NCBI GenBank assembly: GCA_938083005.1
Contig: CALKCU010000037.1
Location: forward strand, 1 to 58,337
DNA length: 58,337 bases
Reading direction: 5' to 3'
Source: an uncultured Sulfolobales archaeon
Lineage (GTDB): Archaea; Thermoproteota; Thermoprotei_A; Sulfolobales; NBVN01
Shown: positions 1 through 58,337 of the stretch, one piece after another
Layout of the letters: each line of letters opens with the position of its first letter
Numbering within the stretch: the stretch's first letter is position 1
Program-made: the position numbers and the translations under genes
Notes under the pieces: generated by a model
What the model was told of the DNA's origin: nothing
Databases searched by the model: none
Seen by the model: the letters and a program-made list of their open reading frames with translations, nothing else

Positions 1-36
1 CGCCGTTAATATTTATGTCAGCGCGCATCTAGGTGG

Positions 37-249
37 GTGGGAAGGACGACCGGCGCGTCTCTCGAGGTGGACCCCGTCTGCGGGATGCGGGTGGACCCGA
101 CAAAGGCCGTCTACAAGACGCTGTACAGGGGGAGGGTGTACTACTTCTGCAGCAGGCGCTGCAGGGACCTATTCGAGAGGAACCCCGAGCTCTACCTCGA
201 GCGCGGTCCCGAGGGCATGCCCGGTGGTCGTGCTGAGGGAGAGGGTTAG
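37..249 (+). CDS. YHS/TRASH-domain metallochaperone (CopM-like)
   Basis: DPVCGM...YYFCSxxC motif; 70 aa; overlaps the start of the P-type ATPase. Confidence 0.85.
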   Translation: MGRTTGASLEVDPVCGMRVDPTKAVYKTLYRGRVYYFCSRRCRDLFERNPELYLERGPEGMPGGRAEGEG

Positions 250-2635
250 GATAGTAGGCGTAGACTGCCCGACCTGCGTCTACTCGATCCAGAAAAGCCT
301 GGGGAAGCTGAGGGGCTTCCGCGGCATCGAGGTGGACCCGAGCTCGGGAGAGGCCGTCGTAGAGTACGAGAGCGGAGAGTGCGATCTGAGGGACGTCTAC
401 AGGGCCGTGAGGGAGGCCGGGTACGACCTCCTCAAGGAGAGGGTCCTGCTATCGCTCCGAGGACTGGGCGAGAGCGGAGCGAGCGCTCTCGAGTCCAGGA
501 TCTCCGGGATCCCCGGGGTCTTCGAGTGCCGAGTTTCGCCGGTGACGGGGCTCGCGAGCGTCGTGTACAACCCCCTATCCACCAGCGCCAGCGAGGTCGT
601 CGGGAGGATCAGGGAGCTCGGAGTGGAGGTGTCCGAGCTCTCGGAAGAGGTCCCGGGGGAGGAGCCCCGCGAGGGCTTCCTGCTCCTGAGGAGGCTCGCG
701 GCCTTCTCGATCGGGCTCTTCGCGGTGGTCTACGCTATGGTTGGCATGTACTACGAGCTGCTCCCGCATCGTGAGAGCGAGCTCCTGCTAGCGTCCCTGG
801 CCGCGGCGGCCGTGGCCGCGGGCTTCGACATAGTCTCCAGGGGGCTCAGGTCCCTGGCCCGGCTCTCCCCGACTATGGACTCCCTGGTGGCTTTGTCCGT
901 CCTGACCACCTTGGCGGCCGGCGGAGCGGGGGTCCTCGGTCTCGTGGAGTGGCGGATCGGCCTCCACAGCGCCTCCTTCTTCGAGGCCTCCGCCGGCGTC
1001 ATAGGCTTCGTGGGGCTCGGCAGGTACCTCGAGGAGAGGCTCAGGAGGAGGGCCTTCAGGTCCCTCGAGGACCTGGCCAGGACCCTCTACGGGAGGGCCA
1101 GAGTGGTCGAGGGCGGGACCGTGCGCGAGAAGAGCGTACCGAGCATCGAGCCCGGGGAGGTCGTGGAGGTCAAGGCGGGGGAGATAGTGCCGGTCGACGG
1201 AGTGGTCGTCGAGGGGTGGGGCTACGTCGACGAGTCGAGCTTCACGGGAGAGCCCGTCCCGAGGCTCAAGAGGTCCGAGACCAGGGACCCGGTGCTGGCG
1301 GGCAGCGTCCTGACTAGCGGCTACCTGAGGGTGCGAGTGACGAGGGCCTCCAGGGACACCGTCCTCTACCACATCGTCGAGACGGTCAGGGAGGCCCAGT
1401 TCTACAAGCCGAGGGCCGTGAGGGTGGCAGACAGGATCGTTGGGCTCCTGACGTGGACCGTCGTGGCCGTGGCCGTCCTCACTCTCGCCTACTGGTGGCT
1501 GGTGGCTGGAGAGCCCGCCCTCGCTCTAACGTTCTCGGCAGCGGTCCTTGCAGTAGCTTGCCCGTGCGCTCTCGGGATAGCCGTCCCGATGGTGGTCTCG
1601 ATAGCCGTCCTGAGGGCGGCTAGGAGCGGCGTGCTAGTGAGGAGGGGAGACGCCTTCGAGAGAGCGACCGAGGCCGGTGTAGTGCTGTTCGACAAGACGG
1701 GGACCCTGACCCTCGGGAGGCCCTCAGTCAGGGGAGTGTACGTCGTCGACGGGTCTGCCGACGAGGGGCTGGTTCTCAGGTACGCCTGCAGCGTCGAGTC
1801 CAGGAGCGAGCACCCGATCTCGAGGGCCCTGCTGGAGTACTGCGCGGAGAGGGGGGTCGAGCTCGGGGAGCCGTCAGAGTTCGTCCACATGCCCGGGATG
1901 GGGGTAGCGGGCCTCGTCGACGGGACGGTGGTCGCCGTCGGGAACCTGGAGCTAGCGGAGAGGTCCGGAGCGAGCTACGACGACAGGGTAGCGGAGCTCG
2001 TAGAGGAGATCGGGAGCAGGGGCTCCACGGCGGTGCTCGTGACCGTGGGAGGCAGGGTAGCGGCCGTCCTCGAGGTCGGGGACGCTCTCAGACCGGAGGC
2101 CAGAGAGGTCGTCGAGAAGCTGAAGTCGCGCGGTCTGAGGACGGGCCTCGCGAGCGGGGACACCGAGGCCAGCGTGAGGTACTACTCGAAGGTCCTGGGT
2201 CTGGACCTCGCGTTCCCGGAGCTCAGGCCCGACGAGAAGGCCGAGCTGGTGAAGGAGATGCAGGACAGGGGGCTCAGGGTCGTGTTCGTCGGGGACGGGG
2301 TCAACGACGCGCCGGCCATATCGTCCTCCTTCCTCGGAGTGGCCATGGGCAGCGGCTCCGAGGTCTCGAGGGAGTCCGGTGACGTCGTCCTGACCAGGAG
2401 CAGGCTGGCGGACCTCCTCTCGTTCTTCGAGCTGAGCAGGGCGGTGAGGAGGAAGTCCGCCGAGAACATCGCGTGGGCGTTCGTCTACAACGCCGCTCTC
2501 ATCCCGATCGCGGCGGGCCTGCTCTACGCGAGCCACGGCGTGTTCATCAGGCCCGAGATGGCCGCTCTAGCCATGGTGCTAAGCGACGTGAGCGTTGTAC
2601 TGAACGCCATGACCCTGCTCGCGAGGAGGGTCTAG
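224..2635 (+). CDS. copA: Heavy-metal (Cu+) translocating P1B-type ATPase
   Basis: N-terminal CPTC HMA motif, TGE, transmembrane CPC, DKTGT, HP, GDGVND, YN and MxxS in last helices. Confidence 0.92.
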   Translation: MVVLRERVRIVGVDCPTCVYSIQKSLGKLRGFRGIEVDPSSGEAVVEYESGECDLRDVYRAVREAGYDLLKERVLLSLRGLGESGASALESRISGIPGVFECRVSPVTGLASVVYNPLSTSASEVVGRIRELGVEVSELSEEVPGEEPREGFLLLRRLAAFSIGLFAVVYAMVGMYYELLPHRESELLLASLAAAAVAAGFDIVSRGLRSLARLSPTMDSLVALSVLTTLAAGGAGVLGLVEWRIGLHSASFFEASAGVIGFVGLGRYLEERLRRRAFRSLEDLARTLYGRARVVEGGTVREKSVPSIEPGEVVEVKAGEIVPVDGVVVEGWGYVDESSFTGEPVPRLKRSETRDPVLAGSVLTSGYLRVRVTRASRDTVLYHIVETVREAQFYKPRAVRVADRIVGLLTWTVVAVAVLTLAYWWLVAGEPALALTFSAAVLAVACPCALGIAVPMVVSIAVLRAARSGVLVRRGDAFERATEAGVVLFDKTGTLTLGRPSVRGVYVVDGSADEGLVLRYACSVESRSEHPISRALLEYCAERGVELGEPSEFVHMPGMGVAGLVDGTVVAVGNLELAERSGASYDDRVAELVEEIGSRGSTAVLVTVGGRVAAVLEVGDALRPEAREVVEKLKSRGLRTGLASGDTEASVRYYSKVLGLDLAFPELRPDEKAELVKEMQDRGLRVVFVGDGVNDAPAISSSFLGVAMGSGSEVSRESGDVVLTRSRLADLLSFFELSRAVRRKSAENIAWAFVYNAALIPIAAGLLYASHGVFIRPEMAALAMVLSDVSVVLNAMTLLARRV

Positions 2636-2648
2636 CCCCCGAGACCCT

Positions 2649-4142
2649 CTAGACCAGGGCCGGGACCATCGGTGCGCAGACCAGGACTGCCAGAGCCACC
2701 GCCAGTGGTATAAGCAGCAGCCCCGCCTTGGCCATCTCGTAGTTCTTGAAGTAGCCGAAGGAGTATGCTACCGCGTTCGGCGGCGTGCTCGCCGGGAGCA
2801 CGAACGCCAGCGCTGAGGCCACGCCAGCGACCACCCCGGCGACCCTCGGGTCAAGGCCCAGAGCGGACGCTATCCCCAGGACCACCGGGACCATGGCTGA
2901 GGCGGTTGCCGTTATGCTGCAGAACACTGTCGTGCTCAGCGCGGTTATCGCCGCCAGGACGGTCAGTGCCGCGTAGGGGTTCGCACCGCTTAGGCGCGCC
3001 GCCACGACTCTGCTCAGGTACGGTATGACCCCGGTCTCGCGTAGACCCTCCCCGAGGGCCAGCCCGCCGGCCACCAGCAGGAGGACCCCCCAGTCGACCT
3101 CTCGGGAGAGCTCCCTCCAGCTGAGGACCCCCAGGACCGGTGCCGTGAAGAGTATCACGGCCAGGATCGAGACCACGTAGGTCCAGTCCGCCGCCCAGGG
3201 GGACCCCCGGAAGACCGATGAGACTAGGGGGTCTAGGAGCCACAAAAGAGCGACCAGGAGGAAGAGAGCGAGGGCCCTCCTCTGGACGCCGCTCATCCTC
3301 CCGAGGGCCTCCAGCTCCCTCCTGACCCTCTCCGATCCCCCGGCGACTACCCTGCGCTCGGGGGGGTAGAGGAGCAGGAGGAGCCTCCAGGCCGCGAGGG
3401 TCAGGGCGAGGGCTACGGGCACTCCCCAGGCCATCCACGCCGCGAACCCTATCCTGGTGCCCGAGACCCTCTCGACGTTGTCTATGGCTATCGGAACCGG
3501 GGGAGTGCCGACCGGAGTCCCGACGCCCCCTATCGTGGCCGCGTAGGCTACCCCTATCATCACGGCCTTGCCGAAGCTGCTCCTACCCCTCTCGGCTCCC
3601 GAGAGCCTCAGGATGCCCGCGGCCACGGGAGCCATCAGGGCCGCGGCCGCCGTGTTCGGTATCCACATGGAGAGGGCCATCGTGGCGAGCATGACTCCCA
3701 GCATCAGCATGTCGGCTCTGTCTCCGACCAGGGAGGCTATCTTAAGACCTATGAACCTGTCGAGGCGGTGCGCGGAGAGCCCCGCGGCTATCGCGAGCCC
3801 GGCCAGGACCAGCACGTTGACCTTGGACGCCACGAACGATATCGACCTGGCCAGGGGGAACACGCCGTAGAGGGTCAGGAGCAGCATCACGACCAGCCCG
3901 GTAACGGGTATGGGGACGCACTCCGTCGCCCAGAAGACTATAGCGACGAAGGTTACTCCGACCATGGTCATGGCCTTCTGGTCCAGACCCTCCGGCGGGG
4001 GCAGGACCGATATCGCGTAAGCCGCGGCTAGCGCGGCGAGGGCCACGATAGCCTTGGACCAGGCGAACCCCGCTCCCTCCACGCTGGCTCGCCCCCGACC
4101 CGGCGCCCCGCTCGAGGCCTCCCTCGTCGTCGCCGTGAGCAT
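2649..4142 (-). CDS. DASS/SLC13 family di-/tricarboxylate or sulfate symporter
   Basis: Polytopic membrane protein with SMWIPNTA, GGVGTPVGTPP and LPASTPPNA motifs; start moved to ATG 4142 because the longer ORF overlaps the ABC gene. Confidence 0.85.
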   Translation of the reverse strand: MLTATTREASSGAPGRGRASVEGAGFAWSKAIVALAALAAAYAISVLPPPEGLDQKAMTMVGVTFVAIVFWATECVPIPVTGLVVMLLLTLYGVFPLARSISFVASKVNVLVLAGLAIAAGLSAHRLDRFIGLKIASLVGDRADMLMLGVMLATMALSMWIPNTAAAALMAPVAAGILRLSGAERGRSSFGKAVMIGVAYAATIGGVGTPVGTPPVPIAIDNVERVSGTRIGFAAWMAWGVPVALALTLAAWRLLLLLYPPERRVVAGGSERVRRELEALGRMSGVQRRALALFLLVALLWLLDPLVSSVFRGSPWAADWTYVVSILAVILFTAPVLGVLSWRELSREVDWGVLLLVAGGLALGEGLRETGVIPYLSRVVAARLSGANPYAALTVLAAITALSTTVFCSITATASAMVPVVLGIASALGLDPRVAGVVAGVASALAFVLPASTPPNAVAYSFGYFKNYEMAKAGLLLIPLAVALAVLVCAPMVPALV

Positions 4143-4224
4143 CTCCCAGCCCGGAGAGCGCTTCTGGAAAAAGGCGCGCTCGTCCTCGCTTATATTCGCT
4201 GAGCGCGCGGCTAGGCTAGAGTAG

Positions 4225-4962
4225 GTGGACTTCGTGATACTGGTAGAGGGGGTCTCCAAGTCCTTCGGGAGCCTGAGAGCCCTCGACAACGTCTCCTTCG
4301 AGGTCAGGAACGGGGAGGTCGTAGGCTTCGTGGGGCTCAACGGGGCCGGCAAGACGACGACGATAAGGATAGCCGTCGGAGTCCTTCCGCCCGACTCGGG
4401 AGACGTCCTGATAGACGGGTACTCGGTGAGGAGGGACAAGAGGAGAGCGTCGGAGAGGGTCGGGTGGCTTCCCGAGATACCCATGTTCGAGAAAGACTTC
4501 AGGGCTCTCGACTACTTCGCCTACGTGGCGGGCTTCTACGGGTTCTCGAGGAGCGAGGCCCTCGAGCTCGGGAGGGAGCTCATGACCAGGTTCGGCCTCG
4601 GGGACGCTATGCGCAGGAAGCTCGGGGAGTACTCCCTGGGGATGAGGAAGAGGTTCGCGCTCGCGCTCAGCATGGTGAACGACCCGCCGAACTTCATCTT
4701 CGACGAGGTGCTGAACGGTCTCGACCCTCAGGGGATAGCGTTCTTCAGGCAGCTGGCGACGGAGTTCAGGAGGGAGGGCAAGGCCGTCCTCTTCTCCTCG
4801 CACATACTGTCCGAGGTGGAGGGAGTAGCCGACAGGGTCGTCTTCATACACAGAGGGAGGATAGTAGCGAACATGAGCATCGACGAGATAAGGAGCAGAG
4901 TCGGCCGGGACCAGAGGGCTCTTGAGGAGTTCTTCTTCAAGCTCGTGGGTGTCGAGCGGTGA
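4225..4962 (+). CDS. ABC transporter ATP-binding protein (ABC-2/exporter type)
   Basis: Walker A GLNGAGKTT, signature YSLGM, Walker B FIFDE, SSH switch. Confidence 0.92.
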   Translation: MDFVILVEGVSKSFGSLRALDNVSFEVRNGEVVGFVGLNGAGKTTTIRIAVGVLPPDSGDVLIDGYSVRRDKRRASERVGWLPEIPMFEKDFRALDYFAYVAGFYGFSRSEALELGRELMTRFGLGDAMRRKLGEYSLGMRKRFALALSMVNDPPNFIFDEVLNGLDPQGIAFFRQLATEFRREGKAVLFSSHILSEVEGVADRVVFIHRGRIVANMSIDEIRSRVGRDQRALEEFFFKLVGVER

Positions 4963-6584
4963 GGACGGGTCCCGTGCTCTACGACCTCAGGAGGTCCGTG
5001 CTGAGGATCTCGACGCTGGTCCTCCTGGCGCTGGCGATACTGGCCGGAGTGGGGATGACGTACCTGTTCAGCGTGGCGTTCCTCCAGGGCGGCGTAGCGC
5101 TGGAGGACGTGAACTTCATGGGAGCCCTCGCCGCGAGAGGGGGTAGGGCCTACCTGATCGGGGTCTCCTTCGATAGCGAGGGGAGACCTATCGAGGGGCT
5201 CAGGGTCGAGCTCCTCCTAGGGGGGAGAGTGGTAGCGGAGGCCTCGTCGAACAGAGAGGGGCTAGTCGTGTCGGAGCTCGGCGTCGAGGAGCTGCTGAAG
5301 GCGGTCGCGACGGTCCCCGGCGTCCCAGCTCCCGCGCAGCCCGCGGCTCTGCCCGTGCCCACTCTGCGCCTAGTTAAGGGCTCCGTGAACCTGACGGTCG
5401 GCGGGACCCCCGAGCGGTGGGAGCTCCCGGGCCCCAGCGGCGTGGTTTCGTACAAGAGGGTGAGCGCGTACGTGCTCGACCTGGGGATCCGCCCGAAGGT
5501 TTACCAGCAGAGCCGGGGAGGTCCCTCCCTGATCTACGTGGACTCGACCGTCCTGAAGATGGGGGGCGGGAGGGTCTCGGCCGTGGTCTTCGGGTTCTCG
5601 CTCGACGGCGAAGGTCCGAGAGCTATCGAGGACCCGATATGCTACAACGCGACCCGGACCGCCGTCTCCGTCCAGCTGCTGTTCATGGCGGGCGGAGTCC
5701 CCGTCGAGGCGTACGGACCCCTCTCGGTCCCGGCGAACGGCACGATGGTGTACTACGGAAGCCTGGGGGGCTTCTGGAGCAAGCTCGACCTGAGGATCCC
5801 GGAGGAGCTCGCGAGGGGCGCCGGCGCGCGTCTCCTGGTCGTTGGCGTCAACGCCTCCTCTAGGGGGTACGAGTACTACTCGGGGTCCCTGTTCACGTGG
5901 GCCTCGAGGGCCCTGCGGACGGTGGCTCTCTCCGCGACCGGCTCGATAAACATAGTGCTCCAAGTGTTCGTCATAGCCGCGATCTACCTCTCCAACCAGC
6001 TGATGGCGAAGCCGAGGTCCTCCGGGGAGCTGGAGTTCGTGCTCTCGGGACCGGTGACGAGAGCCGACCTCTTTATCAACAGGTACGTGGCCCAGCTTAT
6101 GGCCTTCGCGGTGATGGCCGCGACGTTCGTTCTAGCCCTCCAGGTCTCGAGCAGCGCGTGGCTCAGCTTCTCCCTCGACGCGGGATCCGCGACCTACGTG
6201 TTCGCCGCCGCCTTCCTAACCATGGTGGCGTTTCTGTCTCTCTCCTACTCGATAGCCTCGTCTCTCAGGCCTGGCCTCTACATGGCCGCCGCGGTAGCGG
6301 CCTACGTGGTGTTCATGCTGTTCTGGGACACTCTCATGTACGCTCTGGGCTTCTCCCTCGGTCTGAGGAGCTACCAGGAGATCTCGGAGTTCGCCTCGAG
6401 GAGCGTCTACTTCAACCCGAGGATCGCGGGAGCCTTCTTCGTGGAGCAGCTCCAGAGCAGCATCCTGGGAACCAGGGGGACCCTAGATCCCCTCTACGCG
6501 ACGCTGTCGATCGTCGCGTGGGTAGCCGTCCCACCGATCCTAGCCTACCTGAGGTTCAGGAGGATCCCTCTGTACTCCCTGTAG
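4959..6584 (+). CDS. ABC-2 type permease with large extracytoplasmic domain
   Basis: N-terminal TM helix, long soluble region, C-terminal TM bundle with GELEFVLSGPVTR loop; GTGA overlap with the ATPase gene. Confidence 0.8.
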   Translation: MRTGPVLYDLRRSVLRISTLVLLALAILAGVGMTYLFSVAFLQGGVALEDVNFMGALAARGGRAYLIGVSFDSEGRPIEGLRVELLLGGRVVAEASSNREGLVVSELGVEELLKAVATVPGVPAPAQPAALPVPTLRLVKGSVNLTVGGTPERWELPGPSGVVSYKRVSAYVLDLGIRPKVYQQSRGGPSLIYVDSTVLKMGGGRVSAVVFGFSLDGEGPRAIEDPICYNATRTAVSVQLLFMAGGVPVEAYGPLSVPANGTMVYYGSLGGFWSKLDLRIPEELARGAGARLLVVGVNASSRGYEYYSGSLFTWASRALRTVALSATGSINIVLQVFVIAAIYLSNQLMAKPRSSGELEFVLSGPVTRADLFINRYVAQLMAFAVMAATFVLALQVSSSAWLSFSLDAGSATYVFAAAFLTMVAFLSLSYSIASSLRPGLYMAAAVAAYVVFMLFWDTLMYALGFSLGLRSYQEISEFASRSVYFNPRIAGAFFVEQLQSSILGTRGTLDPLYATLSIVAWVAVPPILAYLRFRRIPLYSL

Positions 6585-6585
6585 G

Positions 6586-7797
6586 CTAGGGCCTCAGCTC
6601 GCCCTCGTACAGAAGGACCCTCCTCGCTCTCTCCGCGTAGACCTCCCTCTGCCTCCTCCACTCCTCCTCGACCTCCTCGACGTCTCTCAGACCCTCGACG
6701 CACTCCCTGACGCTCGCCGCTCCGGCCAGGTAGTCTATCGCGTAGCGGCTGGCCTTCGTGGACCAGCGCAGGTAGTCCTTCAGGTACTCGACCCGCCCCT
6801 CGTCCTCTCCGGTCAGCAGGGAGAAGCGATCGCCGTAGAGCTCCTTCACTACCCTGAGGACCCTGACGAACGTAGAGAACGGCCTGAAGGAGGTCCTGTC
6901 GGTCACGTGGACGTAGACCCCGCTAACCTCGGTCCCCCTGTACTTGCTCGCCCACGGGACGAACTTGACGGGCCTGAAGATTACTCCCGGCATCTTCAGG
7001 CTGTTCAGGGCCTCCGCGAGCTCCCTGGCCCTGATCCACGGAGCTCCTATCTGGAGGAAGGGGGAGGCTGTCCCCCTCCCCTCGGAGAGGTTCGTCGCCT
7101 CTACGAGGCAGGAGCCGGCGTAGACGAGGGCCGTCTCCAGGTTCGGGATGTTGGGGGAGGGGGGAACCCACGGGAGACCCGTCTCGTCGAACCACATCTC
7201 CCTCCTCCACCCGCCGAGCCTAGCCACCAGCACCTCTCCCCCCAGCCCCTCCACTCTCGAGTAGAAGAGGGCCAGCTCCCCCGGGGTCAGACCGTAGCGA
7301 GCCGGCAAGCTGGCGATCCCGGTGAACGAGCGGAGCGAGGGGTCGAGGACGGGCCCCTCGGTCACGGCGCCAGTCAGGGGGTTCGGCCTGTCGAGGACGA
7401 GGAGGGGGGTCCCCGCTTTCGAGCAGGCCGCGACGGTGTAGTAGAGGGTCGATGCGTAGGTGTACCAGCGGAGACCGAGGTCCTGGACGTCGTAGACGAC
7501 GAGATCGAGCTTCTGGACCTCCTCGACGGGAGGCTCGAGGGTCTCGCCGTACAGGCTGTAGACCCTCACTCCGTACTCCGAGTCGAGCCCTCCGCTCACG
7601 AGCTCTCCGGCCGCCGCGTGGCCCCAGAGGCCGTGCTCGGGCGTGAAGACGACCTCGACGCGTCCCAGCCTCCCGGCTATCTCGACGAGGTGCTCCATAG
7701 CTGGCGAGACGCCGGTGTGGTTGGTGACGAGGCCCAGCCTCCTCCCCGCCAACAGCCCGGGCAGCTCCCGGCTCTCGATCCCGGCCCTGACCCTCAA
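6586..7797 (-). CDS. namZ: DUF1343 family exo-beta-N-acetylmuramidase (NamZ/YbbC-like)
   Basis: GLVTNHTG, PEHGLWG, YSLYG, DVQDLGLRWYTY, LDRPNP, WVPPSPNIP, NLSEGRGT, IGAPW motifs; no signal peptide. Confidence 0.9.
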   Translation of the reverse strand: MRVRAGIESRELPGLLAGRRLGLVTNHTGVSPAMEHLVEIAGRLGRVEVVFTPEHGLWGHAAAGELVSGGLDSEYGVRVYSLYGETLEPPVEEVQKLDLVVYDVQDLGLRWYTYASTLYYTVAACSKAGTPLLVLDRPNPLTGAVTEGPVLDPSLRSFTGIASLPARYGLTPGELALFYSRVEGLGGEVLVARLGGWRREMWFDETGLPWVPPSPNIPNLETALVYAGSCLVEATNLSEGRGTASPFLQIGAPWIRARELAEALNSLKMPGVIFRPVKFVPWASKYRGTEVSGVYVHVTDRTSFRPFSTFVRVLRVVKELYGDRFSLLTGEDEGRVEYLKDYLRWSTKASRYAIDYLAGAASVRECVEGLRDVEEVEEEWRRQREVYAERARRVLLYEGELRP

Positions 7798-8789
7798 GGT
7801 CTCGACCTCCGAGGATCTCCCCCCGGTCCGGGACTCTGGAGCCCCTCCTCCGGGAGCCCGACCTTCTCGAGACTCTCGACGTCGTACCCCTCGATCGAGC
7901 TCATGTAGTAGAGCACGCAGCCGAGGAGAGGTGGCGCTCGCCTCACCTCGAACCTCCTCCCCCTCCTCGACTCTACCTCGAACCTGAGGGCGTCGGACAG
8001 GGGTCTGCAGCCGAGGACGGCGCTGCCGGTCCCGTAGACCACGGCGCCCTCTTCGAACCCTAGCTTCCTCTCCACCGCCGAGACCATTCTCTCGAGCTCC
8101 CGGGCCGCGTCCCCCATCAGCTCCAGGGCCAGCTCGCAGCCCAGCTCGGCGGCCCTGCAGGCGAGCTTAGCGAGCTCGGCCACTCTGCTCGGCGCTGCGT
8201 ACTCTCTGTAGAGCCTGCCCAGGGCGTCGCTGACCCCCGCCGCACCCAGCTCCTCTAGGAGGAGCCTCAGGGACGTATCGCCGACTCCGAGCCTGCCGTC
8301 GTAGCGCATCAGGGACCTGCGGACGAACTCCCTGCCGATCCAGTAAGCGCTCCCCTCGTCGCCGAAGAGGTAGCCCCAGCCGCCGGCTCTGGCCTCCGCT
8401 CTCCCCCTGCGGCCGTAGGCGAAGGAGCCGGTCCCCGAGGACACCAGGATAGCGTCTCGACCTCGCGCAGCGGCCGCGTACGCCGCCTCGATGTCTGTGA
8501 GAACCCACAGCTCGACCGGGCCGATCTCCCTCCTCAGAAGCTCCTCCACCTCCCTCCTGTACGCGGAGATCCCGGCTAGGCTGAAGACGTACCCGCCGAC
8601 GTCTTTCCCGAACTCTCTGAGGACGGGGCCAAGCAGAGACCTGAGGTTTTCCAGGAAGGCGGTGGGGCCGAGGACCGCGTAGTTGAGGGGAGGGCCCTCG
8701 AAGAGAGCCAGGGCCCGGCCCCTCCTCTCGAAGACTAGGGCTCTCGAACCGCTGCCTCCCCCGTCTACGGCTACCAGTATGGACGTCAC
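7794..8789 (-). CDS. BadF/BadG/BcrA/BcrD-family N-acetylhexosamine kinase (MurK/NAGK-like)
   Basis: VDGGGSGS, SGTGS, GGWGYLFGDEGSAYWIG motifs; GTG 8789 (alternative 8807) lies ~25 nt downstream of a TATA box; TTGA overlap with namZ. Confidence 0.85.
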   Translation of the reverse strand: MTSILVAVDGGGSGSRALVFERRGRALALFEGPPLNYAVLGPTAFLENLRSLLGPVLREFGKDVGGYVFSLAGISAYRREVEELLRREIGPVELWVLTDIEAAYAAAARGRDAILVSSGTGSFAYGRRGRAEARAGGWGYLFGDEGSAYWIGREFVRRSLMRYDGRLGVGDTSLRLLLEELGAAGVSDALGRLYREYAAPSRVAELAKLACRAAELGCELALELMGDAARELERMVSAVERKLGFEEGAVVYGTGSAVLGCRPLSDALRFEVESRRGRRFEVRRAPPLLGCVLYYMSSIEGYDVESLEKVGLPEEGLQSPGPGGDPRRSRP

Positions 8790-8810
8790 GAAACGGAAGC
8801 CGCTCACAGC

Positions 8811-8819
8811 AATATATAC
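8811..8819 (-). promoter_or_regulatory. TATA box for the kinase-namZ unit
   Basis: GTATATATT on the minus strand ~22-30 nt upstream of GTG 8789. Confidence 0.55.
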
Positions 8820-8845
8820 CGCGGGAGCCCGCTCGGGAGACCGCA

Positions 8846-9928
8846 CTAGAGGCAGGAGACGACTAGGTTGTGGAAGACGGGTCTGAAGCCGGCTATCCTG
8901 GTGTTCTCCCTGCTCGGGTGGACCCTGTTGCTCAGGAGGACGGCGACGAGCCTCAGCTCGACGTCTACGCATATCGAGGTACCGGTGAAGCCCGTGTGGC
9001 AGAAGGCCCTCCCGTCCGTGAGAAGGTCTCCGAAGAGTCTGCTGATGCCCTTCCTATAGACCTGCCACCCGAGCCCGTAGGGGTTCTCGCCGTCAGCCCA
9101 CGGTCTGAGCACGGTAGCGGCCGTGGCCCTCTTGAGGAGGCGGTCGCTCCTGCCCAGGTACGCTTGGAGGAGCTCGCTCCCCATCAGTGCGACCTCTGCG
9201 GCTGTCGAGAAGAGCCCCGCGTGACCCGAGACGCCCCCCAGCGCTCTGGCGTTCTCGTCGTGAACCACTCCCCTTAGGGGGAGGCCGGTCTCGGGATCGA
9301 GCTCCGTCGATGCCACCTGGTCCTCGGTGAAGCCGTGCTCTAGGGGGTTGTAGACGGTCCTCCTCAGACCCAGAGGTCTCGCGACGAGCTTCTCGAAGAG
9401 CCTATCGATCCTCTCACCGGAGACCCTCTCCACCAGCGCTGTGAGGACTATGTAGCCGACGTCGCTGTAGACCGCTCTCGATCCAGGCGGACAGCAGATG
9501 AAGGACCTCGCAGCCTCCTCCAGCAGCTCGGCCCTATCCCTCCTGCCGAATCTGTAGAGGGGCAGCGAAGGTGGGAGGCCGGCCGCGTGGGAGAGCAGCA
9601 TCCACACCTCGGTTCTGCTCTTGAGCTCGTCATGCCCGGCTCGGGTCCTCGAGTACTCGGGCAGGATCTCCGAGACCCTCTGCTTCAGGTAGAGGAGCCC
9701 CTCCTCCACCAGCCTGGCGACTATGAGCGACGCGGCGAGGGGCTTCGTCAGGGAGGCGAGGTCGTAGAGGGTCTCCGCGGTCGTGCTCCTCCTGGTGGGA
9801 ACGAGTTCCGCGTAGCCGAGAGCCTCTTCGTATACGGGCTCGCCGTCCTTGTAGACCGCCACGGACGCCCCAGGAAAGACGTCGCCGACGGCGCGGGCGA
9901 GGGCTGCCCTCAGCTTGCCGAAGTCCAC
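8846..9928 (-). CDS. Serine hydrolase, beta-lactamase/class C PBP fold (AmiE/YbbE-like muramyl-peptide amidase candidate)
   Basis: SxxK (ASLTK), LLSHAAG, YSD, GVVHDENA-GGVSGHAGLFS, HTGFTG, LSNRVHP motifs. Confidence 0.85.
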   Translation of the reverse strand: MDFGKLRAALARAVGDVFPGASVAVYKDGEPVYEEALGYAELVPTRRSTTAETLYDLASLTKPLAASLIVARLVEEGLLYLKQRVSEILPEYSRTRAGHDELKSRTEVWMLLSHAAGLPPSLPLYRFGRRDRAELLEEAARSFICCPPGSRAVYSDVGYIVLTALVERVSGERIDRLFEKLVARPLGLRRTVYNPLEHGFTEDQVASTELDPETGLPLRGVVHDENARALGGVSGHAGLFSTAAEVALMGSELLQAYLGRSDRLLKRATAATVLRPWADGENPYGLGWQVYRKGISRLFGDLLTDGRAFCHTGFTGTSICVDVELRLVAVLLSNRVHPSRENTRIAGFRPVFHNLVVSCL

Positions 9929-10221
9929 GGACCCTCCCTCAAGCTCTAGATCGCTCCTCCCTTATGTACTCTAGCACGAACGCGTCCCGGACCTCCAGGA
10001 GTTCTCTCGACGGAGGCGTCGGGACGGGGGTTCCGCGCCGCTCAGTCTAACGACCGCAGACGGATGCCTCCAGCTGTAGCAGAGACCGGAGAGCGTTGAC
10101 CGGCCGTCAGTGCGTGAGCGCTCGCAAGTAATAAGTGCCCCCGGCGACTCCTCTTGGTAGAACCAGTTGGACTTCCCGAAGTCTCCTCACTCGCGCTCGC
10201 GGAGAGAGGTGATGCTGCGGG

Positions 10222-13110
10222 GTGAGCCTCGAGGTGGAGCAAGCTGAGGAGTCCACGCTCGCCGCTAGGATCGCGAGTTCCCTTGGCGAGCTGCTCGGCG
10301 CTCGCTGCCAGATCGCTGGAGATTCGAGCATCAGGTGCTACCGCGGCGGGATCAGGATAGCCGCGGCGCTCTCGAGCGCCGCGGACGACGTGGAGGAGAG
10401 AATGGCTGAGATGCTCGAGAAGGGTCTAGCTGACCTGGCTCTGCTAGTGAGGCCTCTCGGAGGACCGTCGGGGGAGCTCAGGTTTAGCGCTAGGCTGAGG
10501 ACTTCCGGGGGACCCGGGGAAATCCTCGAGGGAGTAGAGCTGGAGACCCTCGCGAGCGCGATCGAGAGAGCTATCGAGGACCTCGTCTCGGGATCCGAGG
10601 TCGGGGGAGAGCTTGAGAGAGTGAGGAGAGCCGTGGAGCGGTTCGTCGAGGTGGCTACCCGCGGTGGGGTCCCGGGGATCCCCCGCTCCCGGCTAGTCGG
10701 AGCGCTCGGAGGTCCCTACGGCTCCGGCGCCTCCGAGAGTGAGGTGGTCCTGGTCCAAGAGGCCCTGGCGCTGTTCCTCTCAGCAGTCCTCTACGAGCGC
10801 TCGAGAAAGTCCCTCGGCCTCCCACCGCTGGACAGCTACTTGGAGTCCCTCGGGGCCCTTCGAGGGCTCGAGAGGGCCCTGTCGAACCTCCTGGAGACCC
10901 GCCGAGAGCCCCTAGTCGAGCTCGCGCTGGAAGCTCTGAGGAGCCTCCCCCCGGAGCTCGAGGGGCCCGTCCGGAGCCTAGCCGGGGTAGCCCTCGACGT
11001 AGCGGGGAGACCCCACCTACTGCTCAGGGACGTCGCCGGCAGGATATACCACAGAGTCGCCGGGGACGTAGCCCTGAAGAAGGGGCTCGCCACGTTCTAC
11101 ACGGAGGTCCCGGCCGCCTACCTGCTCGCGGACCTGGCTCTGAGGAGAGCGCTGAACACCGGCGCAGGAGCGGGAGCCTCCCGGGAGACGGCTGGGGGGC
11201 TCGCGAGGAGAGTCGCGGAGCTGAAGATAGCGGACTTCGCGTGCGGTAGCGGGACCCTGCTCGCGGCGACGCTTTACTGCGCCTCCAGGATAGCCAAAGC
11301 GGCCTGCTTCCTGAGCGGCGTCGAATGCCCGGGCGTCGAGAAGACCCTCGTCGAGAGGGGGCTCTACGGCTTGGAGGCGATGGAGTACGCCGCGGCCGTT
11401 GCTAGAGCGGGCCTCGCGATCATGTCCCCGGAGGTAGCAGCCGGGGTCGGCGTGTACGCGGTCCGCCTGGGCTCGGGTCCCGGGGGGAGAGCGAGCCTAG
11501 GGTCCCTGGAGCTCCTGGAGGTCGAGACCCTCGGCAGCTCGGTCTGGGTCGAGACCGTCGGCGGTAAGGTGGAGATCCCCGGCTCCTACGACGTGGTCAT
11601 CATGAACCCGCCGTTCACCAGACCAACCGGCAGGACCCGGGAGAGGTTCGGGGAGGCGGGGAGGGGATTCTTCGGCTTCGTGGCCGACCCGCGGATCAGA
11701 GAGACCCTCGTAGCTAAGTACCGAAGGATACGCGAGAGGGTTAGGAGGGACATGCTCGAGGTCGCTAGGAGGCTCTTCTCCTCAGAGCCTACGCTCTCCA
11801 GGGCCCTCGCGCGGCTGAGCAGCTACGAGACGGCGAGGTCTCGCGGGCTCGGCCAGTACTTCAGCGTGGGGCAGGCCGGCGAGGGGCTCCTCTTCCTCTA
11901 CCTCGCCTACAGGTACGTGAAGCCCGGCGGAGTAGTGGCCTTCGTGCTCCCGAGAAACCTCCTGTCCGGGGTCTCCTGGTTCCTGGCGAGGGCTCTGCTG
12001 GCCGAGGGCTTCCACCTCAGGTACGTGATCGTGAGCAGCGACAGCGAGAGCGGGTACAACTTCTCGGAGAACACGAGCCTCAGTGAGTGCTTGGTGGTCG
12101 CGGAGAGGGTCTCGGAGCACGACCCGAGCGAGGAGACTCTCTTCGTCGACCTCCTCAAAAAGCCCGGGAGCGTCCTCGGCTCTCTGCTCCTCTCCGAGGC
12201 CCTGGCGGCCGGCGCCGTAGAGCTCCCGCGCAGCGCGAAGTGTCTCGTCCGGAGGGTCCGGAGGGTAGAGCTACTCGAGAACCTCGACAACCTGAACAGG
12301 TTCGTGGCCCTCCCGGAGCCCGGAGTGGTCGACGCGGGTCTCAGGCTCCTCAGGCTGGGCGACCTGGGAGTCGCTGGGCTCAGAGTCCCGCTGGCCAGGC
12401 TCGGGGACCTCATCGCTTCGATAGGGATAGACTCGCCCCAGTTCCACGAGCACTTCAGGCCCACCCGCGCCAGGACCCCGTACCCGATACTGTTCGGAGG
12501 AGGGGAGCCGGCGAGGTCCGGGATCCTGGTGAGGCCCAACGCCTACGCCGAGCCCAAGACCCAGAGAGCCGCCGAGATCTACCGGAGGTTCTCCGGGAGG
12601 GTCGTGGTCCCGGATAGAATATGGATGGACACGGCGCACGTGATCTCGGCGTACTCCGAGACCCCGGTGGTCTCCAACGTCTTCTACATCGCTAGGCTCA
12701 GGGAGCCCTCGGAGCGCTTGGAGAAGGCCCTCGTCTACTGGCTGAACACCACGTGGGGAGTGCTGGCGGTCCTCATGAACAGGGAGGAAACCAGGGGCAG
12801 GTGGGTTAGGCTGAAGAAGGCTCAGTGGAGGCTCCTACCGGTGCCGGACTTCGGGAGGTTAGGACGGGACGCCGTGGCTAGGCTGGCCGAGCTCTTCGAC
12901 GAGATCTCCAGGTTCGAGCCCCGGAGGATACCGGACCAGTACTCCGAGGACCCGCGGGACGCCGACCCCCTGAGGCTCGAGATAGACCTCGGGCTCCTCA
13001 GAGCGCTGAACACAAGCGTGGACGCCGGGGAGGCTGAGGGGCAGCTGCGGACGCTGTACAAGGGGATGGCGGTGGCCCTGAGGCGCTGGATCGGTCGCTC
13101 TACGCCCTGA
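10222..13110 (+). CDS. Large N6-adenine DNA methyltransferase, Type IIG-like restriction-modification fusion
   Basis: TFYT, motif I DFACGSG before motif IV NPPF (gamma class), C-terminal TRD-like region; 962 aa. Confidence 0.8.
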   Translation: MSLEVEQAEESTLAARIASSLGELLGARCQIAGDSSIRCYRGGIRIAAALSSAADDVEERMAEMLEKGLADLALLVRPLGGPSGELRFSARLRTSGGPGEILEGVELETLASAIERAIEDLVSGSEVGGELERVRRAVERFVEVATRGGVPGIPRSRLVGALGGPYGSGASESEVVLVQEALALFLSAVLYERSRKSLGLPPLDSYLESLGALRGLERALSNLLETRREPLVELALEALRSLPPELEGPVRSLAGVALDVAGRPHLLLRDVAGRIYHRVAGDVALKKGLATFYTEVPAAYLLADLALRRALNTGAGAGASRETAGGLARRVAELKIADFACGSGTLLAATLYCASRIAKAACFLSGVECPGVEKTLVERGLYGLEAMEYAAAVARAGLAIMSPEVAAGVGVYAVRLGSGPGGRASLGSLELLEVETLGSSVWVETVGGKVEIPGSYDVVIMNPPFTRPTGRTRERFGEAGRGFFGFVADPRIRETLVAKYRRIRERVRRDMLEVARRLFSSEPTLSRALARLSSYETARSRGLGQYFSVGQAGEGLLFLYLAYRYVKPGGVVAFVLPRNLLSGVSWFLARALLAEGFHLRYVIVSSDSESGYNFSENTSLSECLVVAERVSEHDPSEETLFVDLLKKPGSVLGSLLLSEALAAGAVELPRSAKCLVRRVRRVELLENLDNLNRFVALPEPGVVDAGLRLLRLGDLGVAGLRVPLARLGDLIASIGIDSPQFHEHFRPTRARTPYPILFGGGEPARSGILVRPNAYAEPKTQRAAEIYRRFSGRVVVPDRIWMDTAHVISAYSETPVVSNVFYIARLREPSERLEKALVYWLNTTWGVLAVLMNREETRGRWVRLKKAQWRLLPVPDFGRLGRDAVARLAELFDEISRFEPRRIPDQYSEDPRDADPLRLEIDLGLLRALNTSVDAGEAEGQLRTLYKGMAVALRRWIGRSTP

Positions 13111-13762
13111 ACCCGTACCTCCCGACCAGGGGTACGAAGACGCAGGGGAGGACCTCCTCGACCTTGAACCTCCCCCTCTCCTTTACGATCACCTTCAGTA
13201 TCTGGATCCACCTGCTCCCAACCGGGATGACAAGCCTCCCCCCCTCCCTGAGCTGCTCGAGGAGGGGCTCCGGCACGTCCGGCGCAGCCGCGGTGACCAT
13301 TATCCCGTCGAACGGTGCGGCGGGCGGGAACCCCTCGCTCCCGTCTCCCACGACGATCGTCACGCGGTCCAGGTAGCCGGTCCTCGAGAGGTTGGAGAGA
13401 GCGAACTCCGCGAGCCCCGGGATCCTCTCCACGGTCCAGACGTGGCCTCTCGGTCCCACCATCTCGGCTAGGACTGCCGCCTGGTAGCCGCTCCCGGTCC
13501 CCACCTCCAGGACCCTGTGGCCCGGCGCCGGTGACAGCCTCTCGGTCATGATCGCGACCATGTGGGGAGCGCTTATCGTCTGCCCGTAGCCTATCGGCAG
13601 GGGGCTGTCGTAGTAGCTGAGCCTCCTGTACTCGGGCGGCACGAACTCCTCCCTGGGGACCCTCAGCATCGCGTCGATGACGCGCTCGTCGCTTAGATAG
13701 CCCTCGGCTACCAGGGACCTCACTACCCTCCTCCTCTCCTCCTCGAAAATACCCGCACCCAG
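13100..13762 (-). CDS. pcm: Protein-L-isoaspartate O-methyltransferase
   Basis: GQTISAPHMVA, VLEVGTGSGYQAA, APFD, GGRLVIPVG, FVPLVG motifs; first canonical start is GTG 13723, probable true start CTG 13762. Confidence 0.92.
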   Translation of the reverse strand: MGAGIFEEERRRVVRSLVAEGYLSDERVIDAMLRVPREEFVPPEYRRLSYYDSPLPIGYGQTISAPHMVAIMTERLSPAPGHRVLEVGTGSGYQAAVLAEMVGPRGHVWTVERIPGLAEFALSNLSRTGYLDRVTIVVGDGSEGFPPAAPFDGIMVTAAAPDVPEPLLEQLREGGRLVIPVGSRWIQILKVIVKERGRFKVEEVLPCVFVPLVGRYGFRA

Positions 13763-13781
13763 ATTTACTCGGGTTTGCGGA

Positions 13782-14294
13782 GTGATAAGCCACTCCCCGC
13801 AGCTGAAAGCTGTGGAGCCCGCGGAGTACTGCGTAGACGTCGTAACCTTCGAGGGTCACGAGAACGTGAGGGCTACCCACTCGACCACTCTAGAGGTGAC
13901 GAAGGACGGCTACCTGACCCCGAGGGGGGACTGCATCATAGGGATCTCGAGCAGCAAGGGAGCGTCCGACCTCAGCCAGTGCGTCAAGGACATCCTGAGG
14001 AGTGGCGGGCTCCTGATAGCCGTGGTTCTGACGAGCGGAGGCTCGTTCGACTACCTCGTGGCCGAGGGGTCCGAGGGTCTTACGTTCGAGGACCCGAGGA
14101 GGATGATAATAAGGAGGTCCAGCTACGTGGACGGCTCGACCGTGGGGATCAGGTCAAGCAAGGCGGCAAGGGATGTAAGCAGGGGGGTGGTCGAGGAGCT
14201 GAGGAGGGGAGAAAAGGGGGTCCTAGTGCTCGTGGCCCTCAGAAGACCTCCGGGGCCCTCCACACTCCCCAAACCTCCCTCAGGACGCCGCTGA
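13782..14294 (+). CDS. DUF371 family protein
   Basis: GHENVRATHSTTLEVTKD-LTPRGDCIIG and IIRRSSYVD motifs. Confidence 0.85.
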   Translation: MISHSPQLKAVEPAEYCVDVVTFEGHENVRATHSTTLEVTKDGYLTPRGDCIIGISSSKGASDLSQCVKDILRSGGLLIAVVLTSGGSFDYLVAEGSEGLTFEDPRRMIIRRSSYVDGSTVGIRSSKAARDVSRGVVEELRRGEKGVLVLVALRRPPGPSTLPKPPSGRR

Positions 14295-15915
14295 TCTCGC
14301 CGAGCGTGGCCCTCGCTCTCACGGCCTCGTATATGGGCTCGAATATGTTGACCTCCTCCACCTCCGCAGCCCTCCTCAGGTTGTCGAGAGCCGTCCCCAC
14401 CTTCACCTGGTCCCTGCTCTCCCTAAGCTGCCTCAGCCTGCCGACGACCCTCTCCCTGGCCGCGGGGTCCACCTTCAGGACCTTTATCCTCGGCACCTCG
14501 GGCTCGGCGAAGACGTTGACCCCGATTATCGGCACCTCGCCCTTCTCGACCTTGAGCTGCCACTCGTAGGCTGCCCTGGCTATCTCGCGCTGCGGGTAGC
14601 CGAGCTTTATCGCTCTCAGCATCCCGCCCATCCTCTCGATCTCGTCGAGGTACTTCCAGGCCCTCTCCTCTATCTGGTCGGTCAGCCACTCCACGTAGTA
14701 GGAGCCGCCGAGGGGGTCCACGGTGTCGACGACGCCGGACTCGTAGAGCAGGACCTGCTGGACTCTGATGGAGAGCTTGACGGACTCCTCGGTCGGCAGG
14801 GACAGCGCCTCGTCGTAGGAGTTCACGTGCAGGGACTGCGTCCCCCCTAGAACGGCGGCTAGGGCTTGGAGCGTGGTCCTTATTATGTTGACCATCGGCT
14901 GCTGGGCTGTCAGCAGGACCCCAGCGGTCTGAGTGTGGAACCTGAGGATCATGGACCTCGGGTCCTTCGCTCCGAACCAGTCCCTCATTATCTTGGCCCA
15001 CATCCTCCTGGCCGCTCTGAACTTCGCTACCTGCTCGAAGAGGTTGGTCCTCGAGGCGAAGAAGAAGGTCAGCTTCGGTGCGAACGCGTCTACGTCGAGC
15101 CTCCCCCTCTCCTTGGTCCACCTAACGTACTCGACCGCGTCGGCGAACGTGAACGCTATCTCCATGGCCGGGGTCGCGCCGGCCTCCTCCATGTGGTAGC
15201 CGCTGATGCTTATAGCGTTCCACTTGGGCATCTCCTTGGCGGCGTAGAGTATCAGGTCTACGGAGTACCTCATCGAGGGCTCGGGCGGGTATATGTAGTT
15301 GTTCCTGGCTATGTACTCCTTCAGTATGTCGTTCTGGGTTGTCCCGTCGAGGACGGCCCTCGGAACGCCCCTACTCTCGGCTACGAGGACGTACATCGAC
15401 AGCACTTCTATCGCCGTCGCGTTTATGGTCATCGAGGTCGTTATCTTGTCCATCGGTATGTCTCTGAAGACTATGTCCATCTCGGTCACGGCGGGCATCG
15501 AGACCCCCACCTTCCCGACCTCGTACCAGGCCAGCGAGTGGTCCGGGTCGTAGCCGAGCTGGGTCGGCAGGTCGAACGCCATGCTGAGGCCCGTCTGCCC
15601 TATGCTTAGGAGGTACCTGTACCTCTCGTTCGTGTCCTCGGCGGAGCCGTAGCCCGCGTACTGCCTGATGGTCCAGGGCCTCCCCCTGTACATCGTCGCG
15701 TATATGCCTCTCGTGAACGGGTAGGTCCCCGGGAGGCCCAGCTTCTCGAGGTAGTCCCACCCCTCCAGGTCCAGCGGTGTGTAGAGCCTCTTTACCTCGA
15801 TCCCCTCCTCCGTCGTGAACAAGCTCTTCCTCTCGGGGAACCTCTTGAGGAGGGGAGCGACAACCTCCCTCTCCCACTCCTCGAGCCTCCGCTTCAGCCT
15901 CTCCGACTCGCTCAC
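14239..15915 (-). CDS. Methylmalonyl-CoA mutase, large (substrate-binding) subunit
   Basis: PFTRG, WTIRQYAG, GLSMAFDLPT, QNDILKEY, ISGYH, GGTQSLH, DPLGGSY motifs. Confidence 0.95.
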   Translation of the reverse strand: MSESERLKRRLEEWEREVVAPLLKRFPERKSLFTTEEGIEVKRLYTPLDLEGWDYLEKLGLPGTYPFTRGIYATMYRGRPWTIRQYAGYGSAEDTNERYRYLLSIGQTGLSMAFDLPTQLGYDPDHSLAWYEVGKVGVSMPAVTEMDIVFRDIPMDKITTSMTINATAIEVLSMYVLVAESRGVPRAVLDGTTQNDILKEYIARNNYIYPPEPSMRYSVDLILYAAKEMPKWNAISISGYHMEEAGATPAMEIAFTFADAVEYVRWTKERGRLDVDAFAPKLTFFFASRTNLFEQVAKFRAARRMWAKIMRDWFGAKDPRSMILRFHTQTAGVLLTAQQPMVNIIRTTLQALAAVLGGTQSLHVNSYDEALSLPTEESVKLSIRVQQVLLYESGVVDTVDPLGGSYYVEWLTDQIEERAWKYLDEIERMGGMLRAIKLGYPQREIARAAYEWQLKVEKGEVPIIGVNVFAEPEVPRIKVLKVDPAARERVVGRLRQLRESRDQVKVGTALDNLRRAAEVEEVNIFEPIYEAVRARATLGEISGVLREVWGVWRAPEVF

Positions 15916-15918
15916 GGC

Positions 15919-16323
15919 TCACTCCCTCCTGGTCATTATCTCGAGGAGGACCCCGAACGCGCTCTTGGGGTGTACGAAGTTTATCCTCCTCTCACCGTGG
16001 GACACGTCCCTGGGCTTGTCGTAGACGAGCGCCACGCCCCTGGACTTCAGCTCCTCGGTCTTCGCGTCGACGTCGTCCACGTGTATGGCTATGTGGTGTA
16101 CCCCCTCTCCTCTCTTCTCGATGAACTTGCTGACCGCCGACTCCGGGTCGGTCCCCTGCAGGAGCTCTACGTAAGCGTTGCCGACCCTGAACATCGCTAT
16201 CCTCACTCTCTCCTCCGGCACCTCCTCGATCTTGACGAGCTCCAGCCCCAGGACGTCCCTGTAGAACCTGACCGCCTCGTCGAGGTTCCTCACGGCTATG
16301 CCTATGTGGTCTACCCTCATCAA
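15919..16323 (-). CDS. mce: Methylmalonyl-CoA epimerase (VOC family)
   Basis: DHIGIAV, ELLQ, GEGVHHIA, FVHPK-GVLLE motifs; lies between the mutase subunits. Confidence 0.92.
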   Translation of the reverse strand: MMRVDHIGIAVRNLDEAVRFYRDVLGLELVKIEEVPEERVRIAMFRVGNAYVELLQGTDPESAVSKFIEKRGEGVHHIAIHVDDVDAKTEELKSRGVALVYDKPRDVSHGERRINFVHPKSAFGVLLEIMTRRE

Positions 16324-16727
16324 GTCTCACCCAGGGCCTTCTTGAATACCTCTACCACCTTCGCCAGCGGCGTGCCCGGGAGTAGGACCTCGAAGACTCC
16401 CATGTCCTTCAGCCTCTGGACGTCCTCGGGCGGTATCACTCCTCCCACTATCACCGGCACGCTGAGCCCCCTCTCTCTAGCTAGCCTGACCAGGTCGGAG
16501 ACTAGCTCCTCGTGGCTGCCGGAGAGTATTGAGACCCCCACGGCCTCGACGTCCTCCTCGAGAGCAGCCCTCACGAGGTCCTCGGGGGACTGGTGAACCC
16601 CGAGGTAGACCACCCTGAAGCCGGCGTCCCTCAAGGCCATAGTGATGACCTTGGCCCCCCTGTCGTGACCGTCGAGCCCGAGCTTGGCTATCAGCACTTT
16701 TCGCCTAGCGGGCTCCATCTGGCTCAT
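16320..16727 (-). CDS. Methylmalonyl-CoA mutase, cobalamin-binding subunit
   Basis: GLDGHDRGAK (DxHxxG), VGVSILSGSH, GGVIP motifs. Confidence 0.95.
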   Translation of the reverse strand: MSQMEPARRKVLIAKLGLDGHDRGAKVITMALRDAGFRVVYLGVHQSPEDLVRAALEEDVEAVGVSILSGSHEELVSDLVRLARERGLSVPVIVGGVIPPEDVQRLKDMGVFEVLLPGTPLAKVVEVFKKALGET

Positions 16728-16835
16728 CGTCTTTACCGAGGAGTAATACCGTGTGAACTTATAAAGAGCTCCTCGAGCCTCTTCCCCTGCTCTTTGAAGA
16801 GGAACGCGGTGGAGGGGTCACGAGCTCCCGGAGTC

Positions 16836-19259
16836 TTAGCTAAGCTTCAGGTGCACGCCAGGTCCCATCTCGAAGTCCCAGGTCTCCGGCTTGCCAACAA
16901 CCACCTCCCGGATGTTGTGGAAGTGCTTGACGTCCTCGATCACGTCCCTGAGCTCCTCCGGCAGGTAGAGGACCCCCTCTATCCTCTCGCTCAGTCTCAT
17001 CCCCCTCTCCTTCTTCCACTTCCAGACGGCTGAGTTGAGCTCGACGACCCTCTCCATCAGCCTCGGGTCTCCCCCCTCGTCCCCCAGGTCCTCCTCGGTG
17101 AGCCTCCCCCTCGCTACGGGTCCCCCCTCTACGGACCTCCACACGTAGTCGCAGACGAACGGCATTATCGGGGAGAGGAGCTTGAGCGAGAGCCTGAGGA
17201 CCCTGTACAGAGTGTGGACCGCGCCCGCTACCTCGGCATCTTTGAAACCGGCTCTCCTGTAGACCCTCGGCTTCACCATCTCGACGTAGCTCGAGGCGAA
17301 GACGTCCCAGACGAGGTGGTAGAGCTTCAGTGTGGGTTCGTAAACGTCGAGCCTCCCGTAGGCCTCCGCCACCTCCCTCGCCACTCTCGCGGCGTAGGCT
17401 ATCATGGCTCTGTCGAGGGGTCTGAGCGATATCCCGCTCCTCGGCTCCTCGAATGAGGTGACGAACCTGGCTATGTTGACTATCTTGGTAGCGAACAGGA
17501 GCCCCGACCTCACGGTGGCCTCGGACCACCTGTAGTCACTCCCCAGCTTGCTGGCCACGGCCGACCAGAACCTGAACGCGTCGGCCCCGTACCGCTCCAG
17601 GTAGGGCTCCGGGTATATCACGTTGCCCAGGGACTTGTGCATAGCCCTCCCCTTCTCGTCCAACCCCATGCCGGTTATCCTGACCCACCTGAAGGGGGCT
17701 CTGCCGGTCAGCAGCCAGGTCCTCAGGGTCGTGTAGTAGAGCCAGGTCCTGATTATGTCGTAGCCCTGGGGTCTCACGGCCTTGGAGAGGGCCTTGATCG
17801 CCACGTCGGGCTTCTCGAGCCAGTTCACCACGTAGAGCACCGTCACGGAGGAGTCGAACCACGTATCGAAGACCCTGGACTCGCCGACTATCGCGTCCCT
17901 CGGTGCTCCGCAGGACGGGCAGGAGTCCACTGGAGGCAGCTCTTTCCACGGTCTTACGTACCTTCCGGGCTCCGGGAGTATCGCGTGGCCACACCTGGCG
18001 CACGTCCATATCGGGAGCTCTGTTCCGTAGTACCTGGTCCTCGAGATGGGCCAATCCATGGCCAGGGACCTGACCCAGAGGTCCAACTTCTCCTTGTGCT
18101 CGACTGGGTAGAACTCCATGGAGTCGGCTACTCTCAACACGTCGTCCTTGAAGTCCAGCTGCCTCAGGAAGTACTCCTCGACGTGGATTATCTCGACCGG
18201 GGTCTTGCACCTCCAGCAGACCGGGACCTCGTGAACTACCTCCTCCTCCTTGACTAGGAGGCCCTCTCCCCTAAGCATCTCCGCGATCCTCTGCCTGGCC
18301 TCGGCCACCCTGAGCCCCCTCAGGGGCCCCGCGAGCTCGCTCATGGTCCCGCCCTTCTCCACGACTACCCTGGGCTGTATGCCCTGCTCCTTGAAGAATA
18401 TGAGGTCCCTGACGTCCCCGTAGGAGCACATCATGGCGAGCCCGGTCCCGTACTCCGGCCTAGCCATCTCGTGGGCCAGTATCGGGACGGCGTGCCCGTA
18501 TACCGGGACGACCGCGTGTTTGCCCTCTAGGTGCTTGTAGCGCTCGTCCCTCGGGTTGTAGATAACCGCACCGCACGCGGCGAGGAGCTCCGGCCTCGTC
18601 GTGGCTATCACTATATCCTCACCGGTCTCGAGAACCCTGAACTTTACGTAGTAGAGCCTCCCCTCCTCCTTCACGAAGTCTATCTCAGCCTCAGCTAGGG
18701 AGGTCCTACACCTGGGGCACCACTGAACAGGCTTGACGTCTCTGTAGACCAGCCCGCGCTTCCACATCTCTATGAAGGTCGCTTGGGTCATCGCTCTGTA
18801 CCTAGGCGAGTCCGTGCCCTCGCGCCAGTAGTCGAAGAGGCAGCCGAGCCTTTTCCACACTCTCACCAGGGCTTCCTCGTTCTCGTCGAGGAGCTTGGAG
18901 ACGAGCTTCAGGAAGGCCTCTCGACCCTCGGGGGTCCTCGCCATCTCGTGAGCCACTATGCTGTAGGCCTTCTCGGCCGCCACCTCGGCCGGGAGGCCGT
19001 TCCTGTCCGCGTAGAACGGGACCAGGACCTTGTAACCGAGCAGCCTGAGCGCCCTCGCCACCATGTCTATCTGAGCGTAGTGAGCCGCTTGGGCTACCCC
19101 CCAGGGGCCCGAGGGGTACGGCGGGGGCGTGTCTATTACCACGTAGTCCTCGTCTAACGCGAGGTCGACCTCCTCCCTGTACAGCCCCTCCCTCTCCCAC
19201 AGCTCTAGGAGCTCTAGCTCGTACTCAGGCCTCCACCTGATGATCTCGACCCTGCCCAT
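16836..19259 (-). CDS. valS: Valine--tRNA ligase
   Basis: IDTPPPY, WCPRCRTSLAEAE, ATTRPELL, DWPISR, DTWFDS, AMHKSLGN motifs; start at ATG 19259. Confidence 0.9.
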   Translation of the reverse strand: MGRVEIIRWRPEYELELLELWEREGLYREEVDLALDEDYVVIDTPPPYPSGPWGVAQAAHYAQIDMVARALRLLGYKVLVPFYADRNGLPAEVAAEKAYSIVAHEMARTPEGREAFLKLVSKLLDENEEALVRVWKRLGCLFDYWREGTDSPRYRAMTQATFIEMWKRGLVYRDVKPVQWCPRCRTSLAEAEIDFVKEEGRLYYVKFRVLETGEDIVIATTRPELLAACGAVIYNPRDERYKHLEGKHAVVPVYGHAVPILAHEMARPEYGTGLAMMCSYGDVRDLIFFKEQGIQPRVVVEKGGTMSELAGPLRGLRVAEARQRIAEMLRGEGLLVKEEEVVHEVPVCWRCKTPVEIIHVEEYFLRQLDFKDDVLRVADSMEFYPVEHKEKLDLWVRSLAMDWPISRTRYYGTELPIWTCARCGHAILPEPGRYVRPWKELPPVDSCPSCGAPRDAIVGESRVFDTWFDSSVTVLYVVNWLEKPDVAIKALSKAVRPQGYDIIRTWLYYTTLRTWLLTGRAPFRWVRITGMGLDEKGRAMHKSLGNVIYPEPYLERYGADAFRFWSAVASKLGSDYRWSEATVRSGLLFATKIVNIARFVTSFEEPRSGISLRPLDRAMIAYAARVAREVAEAYGRLDVYEPTLKLYHLVWDVFASSYVEMVKPRVYRRAGFKDAEVAGAVHTLYRVLRLSLKLLSPIMPFVCDYVWRSVEGGPVARGRLTEEDLGDEGGDPRLMERVVELNSAVWKWKKERGMRLSERIEGVLYLPEELRDVIEDVKHFHNIREVVVGKPETWDFEMGPGVHLKLS

Positions 19260-19321
19260 GCCTCTCCCCCGAGGAGCACCAGGTCGTAGCATATAAACAT
19301 GCCCCGGCGAGCGGAGCCGGG

Positions 19322-19340
19322 GAGACCCCGAGGGGGTCTC
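19322..19340 (-). terminator. Perfect 8-bp hairpin immediately after the aEF-1beta stop codon
   Basis: GAGACCCC-GAG-GGGGTCTC inverted repeat; terminator role is inferred. Confidence 0.35.
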
Positions 19341-19625
19341 TCAGATGAGCGTCCTCGTAACGTACTCCACGTCTACGGAGCTAACCCCCTCTACGCTGCT
19401 CAGGATGTTCTCTAGCTCGTAGGTCCCTCCCTCGTAGTCCTCGGGCATCGCCAGGTAGAGCCTCAGGCCGTAGAGCCCGAAGGCTATGTAGAACCTCTCG
19501 CTCCTCAGTATCTCGTAGTGGGGCGGCAGGGACGCCTTGATCCTCTCGAGGAGCTCGTCGAGGTCCACCTCACTGCCCTCCGGGTTGACCCTGACCGCCA
19601 GGACGACCCTGCCCACTCCCACCAC
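19341..19625 (-). CDS. ef1b: Translation elongation factor aEF-1beta
   Basis: IAFGLYGL and EGVSSVDV motifs; 94 aa; follows the Zn-ribbon gene as in many archaea. Confidence 0.9.
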   Translation of the reverse strand: MVGVGRVVLAVRVNPEGSEVDLDELLERIKASLPPHYEILRSERFYIAFGLYGLRLYLAMPEDYEGGTYELENILSSVEGVSSVDVEYVTRTLI

Positions 19626-19835
19626 CTAGGGACCCTCGAACCCGCAGGACGGGCACCTATAGGGAGCGCCGAGCTTTCTGCACTTCTCGCAGCGCCATAC
19701 GAGGACCCTCCCGCAGTTCGGGCAGTAGAACCTGGTGGCTCTCGAGTAAGGCTCTATCAGCTTTCCACAGCTGCTGCACGCGGGGGGGTTGCACGCGTCT
19801 ACCACTGCCGGCGCCCTCTCGGTCACGGTCCCCAT
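19626..19835 (-). CDS. Small Zn-ribbon protein (DUF1610/HVO_2753-like)
   Basis: [28 protein letters not shown] motifs. Confidence 0.88.
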
Positions 19836-19873
19836 CTCCGTCCCCTAGACCAGCTACCGCGAGCATATAAGCG

Positions 19874-20722
19874 CTAGGTGACGACTCCGTAGAACGTCGA
19901 CGGGTTCTCCAGGAGTACCTTCTCCGAGCACCTACTCGCGAGGCGCCCCTCCTCGACGGCCCTCAGAACCTCGCGCCCTATCTCCCACGGGTACATGACG
20001 ACCCCGGGCCTCCTCGGGTCGTCCAGGTAGTCGCTCTCGACCAGCACGTTGGAGCACTCGGAGCCGAGCTCTCCGACGACCCGCGACCTCCCCACGACAC
20101 TCACGTAGAACCCCTCCTCCGCGTAGAGGCGGGCTTGGGAGGGGGGTACGTGGTGAGCCAGCACTCTCCAGCGCGGTATCCCCGCTCTGTCCGTGAAGAG
20201 CTTCAGGCCGCCGAGGGTCAGAAGCCCGGCGTTCTCGCTATGCACGTGGACCACTCCGCCCACGTCCTTGGCTACCTCCAGCGCCCTCACGAGCAGGAGC
20301 TCGTTAGCGGCCCAGGACTCGGGCACCGTTGGGAAGTGAGGCCTCCCGAATTCGCCGAGCCCGTCCAGGAGCCCCTCCCTTAGGAGGCTCTCGAGCCTCC
20401 TCATATACCCCTTCTCGAGCTCCCGGTAGACCGTGGCCGGGTCTCTCGAGGACCTGAGGAGCTTGTCGACAGTCGCTGGGTGGAGCCCGCCCAGGCATAG
20501 GACTCCGCCGTACTCCCTCCTGACCCTGTCGCACAGGTTGGCGTGGGCCTCCAGGGACCTAGCGACCCCCTCCAGGCTGTCGCTCAGACCGTAGCTGCCC
20601 GGGCTGAGCTGCACGAGTGCTATGAGCCCCCCGCCGGCCGCTCTGAACCTCCTGACGACCTCGCCGTAGCCTAGACCGACCACTGACGCGTGGGCATGCG
20701 CGTCCGCGAACCGGTCGACCAC
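19874..20722 (-). CDS. TatD-family metal-dependent hydrolase
   Basis: DAHAH, GLHP, GEFGRPHF, HVHSE, ESDYLDDPRRPG motifs. Confidence 0.82.
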   Translation of the reverse strand: MVDRFADAHAHASVVGLGYGEVVRRFRAAGGGLIALVQLSPGSYGLSDSLEGVARSLEAHANLCDRVRREYGGVLCLGGLHPATVDKLLRSSRDPATVYRELEKGYMRRLESLLREGLLDGLGEFGRPHFPTVPESWAANELLLVRALEVAKDVGGVVHVHSENAGLLTLGGLKLFTDRAGIPRWRVLAHHVPPSQARLYAEEGFYVSVVGRSRVVGELGSECSNVLVESDYLDDPRRPGVVMYPWEIGREVLRAVEEGRLASRCSEKVLLENPSTFYGVVT

Positions 20723-20739
20723 GCCGTCCCACCGGGGCC

Positions 20740-22338
20740 CTAGCTCCGCGCGAGAGACCTCAGGAACTCGACGAAGACCGGGGACGGCCTGAGGGGCCTG
20801 CTCTTGAACTCCGGGTGGGCCTGGGTACCGTAGTAGAACCGGTGGCCCACCAGCTCCATGATCTCTACGTAGCCCTCGGGGCTCGCACCGCTTACCCTAT
20901 AGCCCGATGCCTCGAACTTGTCGAGATAGCGCGGATTGACGTGGTACCTGTGTCTATGGCGCTCGTAGACGAGGTCGGTGCCGTATATCCTGTGGGCCAG
21001 AGTCCCCCTGACGATCCTTATCGGTAGAGCCCCCAACCTCATAGATCCCCCCTTGACCTCCAGGAGCTTCTGCTCCTCCAGTAGGTCCACGACCGGGTGA
21101 GGAGTGTTCGGGTCGACCTCGGTAGTGTTAGCCTTGTCTAGACCTAGGACACTTCTCGCGAACTCCACGAGCATTAGCTGAAGCCCGAAGCATATGCCTA
21201 GCACGGGCTTCCCCCTCTCCCTCAGGGCCCTGATCGCCTCGATCTTGCCCCCTACCCCCCTTGCTCCGAAACCGGGGAGTATCACGGCACCGTCGGCAGA
21301 GTCCGCGACGCTCTCGACGTCCAGCTTGCCCAGCTCCACGTCCGTCGACTCTACCCACACGAGCTCGGGTCTGAGCCCCAGATGGGCCCCGGCGTGCTTC
21401 AGGGCCTCGATTATAGAGAGATAGCTGTCGCGGAGACTCGTATACTTCCCGACCATCGCTATCTTCACGGTCTTCGAGGCGCTCCTGTACCTCTCGACGA
21501 ACTCCAGCCACTCACCCAGGTCTGGGGACCTGTACTCCAGCCCAAGCTTCCGAGCGAGGACCCTATCGAGCCCCTGCTCCATGAGCACTCTGGGCACGTC
21601 GTATACCGGGTCGACGTCGTAGCTGTTCACGATCTCGTCGATCCTGACGTTGCCGAAGAGGGCCAGCTTCCTCCTAGCCTCGGGACCGATAGGCTTCTCG
21701 GACCTGGCCACTATAATGTCGGGCTGGATACCGATCCTCCTGAGCTCCTGGAAGCTGTGCTGAGCCGGCTTGGTCTTAAGCTCCCCGGTCGTCGAGAGCC
21801 TCGGTACCAGGACCACGTGGACGAAAACGACGTTCGCGGGCCCCTCCTCCAGCCTCATCTGCCTGGCCGCCTCCAGGAAGGGGAGGCCCTCTATGTCGCC
21901 AACGGTACCCCCTATCTCGACGAGAACCACGTCGGCCGAGGTCCTCTTCGCTATCTCCGCTATCTCGGCCTTTATCTCGTCGGTCACGTGAGGGATTATC
22001 TGGACGGTCTGGCCCAGGTACTCGCCCCTCCTCTCCTTGGTTATGACCCTCAGATACACCTTGCCCGTCGTCATGTTGTGGTCCTTGCTAAGGTCGACAT
22101 CGAGGAACCTCTCGTAGTGACCGAGGTCGAGGTCCGTCTCGCCCCCGTCTTCGGTAACGAAGACCTCTCCGTGCATGTAGGGATTCATGGTCCCCGCGTC
22201 CACGTTCACGTAGGGGTCTATCTTCACAGCGGTCACGGAGTTGCCCATACCCTTGAGCAGCAGCCCTATCGAGGCGGTGGTGATCCCCTTGCCTAGCCCT
22301 GAGAGAACGCCACCGGTCACGAAGACGTACTTGGTCAC
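20740..22338 (-). CDS. pyrG: CTP synthase
   Basis: [42 protein letters not shown] motifs. Confidence 0.97.
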
Positions 22339-22410
22339 TCGCCCGCGCTAGACTCTACGTAGGACAAACTTAAAAGCACTTGCCCACCGGTACCTGCCGG
22401 TGGGTCGGAG

Positions 22411-22929
22411 GTGAGCTTCAGGAACGCGCTAGAGGCCGTCGAGCGCCGCGTCGAGCGCTTTGGCGAGCTCAGGGATAGGACCGCGGGGAGTCTGCCCAAG
22501 AGCAGAGCCGCGGTCTTCGACTCGGTGCACGAGCTACTCAGCAAGGTCGCTCTGATTCTCAGAGTGTTGTCGCTACTGGAGTCCTCCCCGGGCCAGGACG
22601 CGGTATACGGGAGGCTCTGCGGCGGCGTGATCGCGAGGGCGAGCGGCGAGGTCGCGTTCGTGAAGCTCAGACCCCTCAGGGCCGTATCATACTCTCACGA
22701 GCGCGGCGTCGTCAGGCTATCCTACGGGAACGTCTCGGTCGAGGTAGGGGGTGACGAGATCAAGGTCTCGCTCGGGAGGCTGAGCCGGGGCTTCCGCTAC
22801 ACCGACCCCGCCGACCTAGCCAACAATGCGGCAGTGTACGGAGCCCTCCTGAGTAAGGTGATCGTGGTACCCGACGAGCTCCTGAGGACCCTGGTCCCGT
22901 GCGCCAAGTCTGTCGGTGTAAAGCTGTGA
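22411..22929 (+). CDS. Hypothetical protein
   Basis: 172-aa ORF filling the gap between pyrG and rps7 with host-like codon use; no family recognised. Confidence 0.65.
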   Translation: MSFRNALEAVERRVERFGELRDRTAGSLPKSRAAVFDSVHELLSKVALILRVLSLLESSPGQDAVYGRLCGGVIARASGEVAFVKLRPLRAVSYSHERGVVRLSYGNVSVEVGGDEIKVSLGRLSRGFRYTDPADLANNAAVYGALLSKVIVVPDELLRTLVPCAKSVGVKL

Positions 22930-22969
22930 AGCTTAAAAGCCGCATCGCCTCTAGCGGTGAGGCAGCGGC

Positions 22970-23563
22970 ATGAGCGGGGAAAAGGCCGTCGTAGTCCCGG
23001 CCGAGATAAAGCTGTTCGGCAAGTGGAGCTACACGAACGTCCAGACTAGGGACCCGAGCCTAAAGAAGTACATATGCCTTAAGCCCTACTACGTCCCCCA
23101 CACGAGCGGGAGGCACGAGCATAGGAGGTTCGGGAAGGCCGAGGTCCCCATAGTCGAGAGGCTTATGAACAAGCTGATGAGGCCCGGGAGGAACACCGGC
23201 AAGAAGCACCTGGCCTACAACATCGTGAAGCTAGCGTTCGACCTGGTGTACGAGAGGACGGGCGAGAACCCGATCCAGGTGCTGGTCAGGGCCGTGGAGA
23301 ATAGCGCACCGAGGGAGGAAACGACGCGGATAATGTACGGAGGGATAATATACCACGTCGCGGTGGACGTGTCCCCGCTCAGGAGGATAGATCTGGCCCT
23401 CAGGTTCATAACCGAGGGGGCCAGAGCGGCCGCCTTTAGGTCCGCGAAGCACATAGCGGAGTGCCTCGCTGACGAGATAATAATGGCAGCTAAGGGCGAC
23501 CCTAGGAGCTACGCCATTTCTAGGAAGGAGGAGATAGAGAGGATAGCGCTGAGCTCTAGGTAA
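22970..23563 (+). CDS. rps7: 30S ribosomal protein S7 (uS7)
   Basis: [34 protein letters not shown]-terminal SSR. Confidence 0.97.
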
Positions 23564-23753
23564 GCTCCGGCCTCTTCCGCTCGATACCCGGCCCCTCTCC
23601 TGGGTAGGAGGTGTGGGAGTCGTCGCGCAGTCAGCGGACCCCCCGCTCGTACGCCGACCCCGCGCCGGGGCCGTCTCTTTCGGGCTTATACTCTTTCAAG
23701 CCTCAGCGGGCTGAGCTTTTTAGTTTAGTCCCGAGTACAGCCGGGAATCTCGC

Positions 23754-24302
23754 ATGCTGACGGAGATCAGATGGCATGGGAGAGGGGGGCTGGGCGTTGT
23801 AACGGCTGCCGAGCTCGTCGCCTACGCATCCATACTGAAGGGTTACTACGCCCTAGCGTTTCCCGAGTTCGGTGCCGAGAGGAGGGGCGCTCCGGTAACA
23901 GCCTACAATAGGATCTCCGACAGGGTTCTCTCCGACAGGTCGCCCGTTCTCGAGCCGGACATCGTGGTCGTGCTGGACCCCACCATGGTGAGGCGCGAGA
24001 CTCTACGCGGCCTTAAGAGGGGGGGCCTCGTTGTAGCTAACGCGACCAAGAAGCCCCGGGAGCTCGCCGAACTCCTGGGACCCGAGTACAGGTATGCCAC
24101 GGTCGACGCGACGAGGATAGCCCTGGAGATCTTCAGACTACCCATAGTGAACACGGTCATGACCGCGGCCCTGGCGACGGCCGCGGGGATCGTAGACGTA
24201 GACCACCTCCTGGAAGCCGTCAGGGCCAGGTTCAGCGAGAGGGTGGCGAAGCTAAACGAGCTGGCTATAAGGAGAGCGTACGAATCCGTGGAGGTGGCTT
24301 AG
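23754..24302 (+). CDS. porG: Pyruvate/2-oxoacid:ferredoxin oxidoreductase gamma subunit
   Basis: EIRWHGRGGLG and FGAERRGAPV motifs. Confidence 0.92.
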   Translation: MLTEIRWHGRGGLGVVTAAELVAYASILKGYYALAFPEFGAERRGAPVTAYNRISDRVLSDRSPVLEPDIVVVLDPTMVRRETLRGLKRGGLVVANATKKPRELAELLGPEYRYATVDATRIALEIFRLPIVNTVMTAALATAAGIVDVDHLLEAVRARFSERVAKLNELAIRRAYESVEVA

Positions 24303-24620
24303 GTGGCGTCGCTGCCGGGCTGGAGGACCCTACCCCCCGGGGCTGTCATACTGGAGCCCGGCTCCTCGGTCAGGTACAAGACTGCCGACTGGAGGACCCT
24401 GAGGCCGGTCATAGACCAGGAGAAGTGCGTGAGGTGTAGGATATGCTGGACCTACTGCCCGGAGCCCGCGATACTGGAGCTCGAGAAGCCCTACACCGCG
24501 AAGTCGGGCAGGACGTACAGGGTCACGTACGAGATAGACTACGACTACTGCAAGGGCTGCGGTATCTGCGCTGAGGAGTGCCCGGTCAAGGCCATAACCA
24601 TGGTCGAGGAGGTGAGGTGA
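24303..24620 (+). CDS. porD: Pyruvate/2-oxoacid:ferredoxin oxidoreductase delta subunit (2x[4Fe-4S])
   Basis: WRTLRP, CVRCRICWTYCP, CKGCGICAEECP motifs. Confidence 0.93.
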   Translation: MASLPGWRTLPPGAVILEPGSSVRYKTADWRTLRPVIDQEKCVRCRICWTYCPEPAILELEKPYTAKSGRTYRVTYEIDYDYCKGCGICAEECPVKAITMVEEVR

Positions 24621-24621
24621 G

Positions 24622-25809
24622 ACGGGCAAGCTCATCCCCCTGTCGGGCAACTACGCAGTAGCGTACGCGGCCAAGGCCGCAGACGTTGACGTCGTCGCGG
24701 CTTATCCGATAACGCCGCAGACCACCGTGGTGGAGAAGCTGGCGGAGTTCGTGGCCAACGGGGAGCTCGACGCGGAGTTCATCCACGTGGAGTCCGAGCA
24801 CTCGGCCCTCTCGGCCGTGGTCGGAGCCTCGGCCGCTGGCGCCAGGGTCTTCACGGCGACCTCGTCCCAGGGGCTGCTCTTGATGTACGAGATAATGCAC
24901 ATAGCGTCCTCGATAAGGTTGCCCGTAGTCATGAGCATCGCCACCAGAGCCATATCGGCTCCCATAAACATATGGTGCGACCACAGCGACTTCATGGCCG
25001 CCTCGGACTCGGGCTGGATAATGCTCATGGGCATGAACGCTCAGGAGGCGCACGACCTAGTGATAGCAGCCTACAGGATAGCCGAGGACCCGAGAGTGCT
25101 CCTGCCGGTGGCCGTAGGATACGACGGCTTCTGGATATCGCACACCGTAGAGCCCGTATACGTCCTCGAGAAAGAGGAGGCTCTGAGGTACGCTCCCAAG
25201 AGAGTGACCTGGCGCGCGCTCGACCCGGAGAAGCCCGTGACGATGGGTCCGCTGGCTTCCCCGGAGTGGTACTTCGAGTTCAGGGTCCAGCTCCAGAAGG
25301 CTATCGAGGGCTCGAGGGGGGCGATCTCCGAGGCCCTCCGCGAGTTCGGGCAGCACTTCGGGAGGGAGTACAGGGAGGTCGACGGGTTCTACACCGACGA
25401 TGCCGACGTCGTCTTGGTCGCGATGGGGAGCGTCACCGGCACAGCGATACCCTTCGCTGAGGAAGCCAGGAAGGCCGGGCTGAGGGTTGGAGTCGTGAAT
25501 GTCAGGCTCTTCAGACCCTTCCCTGAAGAGGAAGTGTTCAAGCACCTCGAGAACGCAAAGGTCGTCGCGGTGGTGGACAGGGCCATCAACCCCGGGTCAC
25601 CGTTCGTGGGCCCCCTGTACTCGGACGTGGCAGTCACCGCGTTCAAGAGAGGTCTAGACATACCGGTACTCAACTACGTGACCGGGCTGGGCGGCAGGGC
25701 TGTGCTGAGGAGTCACCTGGAGGCCATGGTCAAGCACGCCTACGGGTTCGTCGGGAAGAGAATGCGCGACGTCGAGACGCACTACGGGTTCGTCGGGGTG
25801 AGAGAGTGA
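24622..25809 (+). CDS. porA: Pyruvate/2-oxoacid:ferredoxin oxidoreductase alpha subunit
   Basis: GNYAVA and AAYPITPQT lie in frame upstream of the first canonical start (24727); ESEHSA, TATSSQGL motifs; start inferred at ACG 24622. Confidence 0.9.
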   Translation, partial: TGKLIPLSGNYAVAYAAKAADVDVVAAYPITPQTTVVEKLAEFVANGELDAEFIHVESEHSALSAVVGASAAGARVFTATSSQGLLLMYEIMHIASSIRLPVVMSIATRAISAPINIWCDHSDFMAASDSGWIMLMGMNAQEAHDLVIAAYRIAEDPRVLLPVAVGYDGFWISHTVEPVYVLEKEEALRYAPKRVTWRALDPEKPVTMGPLASPEWYFEFRVQLQKAIEGSRGAISEALREFGQHFGREYREVDGFYTDDADVVLVAMGSVTGTAIPFAEEARKAGLRVGVVNVRLFRPFPEEEVFKHLENAKVVAVVDRAINPGSPFVGPLYSDVAVTAFKRGLDIPVLNYVTGLGGRAVLRSHLEAMVKHAYGFVGKRMRDVETHYGFVGVRE

Positions 25810-26753
25810 GCTCGTTCACCATAGCCTCGATACCGCGCGAGGAGCTCCTGGCACCGGGCCATAGGATGTGTCAGGGCTGCGGAGCAGCCATAGTGATGAG
25901 GCACCTACTGAAAGCCTTGGGCAAGGACGTGATCATAGCCCACGCGACCGGCTGCGTCGAGGTCACGACGTCCCTATACCCCGAGACGGCCTGGAGAGTT
26001 CCTTGGATACACGTAGCGTTTGAGAACGCTGCCGCTGTCGCTTCGGGTATCGAAGCCGCGGTGAAGGCCATGAAGAGGAAGGGGCTCTTGAGCAAGGAGA
26101 AGAGGGTGAAGGCCGTGGCTATAGGTGGCGACGGGGGTACGTACGACATAGGTCTCCAGGCCCTCTCCGGGATGCTCGAGAGGGGTCACGACGTCCTCTA
26201 CGTCCTCTACGACAACGAGGCCTACATGAACACCGGGATCCAGAGGAGTGGGGGCACACCGCTCTACGCGTGGACCACGACCACTCCCGTGGGCAAGCTG
26301 TGGCGTGGTGAGTGGAGGAGGAAGAAGGACATAATTGGGATAGTAAGGGCTCACGGCGTGTCCTACGCGGCCGCGGTTAACTTCGCCTACATAACCGACT
26401 TCTACGCGAAGGTCAAGAAGGCTGCCGAGATCGAGGGGCCGGCCTTCATACACGCCTACTCTCCCTGCGTCCCCGGGTGGAGGCACGAGCCTCACCTAAC
26501 CGTCAAGATCGCTAAGCTAGCTGTGCAGACGGGCACATGGGTGAACTACGAGATCGAGCGGGGGACCTTCAGGGTGACCACGCCGGTGCCGAAGCGCCTC
26601 CCGGTGGAGGAGTACCTGAGGCTGCAGGGGAGGTTCGCTCACCTAACCAAGGAGGAGGTCGACACCGTGCAGAGAATGGTCGACGAGGACGTGGAGTACA
26701 TAAACAGGCTAGCCGGGACCGTCGTGATAGGTCCCGTCGAGAGGAAGAGTTAG
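25806..26753 (+). CDS. porB: Pyruvate/2-oxoacid:ferredoxin oxidoreductase beta subunit (TPP-binding)
   Basis: GHRMCQGCG, ATGC, GGDGG, DNEAYMNTGIQRS, SPCVPGW motifs. Confidence 0.93.
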   Translation: MSSFTIASIPREELLAPGHRMCQGCGAAIVMRHLLKALGKDVIIAHATGCVEVTTSLYPETAWRVPWIHVAFENAAAVASGIEAAVKAMKRKGLLSKEKRVKAVAIGGDGGTYDIGLQALSGMLERGHDVLYVLYDNEAYMNTGIQRSGGTPLYAWTTTTPVGKLWRGEWRRKKDIIGIVRAHGVSYAAAVNFAYITDFYAKVKKAAEIEGPAFIHAYSPCVPGWRHEPHLTVKIAKLAVQTGTWVNYEIERGTFRVTTPVPKRLPVEEYLRLQGRFAHLTKEEVDTVQRMVDEDVEYINRLAGTVVIGPVERKS

Positions 26754-26755
26754 CC

Positions 26756-27544
26756 CTAGGAGGAGAACTCCCGCAGGCTGTTCAGGGCTCTTATCGTTTT
26801 TGCGTAGTAGCTCCGCACGACCTCGCTCCGAGGCCTCTCAACGCGGTCTCCGGACAGCTGTATCTCCAGCACCTCGGGACGGGAGTCTTCCGCCACGTCC
26901 GCGAGGGAGCCGTCCCTCTTCACGACGACCGTTGGGGTGGAGTACTCCCTGGAGTAGCCGCCGACTACCACCACGCTCGCGGAGTTCTCGTAGGCCCTCA
27001 TGCGGGCGGCCAGGATCACGAGGTCGGGGTCGAGCTCGGCTACCGGGGGGACGACGCCGATCAGGGTCGAGCAGCCAGACTCCGCGCAATACCTCGAGAC
27101 CTCCGGGTAGAACAGGTCGTCGAGGAGGAGGAAGCACACGCTCACGCCGCGCACGTCCACGACCGGGGACCTAGGCACGTAGCCCTTGAACTCCGGGCCG
27201 AACTTCACGAACTTCCTAGACACCTCGCTCCTCGATACTGCCTCGACTACGGAGAGGAACGTATTCCTACCGTACCTCATCGCCGCCGGACCGACGTATA
27301 CTCGCTCGGAGCCCACTACCGCGGACACTCTATCAGTCAGGCTATTGACCACTCTCCTGTACGAGCTGTAGTCCTTCCTACCGGCCAGGAGGTCTCTCAG
27401 GGGCTTTGCGGGTAGGGGAACCACGGAAGCGACCGACGGACCCGCCTCGGCGGCGAGCCTGTAGACTTCCTTGGCGAACTCCTTAGCCCCGACCCCCAGG
27501 TCCAGCCTGTAAACCGCTAGAGTTACCGCCTTCCTGGACCCCAA
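26756..27544 (-). CDS. Carbon-nitrogen hydrolase (nitrilase) fold protein, catalytic residues degenerate
   Basis: DDLFYPEVSR, ARMRAYEN and VVKRDG resemble nitrilase-family motifs; TTG 27544 is 1 nt after the rgy stop. Confidence 0.65.
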   Translation of the reverse strand: MGSRKAVTLAVYRLDLGVGAKEFAKEVYRLAAEAGPSVASVVPLPAKPLRDLLAGRKDYSSYRRVVNSLTDRVSAVVGSERVYVGPAAMRYGRNTFLSVVEAVSRSEVSRKFVKFGPEFKGYVPRSPVVDVRGVSVCFLLLDDLFYPEVSRYCAESGCSTLIGVVPPVAELDPDLVILAARMRAYENSASVVVVGGYSREYSTPTVVVKRDGSLADVAEDSRPEVLEIQLSGDRVERPRSEVVRSYYAKTIRALNSLREFSS

Positions 27545-27545
27545 C

Positions 27546-30500
27546 TCACACCAACCCCATATTCTCCAGATCGCTGTAGAGTATCGACAGCACCTCCTCG
27601 TAATCTTCCTGACCCCGCTCCACCATATCCATCCTCCTCTCAAGGTCCCTGGTTCTCTCCTCGCTGACGAGGTTCCCGAACCTCTTCACCAGGTAGTCGT
27701 AGACTCTCTCCCCGAGGAGCGTCGGATCCATGAAGCCCGCACTCCCGATCTTGAGAGCGTAGCCCCTCCTCAGGATGGTCTCCACGATCTTGGAGTACGT
27801 GCTGGGCCTACCTATACCCGCTCTCTTCATCTCGCGTACAAGGGACGCCTCCGTGTGAGGGAGGTGCCTGCTCCTGCTAAGCAGACTAAAACTGGACGCT
27901 AAGTAGGTGCCCGGCGCGATCGGCTTCCTGACGCGGATCGTCCTATCGTACTTGAGGAAGCCCTCTTTAACTACGGACGTGTATATCTCGAGGTACTTCC
28001 TGGGCTTTGCGACGATCTCACGGCCCTTCTTGAGCCTCATCACCATTCTGTACTTAAACCTGGAGACGACGACCTTGGCCCGAGCCGACTGGGACGCTAT
28101 GAACCTCCTGAAGATCGCGTCGTAGACCATGTAGTGCTCCCTCCGTAGCCTGATAACCGGCTCGATCACGCCCTCCTCTACGAGTCTCCGCAGGGTCTCC
28201 GCGTCGATGGGCCTCGTGGGCCTTATGGCCTCGTGAGCGCCCCCCTCACCCCACCTTCTGGGTCTGAAGATCTTCTTGTACCCCCTTCCTTCCACCTGTC
28301 TTAAATAGTCCTCGGCTACCCTGATCCCGGCATCCGAGACCCTGGTGCTATCAGTCCTGTGGTAGGTTATGAGACCTACCTCGAAGAGGTCTTGAAGTAT
28401 CTCCATGACCCTCGCGGCGGGCATTCTGTACCTACTGCATAGCTCGGAGAGAGCGGAGTCGGTGGTGAACGGAGGCGGTGCTTTGAGCAGCTTTCTCAGC
28501 TCTCCTCTCCTCGGGACTTCTACTATCACCTCGACCGAGGCTATGCTGGTGGCGCGCCGGATCTTCCTGTCGTATTCCTTCGGGAGTTCGTAGGTGAACT
28601 CTACGTCGCCCAGACCCTCGACGGTCGCGACCAAGACCCTCCTCCTAGTCGCCCTGTACCTCTTTTCGGCATCTATTACCCAGCCCAGGACCGGGGTCTG
28701 CACTCTACCCGCTGAGAGGTTCCTGTATACCCTTGGGTTCTTCTCGCAGAGGCTTCTGTACCGCTGTTGGGTCACCTCGCGGCAGAAGCCGATCCAGAAG
28801 TTCCCCTGGAGCTCCCTAGAGAGGGAGAAGCCTATCCACCTATCCTCGATACGCCTCACGAGCTGAGCCTTGACGAGCTTCGTATCAACGTCCCTGGGGT
28901 TAGCGATGGCGTTGAGTAGGGCTCTCCTCGTCACTTCGTGGAACTCTATCCTCCTAATGTTGCCGTTCATCGGGGCGACGAGGCTGACCAGGTCGTAGGC
29001 TATCTTCTCGCCCTCGGTATCCGGGTCCGTTCCGACCAGCACCTCGTCTACCTCCATCGCGACGTCTCTGATCGCCGAGACGAAGTCCCACGAGTTCACT
29101 ACGCGCTTCGAGCCGCAGTAGGGACAGGCGTCTTCTGCTGGCTCGTTCGTAAACTGTCTACCGCACGACTGACACCTCTTTATGGGAGCGTAGATGGGAA
29201 CGTACTTCAGGGGTCTGGGGTTCCCGCTCTTAATAGCTACCCCGAAGAGTATCCTCCACTCGCTGAAGTGAGTGGGCTCCGCGAGGTCCGTGATCAGATC
29301 GTAGACGTGACCTCCGGACGACGTTACGAGCAGGGTCTGATTGCCGAGGCTAACCTCGTATACGCGAAGCCTCCCGTAGACCCTAGTGCTCGGCCTCCCG
29401 AAGAACCTCGCCATGGTCCTCGCCTTGTTCGGGGACTCGACGACCAGGAGGGAGGTCTTGAACTCGAGCCCCCTCAGCTTCTTCAGCTCCTCCTCGGGCA
29501 CTGTGCCCTCGCGGATCCTCCTTATAAGCTCCCTGTCCCCATCGACCTCCTTCATGATCTCCTCAGGGTGGATCTCCGAGTACTTCACGAACTTGAAGTC
29601 GTCCATGACGAAGGAGAGCCTCCTCTCGAGCCCCCTCAGGAGCCTCTTGTCATCAACTATGGTTATCGAGATACCCCTGCTTATGCCCCCAAGGTAGAGC
29701 CTCGACGTCCTACCGCTCGCCTGGATGTAAGTCGGGGCGTCCGGGATGAGTACGTAGCGCTCCCCATTCTCACTCACGACAGCGACCTCGGGGTTTCGGA
29801 CTATGGAGTCTAGGACCCTGGGGTCCTTGATCAAGTCCTCGACGAGCTTGAGGGCTTCCACGAAGACCCTCTCGACAGAGGTCTCCGGCTCTCTAGCCCT
29901 CCTCATAACCTCCCTAAACCTCTCGATCGCGAAGGCCCCGGCCCTCCGCACGGTCCTCGCCAGCCTCGCGTAGCACCTCTCCAGCTTCTCGCGTACCTCA
30001 TCGGACTCGACGGAGCTTATCAGGATGGGCAGGAGCCTGAGGACGTCCGCCGCGTCGAGCCTCTCCACTCTTAGCGCGACCTTGTGCCTCGGGACGCCGA
30101 CGAAGACCGCATACCTTACGTGCTCGGGAAGGTCTATGCCCCTGACGAGCACTCCGTAGTACGTCGCTACCCCGACAAGCACGTCTACCTCTCCGGAGAC
30201 GAAGAGCTGCAGCGTACCGGTCTTCTTACTGTGGAGGGCCTCGGCTCTCACCCCCGAGGCTCTCAGGTGCTCCGCTAGGTGGTTAGCGTACTCTATACCC
30301 CGGTCGGTAGGTACGTAAACCAGCCCCCCCTTCCCCAAGCTCTTCACAAGCTCAGCCGCGGTCTCCTCGAGACTCTTGGAGGGAAGGATGTAGGCGTCGA
30401 CTACGTTCCTTATGAGCTCGGGACGCGCGCCGATGTCGAACCCTAGCAGCTCCCTGAAGAGCCTGGACCTGATGCCCCTGGGCGAGCCGGTGGCTGAGGA

Positions 30501-31397
30501 TATCACGAGCACGGACTTCACTCTCCTCGCTCTCTCCCTCAAGAGGCTCTCTCGCTCCGCCAGCTCCTTCTCCACGTCCTCCCGGGGACCGCGGTACGCT
30601 ACCTCCCTCCTCAGCTTTATGAGCTCCATGCCAGCGGCGATGTCCTCCTCGGAGAACCCCATCAGTTGCAGGATGAGCTCTATGGCTCTGGACCCGCGCA
30701 TGATAGCGTCTACGTCATCTACAAACACGTACCCGAATCTACGGCTCTCCTGCTCGTCGGAGTTCTTCATCTTGATCTTGTCGAAGTTCTTCATGAGGTA
30801 CCTGGATGTGGTGATGAGTATGTCGAAGTCCCACTTTTGTACCGCCTCCTCCCTCTTGAGCCTCTCGGACTTGCTCAGCCTGGAGTGTATCGAGACCACC
30901 AGGGCCGTAAGGCCTAGCCTGTCGAGGAACCTCCTCACTATCCTCTCGGCCTGATCCACCAGGATCGTCGTCGGCACTATGACGTAGCTCTTGCGCCCCT
31001 TCATAGCGAAGTAGATAGCGGCCAGGAGACCCGCGGTGGTCTTGCCGACGCCGGTGGGCGCCAGCATCGCGAACGATATCCCCTTGCTCAGCCGCTTGAG
31101 CCAGAGCTTCTGGACGCCCCAGGGCTCACTCCCCACGGCCCTCCTGAAGAGGTCCAGGAGCTCCCCGTAGACCCTCTCTACCTCCTCCAGCTCTCCGTAG
31201 AGCTTTATGGTGCCCCTCTCCCTCATCGCGCGGAACAAGGACTCCCTGTCGGCGATCACTTCACTGGACGGGAGGCACCTGACGCACGGAAGGCCGGCGA
31301 GGAGCCTCTTGTCGCTAATAGCACCTCCGCAGTTGGGACATGCCCTGAGGTACACAGCTAGCGACGCTTCATCAAGCTCCTCCCTAACTACTACCAC
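27546..31397 (-). CDS. rgy: Reverse gyrase
   Basis: N-terminal CPNC Zn finger, APTGVGKT, DDVD, YIQASGRTSR, VESPNKA, DPDTEGE, SAGRVQTP, ITYHRTD, GIGRPSTY motifs. Confidence 0.97.
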   Translation of the reverse strand: MVVVREELDEASLAVYLRACPNCGGAISDKRLLAGLPCVRCLPSSEVIADRESLFRAMRERGTIKLYGELEEVERVYGELLDLFRRAVGSEPWGVQKLWLKRLSKGISFAMLAPTGVGKTTAGLLAAIYFAMKGRKSYVIVPTTILVDQAERIVRRFLDRLGLTALVVSIHSRLSKSERLKREEAVQKWDFDILITTSRYLMKNFDKIKMKNSDEQESRRFGYVFVDDVDAIMRGSRAIELILQLMGFSEEDIAAGMELIKLRREVAYRGPREDVEKELAERESLLRERARRVKSVLVISSATGSPRGIRSRLFRELLGFDIGARPELIRNVVDAYILPSKSLEETAAELVKSLGKGGLVYVPTDRGIEYANHLAEHLRASGVRAEALHSKKTGTLQLFVSGEVDVLVGVATYYGVLVRGIDLPEHVRYAVFVGVPRHKVALRVERLDAADVLRLLPILISSVESDEVREKLERCYARLARTVRRAGAFAIERFREVMRRAREPETSVERVFVEALKLVEDLIKDPRVLDSIVRNPEVAVVSENGERYVLIPDAPTYIQASGRTSRLYLGGISRGISITIVDDKRLLRGLERRLSFVMDDFKFVKYSEIHPEEIMKEVDGDRELIRRIREGTVPEEELKKLRGLEFKTSLLVVESPNKARTMARFFGRPSTRVYGRLRVYEVSLGNQTLLVTSSGGHVYDLITDLAEPTHFSEWRILFGVAIKSGNPRPLKYVPIYAPIKRCQSCGRQFTNEPAEDACPYCGSKRVVNSWDFVSAIRDVAMEVDEVLVGTDPDTEGEKIAYDLVSLVAPMNGNIRRIEFHEVTRRALLNAIANPRDVDTKLVKAQLVRRIEDRWIGFSLSRELQGNFWIGFCREVTQQRYRSLCEKNPRVYRNLSAGRVQTPVLGWVIDAEKRYRATRRRVLVATVEGLGDVEFTYELPKEYDRKIRRATSIASVEVIVEVPRRGELRKLLKAPPPFTTDSALSELCSRYRMPAARVMEILQDLFEVGLITYHRTDSTRVSDAGIRVAEDYLRQVEGRGYKKIFRPRRWGEGGAHEAIRPTRPIDAETLRRLVEEGVIEPVIRLRREHYMVYDAIFRRFIASQSARAKVVVSRFKYRMVMRLKKGREIVAKPRKYLEIYTSVVKEGFLKYDRTIRVRKPIAPGTYLASSFSLLSRSRHLPHTEASLVREMKRAGIGRPSTYSKIVETILRRGYALKIGSAGFMDPTLLGERVYDYLVKRFGNLVSEERTRDLERRMDMVERGQEDYEEVLSILYSDLENMGLV

Positions 31398-31523
31398 TTA
31401 TTCCCTCGCCCTTCCACTTAACCCTCTAGCCGTAGGGCTGCTTAAAAACCTTAGCTTGCTCGAACGGGTCTTCGACGATCTCCGCGGCTTGCCAAGATAC
31501 TGCCGTAATACTGGGGAGGGGGT

Positions 31524-32462
31524 TCACACCAGCGTGTCGACTAGGTACGCTGCCAGCAGCGGGAGCAGTACCGTCGCATCGCCGTAGACCGTGACGTGCT
31601 TGCCCCTCGCACTGATCTTGCCCCAGGAAACAGCCTCCCTCGTCCTAGCTCCACTGAGGGAGCCGTCCCACTCGACTGCCGTGGTTATGTAGACCGCGTA
31701 GTCCAGGCCTCCCCTGAACTGGTTCCACCAGATGGTGTGGTGCTTGCTTATCCCCCCACCCAGCACCAGGGCCAGGCTCTTCCTGGAGGCGAAGACTATG
31801 TCGGACAGCTCCCTAGCGTCCCCGAATAGATCCAGCCGCACCTCCCGGAACTGCGAAAAGACGAAGAGACTAGTCCCGAAGGCTCCGTCCATTATGCCCG
31901 GCACGTAAACCCGGGCGCCGGACCTGTAGGCGGCCCCGAGGATGGAGTTCTGGTCGTCTCTAAGGTCTCTCCCGACCTCGTGGAGAAGCTCTCTCACGCT
32001 CCACGACTGCTTAACGCTCGAGAGCCTCTCGACTAGGTGCTTAACGTAGGACTCGATCAGGGGTCCGTAGCTGTCCCTGGGGACGAGGACGTTTCCCAGC
32101 CTGTGGATCCCTCTCTCGTACAGCTCCGCGTCGTCCATGTCGAAGCTCCCCCTGTAGTACTTGCTCCCCAGACTCCTGGCGACGTCGTGGTCGACAGCCC
32201 CGCAGGTCGTGATGATGACGTTGAAGAGGCCCAGCTCCGCGAGCTGCGCTATCAACCCCCTCAGGCCGGTCGCCACGAGGTTGCCGGTGAACGCCAGGAA
32301 CCTAGTGTCGGACTCCCTGACCCCCTCGCGCAGGATCTCCGCCGCTAACCAGAGAGGGCCGGCTGTGAAGCCGTGCACCCTCCCGTAGGCCTCCACGAGC
32401 TCCCAGACCCTCATCCCCTTCCTGACCCTCACGTCCTCTACCGGAGCGTACTCTCCGCACAC
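31524..32462 (-). CDS. dys: Deoxyhypusine synthase
   Basis: TGNLVATGLR, IHRLGN, GGGISKHH, DGSLSGA, EAVSWGK motifs. Confidence 0.95.
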   Translation of the reverse strand: MCGEYAPVEDVRVRKGMRVWELVEAYGRVHGFTAGPLWLAAEILREGVRESDTRFLAFTGNLVATGLRGLIAQLAELGLFNVIITTCGAVDHDVARSLGSKYYRGSFDMDDAELYERGIHRLGNVLVPRDSYGPLIESYVKHLVERLSSVKQSWSVRELLHEVGRDLRDDQNSILGAAYRSGARVYVPGIMDGAFGTSLFVFSQFREVRLDLFGDARELSDIVFASRKSLALVLGGGISKHHTIWWNQFRGGLDYAVYITTAVEWDGSLSGARTREAVSWGKISARGKHVTVYGDATVLLPLLAAYLVDTLV

Positions 32463-32554
32463 GGCAGGCTGTCACCGCGGAATAGTCTCCCCGCGGGTTT
32501 TGAGAGCTACATCGCGGTTATCGGGAGAACGCCCGGGTCTCCTGCGGCCCCTCT

Positions 32555-33841
32555 CTAGTACAGCTCTCTCGGGTCCCCGAGGGATTCCGCGCTCACGGTC
32601 CTCTGGGTCCCGGTCTTCAAGCACTTCACGGTGACCCTCCCGTCCCTCAGCTCAGCCTCGCCCACTATCGCCACGTAGTCGTACCCCATCCTCGCGGCCT
32701 GGCCCACAAGGTCGGAGAGTCTGTGCTTCTGAGCGTACCTCACGTCCACGACTACTCCGCTCCCCCGCATCCTGCTGGCTACTCTATCCACGAAGACTAC
32801 GTCGCTCACCAAGGATATCAGCATGGTCCTGGGTCTGGGCTTCACAAGGTCTTTGAGAACCCCCTCGGACTCCAGCGCGAGTAGAGTCCTCTCGACGCCC
32901 AGGGAGAACCCGACGGCGGGGACCTCGGCTCCTCCCAGTATCCGGGAGAGGGTGTCGTACCTGCCTCCGCCCCCGATGCTGAGGTTGAAGCCGGGGATGG
33001 AGATCTCGAAGATGGTCCCGGTGTAGTAGGCCAACCCTCTGACGAGCCTGAAGTCCACGTACACTCTGAGGCCGAGGTTCAGGAGGGCCTCGAAGATCTC
33101 GAGGAGCCTGCTCACCCCAGTCGAGAGCAGCTCTTGAGGTAGCCCGAGCCTCCCCACCTCGGTTCTGAGCTCCTCGGGCGACTCTGCCCTGACCCCCAGC
33201 AAACTCTCGAGTAGCGAGGCCTCCGGGCCGGCGTAGCCCCCCACCACCTCAAGGGCCCTACCGATTTCGCCTCTGTCGACCAGGTGGAGGACCTCGTCCT
33301 GGACTTCCTCCGGGATTCTCCATCTCGTTAGGAGCCCCCTCGCTATAGATATATCGTTTATCCTGAAGGCGTAGCCCGACAGCCCTATAGCCTCGTAGTA
33401 GTCCCTTATCAGCTGGAAGAGCTCTATGTCGGCGTAAACCCGGGGCTCCCCGATGTACTCCGCACCGACCTGGTAGAACTCTCTGTACCTGCCCAGCTGG
33501 GGCTCCTCGTACCTGAAGACCTGTCCGTAGTAGTACAGCTTGACGGGCTTTGGTCTAGCGGTCAGGTGCCTCAGGTACGCTCTGACCACGCTGGCCGTGA
33601 ACTCTGGCCTCAGGCAGATGGTCCTGCCGGCCTTGTCTTGGAACACGTACATGCTCTTGCTTATCCCGGGACCCGACTTCGCCTCGTAGATCTCGAAGTG
33701 CTCTATCGTGGGGATTATCGTCAGCCTGTAGCCGTAGAGCTCAGCTATCTCCGAGAACTTCGATACGAGCTGCTGGTAGTACTCGGACACCGGGGGGAGT
33801 ATGTCCCTAGTCCCCCTCGCCGGATCCAGAGGGACCCTCAT
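32555..33841 (-). CDS. hisS: Histidine--tRNA ligase
   Basis: RGTRD, LRPEFT, FRYEEPQLGRYREF, RGLAYYTG, GGGRYD motifs; start at ATG 33841. Confidence 0.96.
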   Translation of the reverse strand: MRVPLDPARGTRDILPPVSEYYQQLVSKFSEIAELYGYRLTIIPTIEHFEIYEAKSGPGISKSMYVFQDKAGRTICLRPEFTASVVRAYLRHLTARPKPVKLYYYGQVFRYEEPQLGRYREFYQVGAEYIGEPRVYADIELFQLIRDYYEAIGLSGYAFRINDISIARGLLTRWRIPEEVQDEVLHLVDRGEIGRALEVVGGYAGPEASLLESLLGVRAESPEELRTEVGRLGLPQELLSTGVSRLLEIFEALLNLGLRVYVDFRLVRGLAYYTGTIFEISIPGFNLSIGGGGRYDTLSRILGGAEVPAVGFSLGVERTLLALESEGVLKDLVKPRPRTMLISLVSDVVFVDRVASRMRGSGVVVDVRYAQKHRLSDLVGQAARMGYDYVAIVGEAELRDGRVTVKCLKTGTQRTVSAESLGDPRELY

Positions 33842-34379
33842 CCAGGTACACCCTGCCGAGGTCCTGCGCACGGGACAGGCTGGCCGAGTAGTAAGTAACA
33901 TCCCCGTGCGCGTCCACTACGGCTATCACGGGGGAGAACTCGCGCATTATCGCGGACCTCACCCACTCGGCTATCTCCGACGCCTCGACCAGAGCGTTCT
34001 CTTCGAGGACTAAGACGAGGATTCTCTGGCTGCCCTTGGTGTAGAACAGCTCCCTGGGGGAGAAGCCCGACTTGGCTTTCCTCCCCCTCTCCCTCAGGTC
34101 CAGGAGCACGACGAACTTGGACCAGGCGTAGTCCATCGAGGGTAGGTAGGAGTAGAGGGAGGCTAGGTCGAACTTCTCGTTCCCCACGTACACGTCGCAG
34201 AGGCCCTTGTACACGAGGTATGTTATCTCGGCCACGTCGAGAAAATACTTACCCCCGCCGGCGGGCCACCCTAGGTCCAGCTTATCCGCTATCCCGCTCT
34301 CGTCGAGGACTACCACTCTCCAGTCCTCGACGCCCACCACCCTGACCGAGGGTCTCTCGGACGTGCGTACCGATACCAC
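33807..34379 (-). CDS. tRNA-splicing endonuclease, structural (non-catalytic) subunit-like
   Basis: EITYL, DLRERG..KSGF and AVVD.GDVTYY patterns typical of the EndA fold; catalytic Tyr/His/Lys not evident. Confidence 0.65.
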   Translation of the reverse strand: MVSVRTSERPSVRVVGVEDWRVVVLDESGIADKLDLGWPAGGGKYFLDVAEITYLVYKGLCDVYVGNEKFDLASLYSYLPSMDYAWSKFVVLLDLRERGRKAKSGFSPRELFYTKGSQRILVLVLEENALVEASEIAEWVRSAIMREFSPVIAVVDAHGDVTYYSASLSRAQDLGRVYLDEGPSGSGEGD

Positions 34380-34513
34380 CTCTAAATCCTCCTCACGCTA
34401 TGGTACAATTTAAATCGGCGTCCTCCGGACCTCCACTCGGACTCGGCATCGTCGGGCTCTAGCTCCACGTCTCTCTGTACTGCGATCCTCCGAGGAAAGG
34501 TTTTTATATTCCA

Positions 34514-36313
34514 ATGGGAATGCTGTGGAGGTGGTATCTTACGAAACGGGGGGCTTTCGTTAAAGCTATCGTAATAATCGTCGTTCTGGCTGTAGGCTTA
34601 CTCCTGCTGGCTCCACCGAACGCCGAGTACATGCCCGAGGAGAAGAGGTTTCCCTACTACACGTTTCCACTACTCCCACCGCTCCTAGCGATAACCCTCT
34701 GTATACTCACGGGACAGGTACTGCCAGCGCTCTTCCTGGGGATCTGGGTCGGCGCCCTGATGGTATCGGCGTACAACCCCCTGGCTGCCACTACTCAAAC
34801 CCTCGGCTGGCTCGTCGAGAACGCGACCGACCCCTGGAACGCCACTATACTCCTCTTCGACTTCGTCATAGGAGCCTTCGTCGGCCTGCTCTACGTATCG
34901 GGGTCCATGCACAGCCTGGCCGAGTCCCTGTCGAGAAGAGTCAGGACGTCTCGGGGAGCGGGCCTGGCTACGGCCGCTCTGGGGACCATAGCCTTCTTCG
35001 ACGACTACGCCAACACCGTGATCGTGGGGAACGCCATGAGGCCCCTGACCGACAGGCTTAGAGTGAGCAGGGAGCTCCTGAGCTACATAGTCGACTCGAC
35101 GGCCGCGCCCGTGGCCGGCATCTTCCTAGTCTCGACCTGGATCGGTTACGAGGTAGGGCTGATAAGAGGAGCCATCGAGACTCTCCAGGAGGAGGTGGCG
35201 GCCGGGAAGCTGCCCGCGGCGCCCACGGTAGGTCCCTACGCTATGTGGCTCTCCGCACTCCCGTACCACTTCTACTCCATCCTAGCTCTGCTGCTGGTCT
35301 ACCTGGTCATAGCGTTCAGGAGGCACTTCGGCCCCATGCTGGCGGCCGAGAGGAGGGTATACAGCGAGGGCAAGGTCCTTAGGGACGGAGCAGTGCCCCT
35401 AATGCCGACCGAGACGATACTCGGGGAGCCGGTCAAGGAGAGGAGAGCCTCTCCCCTGCTGTTCGTGGTCTCCATCGTGGTGCTGATAGCGGTAACCCTC
35501 CTGGGCATATGGTACACGGGAGCCCAGGCCATCATAGAGTCCTACGCGGAGGAGGGGATAGTCTACGCGGAGCCTTGGTGGACGATACCGTTCTCCGAGG
35601 CGCTGCTGGAGTCGGACGCGGCCACGGCACTGCTCTGGGGGAGCTTCGCCGGGTACCTGGTGGCCCTGGCCGGCGTCCTCCTCGGGAGAGTGGTGAGCTT
35701 CTCTAAGGCGATGGAGTACACGGTCAAGGGCATGTACACAATGCTCTACGCCAACGCTATACTCCTGCACGCCTGGAGCATCAAGACCGCCACCGACGCG
35801 CTAGGCACGGCCGACTACGTGGTGGGACACGCCGTGGCGGTAGGGATCCCGGCTCTCGCCGCTCCACTGCTGATATTCCTGGTCTGCATGTTCATATCCT
35901 ACACCACGGGGACCAGCTGGGGCACGTTCGGGGTAATGATGCCCATAGCGGTGCCTCTCGCCTGGAAGCTGGCGCTGATACAGTTCGGGGACCCGGCTCT
36001 CGCTCACGTCCTCGCTGCGGCCTCCATAGGCGCGGTCTTCGGCGGGGGGATCTACGGGGACCACGTCTCACCGATAAGCGACACGACCATAATGTCCTCG
36101 ATGTTCAGCGGCTGCGACCACATAGACCACGTGAAGACTCAGCTGCCTTACGGCACTCTGGCGGCCGCCGTGAGCGTGGTGCTCTACCTGCTGATGCTAG
36201 CCGGGGTGACCAGCCCGCTGGTGCTTCTGCCGCTCGGCATAGTCCTACTCGTCCTGGTGTACCTGGCTATAACGAGGAAGACGCCCCCGGTACCCAACTT
36301 TAGGACGCTCTGA
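34514..36313 (+). CDS. NhaC-family Na+/H+ antiporter or amino-acid transporter
   Basis: FFDDYAN, YIVDSTAAP, TGTSWGTF, GDHVSPISDTT motifs; start uncertain (see findings). Confidence 0.88.
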   Translation: MGMLWRWYLTKRGAFVKAIVIIVVLAVGLLLLAPPNAEYMPEEKRFPYYTFPLLPPLLAITLCILTGQVLPALFLGIWVGALMVSAYNPLAATTQTLGWLVENATDPWNATILLFDFVIGAFVGLLYVSGSMHSLAESLSRRVRTSRGAGLATAALGTIAFFDDYANTVIVGNAMRPLTDRLRVSRELLSYIVDSTAAPVAGIFLVSTWIGYEVGLIRGAIETLQEEVAAGKLPAAPTVGPYAMWLSALPYHFYSILALLLVYLVIAFRRHFGPMLAAERRVYSEGKVLRDGAVPLMPTETILGEPVKERRASPLLFVVSIVVLIAVTLLGIWYTGAQAIIESYAEEGIVYAEPWWTIPFSEALLESDAATALLWGSFAGYLVALAGVLLGRVVSFSKAMEYTVKGMYTMLYANAILLHAWSIKTATDALGTADYVVGHAVAVGIPALAAPLLIFLVCMFISYTTGTSWGTFGVMMPIAVPLAWKLALIQFGDPALAHVLAAASIGAVFGGGIYGDHVSPISDTTIMSSMFSGCDHIDHVKTQLPYGTLAAAVSVVLYLLMLAGVTSPLVLLPLGIVLLVLVYLAITRKTPPVPNFRTL

Positions 36314-36353
36314 GGGCGTTCAAGGCTCTTTTTCCCCGCGAGTTCGCTCGACG

Positions 36354-36914
36354 TTACGGGATTTTTACCTGCCTTAGGTAGTCGACGACCCTTACGACCG
36401 TGAACCTAGGCCCGCACTCCCGCTCGCTCGTAGCGCAGATGAACGTGACCAGGGCCCCCTCCTCTCCCCCCAGCACCCTCAGCTCCACCACCCTACCCTC
36501 GGACCTCTCCACAACCCTGGGCCTCAGGCACTCCAGCAGGTACGCGGCCACGGTCTCGGGGAAGCCCCTGGGGAGGGTCCCAGGGACTATGACCAGCTCC
36601 AGCATTCCGAGCGGGAGCTGGGAGCCGGGCAGCTCCCCGAGCAGGCTGACCCTCCCCAACTTGAGGAGGAACTCCCTCCTGGGCCTCGACCCTTCCACTC
36701 TCAGGAAGGAGAGGGCTGAGGGGTTGCCCCTCTTCTCCATAGCGACCAGGACTCCGTAAGCACCGAGAGAGGAAGCCTTGACGGCTAGCTCCCCGTACGT
36801 GGCCTTGCCCCTGGTCACTCTCACCGAGTGGGGGAGGACCCTGCTAAGGTCCTTGACGAAGCTGCGGGTCCTCCTTGAGGGCTCCCTAGACGTAGTTATC
36901 AGAAGCCTGCTCAT
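36354..36914 (-). CDS. Brix-domain ribosome biogenesis protein (Imp4-like)
   Basis: LITTSREPSRRTRSF, RGK, GNP motifs; coupled to rpl37ae. Confidence 0.85.
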   Translation of the reverse strand: MSRLLITTSREPSRRTRSFVKDLSRVLPHSVRVTRGKATYGELAVKASSLGAYGVLVAMEKRGNPSALSFLRVEGSRPRREFLLKLGRVSLLGELPGSQLPLGMLELVIVPGTLPRGFPETVAAYLLECLRPRVVERSEGRVVELRVLGGEEGALVTFICATSERECGPRFTVVRVVDYLRQVKIP

Positions 36915-37207
36915 TGAGAGCTAGACCTTTCCTGCGGGCGCGCCCTCTCTCCAGCCACGGTTATCGCTCTGCCCACCTCCGTGTAGGGCTGGTAGGCGCC
37001 CCCGGCAAAGACCCTCCCGCACTTGGGGCACCTCCAGAGACCGACCGAGAGCCTCTCGAAGACGGTCTTGGTACCGCAGAGCGGGCACACGTACACCGAG
37101 TACCTGCGCTCCACGACCTCCCTCCACTTCTTCCTGAGCGACGATCCGTACCTGGCGCCGAACCTGCCAGCTACGCCGACTACCCTGGTCCTGCCCGTCC
37201 CCGGCAC
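36911..37207 (-). CDS. rpl37ae: 50S ribosomal protein L37ae (eL43)
   Basis: GRFGARYGSSLRK, CPLC, WRCPKC, GGAY motifs; GTG 37207 downstream of a TTTTTAA box. Confidence 0.93.
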   Translation of the reverse strand: MPGTGRTRVVGVAGRFGARYGSSLRKKWREVVERRYSVYVCPLCGTKTVFERLSVGLWRCPKCGRVFAGGAYQPYTEVGRAITVAGERARPQERSSSQ

Positions 37208-37350
37208 CTCGAAATGTGGAACCGCCGAACTTAAAAAGCTTGAGGTAGACCGCCCCTCAAAACGGCGGATCTCGGGGCCCCGAGAACCTGGAGGGCTCGG
37301 TGGAAGGAGGGTCGGCATAGCGGAGGGCCCGGCTCGTGGGATCGGGAATC

Positions 37351-37397
37351 GAAAAGCTTATATTGTCGACCCGACGTTTGGATAGGGTGTCCAAACG
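37351..37397 (+). promoter_or_regulatory. BRE/TATA promoter plus palindromic operator upstream of the ABC importer
   Basis: GAAAAG-CTTATAT followed by CGTTTGGATA-GGG-TGTCCAAACG inverted repeat abutting the GTG start. Confidence 0.7.
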
Positions 37398-38591
37398 GTG
37401 ATAACCCCGGGAGGCTCTTCGAGGAGGACCGCGCTCACGGTCGCTATAGCTCTCGCAATGCTCACCGCCGGTGCTGCCCTCGGCGCGCTAGCAGCGGGCG
37501 GTGCGGGCACGGTCAGGACCGTGGTTACCACGGAGAGAGTGGCGGAGACCATCACGGTCCCCGCTATCGAGGAGAGGACGGTAGTCGTCACGGAGAGGGT
37601 GACCATTCCCGTCATCAGGGAGAGAGTAAGCATCATAGACGCTCTCGGAAGGAGGGTGGAGTTCGAGCATCCGCCCAGGAGGGTAGTCTCCCTGGCTCCG
37701 TCTATAACCGAGACCCTGTTCGCTCTCGGCCTCGGAGGGAGAGTGGTCGGCGTTACGAGTCACTGCAACTACCCGCCTGAGGTCCCCGAGCTCGTCAGGG
37801 AGGGGGAGATCGAGATAGTGGGTGGGTTCTGGACGCCGGACCTCGAGAAGATACTCGCTCTCGAACCGGACTTGGTGATAGGCTCCGCCGGCACACCTCC
37901 CCACCTCAGGCTCAGGGAGTCGCTGGAGCACGCCGGGGTGAGGGTGGTCTACGTCCACGGGACCGCCGCGATCGACAAGCACCAGGTGTACGCCGACATG
38001 AGGACCCTTGCTAGGATATTCGGTGCCGATGCGGTAGCCGAGGACCTGATAGCGAGGATCGAGGGCGAGGTGAGCGGAGTAGAGGCCGCCGTCCCGAGGG
38101 AGGGTCGGCCGAAGGTTCTGGTACTCCTGGGTCCGCCCGCCTGGGGCCTCTGGAGCGCGGGGGACAACACCTTCATAGGCTGGGCGCTGAGGACGGCCGG
38201 GGGCGTGAACGTAGCTGAGAGGTTCTCCGGCTGGCCCCTGCTGGACTACGAGTTCGTGCTGTCCCAGGATCCCGACGTCATAATAGTGAGCGCCATGGGT
38301 GCGGACTACACGGCCCTGATAGAGGAGATCCGCTCGACCCCTCTGGCCGAGACCAAAGCGTTTAGGAGCGGTAGAATATACGTAGTCGACCTGGAGGCGA
38401 ACGACGTCTTGGTCAGGCCGGGACCCAGGCTAGGGCTAGCCGTCAGGCTCCTGGCAGCCATACTGTACCCGGAGCTCTTCGGCCCCGTAGACATCCCCGT
38501 GGTCTACAAGATGGGCGAGGGGACCCTGAGCCCGGGCGCTCTCGCCTGGTCCGGAGCGCTAACCCATCGCTACGGCATAGTGGGAACCTGA
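37398..38591 (+). CDS. Fe-siderophore/heme/cobalamin ABC transporter substrate-binding protein
   Basis: N-terminal membrane anchor, Thr/Val-rich linker, PRRVVSLAPSITETLFALG, EKILALEPDLV, RPGPR motifs. Confidence 0.88.
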   Translation: MITPGGSSRRTALTVAIALAMLTAGAALGALAAGGAGTVRTVVTTERVAETITVPAIEERTVVVTERVTIPVIRERVSIIDALGRRVEFEHPPRRVVSLAPSITETLFALGLGGRVVGVTSHCNYPPEVPELVREGEIEIVGGFWTPDLEKILALEPDLVIGSAGTPPHLRLRESLEHAGVRVVYVHGTAAIDKHQVYADMRTLARIFGADAVAEDLIARIEGEVSGVEAAVPREGRPKVLVLLGPPAWGLWSAGDNTFIGWALRTAGGVNVAERFSGWPLLDYEFVLSQDPDVIIVSAMGADYTALIEEIRSTPLAETKAFRSGRIYVVDLEANDVLVRPGPRLGLAVRLLAAILYPELFGPVDIPVVYKMGEGTLSPGALAWSGALTHRYGIVGT

Positions 38592-38601
38592 GGTTGCGAG
38601 G

Positions 38602-39636
38602 ATGGCTTACCGCATCGTAAAAGCTGGCAGGTTCAGGCTTTTCCTCCTAGCCCTGTCCTTGGTGCTCACCCTCGCGGTGCTCACCGCGTTCTCCCTCTCC
38701 GTAGGCTCCTCGATGATCTCGCTGCCGGAGATCCTCTCCTGCGCGATCGTGGGCGAGTGTGACAGAGCGACCCGCCTCGTGCTAGGCCTGAGGCTCACGC
38801 GCACGATGGCCGCGGCCCTCACCGGGGGCGTGCTAGCCGTGGCCGGAGCCCTGATGCAGGGGATATCGAGGAACCCGCTCGCGGACCCCTTCATCCTCGG
38901 GTCGTCGTCAACAGCTCTAGCCGCGCTCTCAGCGGCCCTGCTGCTCGACGTCGGGATCCTCGCGTACCGCCAGCTGACGATCTCGATAGCCTTCGCCGGG
39001 GCTATGCTGGGCTACCTCCTGGCCGTCTCCATCAGTTTGCTAGCTGGGGGGACCGGGCTCTCATTGATACTCTCGGGCGTCGCGGTCTCGGCCCTCTTCT
39101 CTGGCGTATCCCACGCGCTCCTCCACGTGCTGCAGGACAGGCTCAGGACCCCATACGTTTACCTGCTGGTGGGCTCTACCAGCGGGGTTCTCGAGCGAGA
39201 CCCCCCCTACCTAGCGGTACTGCTGGCGCTGTCCCTGGTCGCGCTGCTCGCGCTCGGGATCCCGAAGGCCCTCAACGCGTACCTCTTTGGGGATTCGTAC
39301 GCGGCCCAGCTGGGGTACAGGGTCAAGTTCGTCACCATGGCTTCGGCGTTCGTCGCCTGCCTGCTGACTGGAGCTTCGGTCGCAGTAGTCGGGGTAGTGG
39401 GGTTCGTGGGTCTAGCCGCTCCCCACATCTCCCGGATGCTCCTGGGGACCTCGGACTACAGAGCAGCGCTGATCCTCTCCATGCTCTCCGGCTCTTCGCT
39501 GACTGTGCTCTCGGATACCGTGGCCAGGGCCTTCAGCCTGTTCCTGGCTAGGGGAGAGCTACCCCTGGGCGTCGTAACGAGCATCATCGGGGCCCCCTTC
39601 CTCGCTTATCTCATCGTCACGAGCGGGAGAAGGTGA
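38602..39636 (+). CDS. FecCD/BtuC-family ABC permease
   Basis: RNPLADPFILG, GFVGLAAPHI, ELPLGVVTSIIGAPF motifs. Confidence 0.92.
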   Translation: MAYRIVKAGRFRLFLLALSLVLTLAVLTAFSLSVGSSMISLPEILSCAIVGECDRATRLVLGLRLTRTMAAALTGGVLAVAGALMQGISRNPLADPFILGSSSTALAALSAALLLDVGILAYRQLTISIAFAGAMLGYLLAVSISLLAGGTGLSLILSGVAVSALFSGVSHALLHVLQDRLRTPYVYLLVGSTSGVLERDPPYLAVLLALSLVALLALGIPKALNAYLFGDSYAAQLGYRVKFVTMASAFVACLLTGASVAVVGVVGFVGLAAPHISRMLLGTSDYRAALILSMLSGSSLTVLSDTVARAFSLFLARGELPLGVVTSIIGAPFLAYLIVTSGRR

Positions 39637-39795
39637 GAGCTGGTGAAGCGGTGGGGTAGGTGGGTGAGCTTTGGCTGCGGCGGGGGGAGGATGCCGGCGG
39701 TGCGGATCACGCAGCGCAGCTCGGCTGGTGCCCGCGAGGAGCCTCCCCTACTCCGGGAAGGTGCTAGCGATCCCCCGCGGACTCGCGCGAGACCG

Positions 39796-40605
39796 GTGAC
39801 CGAGGGGGAGCGGAGAGCGTCCGTGAAGCTCGAGGCCGCGCGCTACAGCTACGACACCGTTAGAGCAGTCGACGGAGTGACCCTCGAGATCGAGGGTGGG
39901 AGGATCGTGTGCCTGGTAGGACCGAACGGGTCGGGCAAGACCACGCTCCTAAAGCTCATAGCGTCTCTCATCAGACCGTCGAGCGGGCTCGTGTACATCG
40001 ACGGTAAGGACGCTAGGCTCTACAGCCCCAGCGAAATCGCTAGGACCGTCTCCTTCTCCGACCCCCACCTCCCGAGGACCCTCCCGATGCGCGTCGTAGA
40101 CTTCATACTCACTTCCAGGTACCCGTTCCAGAGGACCCTCCAGTACTTCGAGAGCGAGGACGACCTGAGGGCGGTGGACTCCGTAATCGAGGAGCTCGGG
40201 ATAGCACACCTGCTGGAGAGGAGGCTGGACCAGCTCAGCAGCGGCGAGCTGCAGAGGGTAGTGATAGCCGCAGCGCTCGCCAAGAGGCCCAGGGTCCTGC
40301 TCCTCGACGAGCCCTCAGCGTTTCTCGACGTGCGCAGCCGCTTCGAGATAATGGACGTAGTAAGGAGGTATACGAGGGAGCGGAGAGCCGCCACCGTCGT
40401 GGCTCTCCACGACCTCTACATGGCGTCCCTCTACTGCGACTCTATAGCCCTCTTGAGTAGGGGCAGAATAGCGGCCCTCGGAGCACCGGCCGAGGTGTTC
40501 TCTTCGAGGGTGGTGGAGGAAGTCTATGGAGTGGGGGTTAAGACCGTCCGAGTGGACGGCACGTCCCTCGTCGCAATACCCCTTCCCCCGCGCTCGGGAA
40601 ACTAG
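39796..40605 (+). CDS. Fe/cobalamin ABC transporter ATP-binding protein
   Basis: GPNGSGKTT, LSSGE, LLLDEP, LHD motifs; ORF is open from 39643, start uncertain. Confidence 0.9.
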   Translation: MTEGERRASVKLEAARYSYDTVRAVDGVTLEIEGGRIVCLVGPNGSGKTTLLKLIASLIRPSSGLVYIDGKDARLYSPSEIARTVSFSDPHLPRTLPMRVVDFILTSRYPFQRTLQYFESEDDLRAVDSVIEELGIAHLLERRLDQLSSGELQRVVIAAALAKRPRVLLLDEPSAFLDVRSRFEIMDVVRRYTRERRAATVVALHDLYMASLYCDSIALLSRGRIAALGAPAEVFSSRVVEEVYGVGVKTVRVDGTSLVAIPLPPRSGN

Positions 40606-40709
40606 CAAGCCTCCCCGGAGCGCGAGGACCTTCCCCAGGCCCTCCCGGGATGCTCCCAGCCGACCCGGTAGCTTTTAATGACGTGGGTGCTTAGCATTCT
40701 GGGCCGCGT

Positions 40710-41462
40710 ATGGGAGTGTACGTGAGGCTGGGGAAGGGCTCCCTAAAGGATAAGGTGCTCGTGGTGGGGCTGCCGGGCATGGGTAGAGTGGGTTATACTA
40801 CCGCCAACTACTTAGTAGAGAAGCTCGACGGCGTCCTCATAGGGGAGGTTTATTCTACTCACTTCCCGTCCCTGCTTGAGGTGAACGGTGAGGGGCTCGG
40901 TGCTCTCTACACGGGCAGGATATACGACGTCGGGAAAGCCGTGGTCTTCACTGCCGACGTCCAACCTCAGAGTCACGAGGGTCAGAATCTTCTGTGCAAG
41001 AAGCTCATCGAGGCCTTGGCTAAGAGGGGCATAAGGTTCGTGGTAGCCGCGGCCGCCTACGTAGTGCCCAGCGTGGACCTAATGAGGAGGGTCTACGTGG
41101 TCGGGACAGACTCGGAAGCTGTAGAGGCTTTCACCTCGATCGGGGCTCTGAGGCTCCGGGGCGGTACGATAAGTGGGATGAACGGTGTGATAATCGGCTG
41201 GGGCAAGTACTTCGGGATCCCCGGAGCAGTTCTCCTCGGAGAGACGTGGGCGCCCCTAGTCGAAGCGAACGAGGCCGACTTTAGGGCAGCCAAACACGTA
41301 ATCCAGGTCCTAGCTAGGTTCCTGGGCGTCGAGATAGAGCTCGAGGAGCTGGACGCCTACGCGACGCACGTGGAGCAGAGAGTGGCCGCCGTCATAGCTA
41401 AGATTATCGGACGCAGGGAAGAGGAGGAGAGACCGAAGTACACGGATCGCGAGGTAATGTAG
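40710..41462 (+). CDS. PAC2-family proteasome assembly chaperone
   Basis: VGLPGMGRVG, ISGMNG and LLGET motifs. Confidence 0.8.
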   Translation: MGVYVRLGKGSLKDKVLVVGLPGMGRVGYTTANYLVEKLDGVLIGEVYSTHFPSLLEVNGEGLGALYTGRIYDVGKAVVFTADVQPQSHEGQNLLCKKLIEALAKRGIRFVVAAAAYVVPSVDLMRRVYVVGTDSEAVEAFTSIGALRLRGGTISGMNGVIIGWGKYFGIPGAVLLGETWAPLVEANEADFRAAKHVIQVLARFLGVEIELEELDAYATHVEQRVAAVIAKIIGRREEEERPKYTDREVM

Positions 41463-41471
41463 GGAGAGGGC

Positions 41472-42113
41472 TTGGCGATAAGGCTAGTGGTCTTCGACCT
41501 AGACGGGACCCTCATCGACAGCGTCCGAGCGCACGCTGAGGGCTGGGCTTTCGCTGTCAAGAGCCTCGGACTAGCCGACGTAGACGCGGGCGAGGTCGCC
41601 GACCTGATAGGCCTCCCGGGGGATGTCATAGTCGGGAGGATCGCGGGGGAGGAGGGGCTCAGATACTACGCGAGCATCAGGAGGCTAAAGGACAAGCACT
41701 TCCTCTCGCAGGTGGTCAACGGCGGAGTGAGGCCCTTCCCGGACGCGATACCCTGCCTAAGCTACCTGAAGGGACGCGGCTACCTCCTGGGTCTAGCGTC
41801 GTCGACCCCCAACTACATGCTAATACCCGTCCTGGAGAGGCTAGGTCTCCTCGACTTCTTCGACTACACCGTTGGCGGAGACGAAGTACTAAGGGGCAAG
41901 CCCGACCCGGACATATTCGTTAGGGTGGCGGAGAAGGCCCGCGTGGGCCTTCGGGAGGTAGCAGTCGTGGGTGACACGGAGTACGACACTGTCCCGGCTA
42001 GGAGTGTCGGGATGCTCTCCGTTCTCGTCGCCAGGGGGAGGAGAGTCAGAGCCCGCGGTCTCGTAGCTGACGTGGTCGTCAGTAGCCTCGCGGACCTACG
42101 CTTCCTGCTGTAG
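41472..42113 (+). CDS. HAD-superfamily phosphatase
   Basis: FDLDGTL, KPDP, VGDTEYD motifs. Confidence 0.88.
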   Translation: MAIRLVVFDLDGTLIDSVRAHAEGWAFAVKSLGLADVDAGEVADLIGLPGDVIVGRIAGEEGLRYYASIRRLKDKHFLSQVVNGGVRPFPDAIPCLSYLKGRGYLLGLASSTPNYMLIPVLERLGLLDFFDYTVGGDEVLRGKPDPDIFVRVAEKARVGLREVAVVGDTEYDTVPARSVGMLSVLVARGRRVRARGLVADVVVSSLADLRFLL

Positions 42114-42122
42114 GGGGGTCGC

Positions 42123-43331
42123 ATGTCGAGGGAGGTCCCCTTAGTGCTCATGGCTTCCCTGGTCGCCGCCGAGCTGCTCATCTACTGGCTCTCCAGAACT
42201 TCCCGGAGCTTCGGGGAGAGACTATCCAGGCTCGGGCTGAGCTCCCAGCCCGGCGTCCTGCTTTTCGACGTGGGCGGGAGGGTAAGCCCCAGGGTCGCTG
42301 GCAAGCCCGCGAAGTACCTCCTCCTGGTACTCTCGATCGGAAGCCTCGCCTTCTCTGCCTACCTCTTCTACAGCATCCTGCTTGGCTATATGGCGGAGCT
42401 GCTCTCCTCCCTTATTAGGGGCACCGAGGCCCCCCAGTCCCCCCTCGTACCCGTGGTCCCCGGTATAACCCTGGGGCTCGACATTCTTCCGCCTCTCCTC
42501 GTAGCCGTGGGCGTGGGACTAGTGGTCCACGAGCTGTCCCACATGCTCGTAGCGGTGGTGAACGGGGTCCCCGTGGAGAGCTGGGGCGTGGGCGTAGCGC
42601 TGATATTTCCGGTCGCTTACGTGAGAACGAGCGAGGAGGCCTTCGCCGGCTCCGGGCTCTCGGTCAAGGCGTCGGTGCTGGGCGCCGGGGTCGCGGCTAA
42701 CCTGGTCCTGGGGCTTCTGTCACTAGCCTTAGTGGGAGCGGTGTCCCAGCCCCTGCTGACGTACCTAGAGGGGCCGCACGTTCTGGTAGCGGGAGTGGAG
42801 CAGGACATGCCAGCCGGCCGCTCCGGTCTGAAGTGGCCGGCCCTGCTCGAGCAGATCAACGGCACCGCGATAGACTCTCTGGAAAGACTCAGGAGCGTCC
42901 TGAGCACCGGCTTGGAGGGGACCGCGGTCTTCGTGTTCAGGGTGAGGCCCCTGGTCAGGGTCGGGTTCTGCGGCTACTACACATCCTCTGACGAGGTTGA
43001 GGAGTACTTAGTGGTCAGGACCGAGGAGGACGTGAGGAGGTACGGCCACAGAGTCGGGATAGCCGTCGCGCCCGCAGCCTTCGTCTTCTCGAGCAAGACC
43101 CCCCGGTACCTGCTGTACGCCGACTGCCAGCTCCGGCTACTCTACATAGTAAACGTCTCCCTGGCCGTGGTGAACTCGGCCCCCCTGCTGGTGACGGACG
43201 GTGGCAGGCTCCTCTCGGAGCTGCTCAGGAGGGTCCGAGCGCAGAGGCTCGACAGAGCGGTTCAGTGGGCCACGCTAGCGCTGACGGCGCTCGTGGTAGG
43301 AATAGGGTTCGCGCAGTCCCTCCTGAGATAG
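42123..43331 (+). CDS. Site-2 protease (M50 intramembrane metalloprotease)
   Basis: HELSH zinc motif in a TM segment, AGVAAN, PDZ-like insert, NSAPLLVTDGG. Confidence 0.85.
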   Translation: MSREVPLVLMASLVAAELLIYWLSRTSRSFGERLSRLGLSSQPGVLLFDVGGRVSPRVAGKPAKYLLLVLSIGSLAFSAYLFYSILLGYMAELLSSLIRGTEAPQSPLVPVVPGITLGLDILPPLLVAVGVGLVVHELSHMLVAVVNGVPVESWGVGVALIFPVAYVRTSEEAFAGSGLSVKASVLGAGVAANLVLGLLSLALVGAVSQPLLTYLEGPHVLVAGVEQDMPAGRSGLKWPALLEQINGTAIDSLERLRSVLSTGLEGTAVFVFRVRPLVRVGFCGYYTSSDEVEEYLVVRTEEDVRRYGHRVGIAVAPAAFVFSSKTPRYLLYADCQLRLLYIVNVSLAVVNSAPLLVTDGGRLLSELLRRVRAQRLDRAVQWATLALTALVVGIGFAQSLLR

Positions 43332-43335
43332 GACG

Positions 43336-44127
43336 CTAACCGCGCTCCCTCAATCTGTAGTAGACTTTGCCCTCCTTCTTCACCTGCTCCACGTACCCCG
43401 CGGATACCAGCCTCTTTATCCTCCTATAGAAGGTCGCCTTGGACATGTCGGTGGCCGATATCAGCTCCTGAGGGGTCTTCGGACCAGACTTCAGGGCCTC
43501 AATTATGGCCCTGTCCCTCTCGTCCATCGCCTCGAGTTCTCTAGCTCTCCTCCACCTGGAGAACAGAGCGTACCCCATCGCTGCCGCTCCAGCGATGACC
43601 CCCGCCGCGACGCTCGCCCAGACCCAGCCAGCCACCCTGGCGCCCTCCGTCCGGACCTCCACCAGAGCGTAGGACAGCCTCGCGCGGCCCTCGGGGAACT
43701 CGAGCTCGTAGTAGTCCCCAACCCTCCGAAAGCGGGTTAGGTTGGAGACCTCTAGGATCACGGCGTTGAGCGGCAGGTAGACCAGGAGGACCCTGTAAGG
43801 GTTGTAGAGAGACGCGGTATAGACCCCTCCCTCCTGCTCGAAGAGCTCGGTGAGGTACGTCACGGTGACGTTGAGAGGCGGGTCGGGGACCAGGACCTCT
43901 ATGCGGTCCCCCAGGTGGCTGACGTATGCCCCCCTGGAGACGTTCACTACGGCCAGGACGCTGCCCAGCGCCGGGAGCTCGGCGTACTCGGAGGTCGCGT
44001 AGAAGCTCACCGAGACTACAGCTAGGGAGCCCTGGACGTAGCACGCCGCGACGATCGGTCCGCCGGAGATCGGGGTCGGTAAGGTGGAGAGCAGGGCGAG
44101 CGCCGAGAGCAGGGCCAAAGCCTTCAA
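43336..44127 (-). CDS. Membrane-anchored winged-helix transcriptional regulator
   Basis: Signal peptide-like N-terminus, beta-rich ectodomain, one TM helix, C-terminal wHTH (SKATFYRRIKRL..GYV); TTG 44127 below a TTTTTTTATAT box. Confidence 0.75.
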   Translation of the reverse strand: MKALALLSALALLSTLPTPISGGPIVAACYVQGSLAVVSVSFYATSEYAELPALGSVLAVVNVSRGAYVSHLGDRIEVLVPDPPLNVTVTYLTELFEQEGGVYTASLYNPYRVLLVYLPLNAVILEVSNLTRFRRVGDYYELEFPEGRARLSYALVEVRTEGARVAGWVWASVAAGVIAGAAAMGYALFSRWRRARELEAMDERDRAIIEALKSGPKTPQELISATDMSKATFYRRIKRLVSAGYVEQVKKEGKVYYRLRERG

Positions 44128-44204
44128 GCAGGTCCCGAAGCCTCTGCCCGGGCTCGATATAAAAAAAGTTACTTGGTTGGGCTGAGCGCGGGGCTCCGAG
44201 AGCC

Positions 44205-44552
44205 TTAGCATATCTTCGAGCCGGGCTCCGCGGGCTCCGACACCGTCACCAGGACTGGCTTAGACCCCTCCTCACACGTCGCCAGTATCATCCCTCGCGA
44301 CGTGTAGCCCATGATCCTCCTCGGCTTTAGGTTCGCCACCACGACGACGTACTTGCCCACGAGCTCCTCGGGCTTGTACCACTCGGCTATCCCGGCTACG
44401 ACCTCCCTCTCCCCTCCCATCGCTCCCAGGTCGACCGTCAGCCTCAGTAGCTTCTTGGAGCCGGGGATCCTCTCGGCCCTCCTGACCACGCCGACCCTCA
44501 TGTCGATCTTCGAGAACTCCTCGAACGTTACCTCCGAGCTGCTCCCGCTCAC
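44205..44552 (-). CDS. tRNA-binding OB-fold protein (Trbp111/CsaA/MetRS C-terminal-like)
   Basis: FEEFSKIDMRVG, KLLRLTVDLG, VVANLKPR..G..SRGMILA motifs. Confidence 0.88.
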   Translation of the reverse strand: MSGSSSEVTFEEFSKIDMRVGVVRRAERIPGSKKLLRLTVDLGAMGGEREVVAGIAEWYKPEELVGKYVVVVANLKPRRIMGYTSRGMILATCEEGSKPVLVTVSEPAEPGSKIC

Positions 44553-45658
44553 TTGACGACCCTCCTGGATATGGAGAGGACCCATTCCGACGTCGTCTTG
44601 GACGAGAACAGAGCTGTCAGCTTGGAGGCGTTGACGAGGTCGACGAGGTGCACTACCTCGACGGGGGAGTGTATGTACCTGGACGGTATCGATACGGTCG
44701 CCGCCGGGACCCCCTCCTTGTTCAGGGCGATTATGGAAGCGTCGGTGGTGCCCCCCGGCGCTACCTCGACCTGGTGCGGTATACCGTACTGCCTGGCTAT
44801 CTCTATCAGCTTATCCCTGACGGCCGGGTGAGCGATGAGCCCGCTCGCGGCCCTACCGTCGACAACCTTGATGGCGGGCCCCTTCCCGAGCTGGGTTATC
44901 CACTCCTGCTCGGGAACGCCGGCCACGTCGCTCGCTATCGTGACGTCCAGAGCCACCGCTACGTCCGGGGTTATGGCGTACGCCGCCACCCTGGCGCCCT
45001 TGAGGCCCACCTCCTCCTGGACTGTGGCGACGGCGTAGACGTCCACCTCGTTCCCCTCGATCGCTTTAAAGCCCTCTACGAGCGCCACGACTCCGACCCT
45101 ATCGTCCAGGGCCTTCCCGGTCACTACGTCCGATCCGCCGAGGACTGCGAGGTCCCTCTCGAACACCGCTATGGACCCGACGGTCACTCCGAGCTTCTCC
45201 GCCTCCTCTCTGCTCGAGACGCCTATGTCGATGTACATGTCCTTAATCTCCGGGACCTGCTTTAGCTCCTCCGGCTTCATTATGTGCGGAGGCTTGCTCC
45301 CTATAACCCCCCTGACTACACCTCCCTCGCGCGTCTTGATCAGCACTCTCTGTCCCAGCAGGACCCTCTCGGACACTCCACCGATGGGCTGGAACCTTAC
45401 GAACCCCCTCTGGTCTATGTGGCTTACGATCAGCCCTATCTCGTCCATGTGGCCAGCTAGCATGAGCTTTCCGGCCCCCCTGGAGCCCCTCTTGACGGCT
45501 ATCACGTTTCCGAGGGTGTCGACCCAGAGGGAGTCCGCGTAGGGCTTCAGCTCCTCGACTACCGCGTCCCGGACCGAGTCCTCGAAGCCCGAGGGGCCCG
45601 CGGTCTCCGAGAGCCTTTTGAGCAGCTGGAGGACCCCCTCCCTCGTTATCTCGTACAT
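44549..45658 (-). CDS. M42-family (TET) aminopeptidase
   Basis: GPSGFE, GHMDEIG, KALDDR, QEEVG, GGTTDA, RYIHSP motifs. Confidence 0.93.
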   Translation of the reverse strand: MYEITREGVLQLLKRLSETAGPSGFEDSVRDAVVEELKPYADSLWVDTLGNVIAVKRGSRGAGKLMLAGHMDEIGLIVSHIDQRGFVRFQPIGGVSERVLLGQRVLIKTREGGVVRGVIGSKPPHIMKPEELKQVPEIKDMYIDIGVSSREEAEKLGVTVGSIAVFERDLAVLGGSDVVTGKALDDRVGVVALVEGFKAIEGNEVDVYAVATVQEEVGLKGARVAAYAITPDVAVALDVTIASDVAGVPEQEWITQLGKGPAIKVVDGRAASGLIAHPAVRDKLIEIARQYGIPHQVEVAPGGTTDASIIALNKEGVPAATVSIPSRYIHSPVEVVHLVDLVNASKLTALFSSKTTSEWVLSISRRVVK

Positions 45659-45725
45659 GGCTTGACCCCGCTAGCTAGACCGTCCTTGGATTAAAAGGTC
45701 GCCGCCAGCTAAGCTGGGAGGAGCT

Positions 45726-46595
45726 CTGCGCGGAGACATCGAGGTAGTCCCGATAGCCTTCGACAGCACCGGGGTCAGGTCCATGGCGACCCTGATAGTG
45801 ACCCGCGACGCCAGGATATTCGTCGACCCCTCCGCCGCTCTAGCCCCTGTCAGGTACGGTCTGCCCCCCCACCGGCTGGAACTGGATGCCCTAGAGGACT
45901 CCATCCATAGGGTAGAGTCCGAGCTGAAGGACGCGGACATCGTGGTGGTTACGCACTATCACTACGACCACCACGACCCGGGGTTCAAGATCCCCGCGGA
46001 GAGGTACTCGTCGAAGCTGGTACTGGTCAAGGACCCCCTGAGGAACATCAACGTCTCTCAGAGGATCAGGGCCTCGAGGTTCCTGAGAGTGCTGAGGGCC
46101 GCCGGAGCCAGAGTCCAGGTTGCTGATGGCCAGAAAGTCCGGGTCGGGAGAACCGAAGTGACCTTCTCCGTGCCGATCCCCCACGGCAACACCACCAAGC
46201 TCGGGTACGTCCTCATGCTCAGGGTCGAGGAGGGGGGAGACTCTGTCGGCTACTCTTCGGACGTCGAGGGGCCGCTGGACGGCCGCGTCGTCGACTTCTT
46301 GTGCGGCTCTAGGATAACCATAGTCGACGGCCCCCCCACGTACCTGGTCGGGAGGGCATACACTCGAGAGGACGTGGACAGAGCCGTCGATAACCTAGCG
46401 AGGCTGTCGAGGTGCGTCGAGGTCCTCGTGGTGGATCACCACCTGATGAGGGACCTGAACTACCCAGCTCTCTTCGTGAGGGTATCGGAGCTCTCCGGGA
46501 GGCAGCCGATCTCGGCAGCCGAGCTCCTGGGTCGGCAGCCGAGTCTGCTCGAGGCCAGGCGAAGGGAGCTCTACGGAGTCCTCGAGGAGGAGTAG
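45726..46595 (+). CDS. UPF0282-family metallo-beta-lactamase-fold protein
   Basis: PIAFDSTGVRSMAT (partly upstream of ATG 45783), THYHYDH, SDVEGP, DGPPTY, DHHLMRD motifs; CTG 45726 start inferred. Confidence 0.85.
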   Translation: MRGDIEVVPIAFDSTGVRSMATLIVTRDARIFVDPSAALAPVRYGLPPHRLELDALEDSIHRVESELKDADIVVVTHYHYDHHDPGFKIPAERYSSKLVLVKDPLRNINVSQRIRASRFLRVLRAAGARVQVADGQKVRVGRTEVTFSVPIPHGNTTKLGYVLMLRVEEGGDSVGYSSDVEGPLDGRVVDFLCGSRITIVDGPPTYLVGRAYTREDVDRAVDNLARLSRCVEVLVVDHHLMRDLNYPALFVRVSELSGRQPISAAELLGRQPSLLEARRRELYGVLEEE

Positions 46596-46620
46596 AGGGT
46601 CGCGGGATTCTGGTCGGTGC

Positions 46621-46678
46621 CGGGAGTCAGAAACACGAGCCCACATCAGCTCTCAGACGGCAGTTTGTCTTCATCCCG
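46621..46678 (-). ncRNA. Box C/D 2'-O-methylation guide sRNA
   Basis: Minus strand: CGGG AUGAAGA (C) CAAACUGCCGU CUGA (D') GAGC UGAUGU (C') GGGCUCGUGUUU CUGA (D) CUCCCG; intergenic, complementary ends, TTAATA ~21-26 nt upstream. Confidence 0.88.
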
Positions 46679-46769
46679 AGAGTCTGTTTCTTCAGAGCTA
46701 TTAACCGCGCAGGGCGCTCGGCGCTCTCCGAGGTACTTCGCGATAAGGAAGCTCGGGGAGCGCGAAGCC

Positions 46770-47942
46770 TCAGCAGCTCCGCCTCTTGACCAGCTTGGCT
46801 ATGAAGTAGCCCGGGGTGCCGTGCTCGTGCGGGTGGAAGCGAGCGAAAAGCTCGCGGTAGCGCCCGTATACCCCCCTGGAGGCCCTGCCCACTCGCACCT
46901 CGTCGACCTCCAAGCACTCGACCTCCTCTAGTATCCTCTCGATAACCTCCTCGTTCTCCTCCACGGTCACCGTGCACGTGGAGTAAATGACGACTCCTCC
47001 GGGTTTCACCATCCTGGAGGCCGCTCTCAGGAACTGGAGCTGGTAGTTCACTAGTGCCAGGACGCTCCCGTAGGTCTTGCGGTCTTCCAGCTTGGGCCTC
47101 ACTCCGAGGGCCGAGCACGGCGGGTCGACTACGACCTCGTCCGGCTTCAGCCAGGAAAAGTCTTCGTGCGCGTACCTGGAGTCCGCGACCCAGGCCTCCA
47201 CGAAGGGTAGGTGACCCAGCCTAGAGAGCTCCTCCCGCATCCTCTCGACCTTGCCCCTGGACCTGTCGAAAGCTATCACCCTGACCCTGCCGCCCGAGAG
47301 CTCGATGGCGTGGCCGGTCTTCCCCCCGGGCGCTGCGCAGAGGTCGACGACGAGCTCGCCCGGCTCGAGCTTCAGCTGCCTGGCCACGTACATGGCCGGC
47401 AGGCTCTGCGGGTATATGAGCCCCTCAGCGAACTCCGGCAGCTCCCTTACCCTCACGGTCTCGTAGAGGGACCTGTAGACCTCGACCACCAGCCCCCGGC
47501 GGCTCCCCGGGACCTCGCGGCAGTCCCTCGCGGCGACCCCCTCCCCCACCGGCAGCCCCGATCTCGTGACCACCGTCACCTCGTCGCCCCTCCTGACGTC
47601 GCCGGGGCACTTTACGACTCCGGGAGCGTAGAGGTTCGCTCCCAGAGCCACGGACTCCGCAGCCTCCTTGGACGCCACTACCACTCTATCCTTGAGCTCC
47701 ACGCGGAAGGGCCCCCTGACCCTGAAGTATATAGCCTCGGGCAGCTCCTCGTCCCGGAGCGCCTCGACCCCCCTCTCGGCCAGCCTGTCCAGCAGTACGC
47801 CGGGCTCTACCCTGAGGGTGTTCACTCTAGCGTACAGCCTCTCGCCCGGGGTTCCGATGCTTTCGATGAACAGACCGAGTCTCTGCCCGTATACTCTCCG
47901 GAGGGCCTCGAGGAGCGGCGCGTCGTAGTCGAGGTTCCCCAT
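46770..47942 (-). CDS. PUA-domain RsmB/NOP2/NSUN-family RNA m5C methyltransferase (NSUN6-like)
   Basis: GANLYAPGV PUA domain, DLCAAPGGKT, DPPCS and YSTCT catalytic motifs; ATG 47942. Confidence 0.9.
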   Translation of the reverse strand: MGNLDYDAPLLEALRRVYGQRLGLFIESIGTPGERLYARVNTLRVEPGVLLDRLAERGVEALRDEELPEAIYFRVRGPFRVELKDRVVVASKEAAESVALGANLYAPGVVKCPGDVRRGDEVTVVTRSGLPVGEGVAARDCREVPGSRRGLVVEVYRSLYETVRVRELPEFAEGLIYPQSLPAMYVARQLKLEPGELVVDLCAAPGGKTGHAIELSGGRVRVIAFDRSRGKVERMREELSRLGHLPFVEAWVADSRYAHEDFSWLKPDEVVVDPPCSALGVRPKLEDRKTYGSVLALVNYQLQFLRAASRMVKPGGVVIYSTCTVTVEENEEVIERILEEVECLEVDEVRVGRASRGVYGRYRELFARFHPHEHGTPGYFIAKLVKRRSC

Positions 47943-48139
47943 GCCCCCCTCTCTGACAAGAATCCCCGCAGGTGGGTAATATCGCCAAGTCGAGAGCGCG
48001 GTCGGGGACCGCGTCACCGGCGGCTGGGGTATCGACTGCTCGGAAAGCCCGCGGTGGCTTGGCTGCGGACCCGGAGCCGCGAAGAGCTCCTGGGACCCTT
48101 ATAATCCGCTGTAGTGATACGAGTGGAGGAGTGGGGGTC

Positions 48140-48463
48140 ATGAGTGTCGAGGTGCGGAGAGTGATCAAGACCCACGACGGCAAGTACGATGCTCTTCTAT
48201 CCGTCGTACTGGGGGATAGGAGGTTCTGCATGATAGTGACGGGCCTAGCCAGGTCCCCCAAGGCGGCCAGGGTTCAGGAGGCTGGGGACCTCATCAGGCT
48301 GGAGCTGCTGGATCAGTTCGAGCACGGGTTCCTCACGTGCGTACTGGACCGCAGGTACTTCGAAGAAGAGTTCGCCAGCCTCAGATGCGCTCCCGGGAGC
48401 GCGTGGATAGTGAGCGAGGAGACTTTGCTGAGGCATAGGAAGAGCGCTGGAGCCCCCGTCTAG
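48140..48463 (+). CDS. Hypothetical protein
   Basis: ATG preceded by GGAGG and a CTTATAA box; host-like codon use; no family recognised. Confidence 0.6.
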   Translation: MSVEVRRVIKTHDGKYDALLSVVLGDRRFCMIVTGLARSPKAARVQEAGDLIRLELLDQFEHGFLTCVLDRRYFEEEFASLRCAPGSAWIVSEETLLRHRKSAGAPV

Positions 48464-48475
48464 GTAGGCCCCTCC

Positions 48476-49303
48476 ATGAGGTTCGCCAGCTGGAGGCTCG
48501 TCGAGGAGCTCCTGAGGCTGTCCGACGTAGTTCTCGAGCTCACGGACTCCAGGGACCCTCTGAACACGAGGAGCGCTAAGCTCGAGAGGATGGCATCCAG
48601 AGCCGGGAGGCCCCTCATAGTAGTGATAAACAAGGCCGACCTCGTGCCCCGGAGTGTATGCGAGGAGTGGAAGAGCTTCTTCAGGAACAGACTCGGCCTC
48701 GAGGCCGTGTACGTATCGGCACGTGAGAGACTCGGGACCAGGGTCCTGAGGCAGACTATCAAGAGGGTAGTCCTCGAGTCCGGTGCGAGTAGGAGGAGGA
48801 TAGTCGTGTCCATCTTCGGTTTGCCCAAGGTCGGTAAGTCTACCTTGGTGAACACTCTCAAGGGGAGGCGCTCCGTCCCGACATCCCCCTATCCCGGGTC
48901 TCCCGGCTACACAGTCAAGGCCAGGCTCCTCAGGATAGGCGGAGGCATATACCTTATCGATACTCCGGGCATACTGCCGCCCGAGGGGAGAGACGTCGAG
49001 GCCGTCATAAGGTCGAGGCCCGTGGACGAGATCCCGAATCCAGAGAGGGTCGCAGCGGACCTGATCCGGAAGGTCCTGAAGTACAACAGGAGGGCCTTCC
49101 TCGACGCGTATGGGCTCGAGGCGGAGGACCCGAGCGAGATAATCGCTGGGGTCGCGAGGATCAGGGGTTGGATGAGAGGGGGAGAGCCCAATACGTACGA
49201 GGCATCGAAGGCGATAATCAGGGACTACCTCGACGGCAAGATAGTCTACTACTACAGCCCTCCCGCAGATCCCGGTGCGGCTCCCCGAGGGGGTCAGCCC
49301 TAG
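48476..49303 (+). CDS. Circularly permuted GTPase, RbgA/YlqF (Nug1/Lsg1-like) family
   Basis: G4 NKAD, G5 SAR, G1 GLPKVGKST, G3 DTPG in permuted order. Confidence 0.9.
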   Translation: MRFASWRLVEELLRLSDVVLELTDSRDPLNTRSAKLERMASRAGRPLIVVINKADLVPRSVCEEWKSFFRNRLGLEAVYVSARERLGTRVLRQTIKRVVLESGASRRRIVVSIFGLPKVGKSTLVNTLKGRRSVPTSPYPGSPGYTVKARLLRIGGGIYLIDTPGILPPEGRDVEAVIRSRPVDEIPNPERVAADLIRKVLKYNRRAFLDAYGLEAEDPSEIIAGVARIRGWMRGGEPNTYEASKAIIRDYLDGKIVYYYSPPADPGAAPRGGQP

Positions 49304-50031
49304 GGGCTCCGGCCTACTCTCTCCTCCCGTAGCCTCTTGTAGGAGACCACCTCCGCTCTCCCGCTGCTCCTGCCTATCACCAGCACGTCCGCGTAGCCTA
49401 TGAAGATACCGTGACCGATCACTCCGGGTAGCCCGTCCAGGAGGTCAGCCGCGCGCTCGGGCTCCATGTGCTTGGGGGGTACCACGTCGACTATGGCACC
49501 GCCTATGTCGGTGATCACCGGTAACATCTTGCCCTGGGGGACTCTGAGGCGGCACTCGAAGCCCGCCTCCTCTAGTCTCCTCTTTACTATACTCACGGCC
49601 TGGGGGATAACCTCGACCGGTACGGGTCTGCTGTGGGGGACTCTCGGGACGACCTTCAGCTCGTCGACTATAAATACCCTCAGATCGGCCGCCGACGCCA
49701 GCACCTTCTCCATGGTCATAGCGCCCCCTCCCCCCTTCACCATCCTACCCAGGGGGTCCACCTCGTCGGCTGAGTCCACGTAGACGTCCAGGCGCTCGAC
49801 AGCTATCGGGTCGCTCAGGCTTAGACCGAGGGACTTGGCCAGTAGCGCCGTGTCTATGGACGAGGCTACGAGGGTCTTGCCTATCAGCTTATCGTAGGCC
49901 GTCTCCAGGAATACCTTAACGGTCGACCCCGTGCCCAGGCCCACGACTCTAGCGGCGTCGAGGTACTCCAGGGCCCTGAGGGCGGCCGCCCTCCTAGCTA
50001 TCTCCAGGCCCTCGCTCACCCATCCTCCCAA
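49300..50031 (-). CDS. rpiA: Ribose-5-phosphate isomerase A
   Basis: GLGTGST, DSADEVD, KGGGGA..MEK, PVEVIP motifs. Confidence 0.93.
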   Translation of the reverse strand: MGGWVSEGLEIARRAAALRALEYLDAARVVGLGTGSTVKVFLETAYDKLIGKTLVASSIDTALLAKSLGLSLSDPIAVERLDVYVDSADEVDPLGRMVKGGGGAMTMEKVLASAADLRVFIVDELKVVPRVPHSRPVPVEVIPQAVSIVKRRLEEAGFECRLRVPQGKMLPVITDIGGAIVDVVPPKHMEPERAADLLDGLPGVIGHGIFIGYADVLVIGRSSGRAEVVSYKRLREERVGRSP

Positions 50032-50090
50032 CGCTAGAGCCTCCCGGTGAATAAATCTCGGAGCAGCGGAGTAGAACGTTTATAACCTTC

Positions 50091-51083
50091 ATGGGAGATA
50101 GTATTTGGACGAGCGTGAGCTCGGCCTCTAAGAGAGTTCGGGAGGTGTTGAGGGAGGTAGCAGAGAGGGTAGTCGAGCTGAGCTACCCGGCGAACTACAG
50201 GGAAAGGTCCATAGACTTTGTAGCGACCATCGCCAGGGAGAGAGCGCGCTCAGCGCAGCCCCCCGAGGGCGTGGTAATCAAGGTGGGACCTGGGAGGACC
50301 TCCGGGGTCAACCCCGAGACCGAGGAGGATCTCGCCAAGTTCGCTGACGCTATAGACGGTGTCCCGCTCGTCGTCGACGAGAGACTCTACGACGACATAG
50401 TCTTCGAGCGGGGGAGGGTCTTCGCGGTCAACGAGAGGACCCTGGAGAACCTTATTAAGGAGCGCGAGCTGATAGCTATCTACAGGCGAAACGAGCTCTA
50501 CGTAGCCCTGAACGTTGAGCTCATCGAGAGGGAGATCGCCAGGGGTAGCATCAGGCTATCCGAGATCTCGGACGTCCTCGGTCTCAGCAAGAAGAGCGTG
50601 GAGAGCTACCTGAGGGGTCCGGGACTGATAAGCGTAGAGAAGGCTGAGAGGCTGGTCGCGGAGTACGACGCCAGCGTGGTACTGCCCGTAGGCTATAGAG
50701 TCCTCAGAGAGGTCTTTAGGAGGAAGGAGAGAGCGCAGCCTAGCTTCGTTAGGGAGATGACGGGCGAGCCCCTAGTCTACAGCCTAAGCAAGACCACGGT
50801 AGACTTTGTCGTTAGGGAAGCGCCCTTCGAAGGCCACAAAGCCCTCAAATTTTACGTCGACTCCGAGAGGACTCGGTCCCTTAAGTACGTTAAAACGAAG
50901 GTGCTGAACGCTCTGAGGCTGGCCAGGGAGCTCGGTGCCGCTCTAGAGGTGACAGCATCCGAGGCCTCGTTCCTCGAGACTCTGAGGAGAGAGATCGAGG
51001 GTCAGGCCGGAAGGGACCTCGTCTCTCACGTTAGGTTCTCCTCGGCGGGCCCAGAGCGTACCTTTCAGCGTAGCTCAGTATGA
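50091..51083 (+). CDS. Archaeal HTH-containing putative transcriptional regulator
   Basis: N-terminal SIDFVA..VIKV segment and central HTH (LSEISDVLGLSKKSVESY); start may be ~24 nt downstream. Confidence 0.6.
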   Translation: MGDSIWTSVSSASKRVREVLREVAERVVELSYPANYRERSIDFVATIARERARSAQPPEGVVIKVGPGRTSGVNPETEEDLAKFADAIDGVPLVVDERLYDDIVFERGRVFAVNERTLENLIKERELIAIYRRNELYVALNVELIEREIARGSIRLSEISDVLGLSKKSVESYLRGPGLISVEKAERLVAEYDASVVLPVGYRVLREVFRRKERAQPSFVREMTGEPLVYSLSKTTVDFVVREAPFEGHKALKFYVDSERTRSLKYVKTKVLNALRLARELGAALEVTASEASFLETLRREIEGQAGRDLVSHVRFSSAGPERTFQRSSV

Positions 51084-52110
51084 CGTAGACCGTTACTAGG
51101 GACAGAGAGATCACCACGAACGTGTTGACCACTCCCAGGTCGTAGAGTATCGTGATGATGTCTAACCCGGGGTAGCTGGCTACCAGGTCAGCGACCCTGT
51201 TTACGTACACCGCTATCAGTATCGTGAAGACTACCGCGACGACGTCTCGCCACGCTCTCACGCTCCTCCTGAGGATCTTTGACGTGAGCCTCCCGCTGTA
51301 AAGCACCACGACGGATAGGGCCAGGAACGGGACGAAGGTCTTCATGTAGATGCCGAGAGACCTCGCGTCTGCCGAGAATCCCTGAGCTACTAGCGCGCCG
51401 ACGAGGAACGCCGCGCCGATGAGCGTGGACGCCAGCGAGATGACCGTGGTGACCCTGTAGATGGAGGACGCGTACCACTTCCTCATTATCAGCTCGGGTA
51501 TGTGGAAACCTCTTATGACCATGAAGGTCCCCAGGACGCCCAGGGTCACGGTCCACGCGTACTCGGCGTACGGCGAGCTGCTGACCAGGGCGTAGACTAT
51601 GAAGAGGAGCCCCGGGAGACCGAAGAACACCTTCGAGTACTTCGGGTCCTCTATGGCCTTCCTCAGGTACCTGCCCAGCAGGACGTAGGTCTCCTCGACC
51701 CCCCTGAGCTGCTCCACCACGACCCTCTCGATGGCCACTATGTTCGCTCGACCCTGCACTATAGGGATCACGAGCTCGTCCTCGACGCTGTCGAGGACCA
51801 GGATCACGTCGGTAACCCCCGTGGCGTCGATCACTCTGGACAGCTGCTCCATGAGCCTCCTGCCGGCCTCCACGTGGCTTTCGCTACTACCCGAGATGAG
51901 TGCCACTTCGGGCTCGTACTCCTTTGCTCTGAGCTCTTCGTAGAGATGTAGAGCGTGGAAGAGGACGTTGAGATCCGAGTCGTCGGGGAAGACCTCTCCG
52001 AACTTGAGCGCCGCGTCGACCAGGCGAGAACGCCCCAGCACGGGGGTCTCTACTCCGGCCTTGGAAACGTCGTCGTCGTAGTCCACCGCCAGGACTAGGA
52101 TCCTCCTCAT
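51031..52110 (-). CDS. DUF373-family membrane protein
   Basis: LVLAVDYDDD, PDDSDLN, RVVVEQ..VEETY motifs followed by TM helices. Confidence 0.85.
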   Translation of the reverse strand: MRRILVLAVDYDDDVSKAGVETPVLGRSRLVDAALKFGEVFPDDSDLNVLFHALHLYEELRAKEYEPEVALISGSSESHVEAGRRLMEQLSRVIDATGVTDVILVLDSVEDELVIPIVQGRANIVAIERVVVEQLRGVEETYVLLGRYLRKAIEDPKYSKVFFGLPGLLFIVYALVSSSPYAEYAWTVTLGVLGTFMVIRGFHIPELIMRKWYASSIYRVTTVISLASTLIGAAFLVGALVAQGFSADARSLGIYMKTFVPFLALSVVVLYSGRLTSKILRRSVRAWRDVVAVVFTILIAVYVNRVADLVASYPGLDIITILYDLGVVNTFVVISLSLVTVYVILSYAERYALGPPRRT

Positions 52111-53003
52111 CTCTCGTCTTCAACAGCATCTTCGTATGTGCCGTATAATACCTGTGCGTCGATGAAGCTCAGCCTGGCTCCCCTCCTCGCCTTCTCCTCA
52201 GCCTCCCTCCTCTTTCTGTCGAGTATCTCGAGAGCCCTCTGGCGCGCTCTGCTCTCCCTAACCGCTTTGAGCTCCTCGATGCTTCTCCCGAGCTCGTTAC
52301 CCAGAGTCTGCAACTCCCTCTTGATCTCTAGGAGTCTGTTCACATACGAGCCTAGCTCCGCCACCAGCTGATCCAGGGTCCTCTTCTGCTCCTCGATCTT
52401 CGACCTGAGCTCCCCGGCCCTAGACTCGTGCCTCGCTATCTCCTGGGTCAGCTGGTCTATCTTTCTCCCGAGGTCCTCCAAGTTTATCCTGATCGCGGTT
52501 ATCTCGGCCCTGAGCTCGCTCGCCTCGCTGGACTTCCTGAGGCTCTCGTAGATCCTCCCGAGCTCCGCCTCGAGCTCTGCTATCTCCTTGACCAGCCTGC
52601 TCTCCTCTTCGAGGCTTAGGGACTCGGTGATGATCTTCCACTCGAGCCTCTCCACGCGCGCCCTTATGGCGTCCGACCTCGACCTCAGCTTGTCCGCGTC
52701 CCTAACGTCGAGCCTCGAGGTGAGCTCGCGGAGCCTCTCCCTCTTTTCCCTGAGCTCTGCGATCAGCCTCCGCCTCTCCTCGATCAGCCTCCTGCGCTCC
52801 TCCACCAGGGACCTCACACTGTCCCTGGTCGCGAGGTACTCGCTCTTCAGGTCCCTAATCCTGCTCCTGACCGCGGCCATCCTGCTCTTCAGGTCCCTGA
52901 TGATGCCGACAAGTCTATCGCGCTCCAGCTTGAGCTCCGCTATCCTCTCTCTGAGCTTCTCGATGCTCGAAAGCAGTTCCTCCTCGGATCGAGGGTGAGC
53001 CAA
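52107..53003 (-). CDS. Archaeal coiled-coil protein (COG1340-like)
   Basis: Continuous heptad pattern with LEWKIITESLSLEEE..LVKEI and terminal GARLSF. Confidence 0.75.
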   Translation of the reverse strand: MAHPRSEEELLSSIEKLRERIAELKLERDRLVGIIRDLKSRMAAVRSRIRDLKSEYLATRDSVRSLVEERRRLIEERRRLIAELREKRERLRELTSRLDVRDADKLRSRSDAIRARVERLEWKIITESLSLEEESRLVKEIAELEAELGRIYESLRKSSEASELRAEITAIRINLEDLGRKIDQLTQEIARHESRAGELRSKIEEQKRTLDQLVAELGSYVNRLLEIKRELQTLGNELGRSIEELKAVRESRARQRALEILDRKRREAEEKARRGARLSFIDAQVLYGTYEDAVEDER

Positions 53004-53006
53004 AAA

Positions 53007-53717
53007 TCACACTCTCCTGACTAGGATTCTCGCGTCTGCTATCTTGGCTCCCCTGCCCTCGGGGAAGACCATTATCGGGTTCAGGTCTATATCCGTGACC
53101 TCGGGGACTTCGTCCATGAGCTTTCCGACCTTGAGTATTATATCCACTATCGCTCTCCTGTCCCTAGGGGGCATCCCCCTATAGCCACGTAGTATGCTCG
53201 CGGACTTTATCTCCTCGAGCATCTCCTCGGCATCGTACTCGGTGATTGGCGTTATCCTTAGGGAGACGTCTCTGAGGACCTCGACGAAGATCCCGCCCAG
53301 CCCGAACATGACCACGGGACCGAAGACCTTGTCCCTGATCCCGCCGACGATCACCTCTAGGTCTCGCTCGACCATGCCCTGAACTAGGACCCCGACGATC
53401 CTGCTCCCGGGAGCCTTGGCCGAGACGTTGGTCACTATGCTCCTGTAAGCCTTCCCAACGTCCTCCGGTGTTCTGAGCTCGAGGACGACTCCACCGACGT
53501 CGCTTTTGTGGCTGATATCGGGACTGACTACCTTTAGGACTACCGGGAACCCTATGTCTTGAGCCAGCTTGACGGCTCCCTCTTCGCTCGTTGCTAGCCC
53601 GTAGCTGGGAACCGGAAGCCCGTAGAGCTCGCAGAGCCGTAGGGCTTCGTGCTCGAGTAACTTGCTCCTCCCCTCAGATCTGGCCCCCTCTACTATACGG
53701 CGGGCCTCGTCCAACAT
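53007..53717 (-). CDS. acdB: Acetate/acyl-CoA ligase (ADP-forming) beta subunit
   Basis: GFPVVLKVVSPDISHKSDVGGV, FGPVVMFGLGGIFVE, DLNP motifs. Confidence 0.92.
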   Translation of the reverse strand: MLDEARRIVEGARSEGRSKLLEHEALRLCELYGLPVPSYGLATSEEGAVKLAQDIGFPVVLKVVSPDISHKSDVGGVVLELRTPEDVGKAYRSIVTNVSAKAPGSRIVGVLVQGMVERDLEVIVGGIRDKVFGPVVMFGLGGIFVEVLRDVSLRITPITEYDAEEMLEEIKSASILRGYRGMPPRDRRAIVDIILKVGKLMDEVPEVTDIDLNPIMVFPEGRGAKIADARILVRRV

Positions 53718-53859
53718 CGCTCCCGCGCTAGGGAGACGCTCCAGTTAAAAAGCCGCCGTCTCAGCAATTTACTATCAAAACTGTTTTTACAGAAGGCGCG
53801 GGCTCCGCGGAGCCGAGAAATCCTCGAAAAATGAGTTTTGCCCTTGGCTCAGCTCGAGC

Positions 53860-55044
53860 TTACTTGAGGAACCTAACGAGGGCTACGGCTAGTAGTAGCA
53901 TCAGAGCTACTACTATCAGTCCCACCTGGAGAGTGAACGAGATGTCGGTCACCCTGGAGGCGAGATCCCTCTGCGACTCAGACAGCTTGGCAACGTTCTC
54001 GTCAAGAGTCTTCACCTTGCCGGCCAGCTCCCTGAGCGCGGATTCTGTGGTCTTCTCGTAGCCCTCCGCCAGAGACTTCAGGGCGCTGTCGACGGAGCTC
54101 GCGAGCTTCGTGAGACTCTCGTCTACCTTCTTCGAGTAGTCCTCGAATTGCTTGGCTAGGGTCGAGATGGCGTCCGCGGACCATTTGGCAACCTTCTCCA
54201 CCTCTCCCCTTAGGTCGCCGACCGACTTGGCCAGGTCCTTGGAGAGAGCCTCCACGCTCTCCACGGTCCGGTCTAGAGAGGCCTCCAGGGAGGATACCCT
54301 GCTCTCCAGCGCTCCATGCCTCGCCGCGAGAGTGCTTATCACCTTAGCCTCTAGCAAGGCCAGCGAGGAGGTAGCCTCCCTGTAGAGCGCGAGCGCCTCG
54401 TCCACCTCACCGTAGATCTCCAGCCTTTCCGTGGCCCAGGCTATCGTGCTCTCTATGGTCGATAGCTCCTCAACGTACTCCGTTACGTCTATTCCCAGGG
54501 CTGAAGCAACAGTGATGACGGCCCGCACCCTCTCTAGGGCCGCTTGGACTTCGGTCTTAGCGGTTAGGATGGGTCTGTGGTCGGCTATCTCCAGGATTAA
54601 GTCCTTCGTGTAGCTGAAGGAGACCTTGAGCGCAGGCACGTCACCGGCTATCTCTATCCTCAACACACCCTTACCCGTGTAGGCAGCCTCGGGTACGTAG
54701 ACCCTCACGAGCACCAGCTCTTGGACTAAGTACTCTACATCGTCAACGACGACTACTGTGGGAGCCATGAGCCGCACACTGACCATCGGTAGCCCTATCA
54801 CTATTCCAGCCGTGAGGGTGGCCGTAGCCTTCGTTATTCTAACCTCTGGCACGTAGTCGTCAATCACGCCCGTGTATATGTAGGCTACTACCTCGACCCA
54901 CTGGTAGCCTCTGTAGACCGTGGTCCTGCTCACGTCGAGCTTTATCACTCCTACCTGTCCCTGCGCTGAGGTGGGCAGAGTTAGCGCAGAGAAGGCCACT
55001 AGCGCTAGAGCTAGGCATGCCAGGTACCTATTCAAAGTCGCCAC
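53860..55044 (-). CDS. Secreted, C-terminally anchored coiled-coil surface protein (SlaB-like architecture)
   Basis: Signal peptide, beta-rich N-domain, long heptad stalk, C-terminal TM helix ending RFLK. Confidence 0.6.
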   Translation of the reverse strand: MATLNRYLACLALALVAFSALTLPTSAQGQVGVIKLDVSRTTVYRGYQWVEVVAYIYTGVIDDYVPEVRITKATATLTAGIVIGLPMVSVRLMAPTVVVVDDVEYLVQELVLVRVYVPEAAYTGKGVLRIEIAGDVPALKVSFSYTKDLILEIADHRPILTAKTEVQAALERVRAVITVASALGIDVTEYVEELSTIESTIAWATERLEIYGEVDEALALYREATSSLALLEAKVISTLAARHGALESRVSSLEASLDRTVESVEALSKDLAKSVGDLRGEVEKVAKWSADAISTLAKQFEDYSKKVDESLTKLASSVDSALKSLAEGYEKTTESALRELAGKVKTLDENVAKLSESQRDLASRVTDISFTLQVGLIVVALMLLLAVALVRFLK

Positions 55045-55131
55045 CAGCCCTATCTCTAGCTGGAGTTTATAAATTTGCGAGCCTTGCGACCAGGGAGCGC
55101 GTAGTAGGACCGACGTGAGAATCGGGGGCTC

Positions 55132-56292
55132 TTATCTACGGAGAAAAGCGTATCTCGGGTCCTCGCCGAGGGGCTTCTTCAGCATCCACGCCGGGAGCCT
55201 CCTTGGCTCCACCGGTATTCCCAGCTCGTCCAGCTTCTCGTATAGGCTAGCTAGAGCCTCCTCCTCGCTCCTAGCAGGCTCCGGCGGGTGCTTGAAGTAG
55301 AACGAGGACGCCCAACCCGGGCTTCCGCGAACCCCCCTCTCCACGAGCGCCTTGGCCAACCTCACGACGTCTACTAGCACCGCTGAGGCCATGGCCTTGT
55401 CGTCAACGGTCAGCTTCAGGTCTATCACCACTGGCAACCCCATGAACCCCAAAGCCTTTATGTATATGTAGGAGACCTTGGTGTTCCCGAGGAACGGTAC
55501 GTAGCCGCTGGGTCCCGCGAATATCCTGTCCACCGCCCTCTCCGGGGCGGGCTGCGTAGTGGCCACCGCCACGGTCTTGCTCACTCTCTTGCTATAGAGC
55601 CTCAGCTGGTCGAGCATGTTCTTGAAGTCCGTGTTGCCCCCCACGTTGAGCTGGTAGGACTCTACCACCTCCCCGCCCCTCATCGCTATCAGGCTCGCGA
55701 GAGCCCTGTGAACGGCGGTCGAGCCCAGCTGACCCTTGATGTCGTCGCCGAGTAGGAGGCTCCCGCTCTCCTCAAACAGTCTCGAGTAGCGGGGATCGCT
55801 AGCCACGAACTCGGGGATCGCGTTCACGAAGGCCACCCCAGCACTCGCGGCGACCTCGGCGTAAAACCTGGTGGCCTCCCTGCTCCCCACCGGCAACAGA
55901 TTGACGAGTACGTCGACGGAGTAGCTCCTGAGCTCGTCAGCGAGCTCTTCGAGAGTAGGCTGTCTCTCGTCCGAAGGAGCGAAGTCCTCAACCATGTGCT
56001 CGGCGACCCCGTCGAGGACCCTGCCCATCCTCACGATGACCCCCGTCTCGGGTAGCTCGATAAGCCTGGGCACGCGGTTGGGCTTCGCGAATACGGCCTC
56101 GCTTAGGTCCCTGCCGACCTTGTGCCTGGACACGTCTATCGCGTAGACCACCTTGATGTCCCCGATTCCGTAGCCGCCTACGTTGGTGTGTATAAGCCCT
56201 ACGGGTTCGCCGGGAGACCTTCTGTAGAGCTCCACGCTCTGCACGAACATGGAAGCTACGTTCCCGACGCCCACGATCCCTACTCTAATCAC
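55132..56292 (-). CDS. ino1: myo-Inositol-1-phosphate synthase
   Basis: GVGNVAS, NLLPVGS, GDDIKGQLG, YQLNVGGNTDFKN, SKRVSKT, FKHPP motifs. Confidence 0.93.
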   Translation of the reverse strand: MIRVGIVGVGNVASMFVQSVELYRRSPGEPVGLIHTNVGGYGIGDIKVVYAIDVSRHKVGRDLSEAVFAKPNRVPRLIELPETGVIVRMGRVLDGVAEHMVEDFAPSDERQPTLEELADELRSYSVDVLVNLLPVGSREATRFYAEVAASAGVAFVNAIPEFVASDPRYSRLFEESGSLLLGDDIKGQLGSTAVHRALASLIAMRGGEVVESYQLNVGGNTDFKNMLDQLRLYSKRVSKTVAVATTQPAPERAVDRIFAGPSGYVPFLGNTKVSYIYIKALGFMGLPVVIDLKLTVDDKAMASAVLVDVVRLAKALVERGVRGSPGWASSFYFKHPPEPARSEEEALASLYEKLDELGIPVEPRRLPAWMLKKPLGEDPRYAFLRR

Positions 56293-56362
56293 TTTCGCGC
56301 TCCCAAATATTTTTGGTCAGAAATATAAATTCGAATAAATAGCTGCTCGCGCACGCTCCTCG

Positions 56363-56689
56363 GTGAGCGCTGTGGCGAGGGGTAAAGCCTACGAGCGCCT
56401 AGTTAGGAAGCTTACGGTTGAAGTGCTCTGGCTCTACGTAGCGAGGGTTCTCATGGGTTCGGAGCCTCTCAAGGCTTACGAGATAAGGAAGAGGATTGCT
56501 GAGACTTTCGGGATAAAACCGAGGACCATAACTACCTACAGCGTGGTCTACAGAATGTCCAGGGAGGGGCTGCTGAAGCCGTTGAGGCTCGACGGAGACG
56601 TAGTCTACGCGCTGACGGAGGAGGGGGCGAAGGAATTCGGGGAGGCCGTAAAGTTCCTCGAGAGGGTGCTGGAATACCTGAAGGGCTAG
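56363..56689 (+). CDS. PadR-family transcriptional regulator
   Basis: LWLYV..L, YEI, YSVVYRM..EGLL, YALTEEG winged-helix pattern. Confidence 0.82.
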   Translation: MSAVARGKAYERLVRKLTVEVLWLYVARVLMGSEPLKAYEIRKRIAETFGIKPRTITTYSVVYRMSREGLLKPLRLDGDVVYALTEEGAKEFGEAVKFLERVLEYLKG

Positions 56690-56753
56690 TAGCCGAGCGT
56701 CCCCTCCACTCTCGGCAGCTCCAGCCTATTTAACTCGCGGTGCCGTAGTATGA

Positions 56754-57191
56754 GTGGTGCCGGAGATGGCCTCCGACGTCTCCAGGCTGGTCGCTCAGCT
56801 GAACTCGCTGAGCGAGTGGATCGAAATGCAGAAGGCCGCCATCGAGACCTTCAGAGAGATCAACAGTAGCGTCGAGGAGGCCGATAGGCTGACCCTGGTT
56901 CTGCTGATAAGGAAGGCGTTCGACCACATTATGAAGACCGTCCGCGAGTTCGACAAGTGGCTCGAGAACCCGCTAGTCCTCAGCTACATAGACAGGGAGA
57001 TGCTCAAGGAGGTCTGGAGCTCCGTCTTCAGGCTGCTCATAGAGCTGCTGGAGCTGGACGTCAAGCACACGGCGATGGTTAGGGACAACGCCATAAAGAT
57101 GCTGAAGGCTGGGAAGATACCGCCGGTGATAATGGAGCTGAGGAGGACGAGGATGGAGGAGGAGGCGAGGGAGGGCCTCAGGAGGCTCTAG
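56754..57191 (+). CDS. DUF2153-family protein
   Basis: DRLTLVL...AFDHI.KT..EFDKWLENP and LLELDVKHT motifs. Confidence 0.8.
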   Translation: MVPEMASDVSRLVAQLNSLSEWIEMQKAAIETFREINSSVEEADRLTLVLLIRKAFDHIMKTVREFDKWLENPLVLSYIDREMLKEVWSSVFRLLIELLELDVKHTAMVRDNAIKMLKAGKIPPVIMELRRTRMEEEAREGLRRL

Positions 57192-57216
57192 ACCCCGACC
57201 CCTCTTAGGGATTCCG

Positions 57217-58047
57217 GTGAGCGCGGTACTAGCGTTCGTGCCTGGGAGAAAGTTCGTAAGCATTTCCATCACAGGCTCTTGGTGCGGCCTCGGATGCTCC
57301 TTCTGTGGAGGCAAGTACCTTAGCTCGATGGACTCCGCAGAGTCCGTCGGGAAGCTCCGAGACCTCATGCACTATTACTACAGAACGGGTACTAGGGGCT
57401 TCCTGATTAGTGGAGGCTTCACCAAGGAGGGGTACCTGCCCGTAACCGGGCAGATCCTCGACTTCTTGGAGGAGTTCAGGAGGGGCAGGGACGTCTTCCT
57501 CTCCGCTCACCTAGGGCTAGCACCGAGAGACCTGACCGACAGGGCCTTGGGAGTGTTCGACATGGTGGACTACGAGGTCCCCCCGAGCAATGAGTACGTG
57601 AGGTTCGGCAGGGGGCTGAACGCGTCGCTCGAGGACTACCTGGAGATGCTGGAGTACGTGAGCTCGGAGTACGGCGAGGACAGGATAGCCCCGCACGTGG
57701 TCCTGGGCAGCCCGCTCGCTTCGGGGCAGCAGGAGCTGGAGGTGGTGAGCAGAATCGGTCTTATCCACAGGAGGATCCTGACCCTGCTCCTCTACGTAGG
57801 CGGGGAGGTCCTCGAAGAGCCTAGAGTGCTCAGCGCGGCCCGGCTTTCCAGAAGGCTCTTCAGCGAAGTATCTCTGGGGTGCATGAGGCCAAGAAGCCGG
57901 ACCGCGGCGCTTGTAGGGGAACTAGTCGACCGGGGGTACCTGGATAGAGTGACCAACCCGGGCAACGATATCGTTAAGAAGTTCAACATGCGCGTGATCC
58001 GCGCGTGCTGCGGTATCCCCAAGAGCGCGTTCGGGCTTTTCGAGTGA
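57217..58047 (+). CDS. Radical SAM protein (uncharacterised, biotin-synthase-related group)
   Basis: SISITGSWCGLGCSFC (CxxxCxxC), GFLISGG, PHVVLG, LGCMRP, terminal CC. Confidence 0.82.
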   Translation: MSAVLAFVPGRKFVSISITGSWCGLGCSFCGGKYLSSMDSAESVGKLRDLMHYYYRTGTRGFLISGGFTKEGYLPVTGQILDFLEEFRRGRDVFLSAHLGLAPRDLTDRALGVFDMVDYEVPPSNEYVRFGRGLNASLEDYLEMLEYVSSEYGEDRIAPHVVLGSPLASGQQELEVVSRIGLIHRRILTLLLYVGGEVLEEPRVLSAARLSRRLFSEVSLGCMRPRSRTAALVGELVDRGYLDRVTNPGNDIVKKFNMRVIRACCGIPKSAFGLFE

Positions 58048-58258
58048 AGGCCCGGGGGGTCGTTGGCCCTACCTCGAATCCGGCATCCTCGCGGAGCTGG
58101 GTTCCAGAGCCTCGCGCAAATATCGGGTCCGGAGCTCCGTTCTGCCGGCTCCGACCAGGGGCTGGGCAGCGCTCTGCAGATCTGGGGGGAGAGAGTCCTG
58201 CCCGGGAACGGATTGGGCTCCCATCGCGGGGTTCGGGCGTGGTGTTTTTATTAGTCCA

Positions 58259-58337
58259 TTAGGTCAGACAGCTCTGGTGTTGGTAGGTGAGCGTGTCCTT
58301 CGGGTCCGCGAGGCTACTGCGGTACATCATCGCCTCG
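58259..58337 (-). CDS. Possible 3' end of a gene running off the window edge
   Basis: Open minus-strand frame EAMMYRSSLADPKDTLTYQHQSCLT-stop; too short to assign. Confidence 0.3.
   Translation of the reverse strand, partial: EAMMYRSSLADPKDTLTYQHQSCLT

Follow-up and report, generated by a model that had tools for sequence, protein, structure and literature searches.

Three open reading frames, all on the minus strand, follow one another in the window, i.e. the whole 58,337-nt stretch of DNA from an uncultured Sulfolobales archaeon that was analysed. The first (9928..8846, 360 aa) encodes a PBP4B/AmiE-like serine hydrolase, the second (8789..7794, 331 aa, starting with GTG at 8789) a BadF/BcrAD-type sugar kinase, and the third (7797..6586, 403 aa, TTG start) a NamZ/GH171 (DUF1343) protein. 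ORF positions and Pfam matches thus bear out an earlier note on this DNA, which described three co-directional genes for an SxxK serine hydrolase, a BadF/BcrAD kinase and a DUF1343 protein. The TTGA overlap that it reported is also present in the sequence, with the NamZ start codon TTG at 7797-7795 running into the kinase stop codon TGA at 7796-7794. As listed, the kinase ORF extends to an ATG at 8972, and a start there would give a 127-nt overlap with the hydrolase gene. Since the database copy of the kinase has 350 aa, a GTG at 8846, which overlaps the upstream hydrolase stop codon by one base, is an alternative start. A Shine-Dalgarno-like GAGGGAGGG can be read from the sequence at 9940-9932, within the intergenic region (9929..10221) that the operon has in common with a divergent gene for a 962-aa protein. 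The latter (10222..13110) was considered as a further member of the module and rejected, since it shows motifs of a methyltransferase (DFACGSGT, NPPF), has no Pfam match and is missing at the corresponding site of G009, a second assembly of the genus. A crude hydropathy scan revealed no N-terminal hydrophobic stretch in the three proteins (maximum KD over 19 residues 1.55, 0.99 and 1.06). Hydrolase, kinase and NamZ therefore look cytoplasmic, as the earlier note had proposed from the lack of signal peptides.

Bacteria are the typical carriers of all three families, and the host genome (G000) is a MAG of 70 contigs, which would suit an assembly or binning artefact with a bacterial fragment joined onto an archaeal contig. 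We hold this to be extremely improbable. The triad is located 6.5 kb into a contig of 58 kb, and its GC content (0.657-0.663 over 6-10 kb) equals that of the adjoining 2-kb segments (0.653-0.673). Because the same triad occurs between the same flanks in G009, where 14 flanking and cluster genes keep their order on a 146.7-kb contig, it is taken to be real archaeal DNA; its right flank is also syntenic in four further genomes of the genus. The dS values of the triad relative to G009 (0.41-0.51) are akin to those of flanking genes (0.35-0.45). Its dN/dS ratios (NamZ 0.15, kinase 0.25, hydrolase 0.22, vs 0.11-0.42 for five flanking genes) indicate that the triad is under purifying selection. GC content, gene order and divergence together refute a chimera or contamination, unless the same misjoin had occurred in both assemblies. 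The contig also encodes HisRS, CTP synthase and reverse gyrase, and a Mur-ligase domain was found in none of five genomes tested, in keeping with the peptidoglycan-free, hyperthermophilic archaeal host that had been assumed.

The hydrolase matches PF00144 (Beta-lactamase) with 200.3 bits. Its best NCBIfam model is PBP4B (NF002968), with 187.6 bits against an equivalog cut-off of 385 and 45 bits for the next family; by these scores PBP4B is by far the best family, yet the protein is not an equivalog. It shares 34% identity with E. coli YfeW/PBP4B (E 5e-57), with the SLTK (SxxK), YSD and HTG motifs aligned, and 83-84% with its G009 ortholog, and it is predicted to be a cytoplasmic MurNAc-L-Ala amidase.

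The third protein carries both NamZ domains, PF07075 NamZ_N (227.1 bits, gathering threshold 26.9) and PF20732 NamZ_C (154.3 bits, gathering threshold 25). In an alignment with PDB 4k05 (E 2.6e-63) the PEHG and GRGT stretches are identical. We infer that they correspond to Glu92 at the tip of strand 2 and Arg279 in the C-terminal domain of BsNamZ, the alignment partner being 4k05 and not BsNamZ itself. NamZ is 89% identical to the G009 ortholog and 77% to the NamZ of L013, a locus from a MAG labelled Thermofilaceae. Its conserved core begins about 20 residues from the start and, unlike BsNamZ and TfNamZ1-3, it has no hydrophobic N-terminus. All characterised NamZ enzymes are described as secreted (PMC8054146; bioRxiv 10.1101/2021.12.02.470905); the missing secretion signal is a difference of location, not of fold. 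We predict that the protein is an exo-beta-N-acetylmuramidase without a signal peptide.

For the kinase, which matches PF01869 (BcrAD_BadFG) with 94.5 bits, the top solved structure is 8zo3, annotated as 'N-acetylmuramic acid/N-acetylglucosamine kinase' (E 9.1e-22, 81.4 bits), followed by the Sulfolobus tokodaii hexokinase 2e2n (E 3.1e-19, 73.1 bits). The ATP and sugar motifs are intact, as DGGGS, GTGS and GGWG..GDEGS align with 8zo3, and the score with the NagK_SO3507 equivalog (71.7 bits) is far under the cut-off of 370. Scores for a MurNAc/GlcNAc kinase and a hexokinase are thus nearly equal, and the sequence does not allow the protein to be called a MurK in preference to a general archaeal hexokinase. 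With the kinase encoded ahead of MurQ in L013 it shares 70% identity, and its predicted function is that of a GlcNAc/MurNAc 6-kinase.

A survey of synteny, suggested along with the original observation, found the triad in G009 between the same flanks and related clusters of the same families in L013, L018, G029/G039, G035 and G010; this grouping of three families is, on these gene orders, more than chance. In L013 an AmiE-like gene is divergent from a kinase-MurQ-NamZ series, which also occurs in the Bathyarchaeia locus L054. Both MurQ proteins (319 bits in L013, 317 in L054) exceed the TIGR00274 equivalog cut-off of 302. Kinase and NamZ of the same families are likewise adjacent in archaeal kinase-MurQ-NamZ clusters of four more Bathyarchaeia (L065, L068, L071, L076) and in Chloroflexota L016, where the order is MurQ-kinase-NamZ. 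While MurQ lies between or beside kinase and NamZ in all these clusters, the kinase gene runs straight into NamZ here and in G009. No MurQ remnant was found between the two genes at either locus, the best tblastn match (E 0.77) being at chance level. Bacterial loci contain fusions of the families involved, AnmK-MurQ in L022 and MurQ-AmiE-like in L063. The operon probably derives from a kinase-MurQ-NamZ cluster, here without MurQ, which would circulate among hot-habitat archaea. Because the triad occurs in only two of ten genomes of the genus, its site is a synteny breakpoint and its nearest kin are in MAGs labelled Thermofilaceae, its history fits a later archaeon-to-archaeon transfer. The old acquisition initially proposed holds up in part: the NamZ proteins of Thermoprotei form one group in two quick trees, but patchy presence, breakpoint and Thermofilaceae kin qualify it for this locus.

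In G000, gene absences are provisional because the MAG is 83% complete. MurQ was found in none of the ten genus genomes over the cut-off and in none of 41 relatives at E <= 1e-15. GH3/NagZ, which would expose MurNAc ends, was found in none of the four genus genomes searched for this family (G000, G009, G005, G001), the only match being in G035. Neither classical NagB nor DapF was detected in five genomes. On contig C14, however, G000 encodes a NagA (TIGR00221, 314.8 bits vs a cut-off of 225.65) with a PRK02947 SIS (NagS-like) protein beside it (258 vs 135 bits), and it carries an orphan lysA. The genome search outlined in the earlier note thus yielded NagA, but not MurQ, NagZ or NagB, and no importer was found adjoining the triad. 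An ABC-2 transporter at 4225..6584 is unlikely as importer because it is of the exporter type and convergent, and the Peripla_BP_2/FecCD ABC system found at 37-40 kb belongs to the type that handles iron or cobalamin. In G029/G039 an Opp-type ABC system lies within the cluster.

Taken together, we consider it rather likely that the triad is one operon which breaks down fragments of bacterial peptidoglycan in the cytoplasm after their import. As the archaeon builds no such wall yet keeps three recycling genes, fragments shed from bacterial walls are probably a food source for it. Gene context in relatives supports this cell-wall-salvage reading. Among the 41 relatives, AnmK is present in 11, NamZ in 11 and lysA over the cut-off in 14. 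The lysA gene directly follows NamZ in G001, G002, G006 and G007, and AnmK and orphan lysA, whose known roles are specific to murein, turn up in the genera that also have NamZ (g1, g18, g24). In G035, AnmK and an AmiE-like gene are divergent from SIS-NagA. We know of no product of AnmK except MurNAc-6P, and of no other substrate of MurQ. Of 401 genomes sampled from the phylum, NamZ is encoded in 42, MurQ in 37 and both in 35, often by adjacent genes.

Alternatively, NamZ and the PBP4B-like protein could have drifted to non-murein substrates, either GlcNAc-rich glycans made by the archaeon itself (N-glycans, surface-layer glycans) or oligomers of the chitin type. The cytoplasmic look of the three proteins and the missing MurQ and NagZ would agree with this, as would the variable specificity ascribed to GH171 members (bioRxiv 10.1101/2021.12.02.470905) and another NamZ type in G004/G005, which lies in a general amino-sugar setting beside a GH42-like hydrolase, a ROK kinase and an Opp-type ABC system. 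We nevertheless judge it improbable, since MurQ is part of the closely orthologous gene set of L013, MurQ accompanies NamZ in most NamZ-bearing genomes of the phylum sample, and AnmK and orphan lysA track NamZ in three genera.

If peptidoglycan fragments are the substrate, the pieces that bacterial glucosaminidases yield, MurNAc(-peptide)-GlcNAc with a non-reducing MurNAc end, would enter by an importer encoded elsewhere. The PBP4B/AmiE-like hydrolase would take off the stem peptide and NamZ would cut MurNAc from GlcNAc; for both the family assignment is firm, and activity and specificity are predicted from it. The BadF-type kinase would phosphorylate GlcNAc, and probably MurNAc too, at O6. 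GlcNAc-6P could then be deacetylated by the NagA of contig C14, and the resulting GlcN-6P would be available for glycan synthesis or catabolism; the peptide would be broken down, with meso-diaminopimelate converted to lysine by the orphan LysA. Because MurQ is absent, MurNAc-6P has no known outlet, and MurNAc would be discarded if the NagS-like SIS protein does not take over the MurQ step. Of the pathway originally put forward (peptide removed, MurNAc released and phosphorylated), the enzyme families and the MurQ context in L013 stand; the missing MurQ and NagZ and the ambiguous kinase weigh against it.

It is conceivable, albeit doubtful, that the NagS-like UPF0309 SIS protein beside NagA is a substitute, non-orthologous MurNAc-6P etherase, which would provide a MurQ-independent route in hyperthermophilic Thermoprotei. 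Equally tentatively, the triad and the AnmK clusters of relatives would then feed one pathway from muropeptides to GlcN-6P, with meso-DAP going to lysine via the orphan LysA. The SIS family lies directly upstream of NamZ in G099, G161, G263 and L027, a position that MurQ holds elsewhere. Among the 42 NamZ genomes it occurs in five of the seven without MurQ and in one of the 35 with MurQ, although this pattern represents only three independent lineages (g1, g18, g78). In a profile comparison the invariant E83 and E114 of MurQ, which we take to be its catalytic residues, each line up with a glutamate that does not vary in the SIS family. The protein on C14 resembles NagS of Streptomyces coelicolor in that it matches PDB 9eol (E 1.2e-40) and retains, by spacing, counterparts of H53, S54, R64, E94 and S119/S121. 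NagS is a GlcNAc-6P dehydratase of the UPF0309 family (PMC12680351; PDB 9eol), while homologues outside Streptomycetaceae at about 30% identity are described as lacking dehydratase activity (PMC12680351). The term MurNAc-6P is missing from the main text of that paper.

A competing explanation, which we consider rather unlikely, is that after the loss of MurQ the operon recovers only GlcNAc and stem-peptide amino acids, that MurNAc or dephosphorylated MurNAc-6P is excreted, and that the NagS-like protein is a GlcN-6P deaminase acting after NagA instead of an etherase. The lack of MurQ in the relatives and the continuing purifying selection on the three genes accord with it. Some genomes that lack NamZ (G123, G033) have a NagA-SIS pair too, as would be expected of a nagA-nagB-like pair, and because classical NagB was not found in the five genomes a deaminase is likewise unaccounted for. 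On the other hand, the AnmK of the 11 relatives, all without MurQ, would be senseless without an outlet for MurNAc-6P, the SIS gene takes the place of MurQ upstream of NamZ in the four loci named above, and GlcN-6P is reported not to be a substrate of S. coelicolor NagS (PMC12680351).

Several known systems resemble the proposed salvage route. The B. subtilis operon shares AmiE, NamZ and MurNAc catabolism with it, the peptide being removed first and MurNAc released thereafter, and its AmiE presumably has the beta-lactamase fold. In this operon, murQ-murR-murP-amiE-nagZ-namZ, AmiE is a muramoyl-L-alanine amidase and NamZ a GH171 exo-muramidase (PMC8054146). However, AmiE, NagZ and NamZ are secreted in B. 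subtilis, whereas the three archaeal proteins lack signal peptides. Furthermore, a phosphorylating PTS imports MurNAc where the archaeon has a soluble kinase instead, and MurQ and NagZ are present, neither of which was found in the archaeon. In E. coli, the homologue of the hydrolase is encoded together with MurNAc catabolic genes (murR, murQ, murP, yfeW), but this locus has neither NamZ nor a soluble MurNAc kinase, and YfeW is extended at its N-terminus by about 46 residues relative to the archaeal protein. Tannerella forsythia and MurK-type kinases (8zo3) provide a precedent for obtaining wall sugar from other bacteria via GH171 enzymes and a BadF-family MurNAc kinase; we assume that the MurK of T. 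forsythia belongs to the BadF family and that MurQ is present there. Its scavenging involves NamZ1/NamZ2, MurT and AmpG; unlike the archaeon, it needs MurNAc for its own wall and its NamZ enzymes have signal peptides (bioRxiv 10.1101/2021.12.02.470905). Another wall-less lineage that gained the same gene list is that of anaerobic ciliates, which laterally acquired pbp4b, NamZ, anmK, murQ, a PIG-L deacetylase and lysA, read by the authors as serving bacterial wall digestion (PMC13198582). These hosts are eukaryotes that digest prey in vacuoles, and they possess murQ (PMC13198582).

The main text of the founding NamZ paper names only taxa of bacteria, and the word archaea is missing from it (PMC8054146). 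A literature search turned up no publication on NamZ, MurQ or AnmK from archaea. Bacterial necromass has few larger pools than peptidoglycan, whose recycling enzymes are treated as a bacterial matter. About a tenth of the sampled genomes of this archaeal phylum nevertheless have NamZ, mostly with MurQ, and it extends to vent and hot-spring lineages that make no murein. The MurQ-less clusters raise the question of what removes the lactyl ether, for which the NagS-like SIS family, whose members outside Streptomyces have no function known to us, is the obvious candidate. If the enzymes act as predicted, these lineages would be a source of heat-stable muramidases, amidases and MurNAc kinases, and archaea would share in bacterial wall turnover up to hyperthermophilic temperatures.

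The minus strand holds the three genes of the triad in head-to-tail order. Gene 1 (9928..8846) encodes a PBP4B/AmiE-like serine hydrolase of 360 aa with a beta-lactamase fold (PF00144, 200.3 bits), gene 2 (8789..7794) a BcrAD_BadFG kinase of 331 aa when read from GTG (94.5 bits), and gene 3 (7797..6586) a NamZ protein of 403 aa with both NamZ domains (227.1 and 154.3 bits). A TTGA contains both the stop codon of the kinase gene and the start codon of the NamZ gene. These reading frames, their Pfam scores and the shared TTGA confirm the three co-directional genes, the last two overlapping, that the earlier note had described. It had also claimed that none of the proteins has a signal peptide, which is borne out by a crude hydropathy scan that revealed neither signal peptides nor membrane segments. 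Among the NCBIfam models, PBP4B is the sole strong match of gene 1 (187.6 bits, below the equivalog cut-off of 385; runner-up family, 45 bits). An alignment with YfeW/PBP4B of E. coli K-12 showed 34% identity over ~350 residues (E 5e-57), with the SxxK, YSD and HTG motifs in register; the first ~46 residues of YfeW have no counterpart. Gene 3 matches the Bacteroides DUF1343 structure 4k05 (E 2.6e-63).

The triad is genuine archaeal DNA. Its genome, G000, is a MAG of 70 contigs (1.33 Mb, completeness 83%, contamination 0.77%), and the window contig, C37, also encodes HisRS, CTP synthase, a class I tRNA synthetase and, at 27546-31397 on the minus strand, a reverse gyrase (zf_Rg, helicase, Toprim and Topoisom_bac domains). 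Reverse gyrase is a marker of hyperthermophiles, and the IVYWREL fraction of the G000 proteome (0.48 by a rough formula on greedy ORFs) suggests that the organism grows at very high temperature. In G009, a second assembly of the genus, the triad is flanked on both sides by the same genes as in the window, on a contig of 146.7 kb; locus L012, with values identical to those of G009, was counted as the same assembly. The possibility of a bacterial assembly chimera, which would have undone the earlier proposal, is contradicted by these shared flanks. When G000 and G009 are compared, dN/dS is 0.15 for NamZ, 0.25 for the kinase, 0.22 for the hydrolase and 0.11-0.42 for five flanking genes, and dS is alike across all of them, so selection maintains the triad. 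None of the five genomes tested yielded a Mur-ligase domain; murein or pseudomurein peptides are therefore not made by these organisms, in line with the earlier statement that crenarchaeotes make no peptidoglycan.

What ties the triad to murein is the arrangement of related loci. In L013, a hot-habitat archaeal MAG, kinase and NamZ are 70% and 77% identical to those of the window, and the one gene between them encodes MurQ (TIGR00274, 319.2 bits versus an equivalog cut-off of 302); upstream there is a divergent PBP4B-like gene, and downstream come genes for a PIG-L deacetylase and a GNAT. Bathyarchaeia loci have the order kinase-MurQ-NamZ (MurQ 317.2 bits), and a Chloroflexota locus the order MurQ-kinase-NamZ. 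Two bacterial fusions are Rosetta-stone links among recycling enzymes: an AnmK-MurQ protein of 692 aa in an Anaerolineae MAG (L022, 5846-7924, minus strand) and a MurQ-PBP4B-like protein of 684 aa in an Eubacteriales MAG (L063, 9277-11331, plus strand). Across 401 evenly sampled genomes of the phylum, NamZ_N occurs in 42 and MurQ in 37, and 35 genomes have both, often side by side. The synteny survey suggested previously finds families of the triad together elsewhere, all three in G009 and L013 and the kinase with NamZ in Bathyarchaeia. The best case for archaeal NamZ acting on wall sugar is its co-occurrence with MurQ, for which no substrate except MurNAc-6P is known. Separately, we noted that the MurQ gene beside the kinase in L018 from an uncultured archaeon (~4983-5934; G042:C164:12850-13566) is interrupted by an in-frame TGA, and its match to the model starts only at position 51; either a copy in decay or an error of sequencing may explain this.

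The earlier note proposed that the hydrolase removes the stem peptide, NamZ releases MurNAc and the kinase phosphorylates it. The families are as named and the murein link holds via L013, but MurNAc phosphorylation is left without a known continuation. MurQ is absent from the 83%-complete G000, exceeds the cut-off in none of ten genus genomes and is matched in 0/41 relatives (genomes of the order, G000 included); there is no MurQ remnant between kinase and NamZ of the window. Likewise, we found no GH3/NagZ in four genus genomes tested, no classical NagB in five genomes tested, and AnmK in neither G000 nor G009. What G000 has instead is on contig C14, which encodes NagA (314.8 vs 225.65 bits) beside a PRK02947 SIS protein (258 vs 135 bits) and an M20 peptidase. 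Together with an AbrB/MazE-domain protein of 354 aa, NagA and the NagS-like UPF0309 SIS protein form a three-gene run (C14 12240-15320; L117 8238-11321). The window kinase is not assignable as MurK, as had been suggested, since it scores 81 bits against the MurNAc/GlcNAc kinase 8zo3 and 73 bits against S. tokodaii hexokinase. By orthology with L013, phosphorylation of MurNAc by this kinase is nonetheless plausible.

The SIS protein of C14 aligns with Streptomyces NagS (PDB 9eol) with E 1.2e-40. When MurQ and nine archaeal SIS proteins were compared as profiles, the probability was 96.9%, and E83 and E114 of MurQ, invariant in our alignment and presumably catalytic, align with invariant glutamates of the SIS family. 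In the phylum sample, this family is present in five of the seven NamZ-bearing genomes without MurQ, in one of the 35 with MurQ, and in 15 genomes without NamZ; its gene lies directly upstream of NamZ in G099, G161, G263 and L027. It is therefore conceivable, if doubtful, that the NagS-like protein is a MurNAc-6P etherase replacing MurQ; the small number of lineages (genera g1, g18 and g78) speaks against it, as does the occurrence of the family in genomes without NamZ. The NagS paper describes the enzyme as MurQ-related and as dehydrating GlcNAc-6P at C2-C3, and homologues at ~30% identity outside Streptomycetaceae as lacking dehydratase activity (PMC12680351); MurNAc-6P is never mentioned in its main text. 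A role as GlcN-6P deaminase would fit equally well the pairing of the SIS family with NagA in genomes without NamZ, as seen in G123 and G033.

Beyond the triad, relatives possess a wider kit. NamZ and AnmK are each found in 11/41 relatives, lysA over cut-off in 14 and the PRK02947 family in 15, with matches concentrated in the same genera (g1, g2, g18, g24). Six genus genomes have a second NamZ type, 37-42% identical to that of the window. It is directly followed by lysA in G001, G002, G006 and G007 (TIGR01048, 427 bits vs 298), and in G004 and G005 it sits with a GH42-like hydrolase, SIS protein, ROK kinase, S9 peptidase, MFS carrier and Opp-type ABC system; in G005 this 13-kb amino-sugar cluster (L096, C11 5467-18392), with a type B NamZ and a NagS-like SIS, also contains a nitroreductase and its ABC system is an importer. 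As DapF was found in none of five genomes tested, there is no biosynthetic pathway in which LysA would act, and its obvious role would be the salvage of meso-DAP from stem peptides. In G000, which has no DapF, the end of contig C8 truncates a lysA gene (17982-19076; neighbours, three GH130 phosphorylases and a pyroglutamyl peptidase). The missing DNA beyond it could hold a second NamZ, as expected from G001, G002, G006 and G007; a second lysA (C2 11296-12501) has an in-frame TGA. G029 and G039 encode AmiE-like, AnmK (NF007148, 445 vs 387 bits), an Opp-type ABC system and NamZ inside 11 kb, and a homologue of the 354-aa protein of C14 adjoins AmiE-like and AnmK there. In G035, SIS-NagA is divergent from AnmK and AmiE-like.

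Two quick NamZ trees (LG+G4 on 89 rows, PMSF mixture on 54 rows, several rows of deviant composition) each have a branch (SH-aLRT 98 and 92) with all 13 Thermoprotei sequences to the same side, a provisional grouping, and nest Bathyarchaeia NamZ among bacteria. The Thermoprotei group agrees with the old acquisition envisaged earlier, but the triad is present in only two of ten genus genomes, window synteny stops at its border in four others, and the closest relatives of kinase and NamZ are from MAGs labelled Thermofilaceae. The left flank (1-6584; heavy-metal P-type ATPase, Na/sulfate-type symporter, ABC-2 exporter pair) is common to G009 and was not found beside the right flank that is conserved in G001, G002, G005 and G006, which puts the triad at the boundary of a rearrangement. 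These data fit a scenario in which Thermoprotei gained NamZ long ago and the present cluster later passed from one archaeon to another, losing MurQ. Divergent from the triad is a plus-strand ORF of 962 aa (10222-13110) with the SAM-methyltransferase motifs DFACGSGT and NPPF and no Pfam hit. It is missing at the same site in G009, has a 52% homologue ~7 kb from the second-type NamZ in G001, and probably represents a mobile gene for restriction-modification or defence.

The enzyme families are already known, and they would work together on the same principle as in B. subtilis and T. forsythia. Unlike these, the present system has an archaeal host, a NamZ and an amidase predicted to be cytoplasmic, and a soluble kinase instead of a PTS, and it lacks MurQ and NagZ. 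The literature searched contained no paper on NamZ, MurQ or AnmK from archaea. A close parallel to the archaeal kit is the same gene list (pbp4b, NamZ, anmK, murQ, PIG-L, lysA) acquired by anaerobic ciliates (PMC13198582). The sequence data show the families, and we infer every activity, the importer and the substrate form. Most likely, the archaeon would take up fragments whose non-reducing end is MurNAc, for which no NagZ would be needed; the hydrolase would take off the peptide, NamZ would cleave the disaccharide, the kinase would trap GlcNAc, probably along with MurNAc, in 6-phosphorylated form, and NagA would then yield GlcN-6P.
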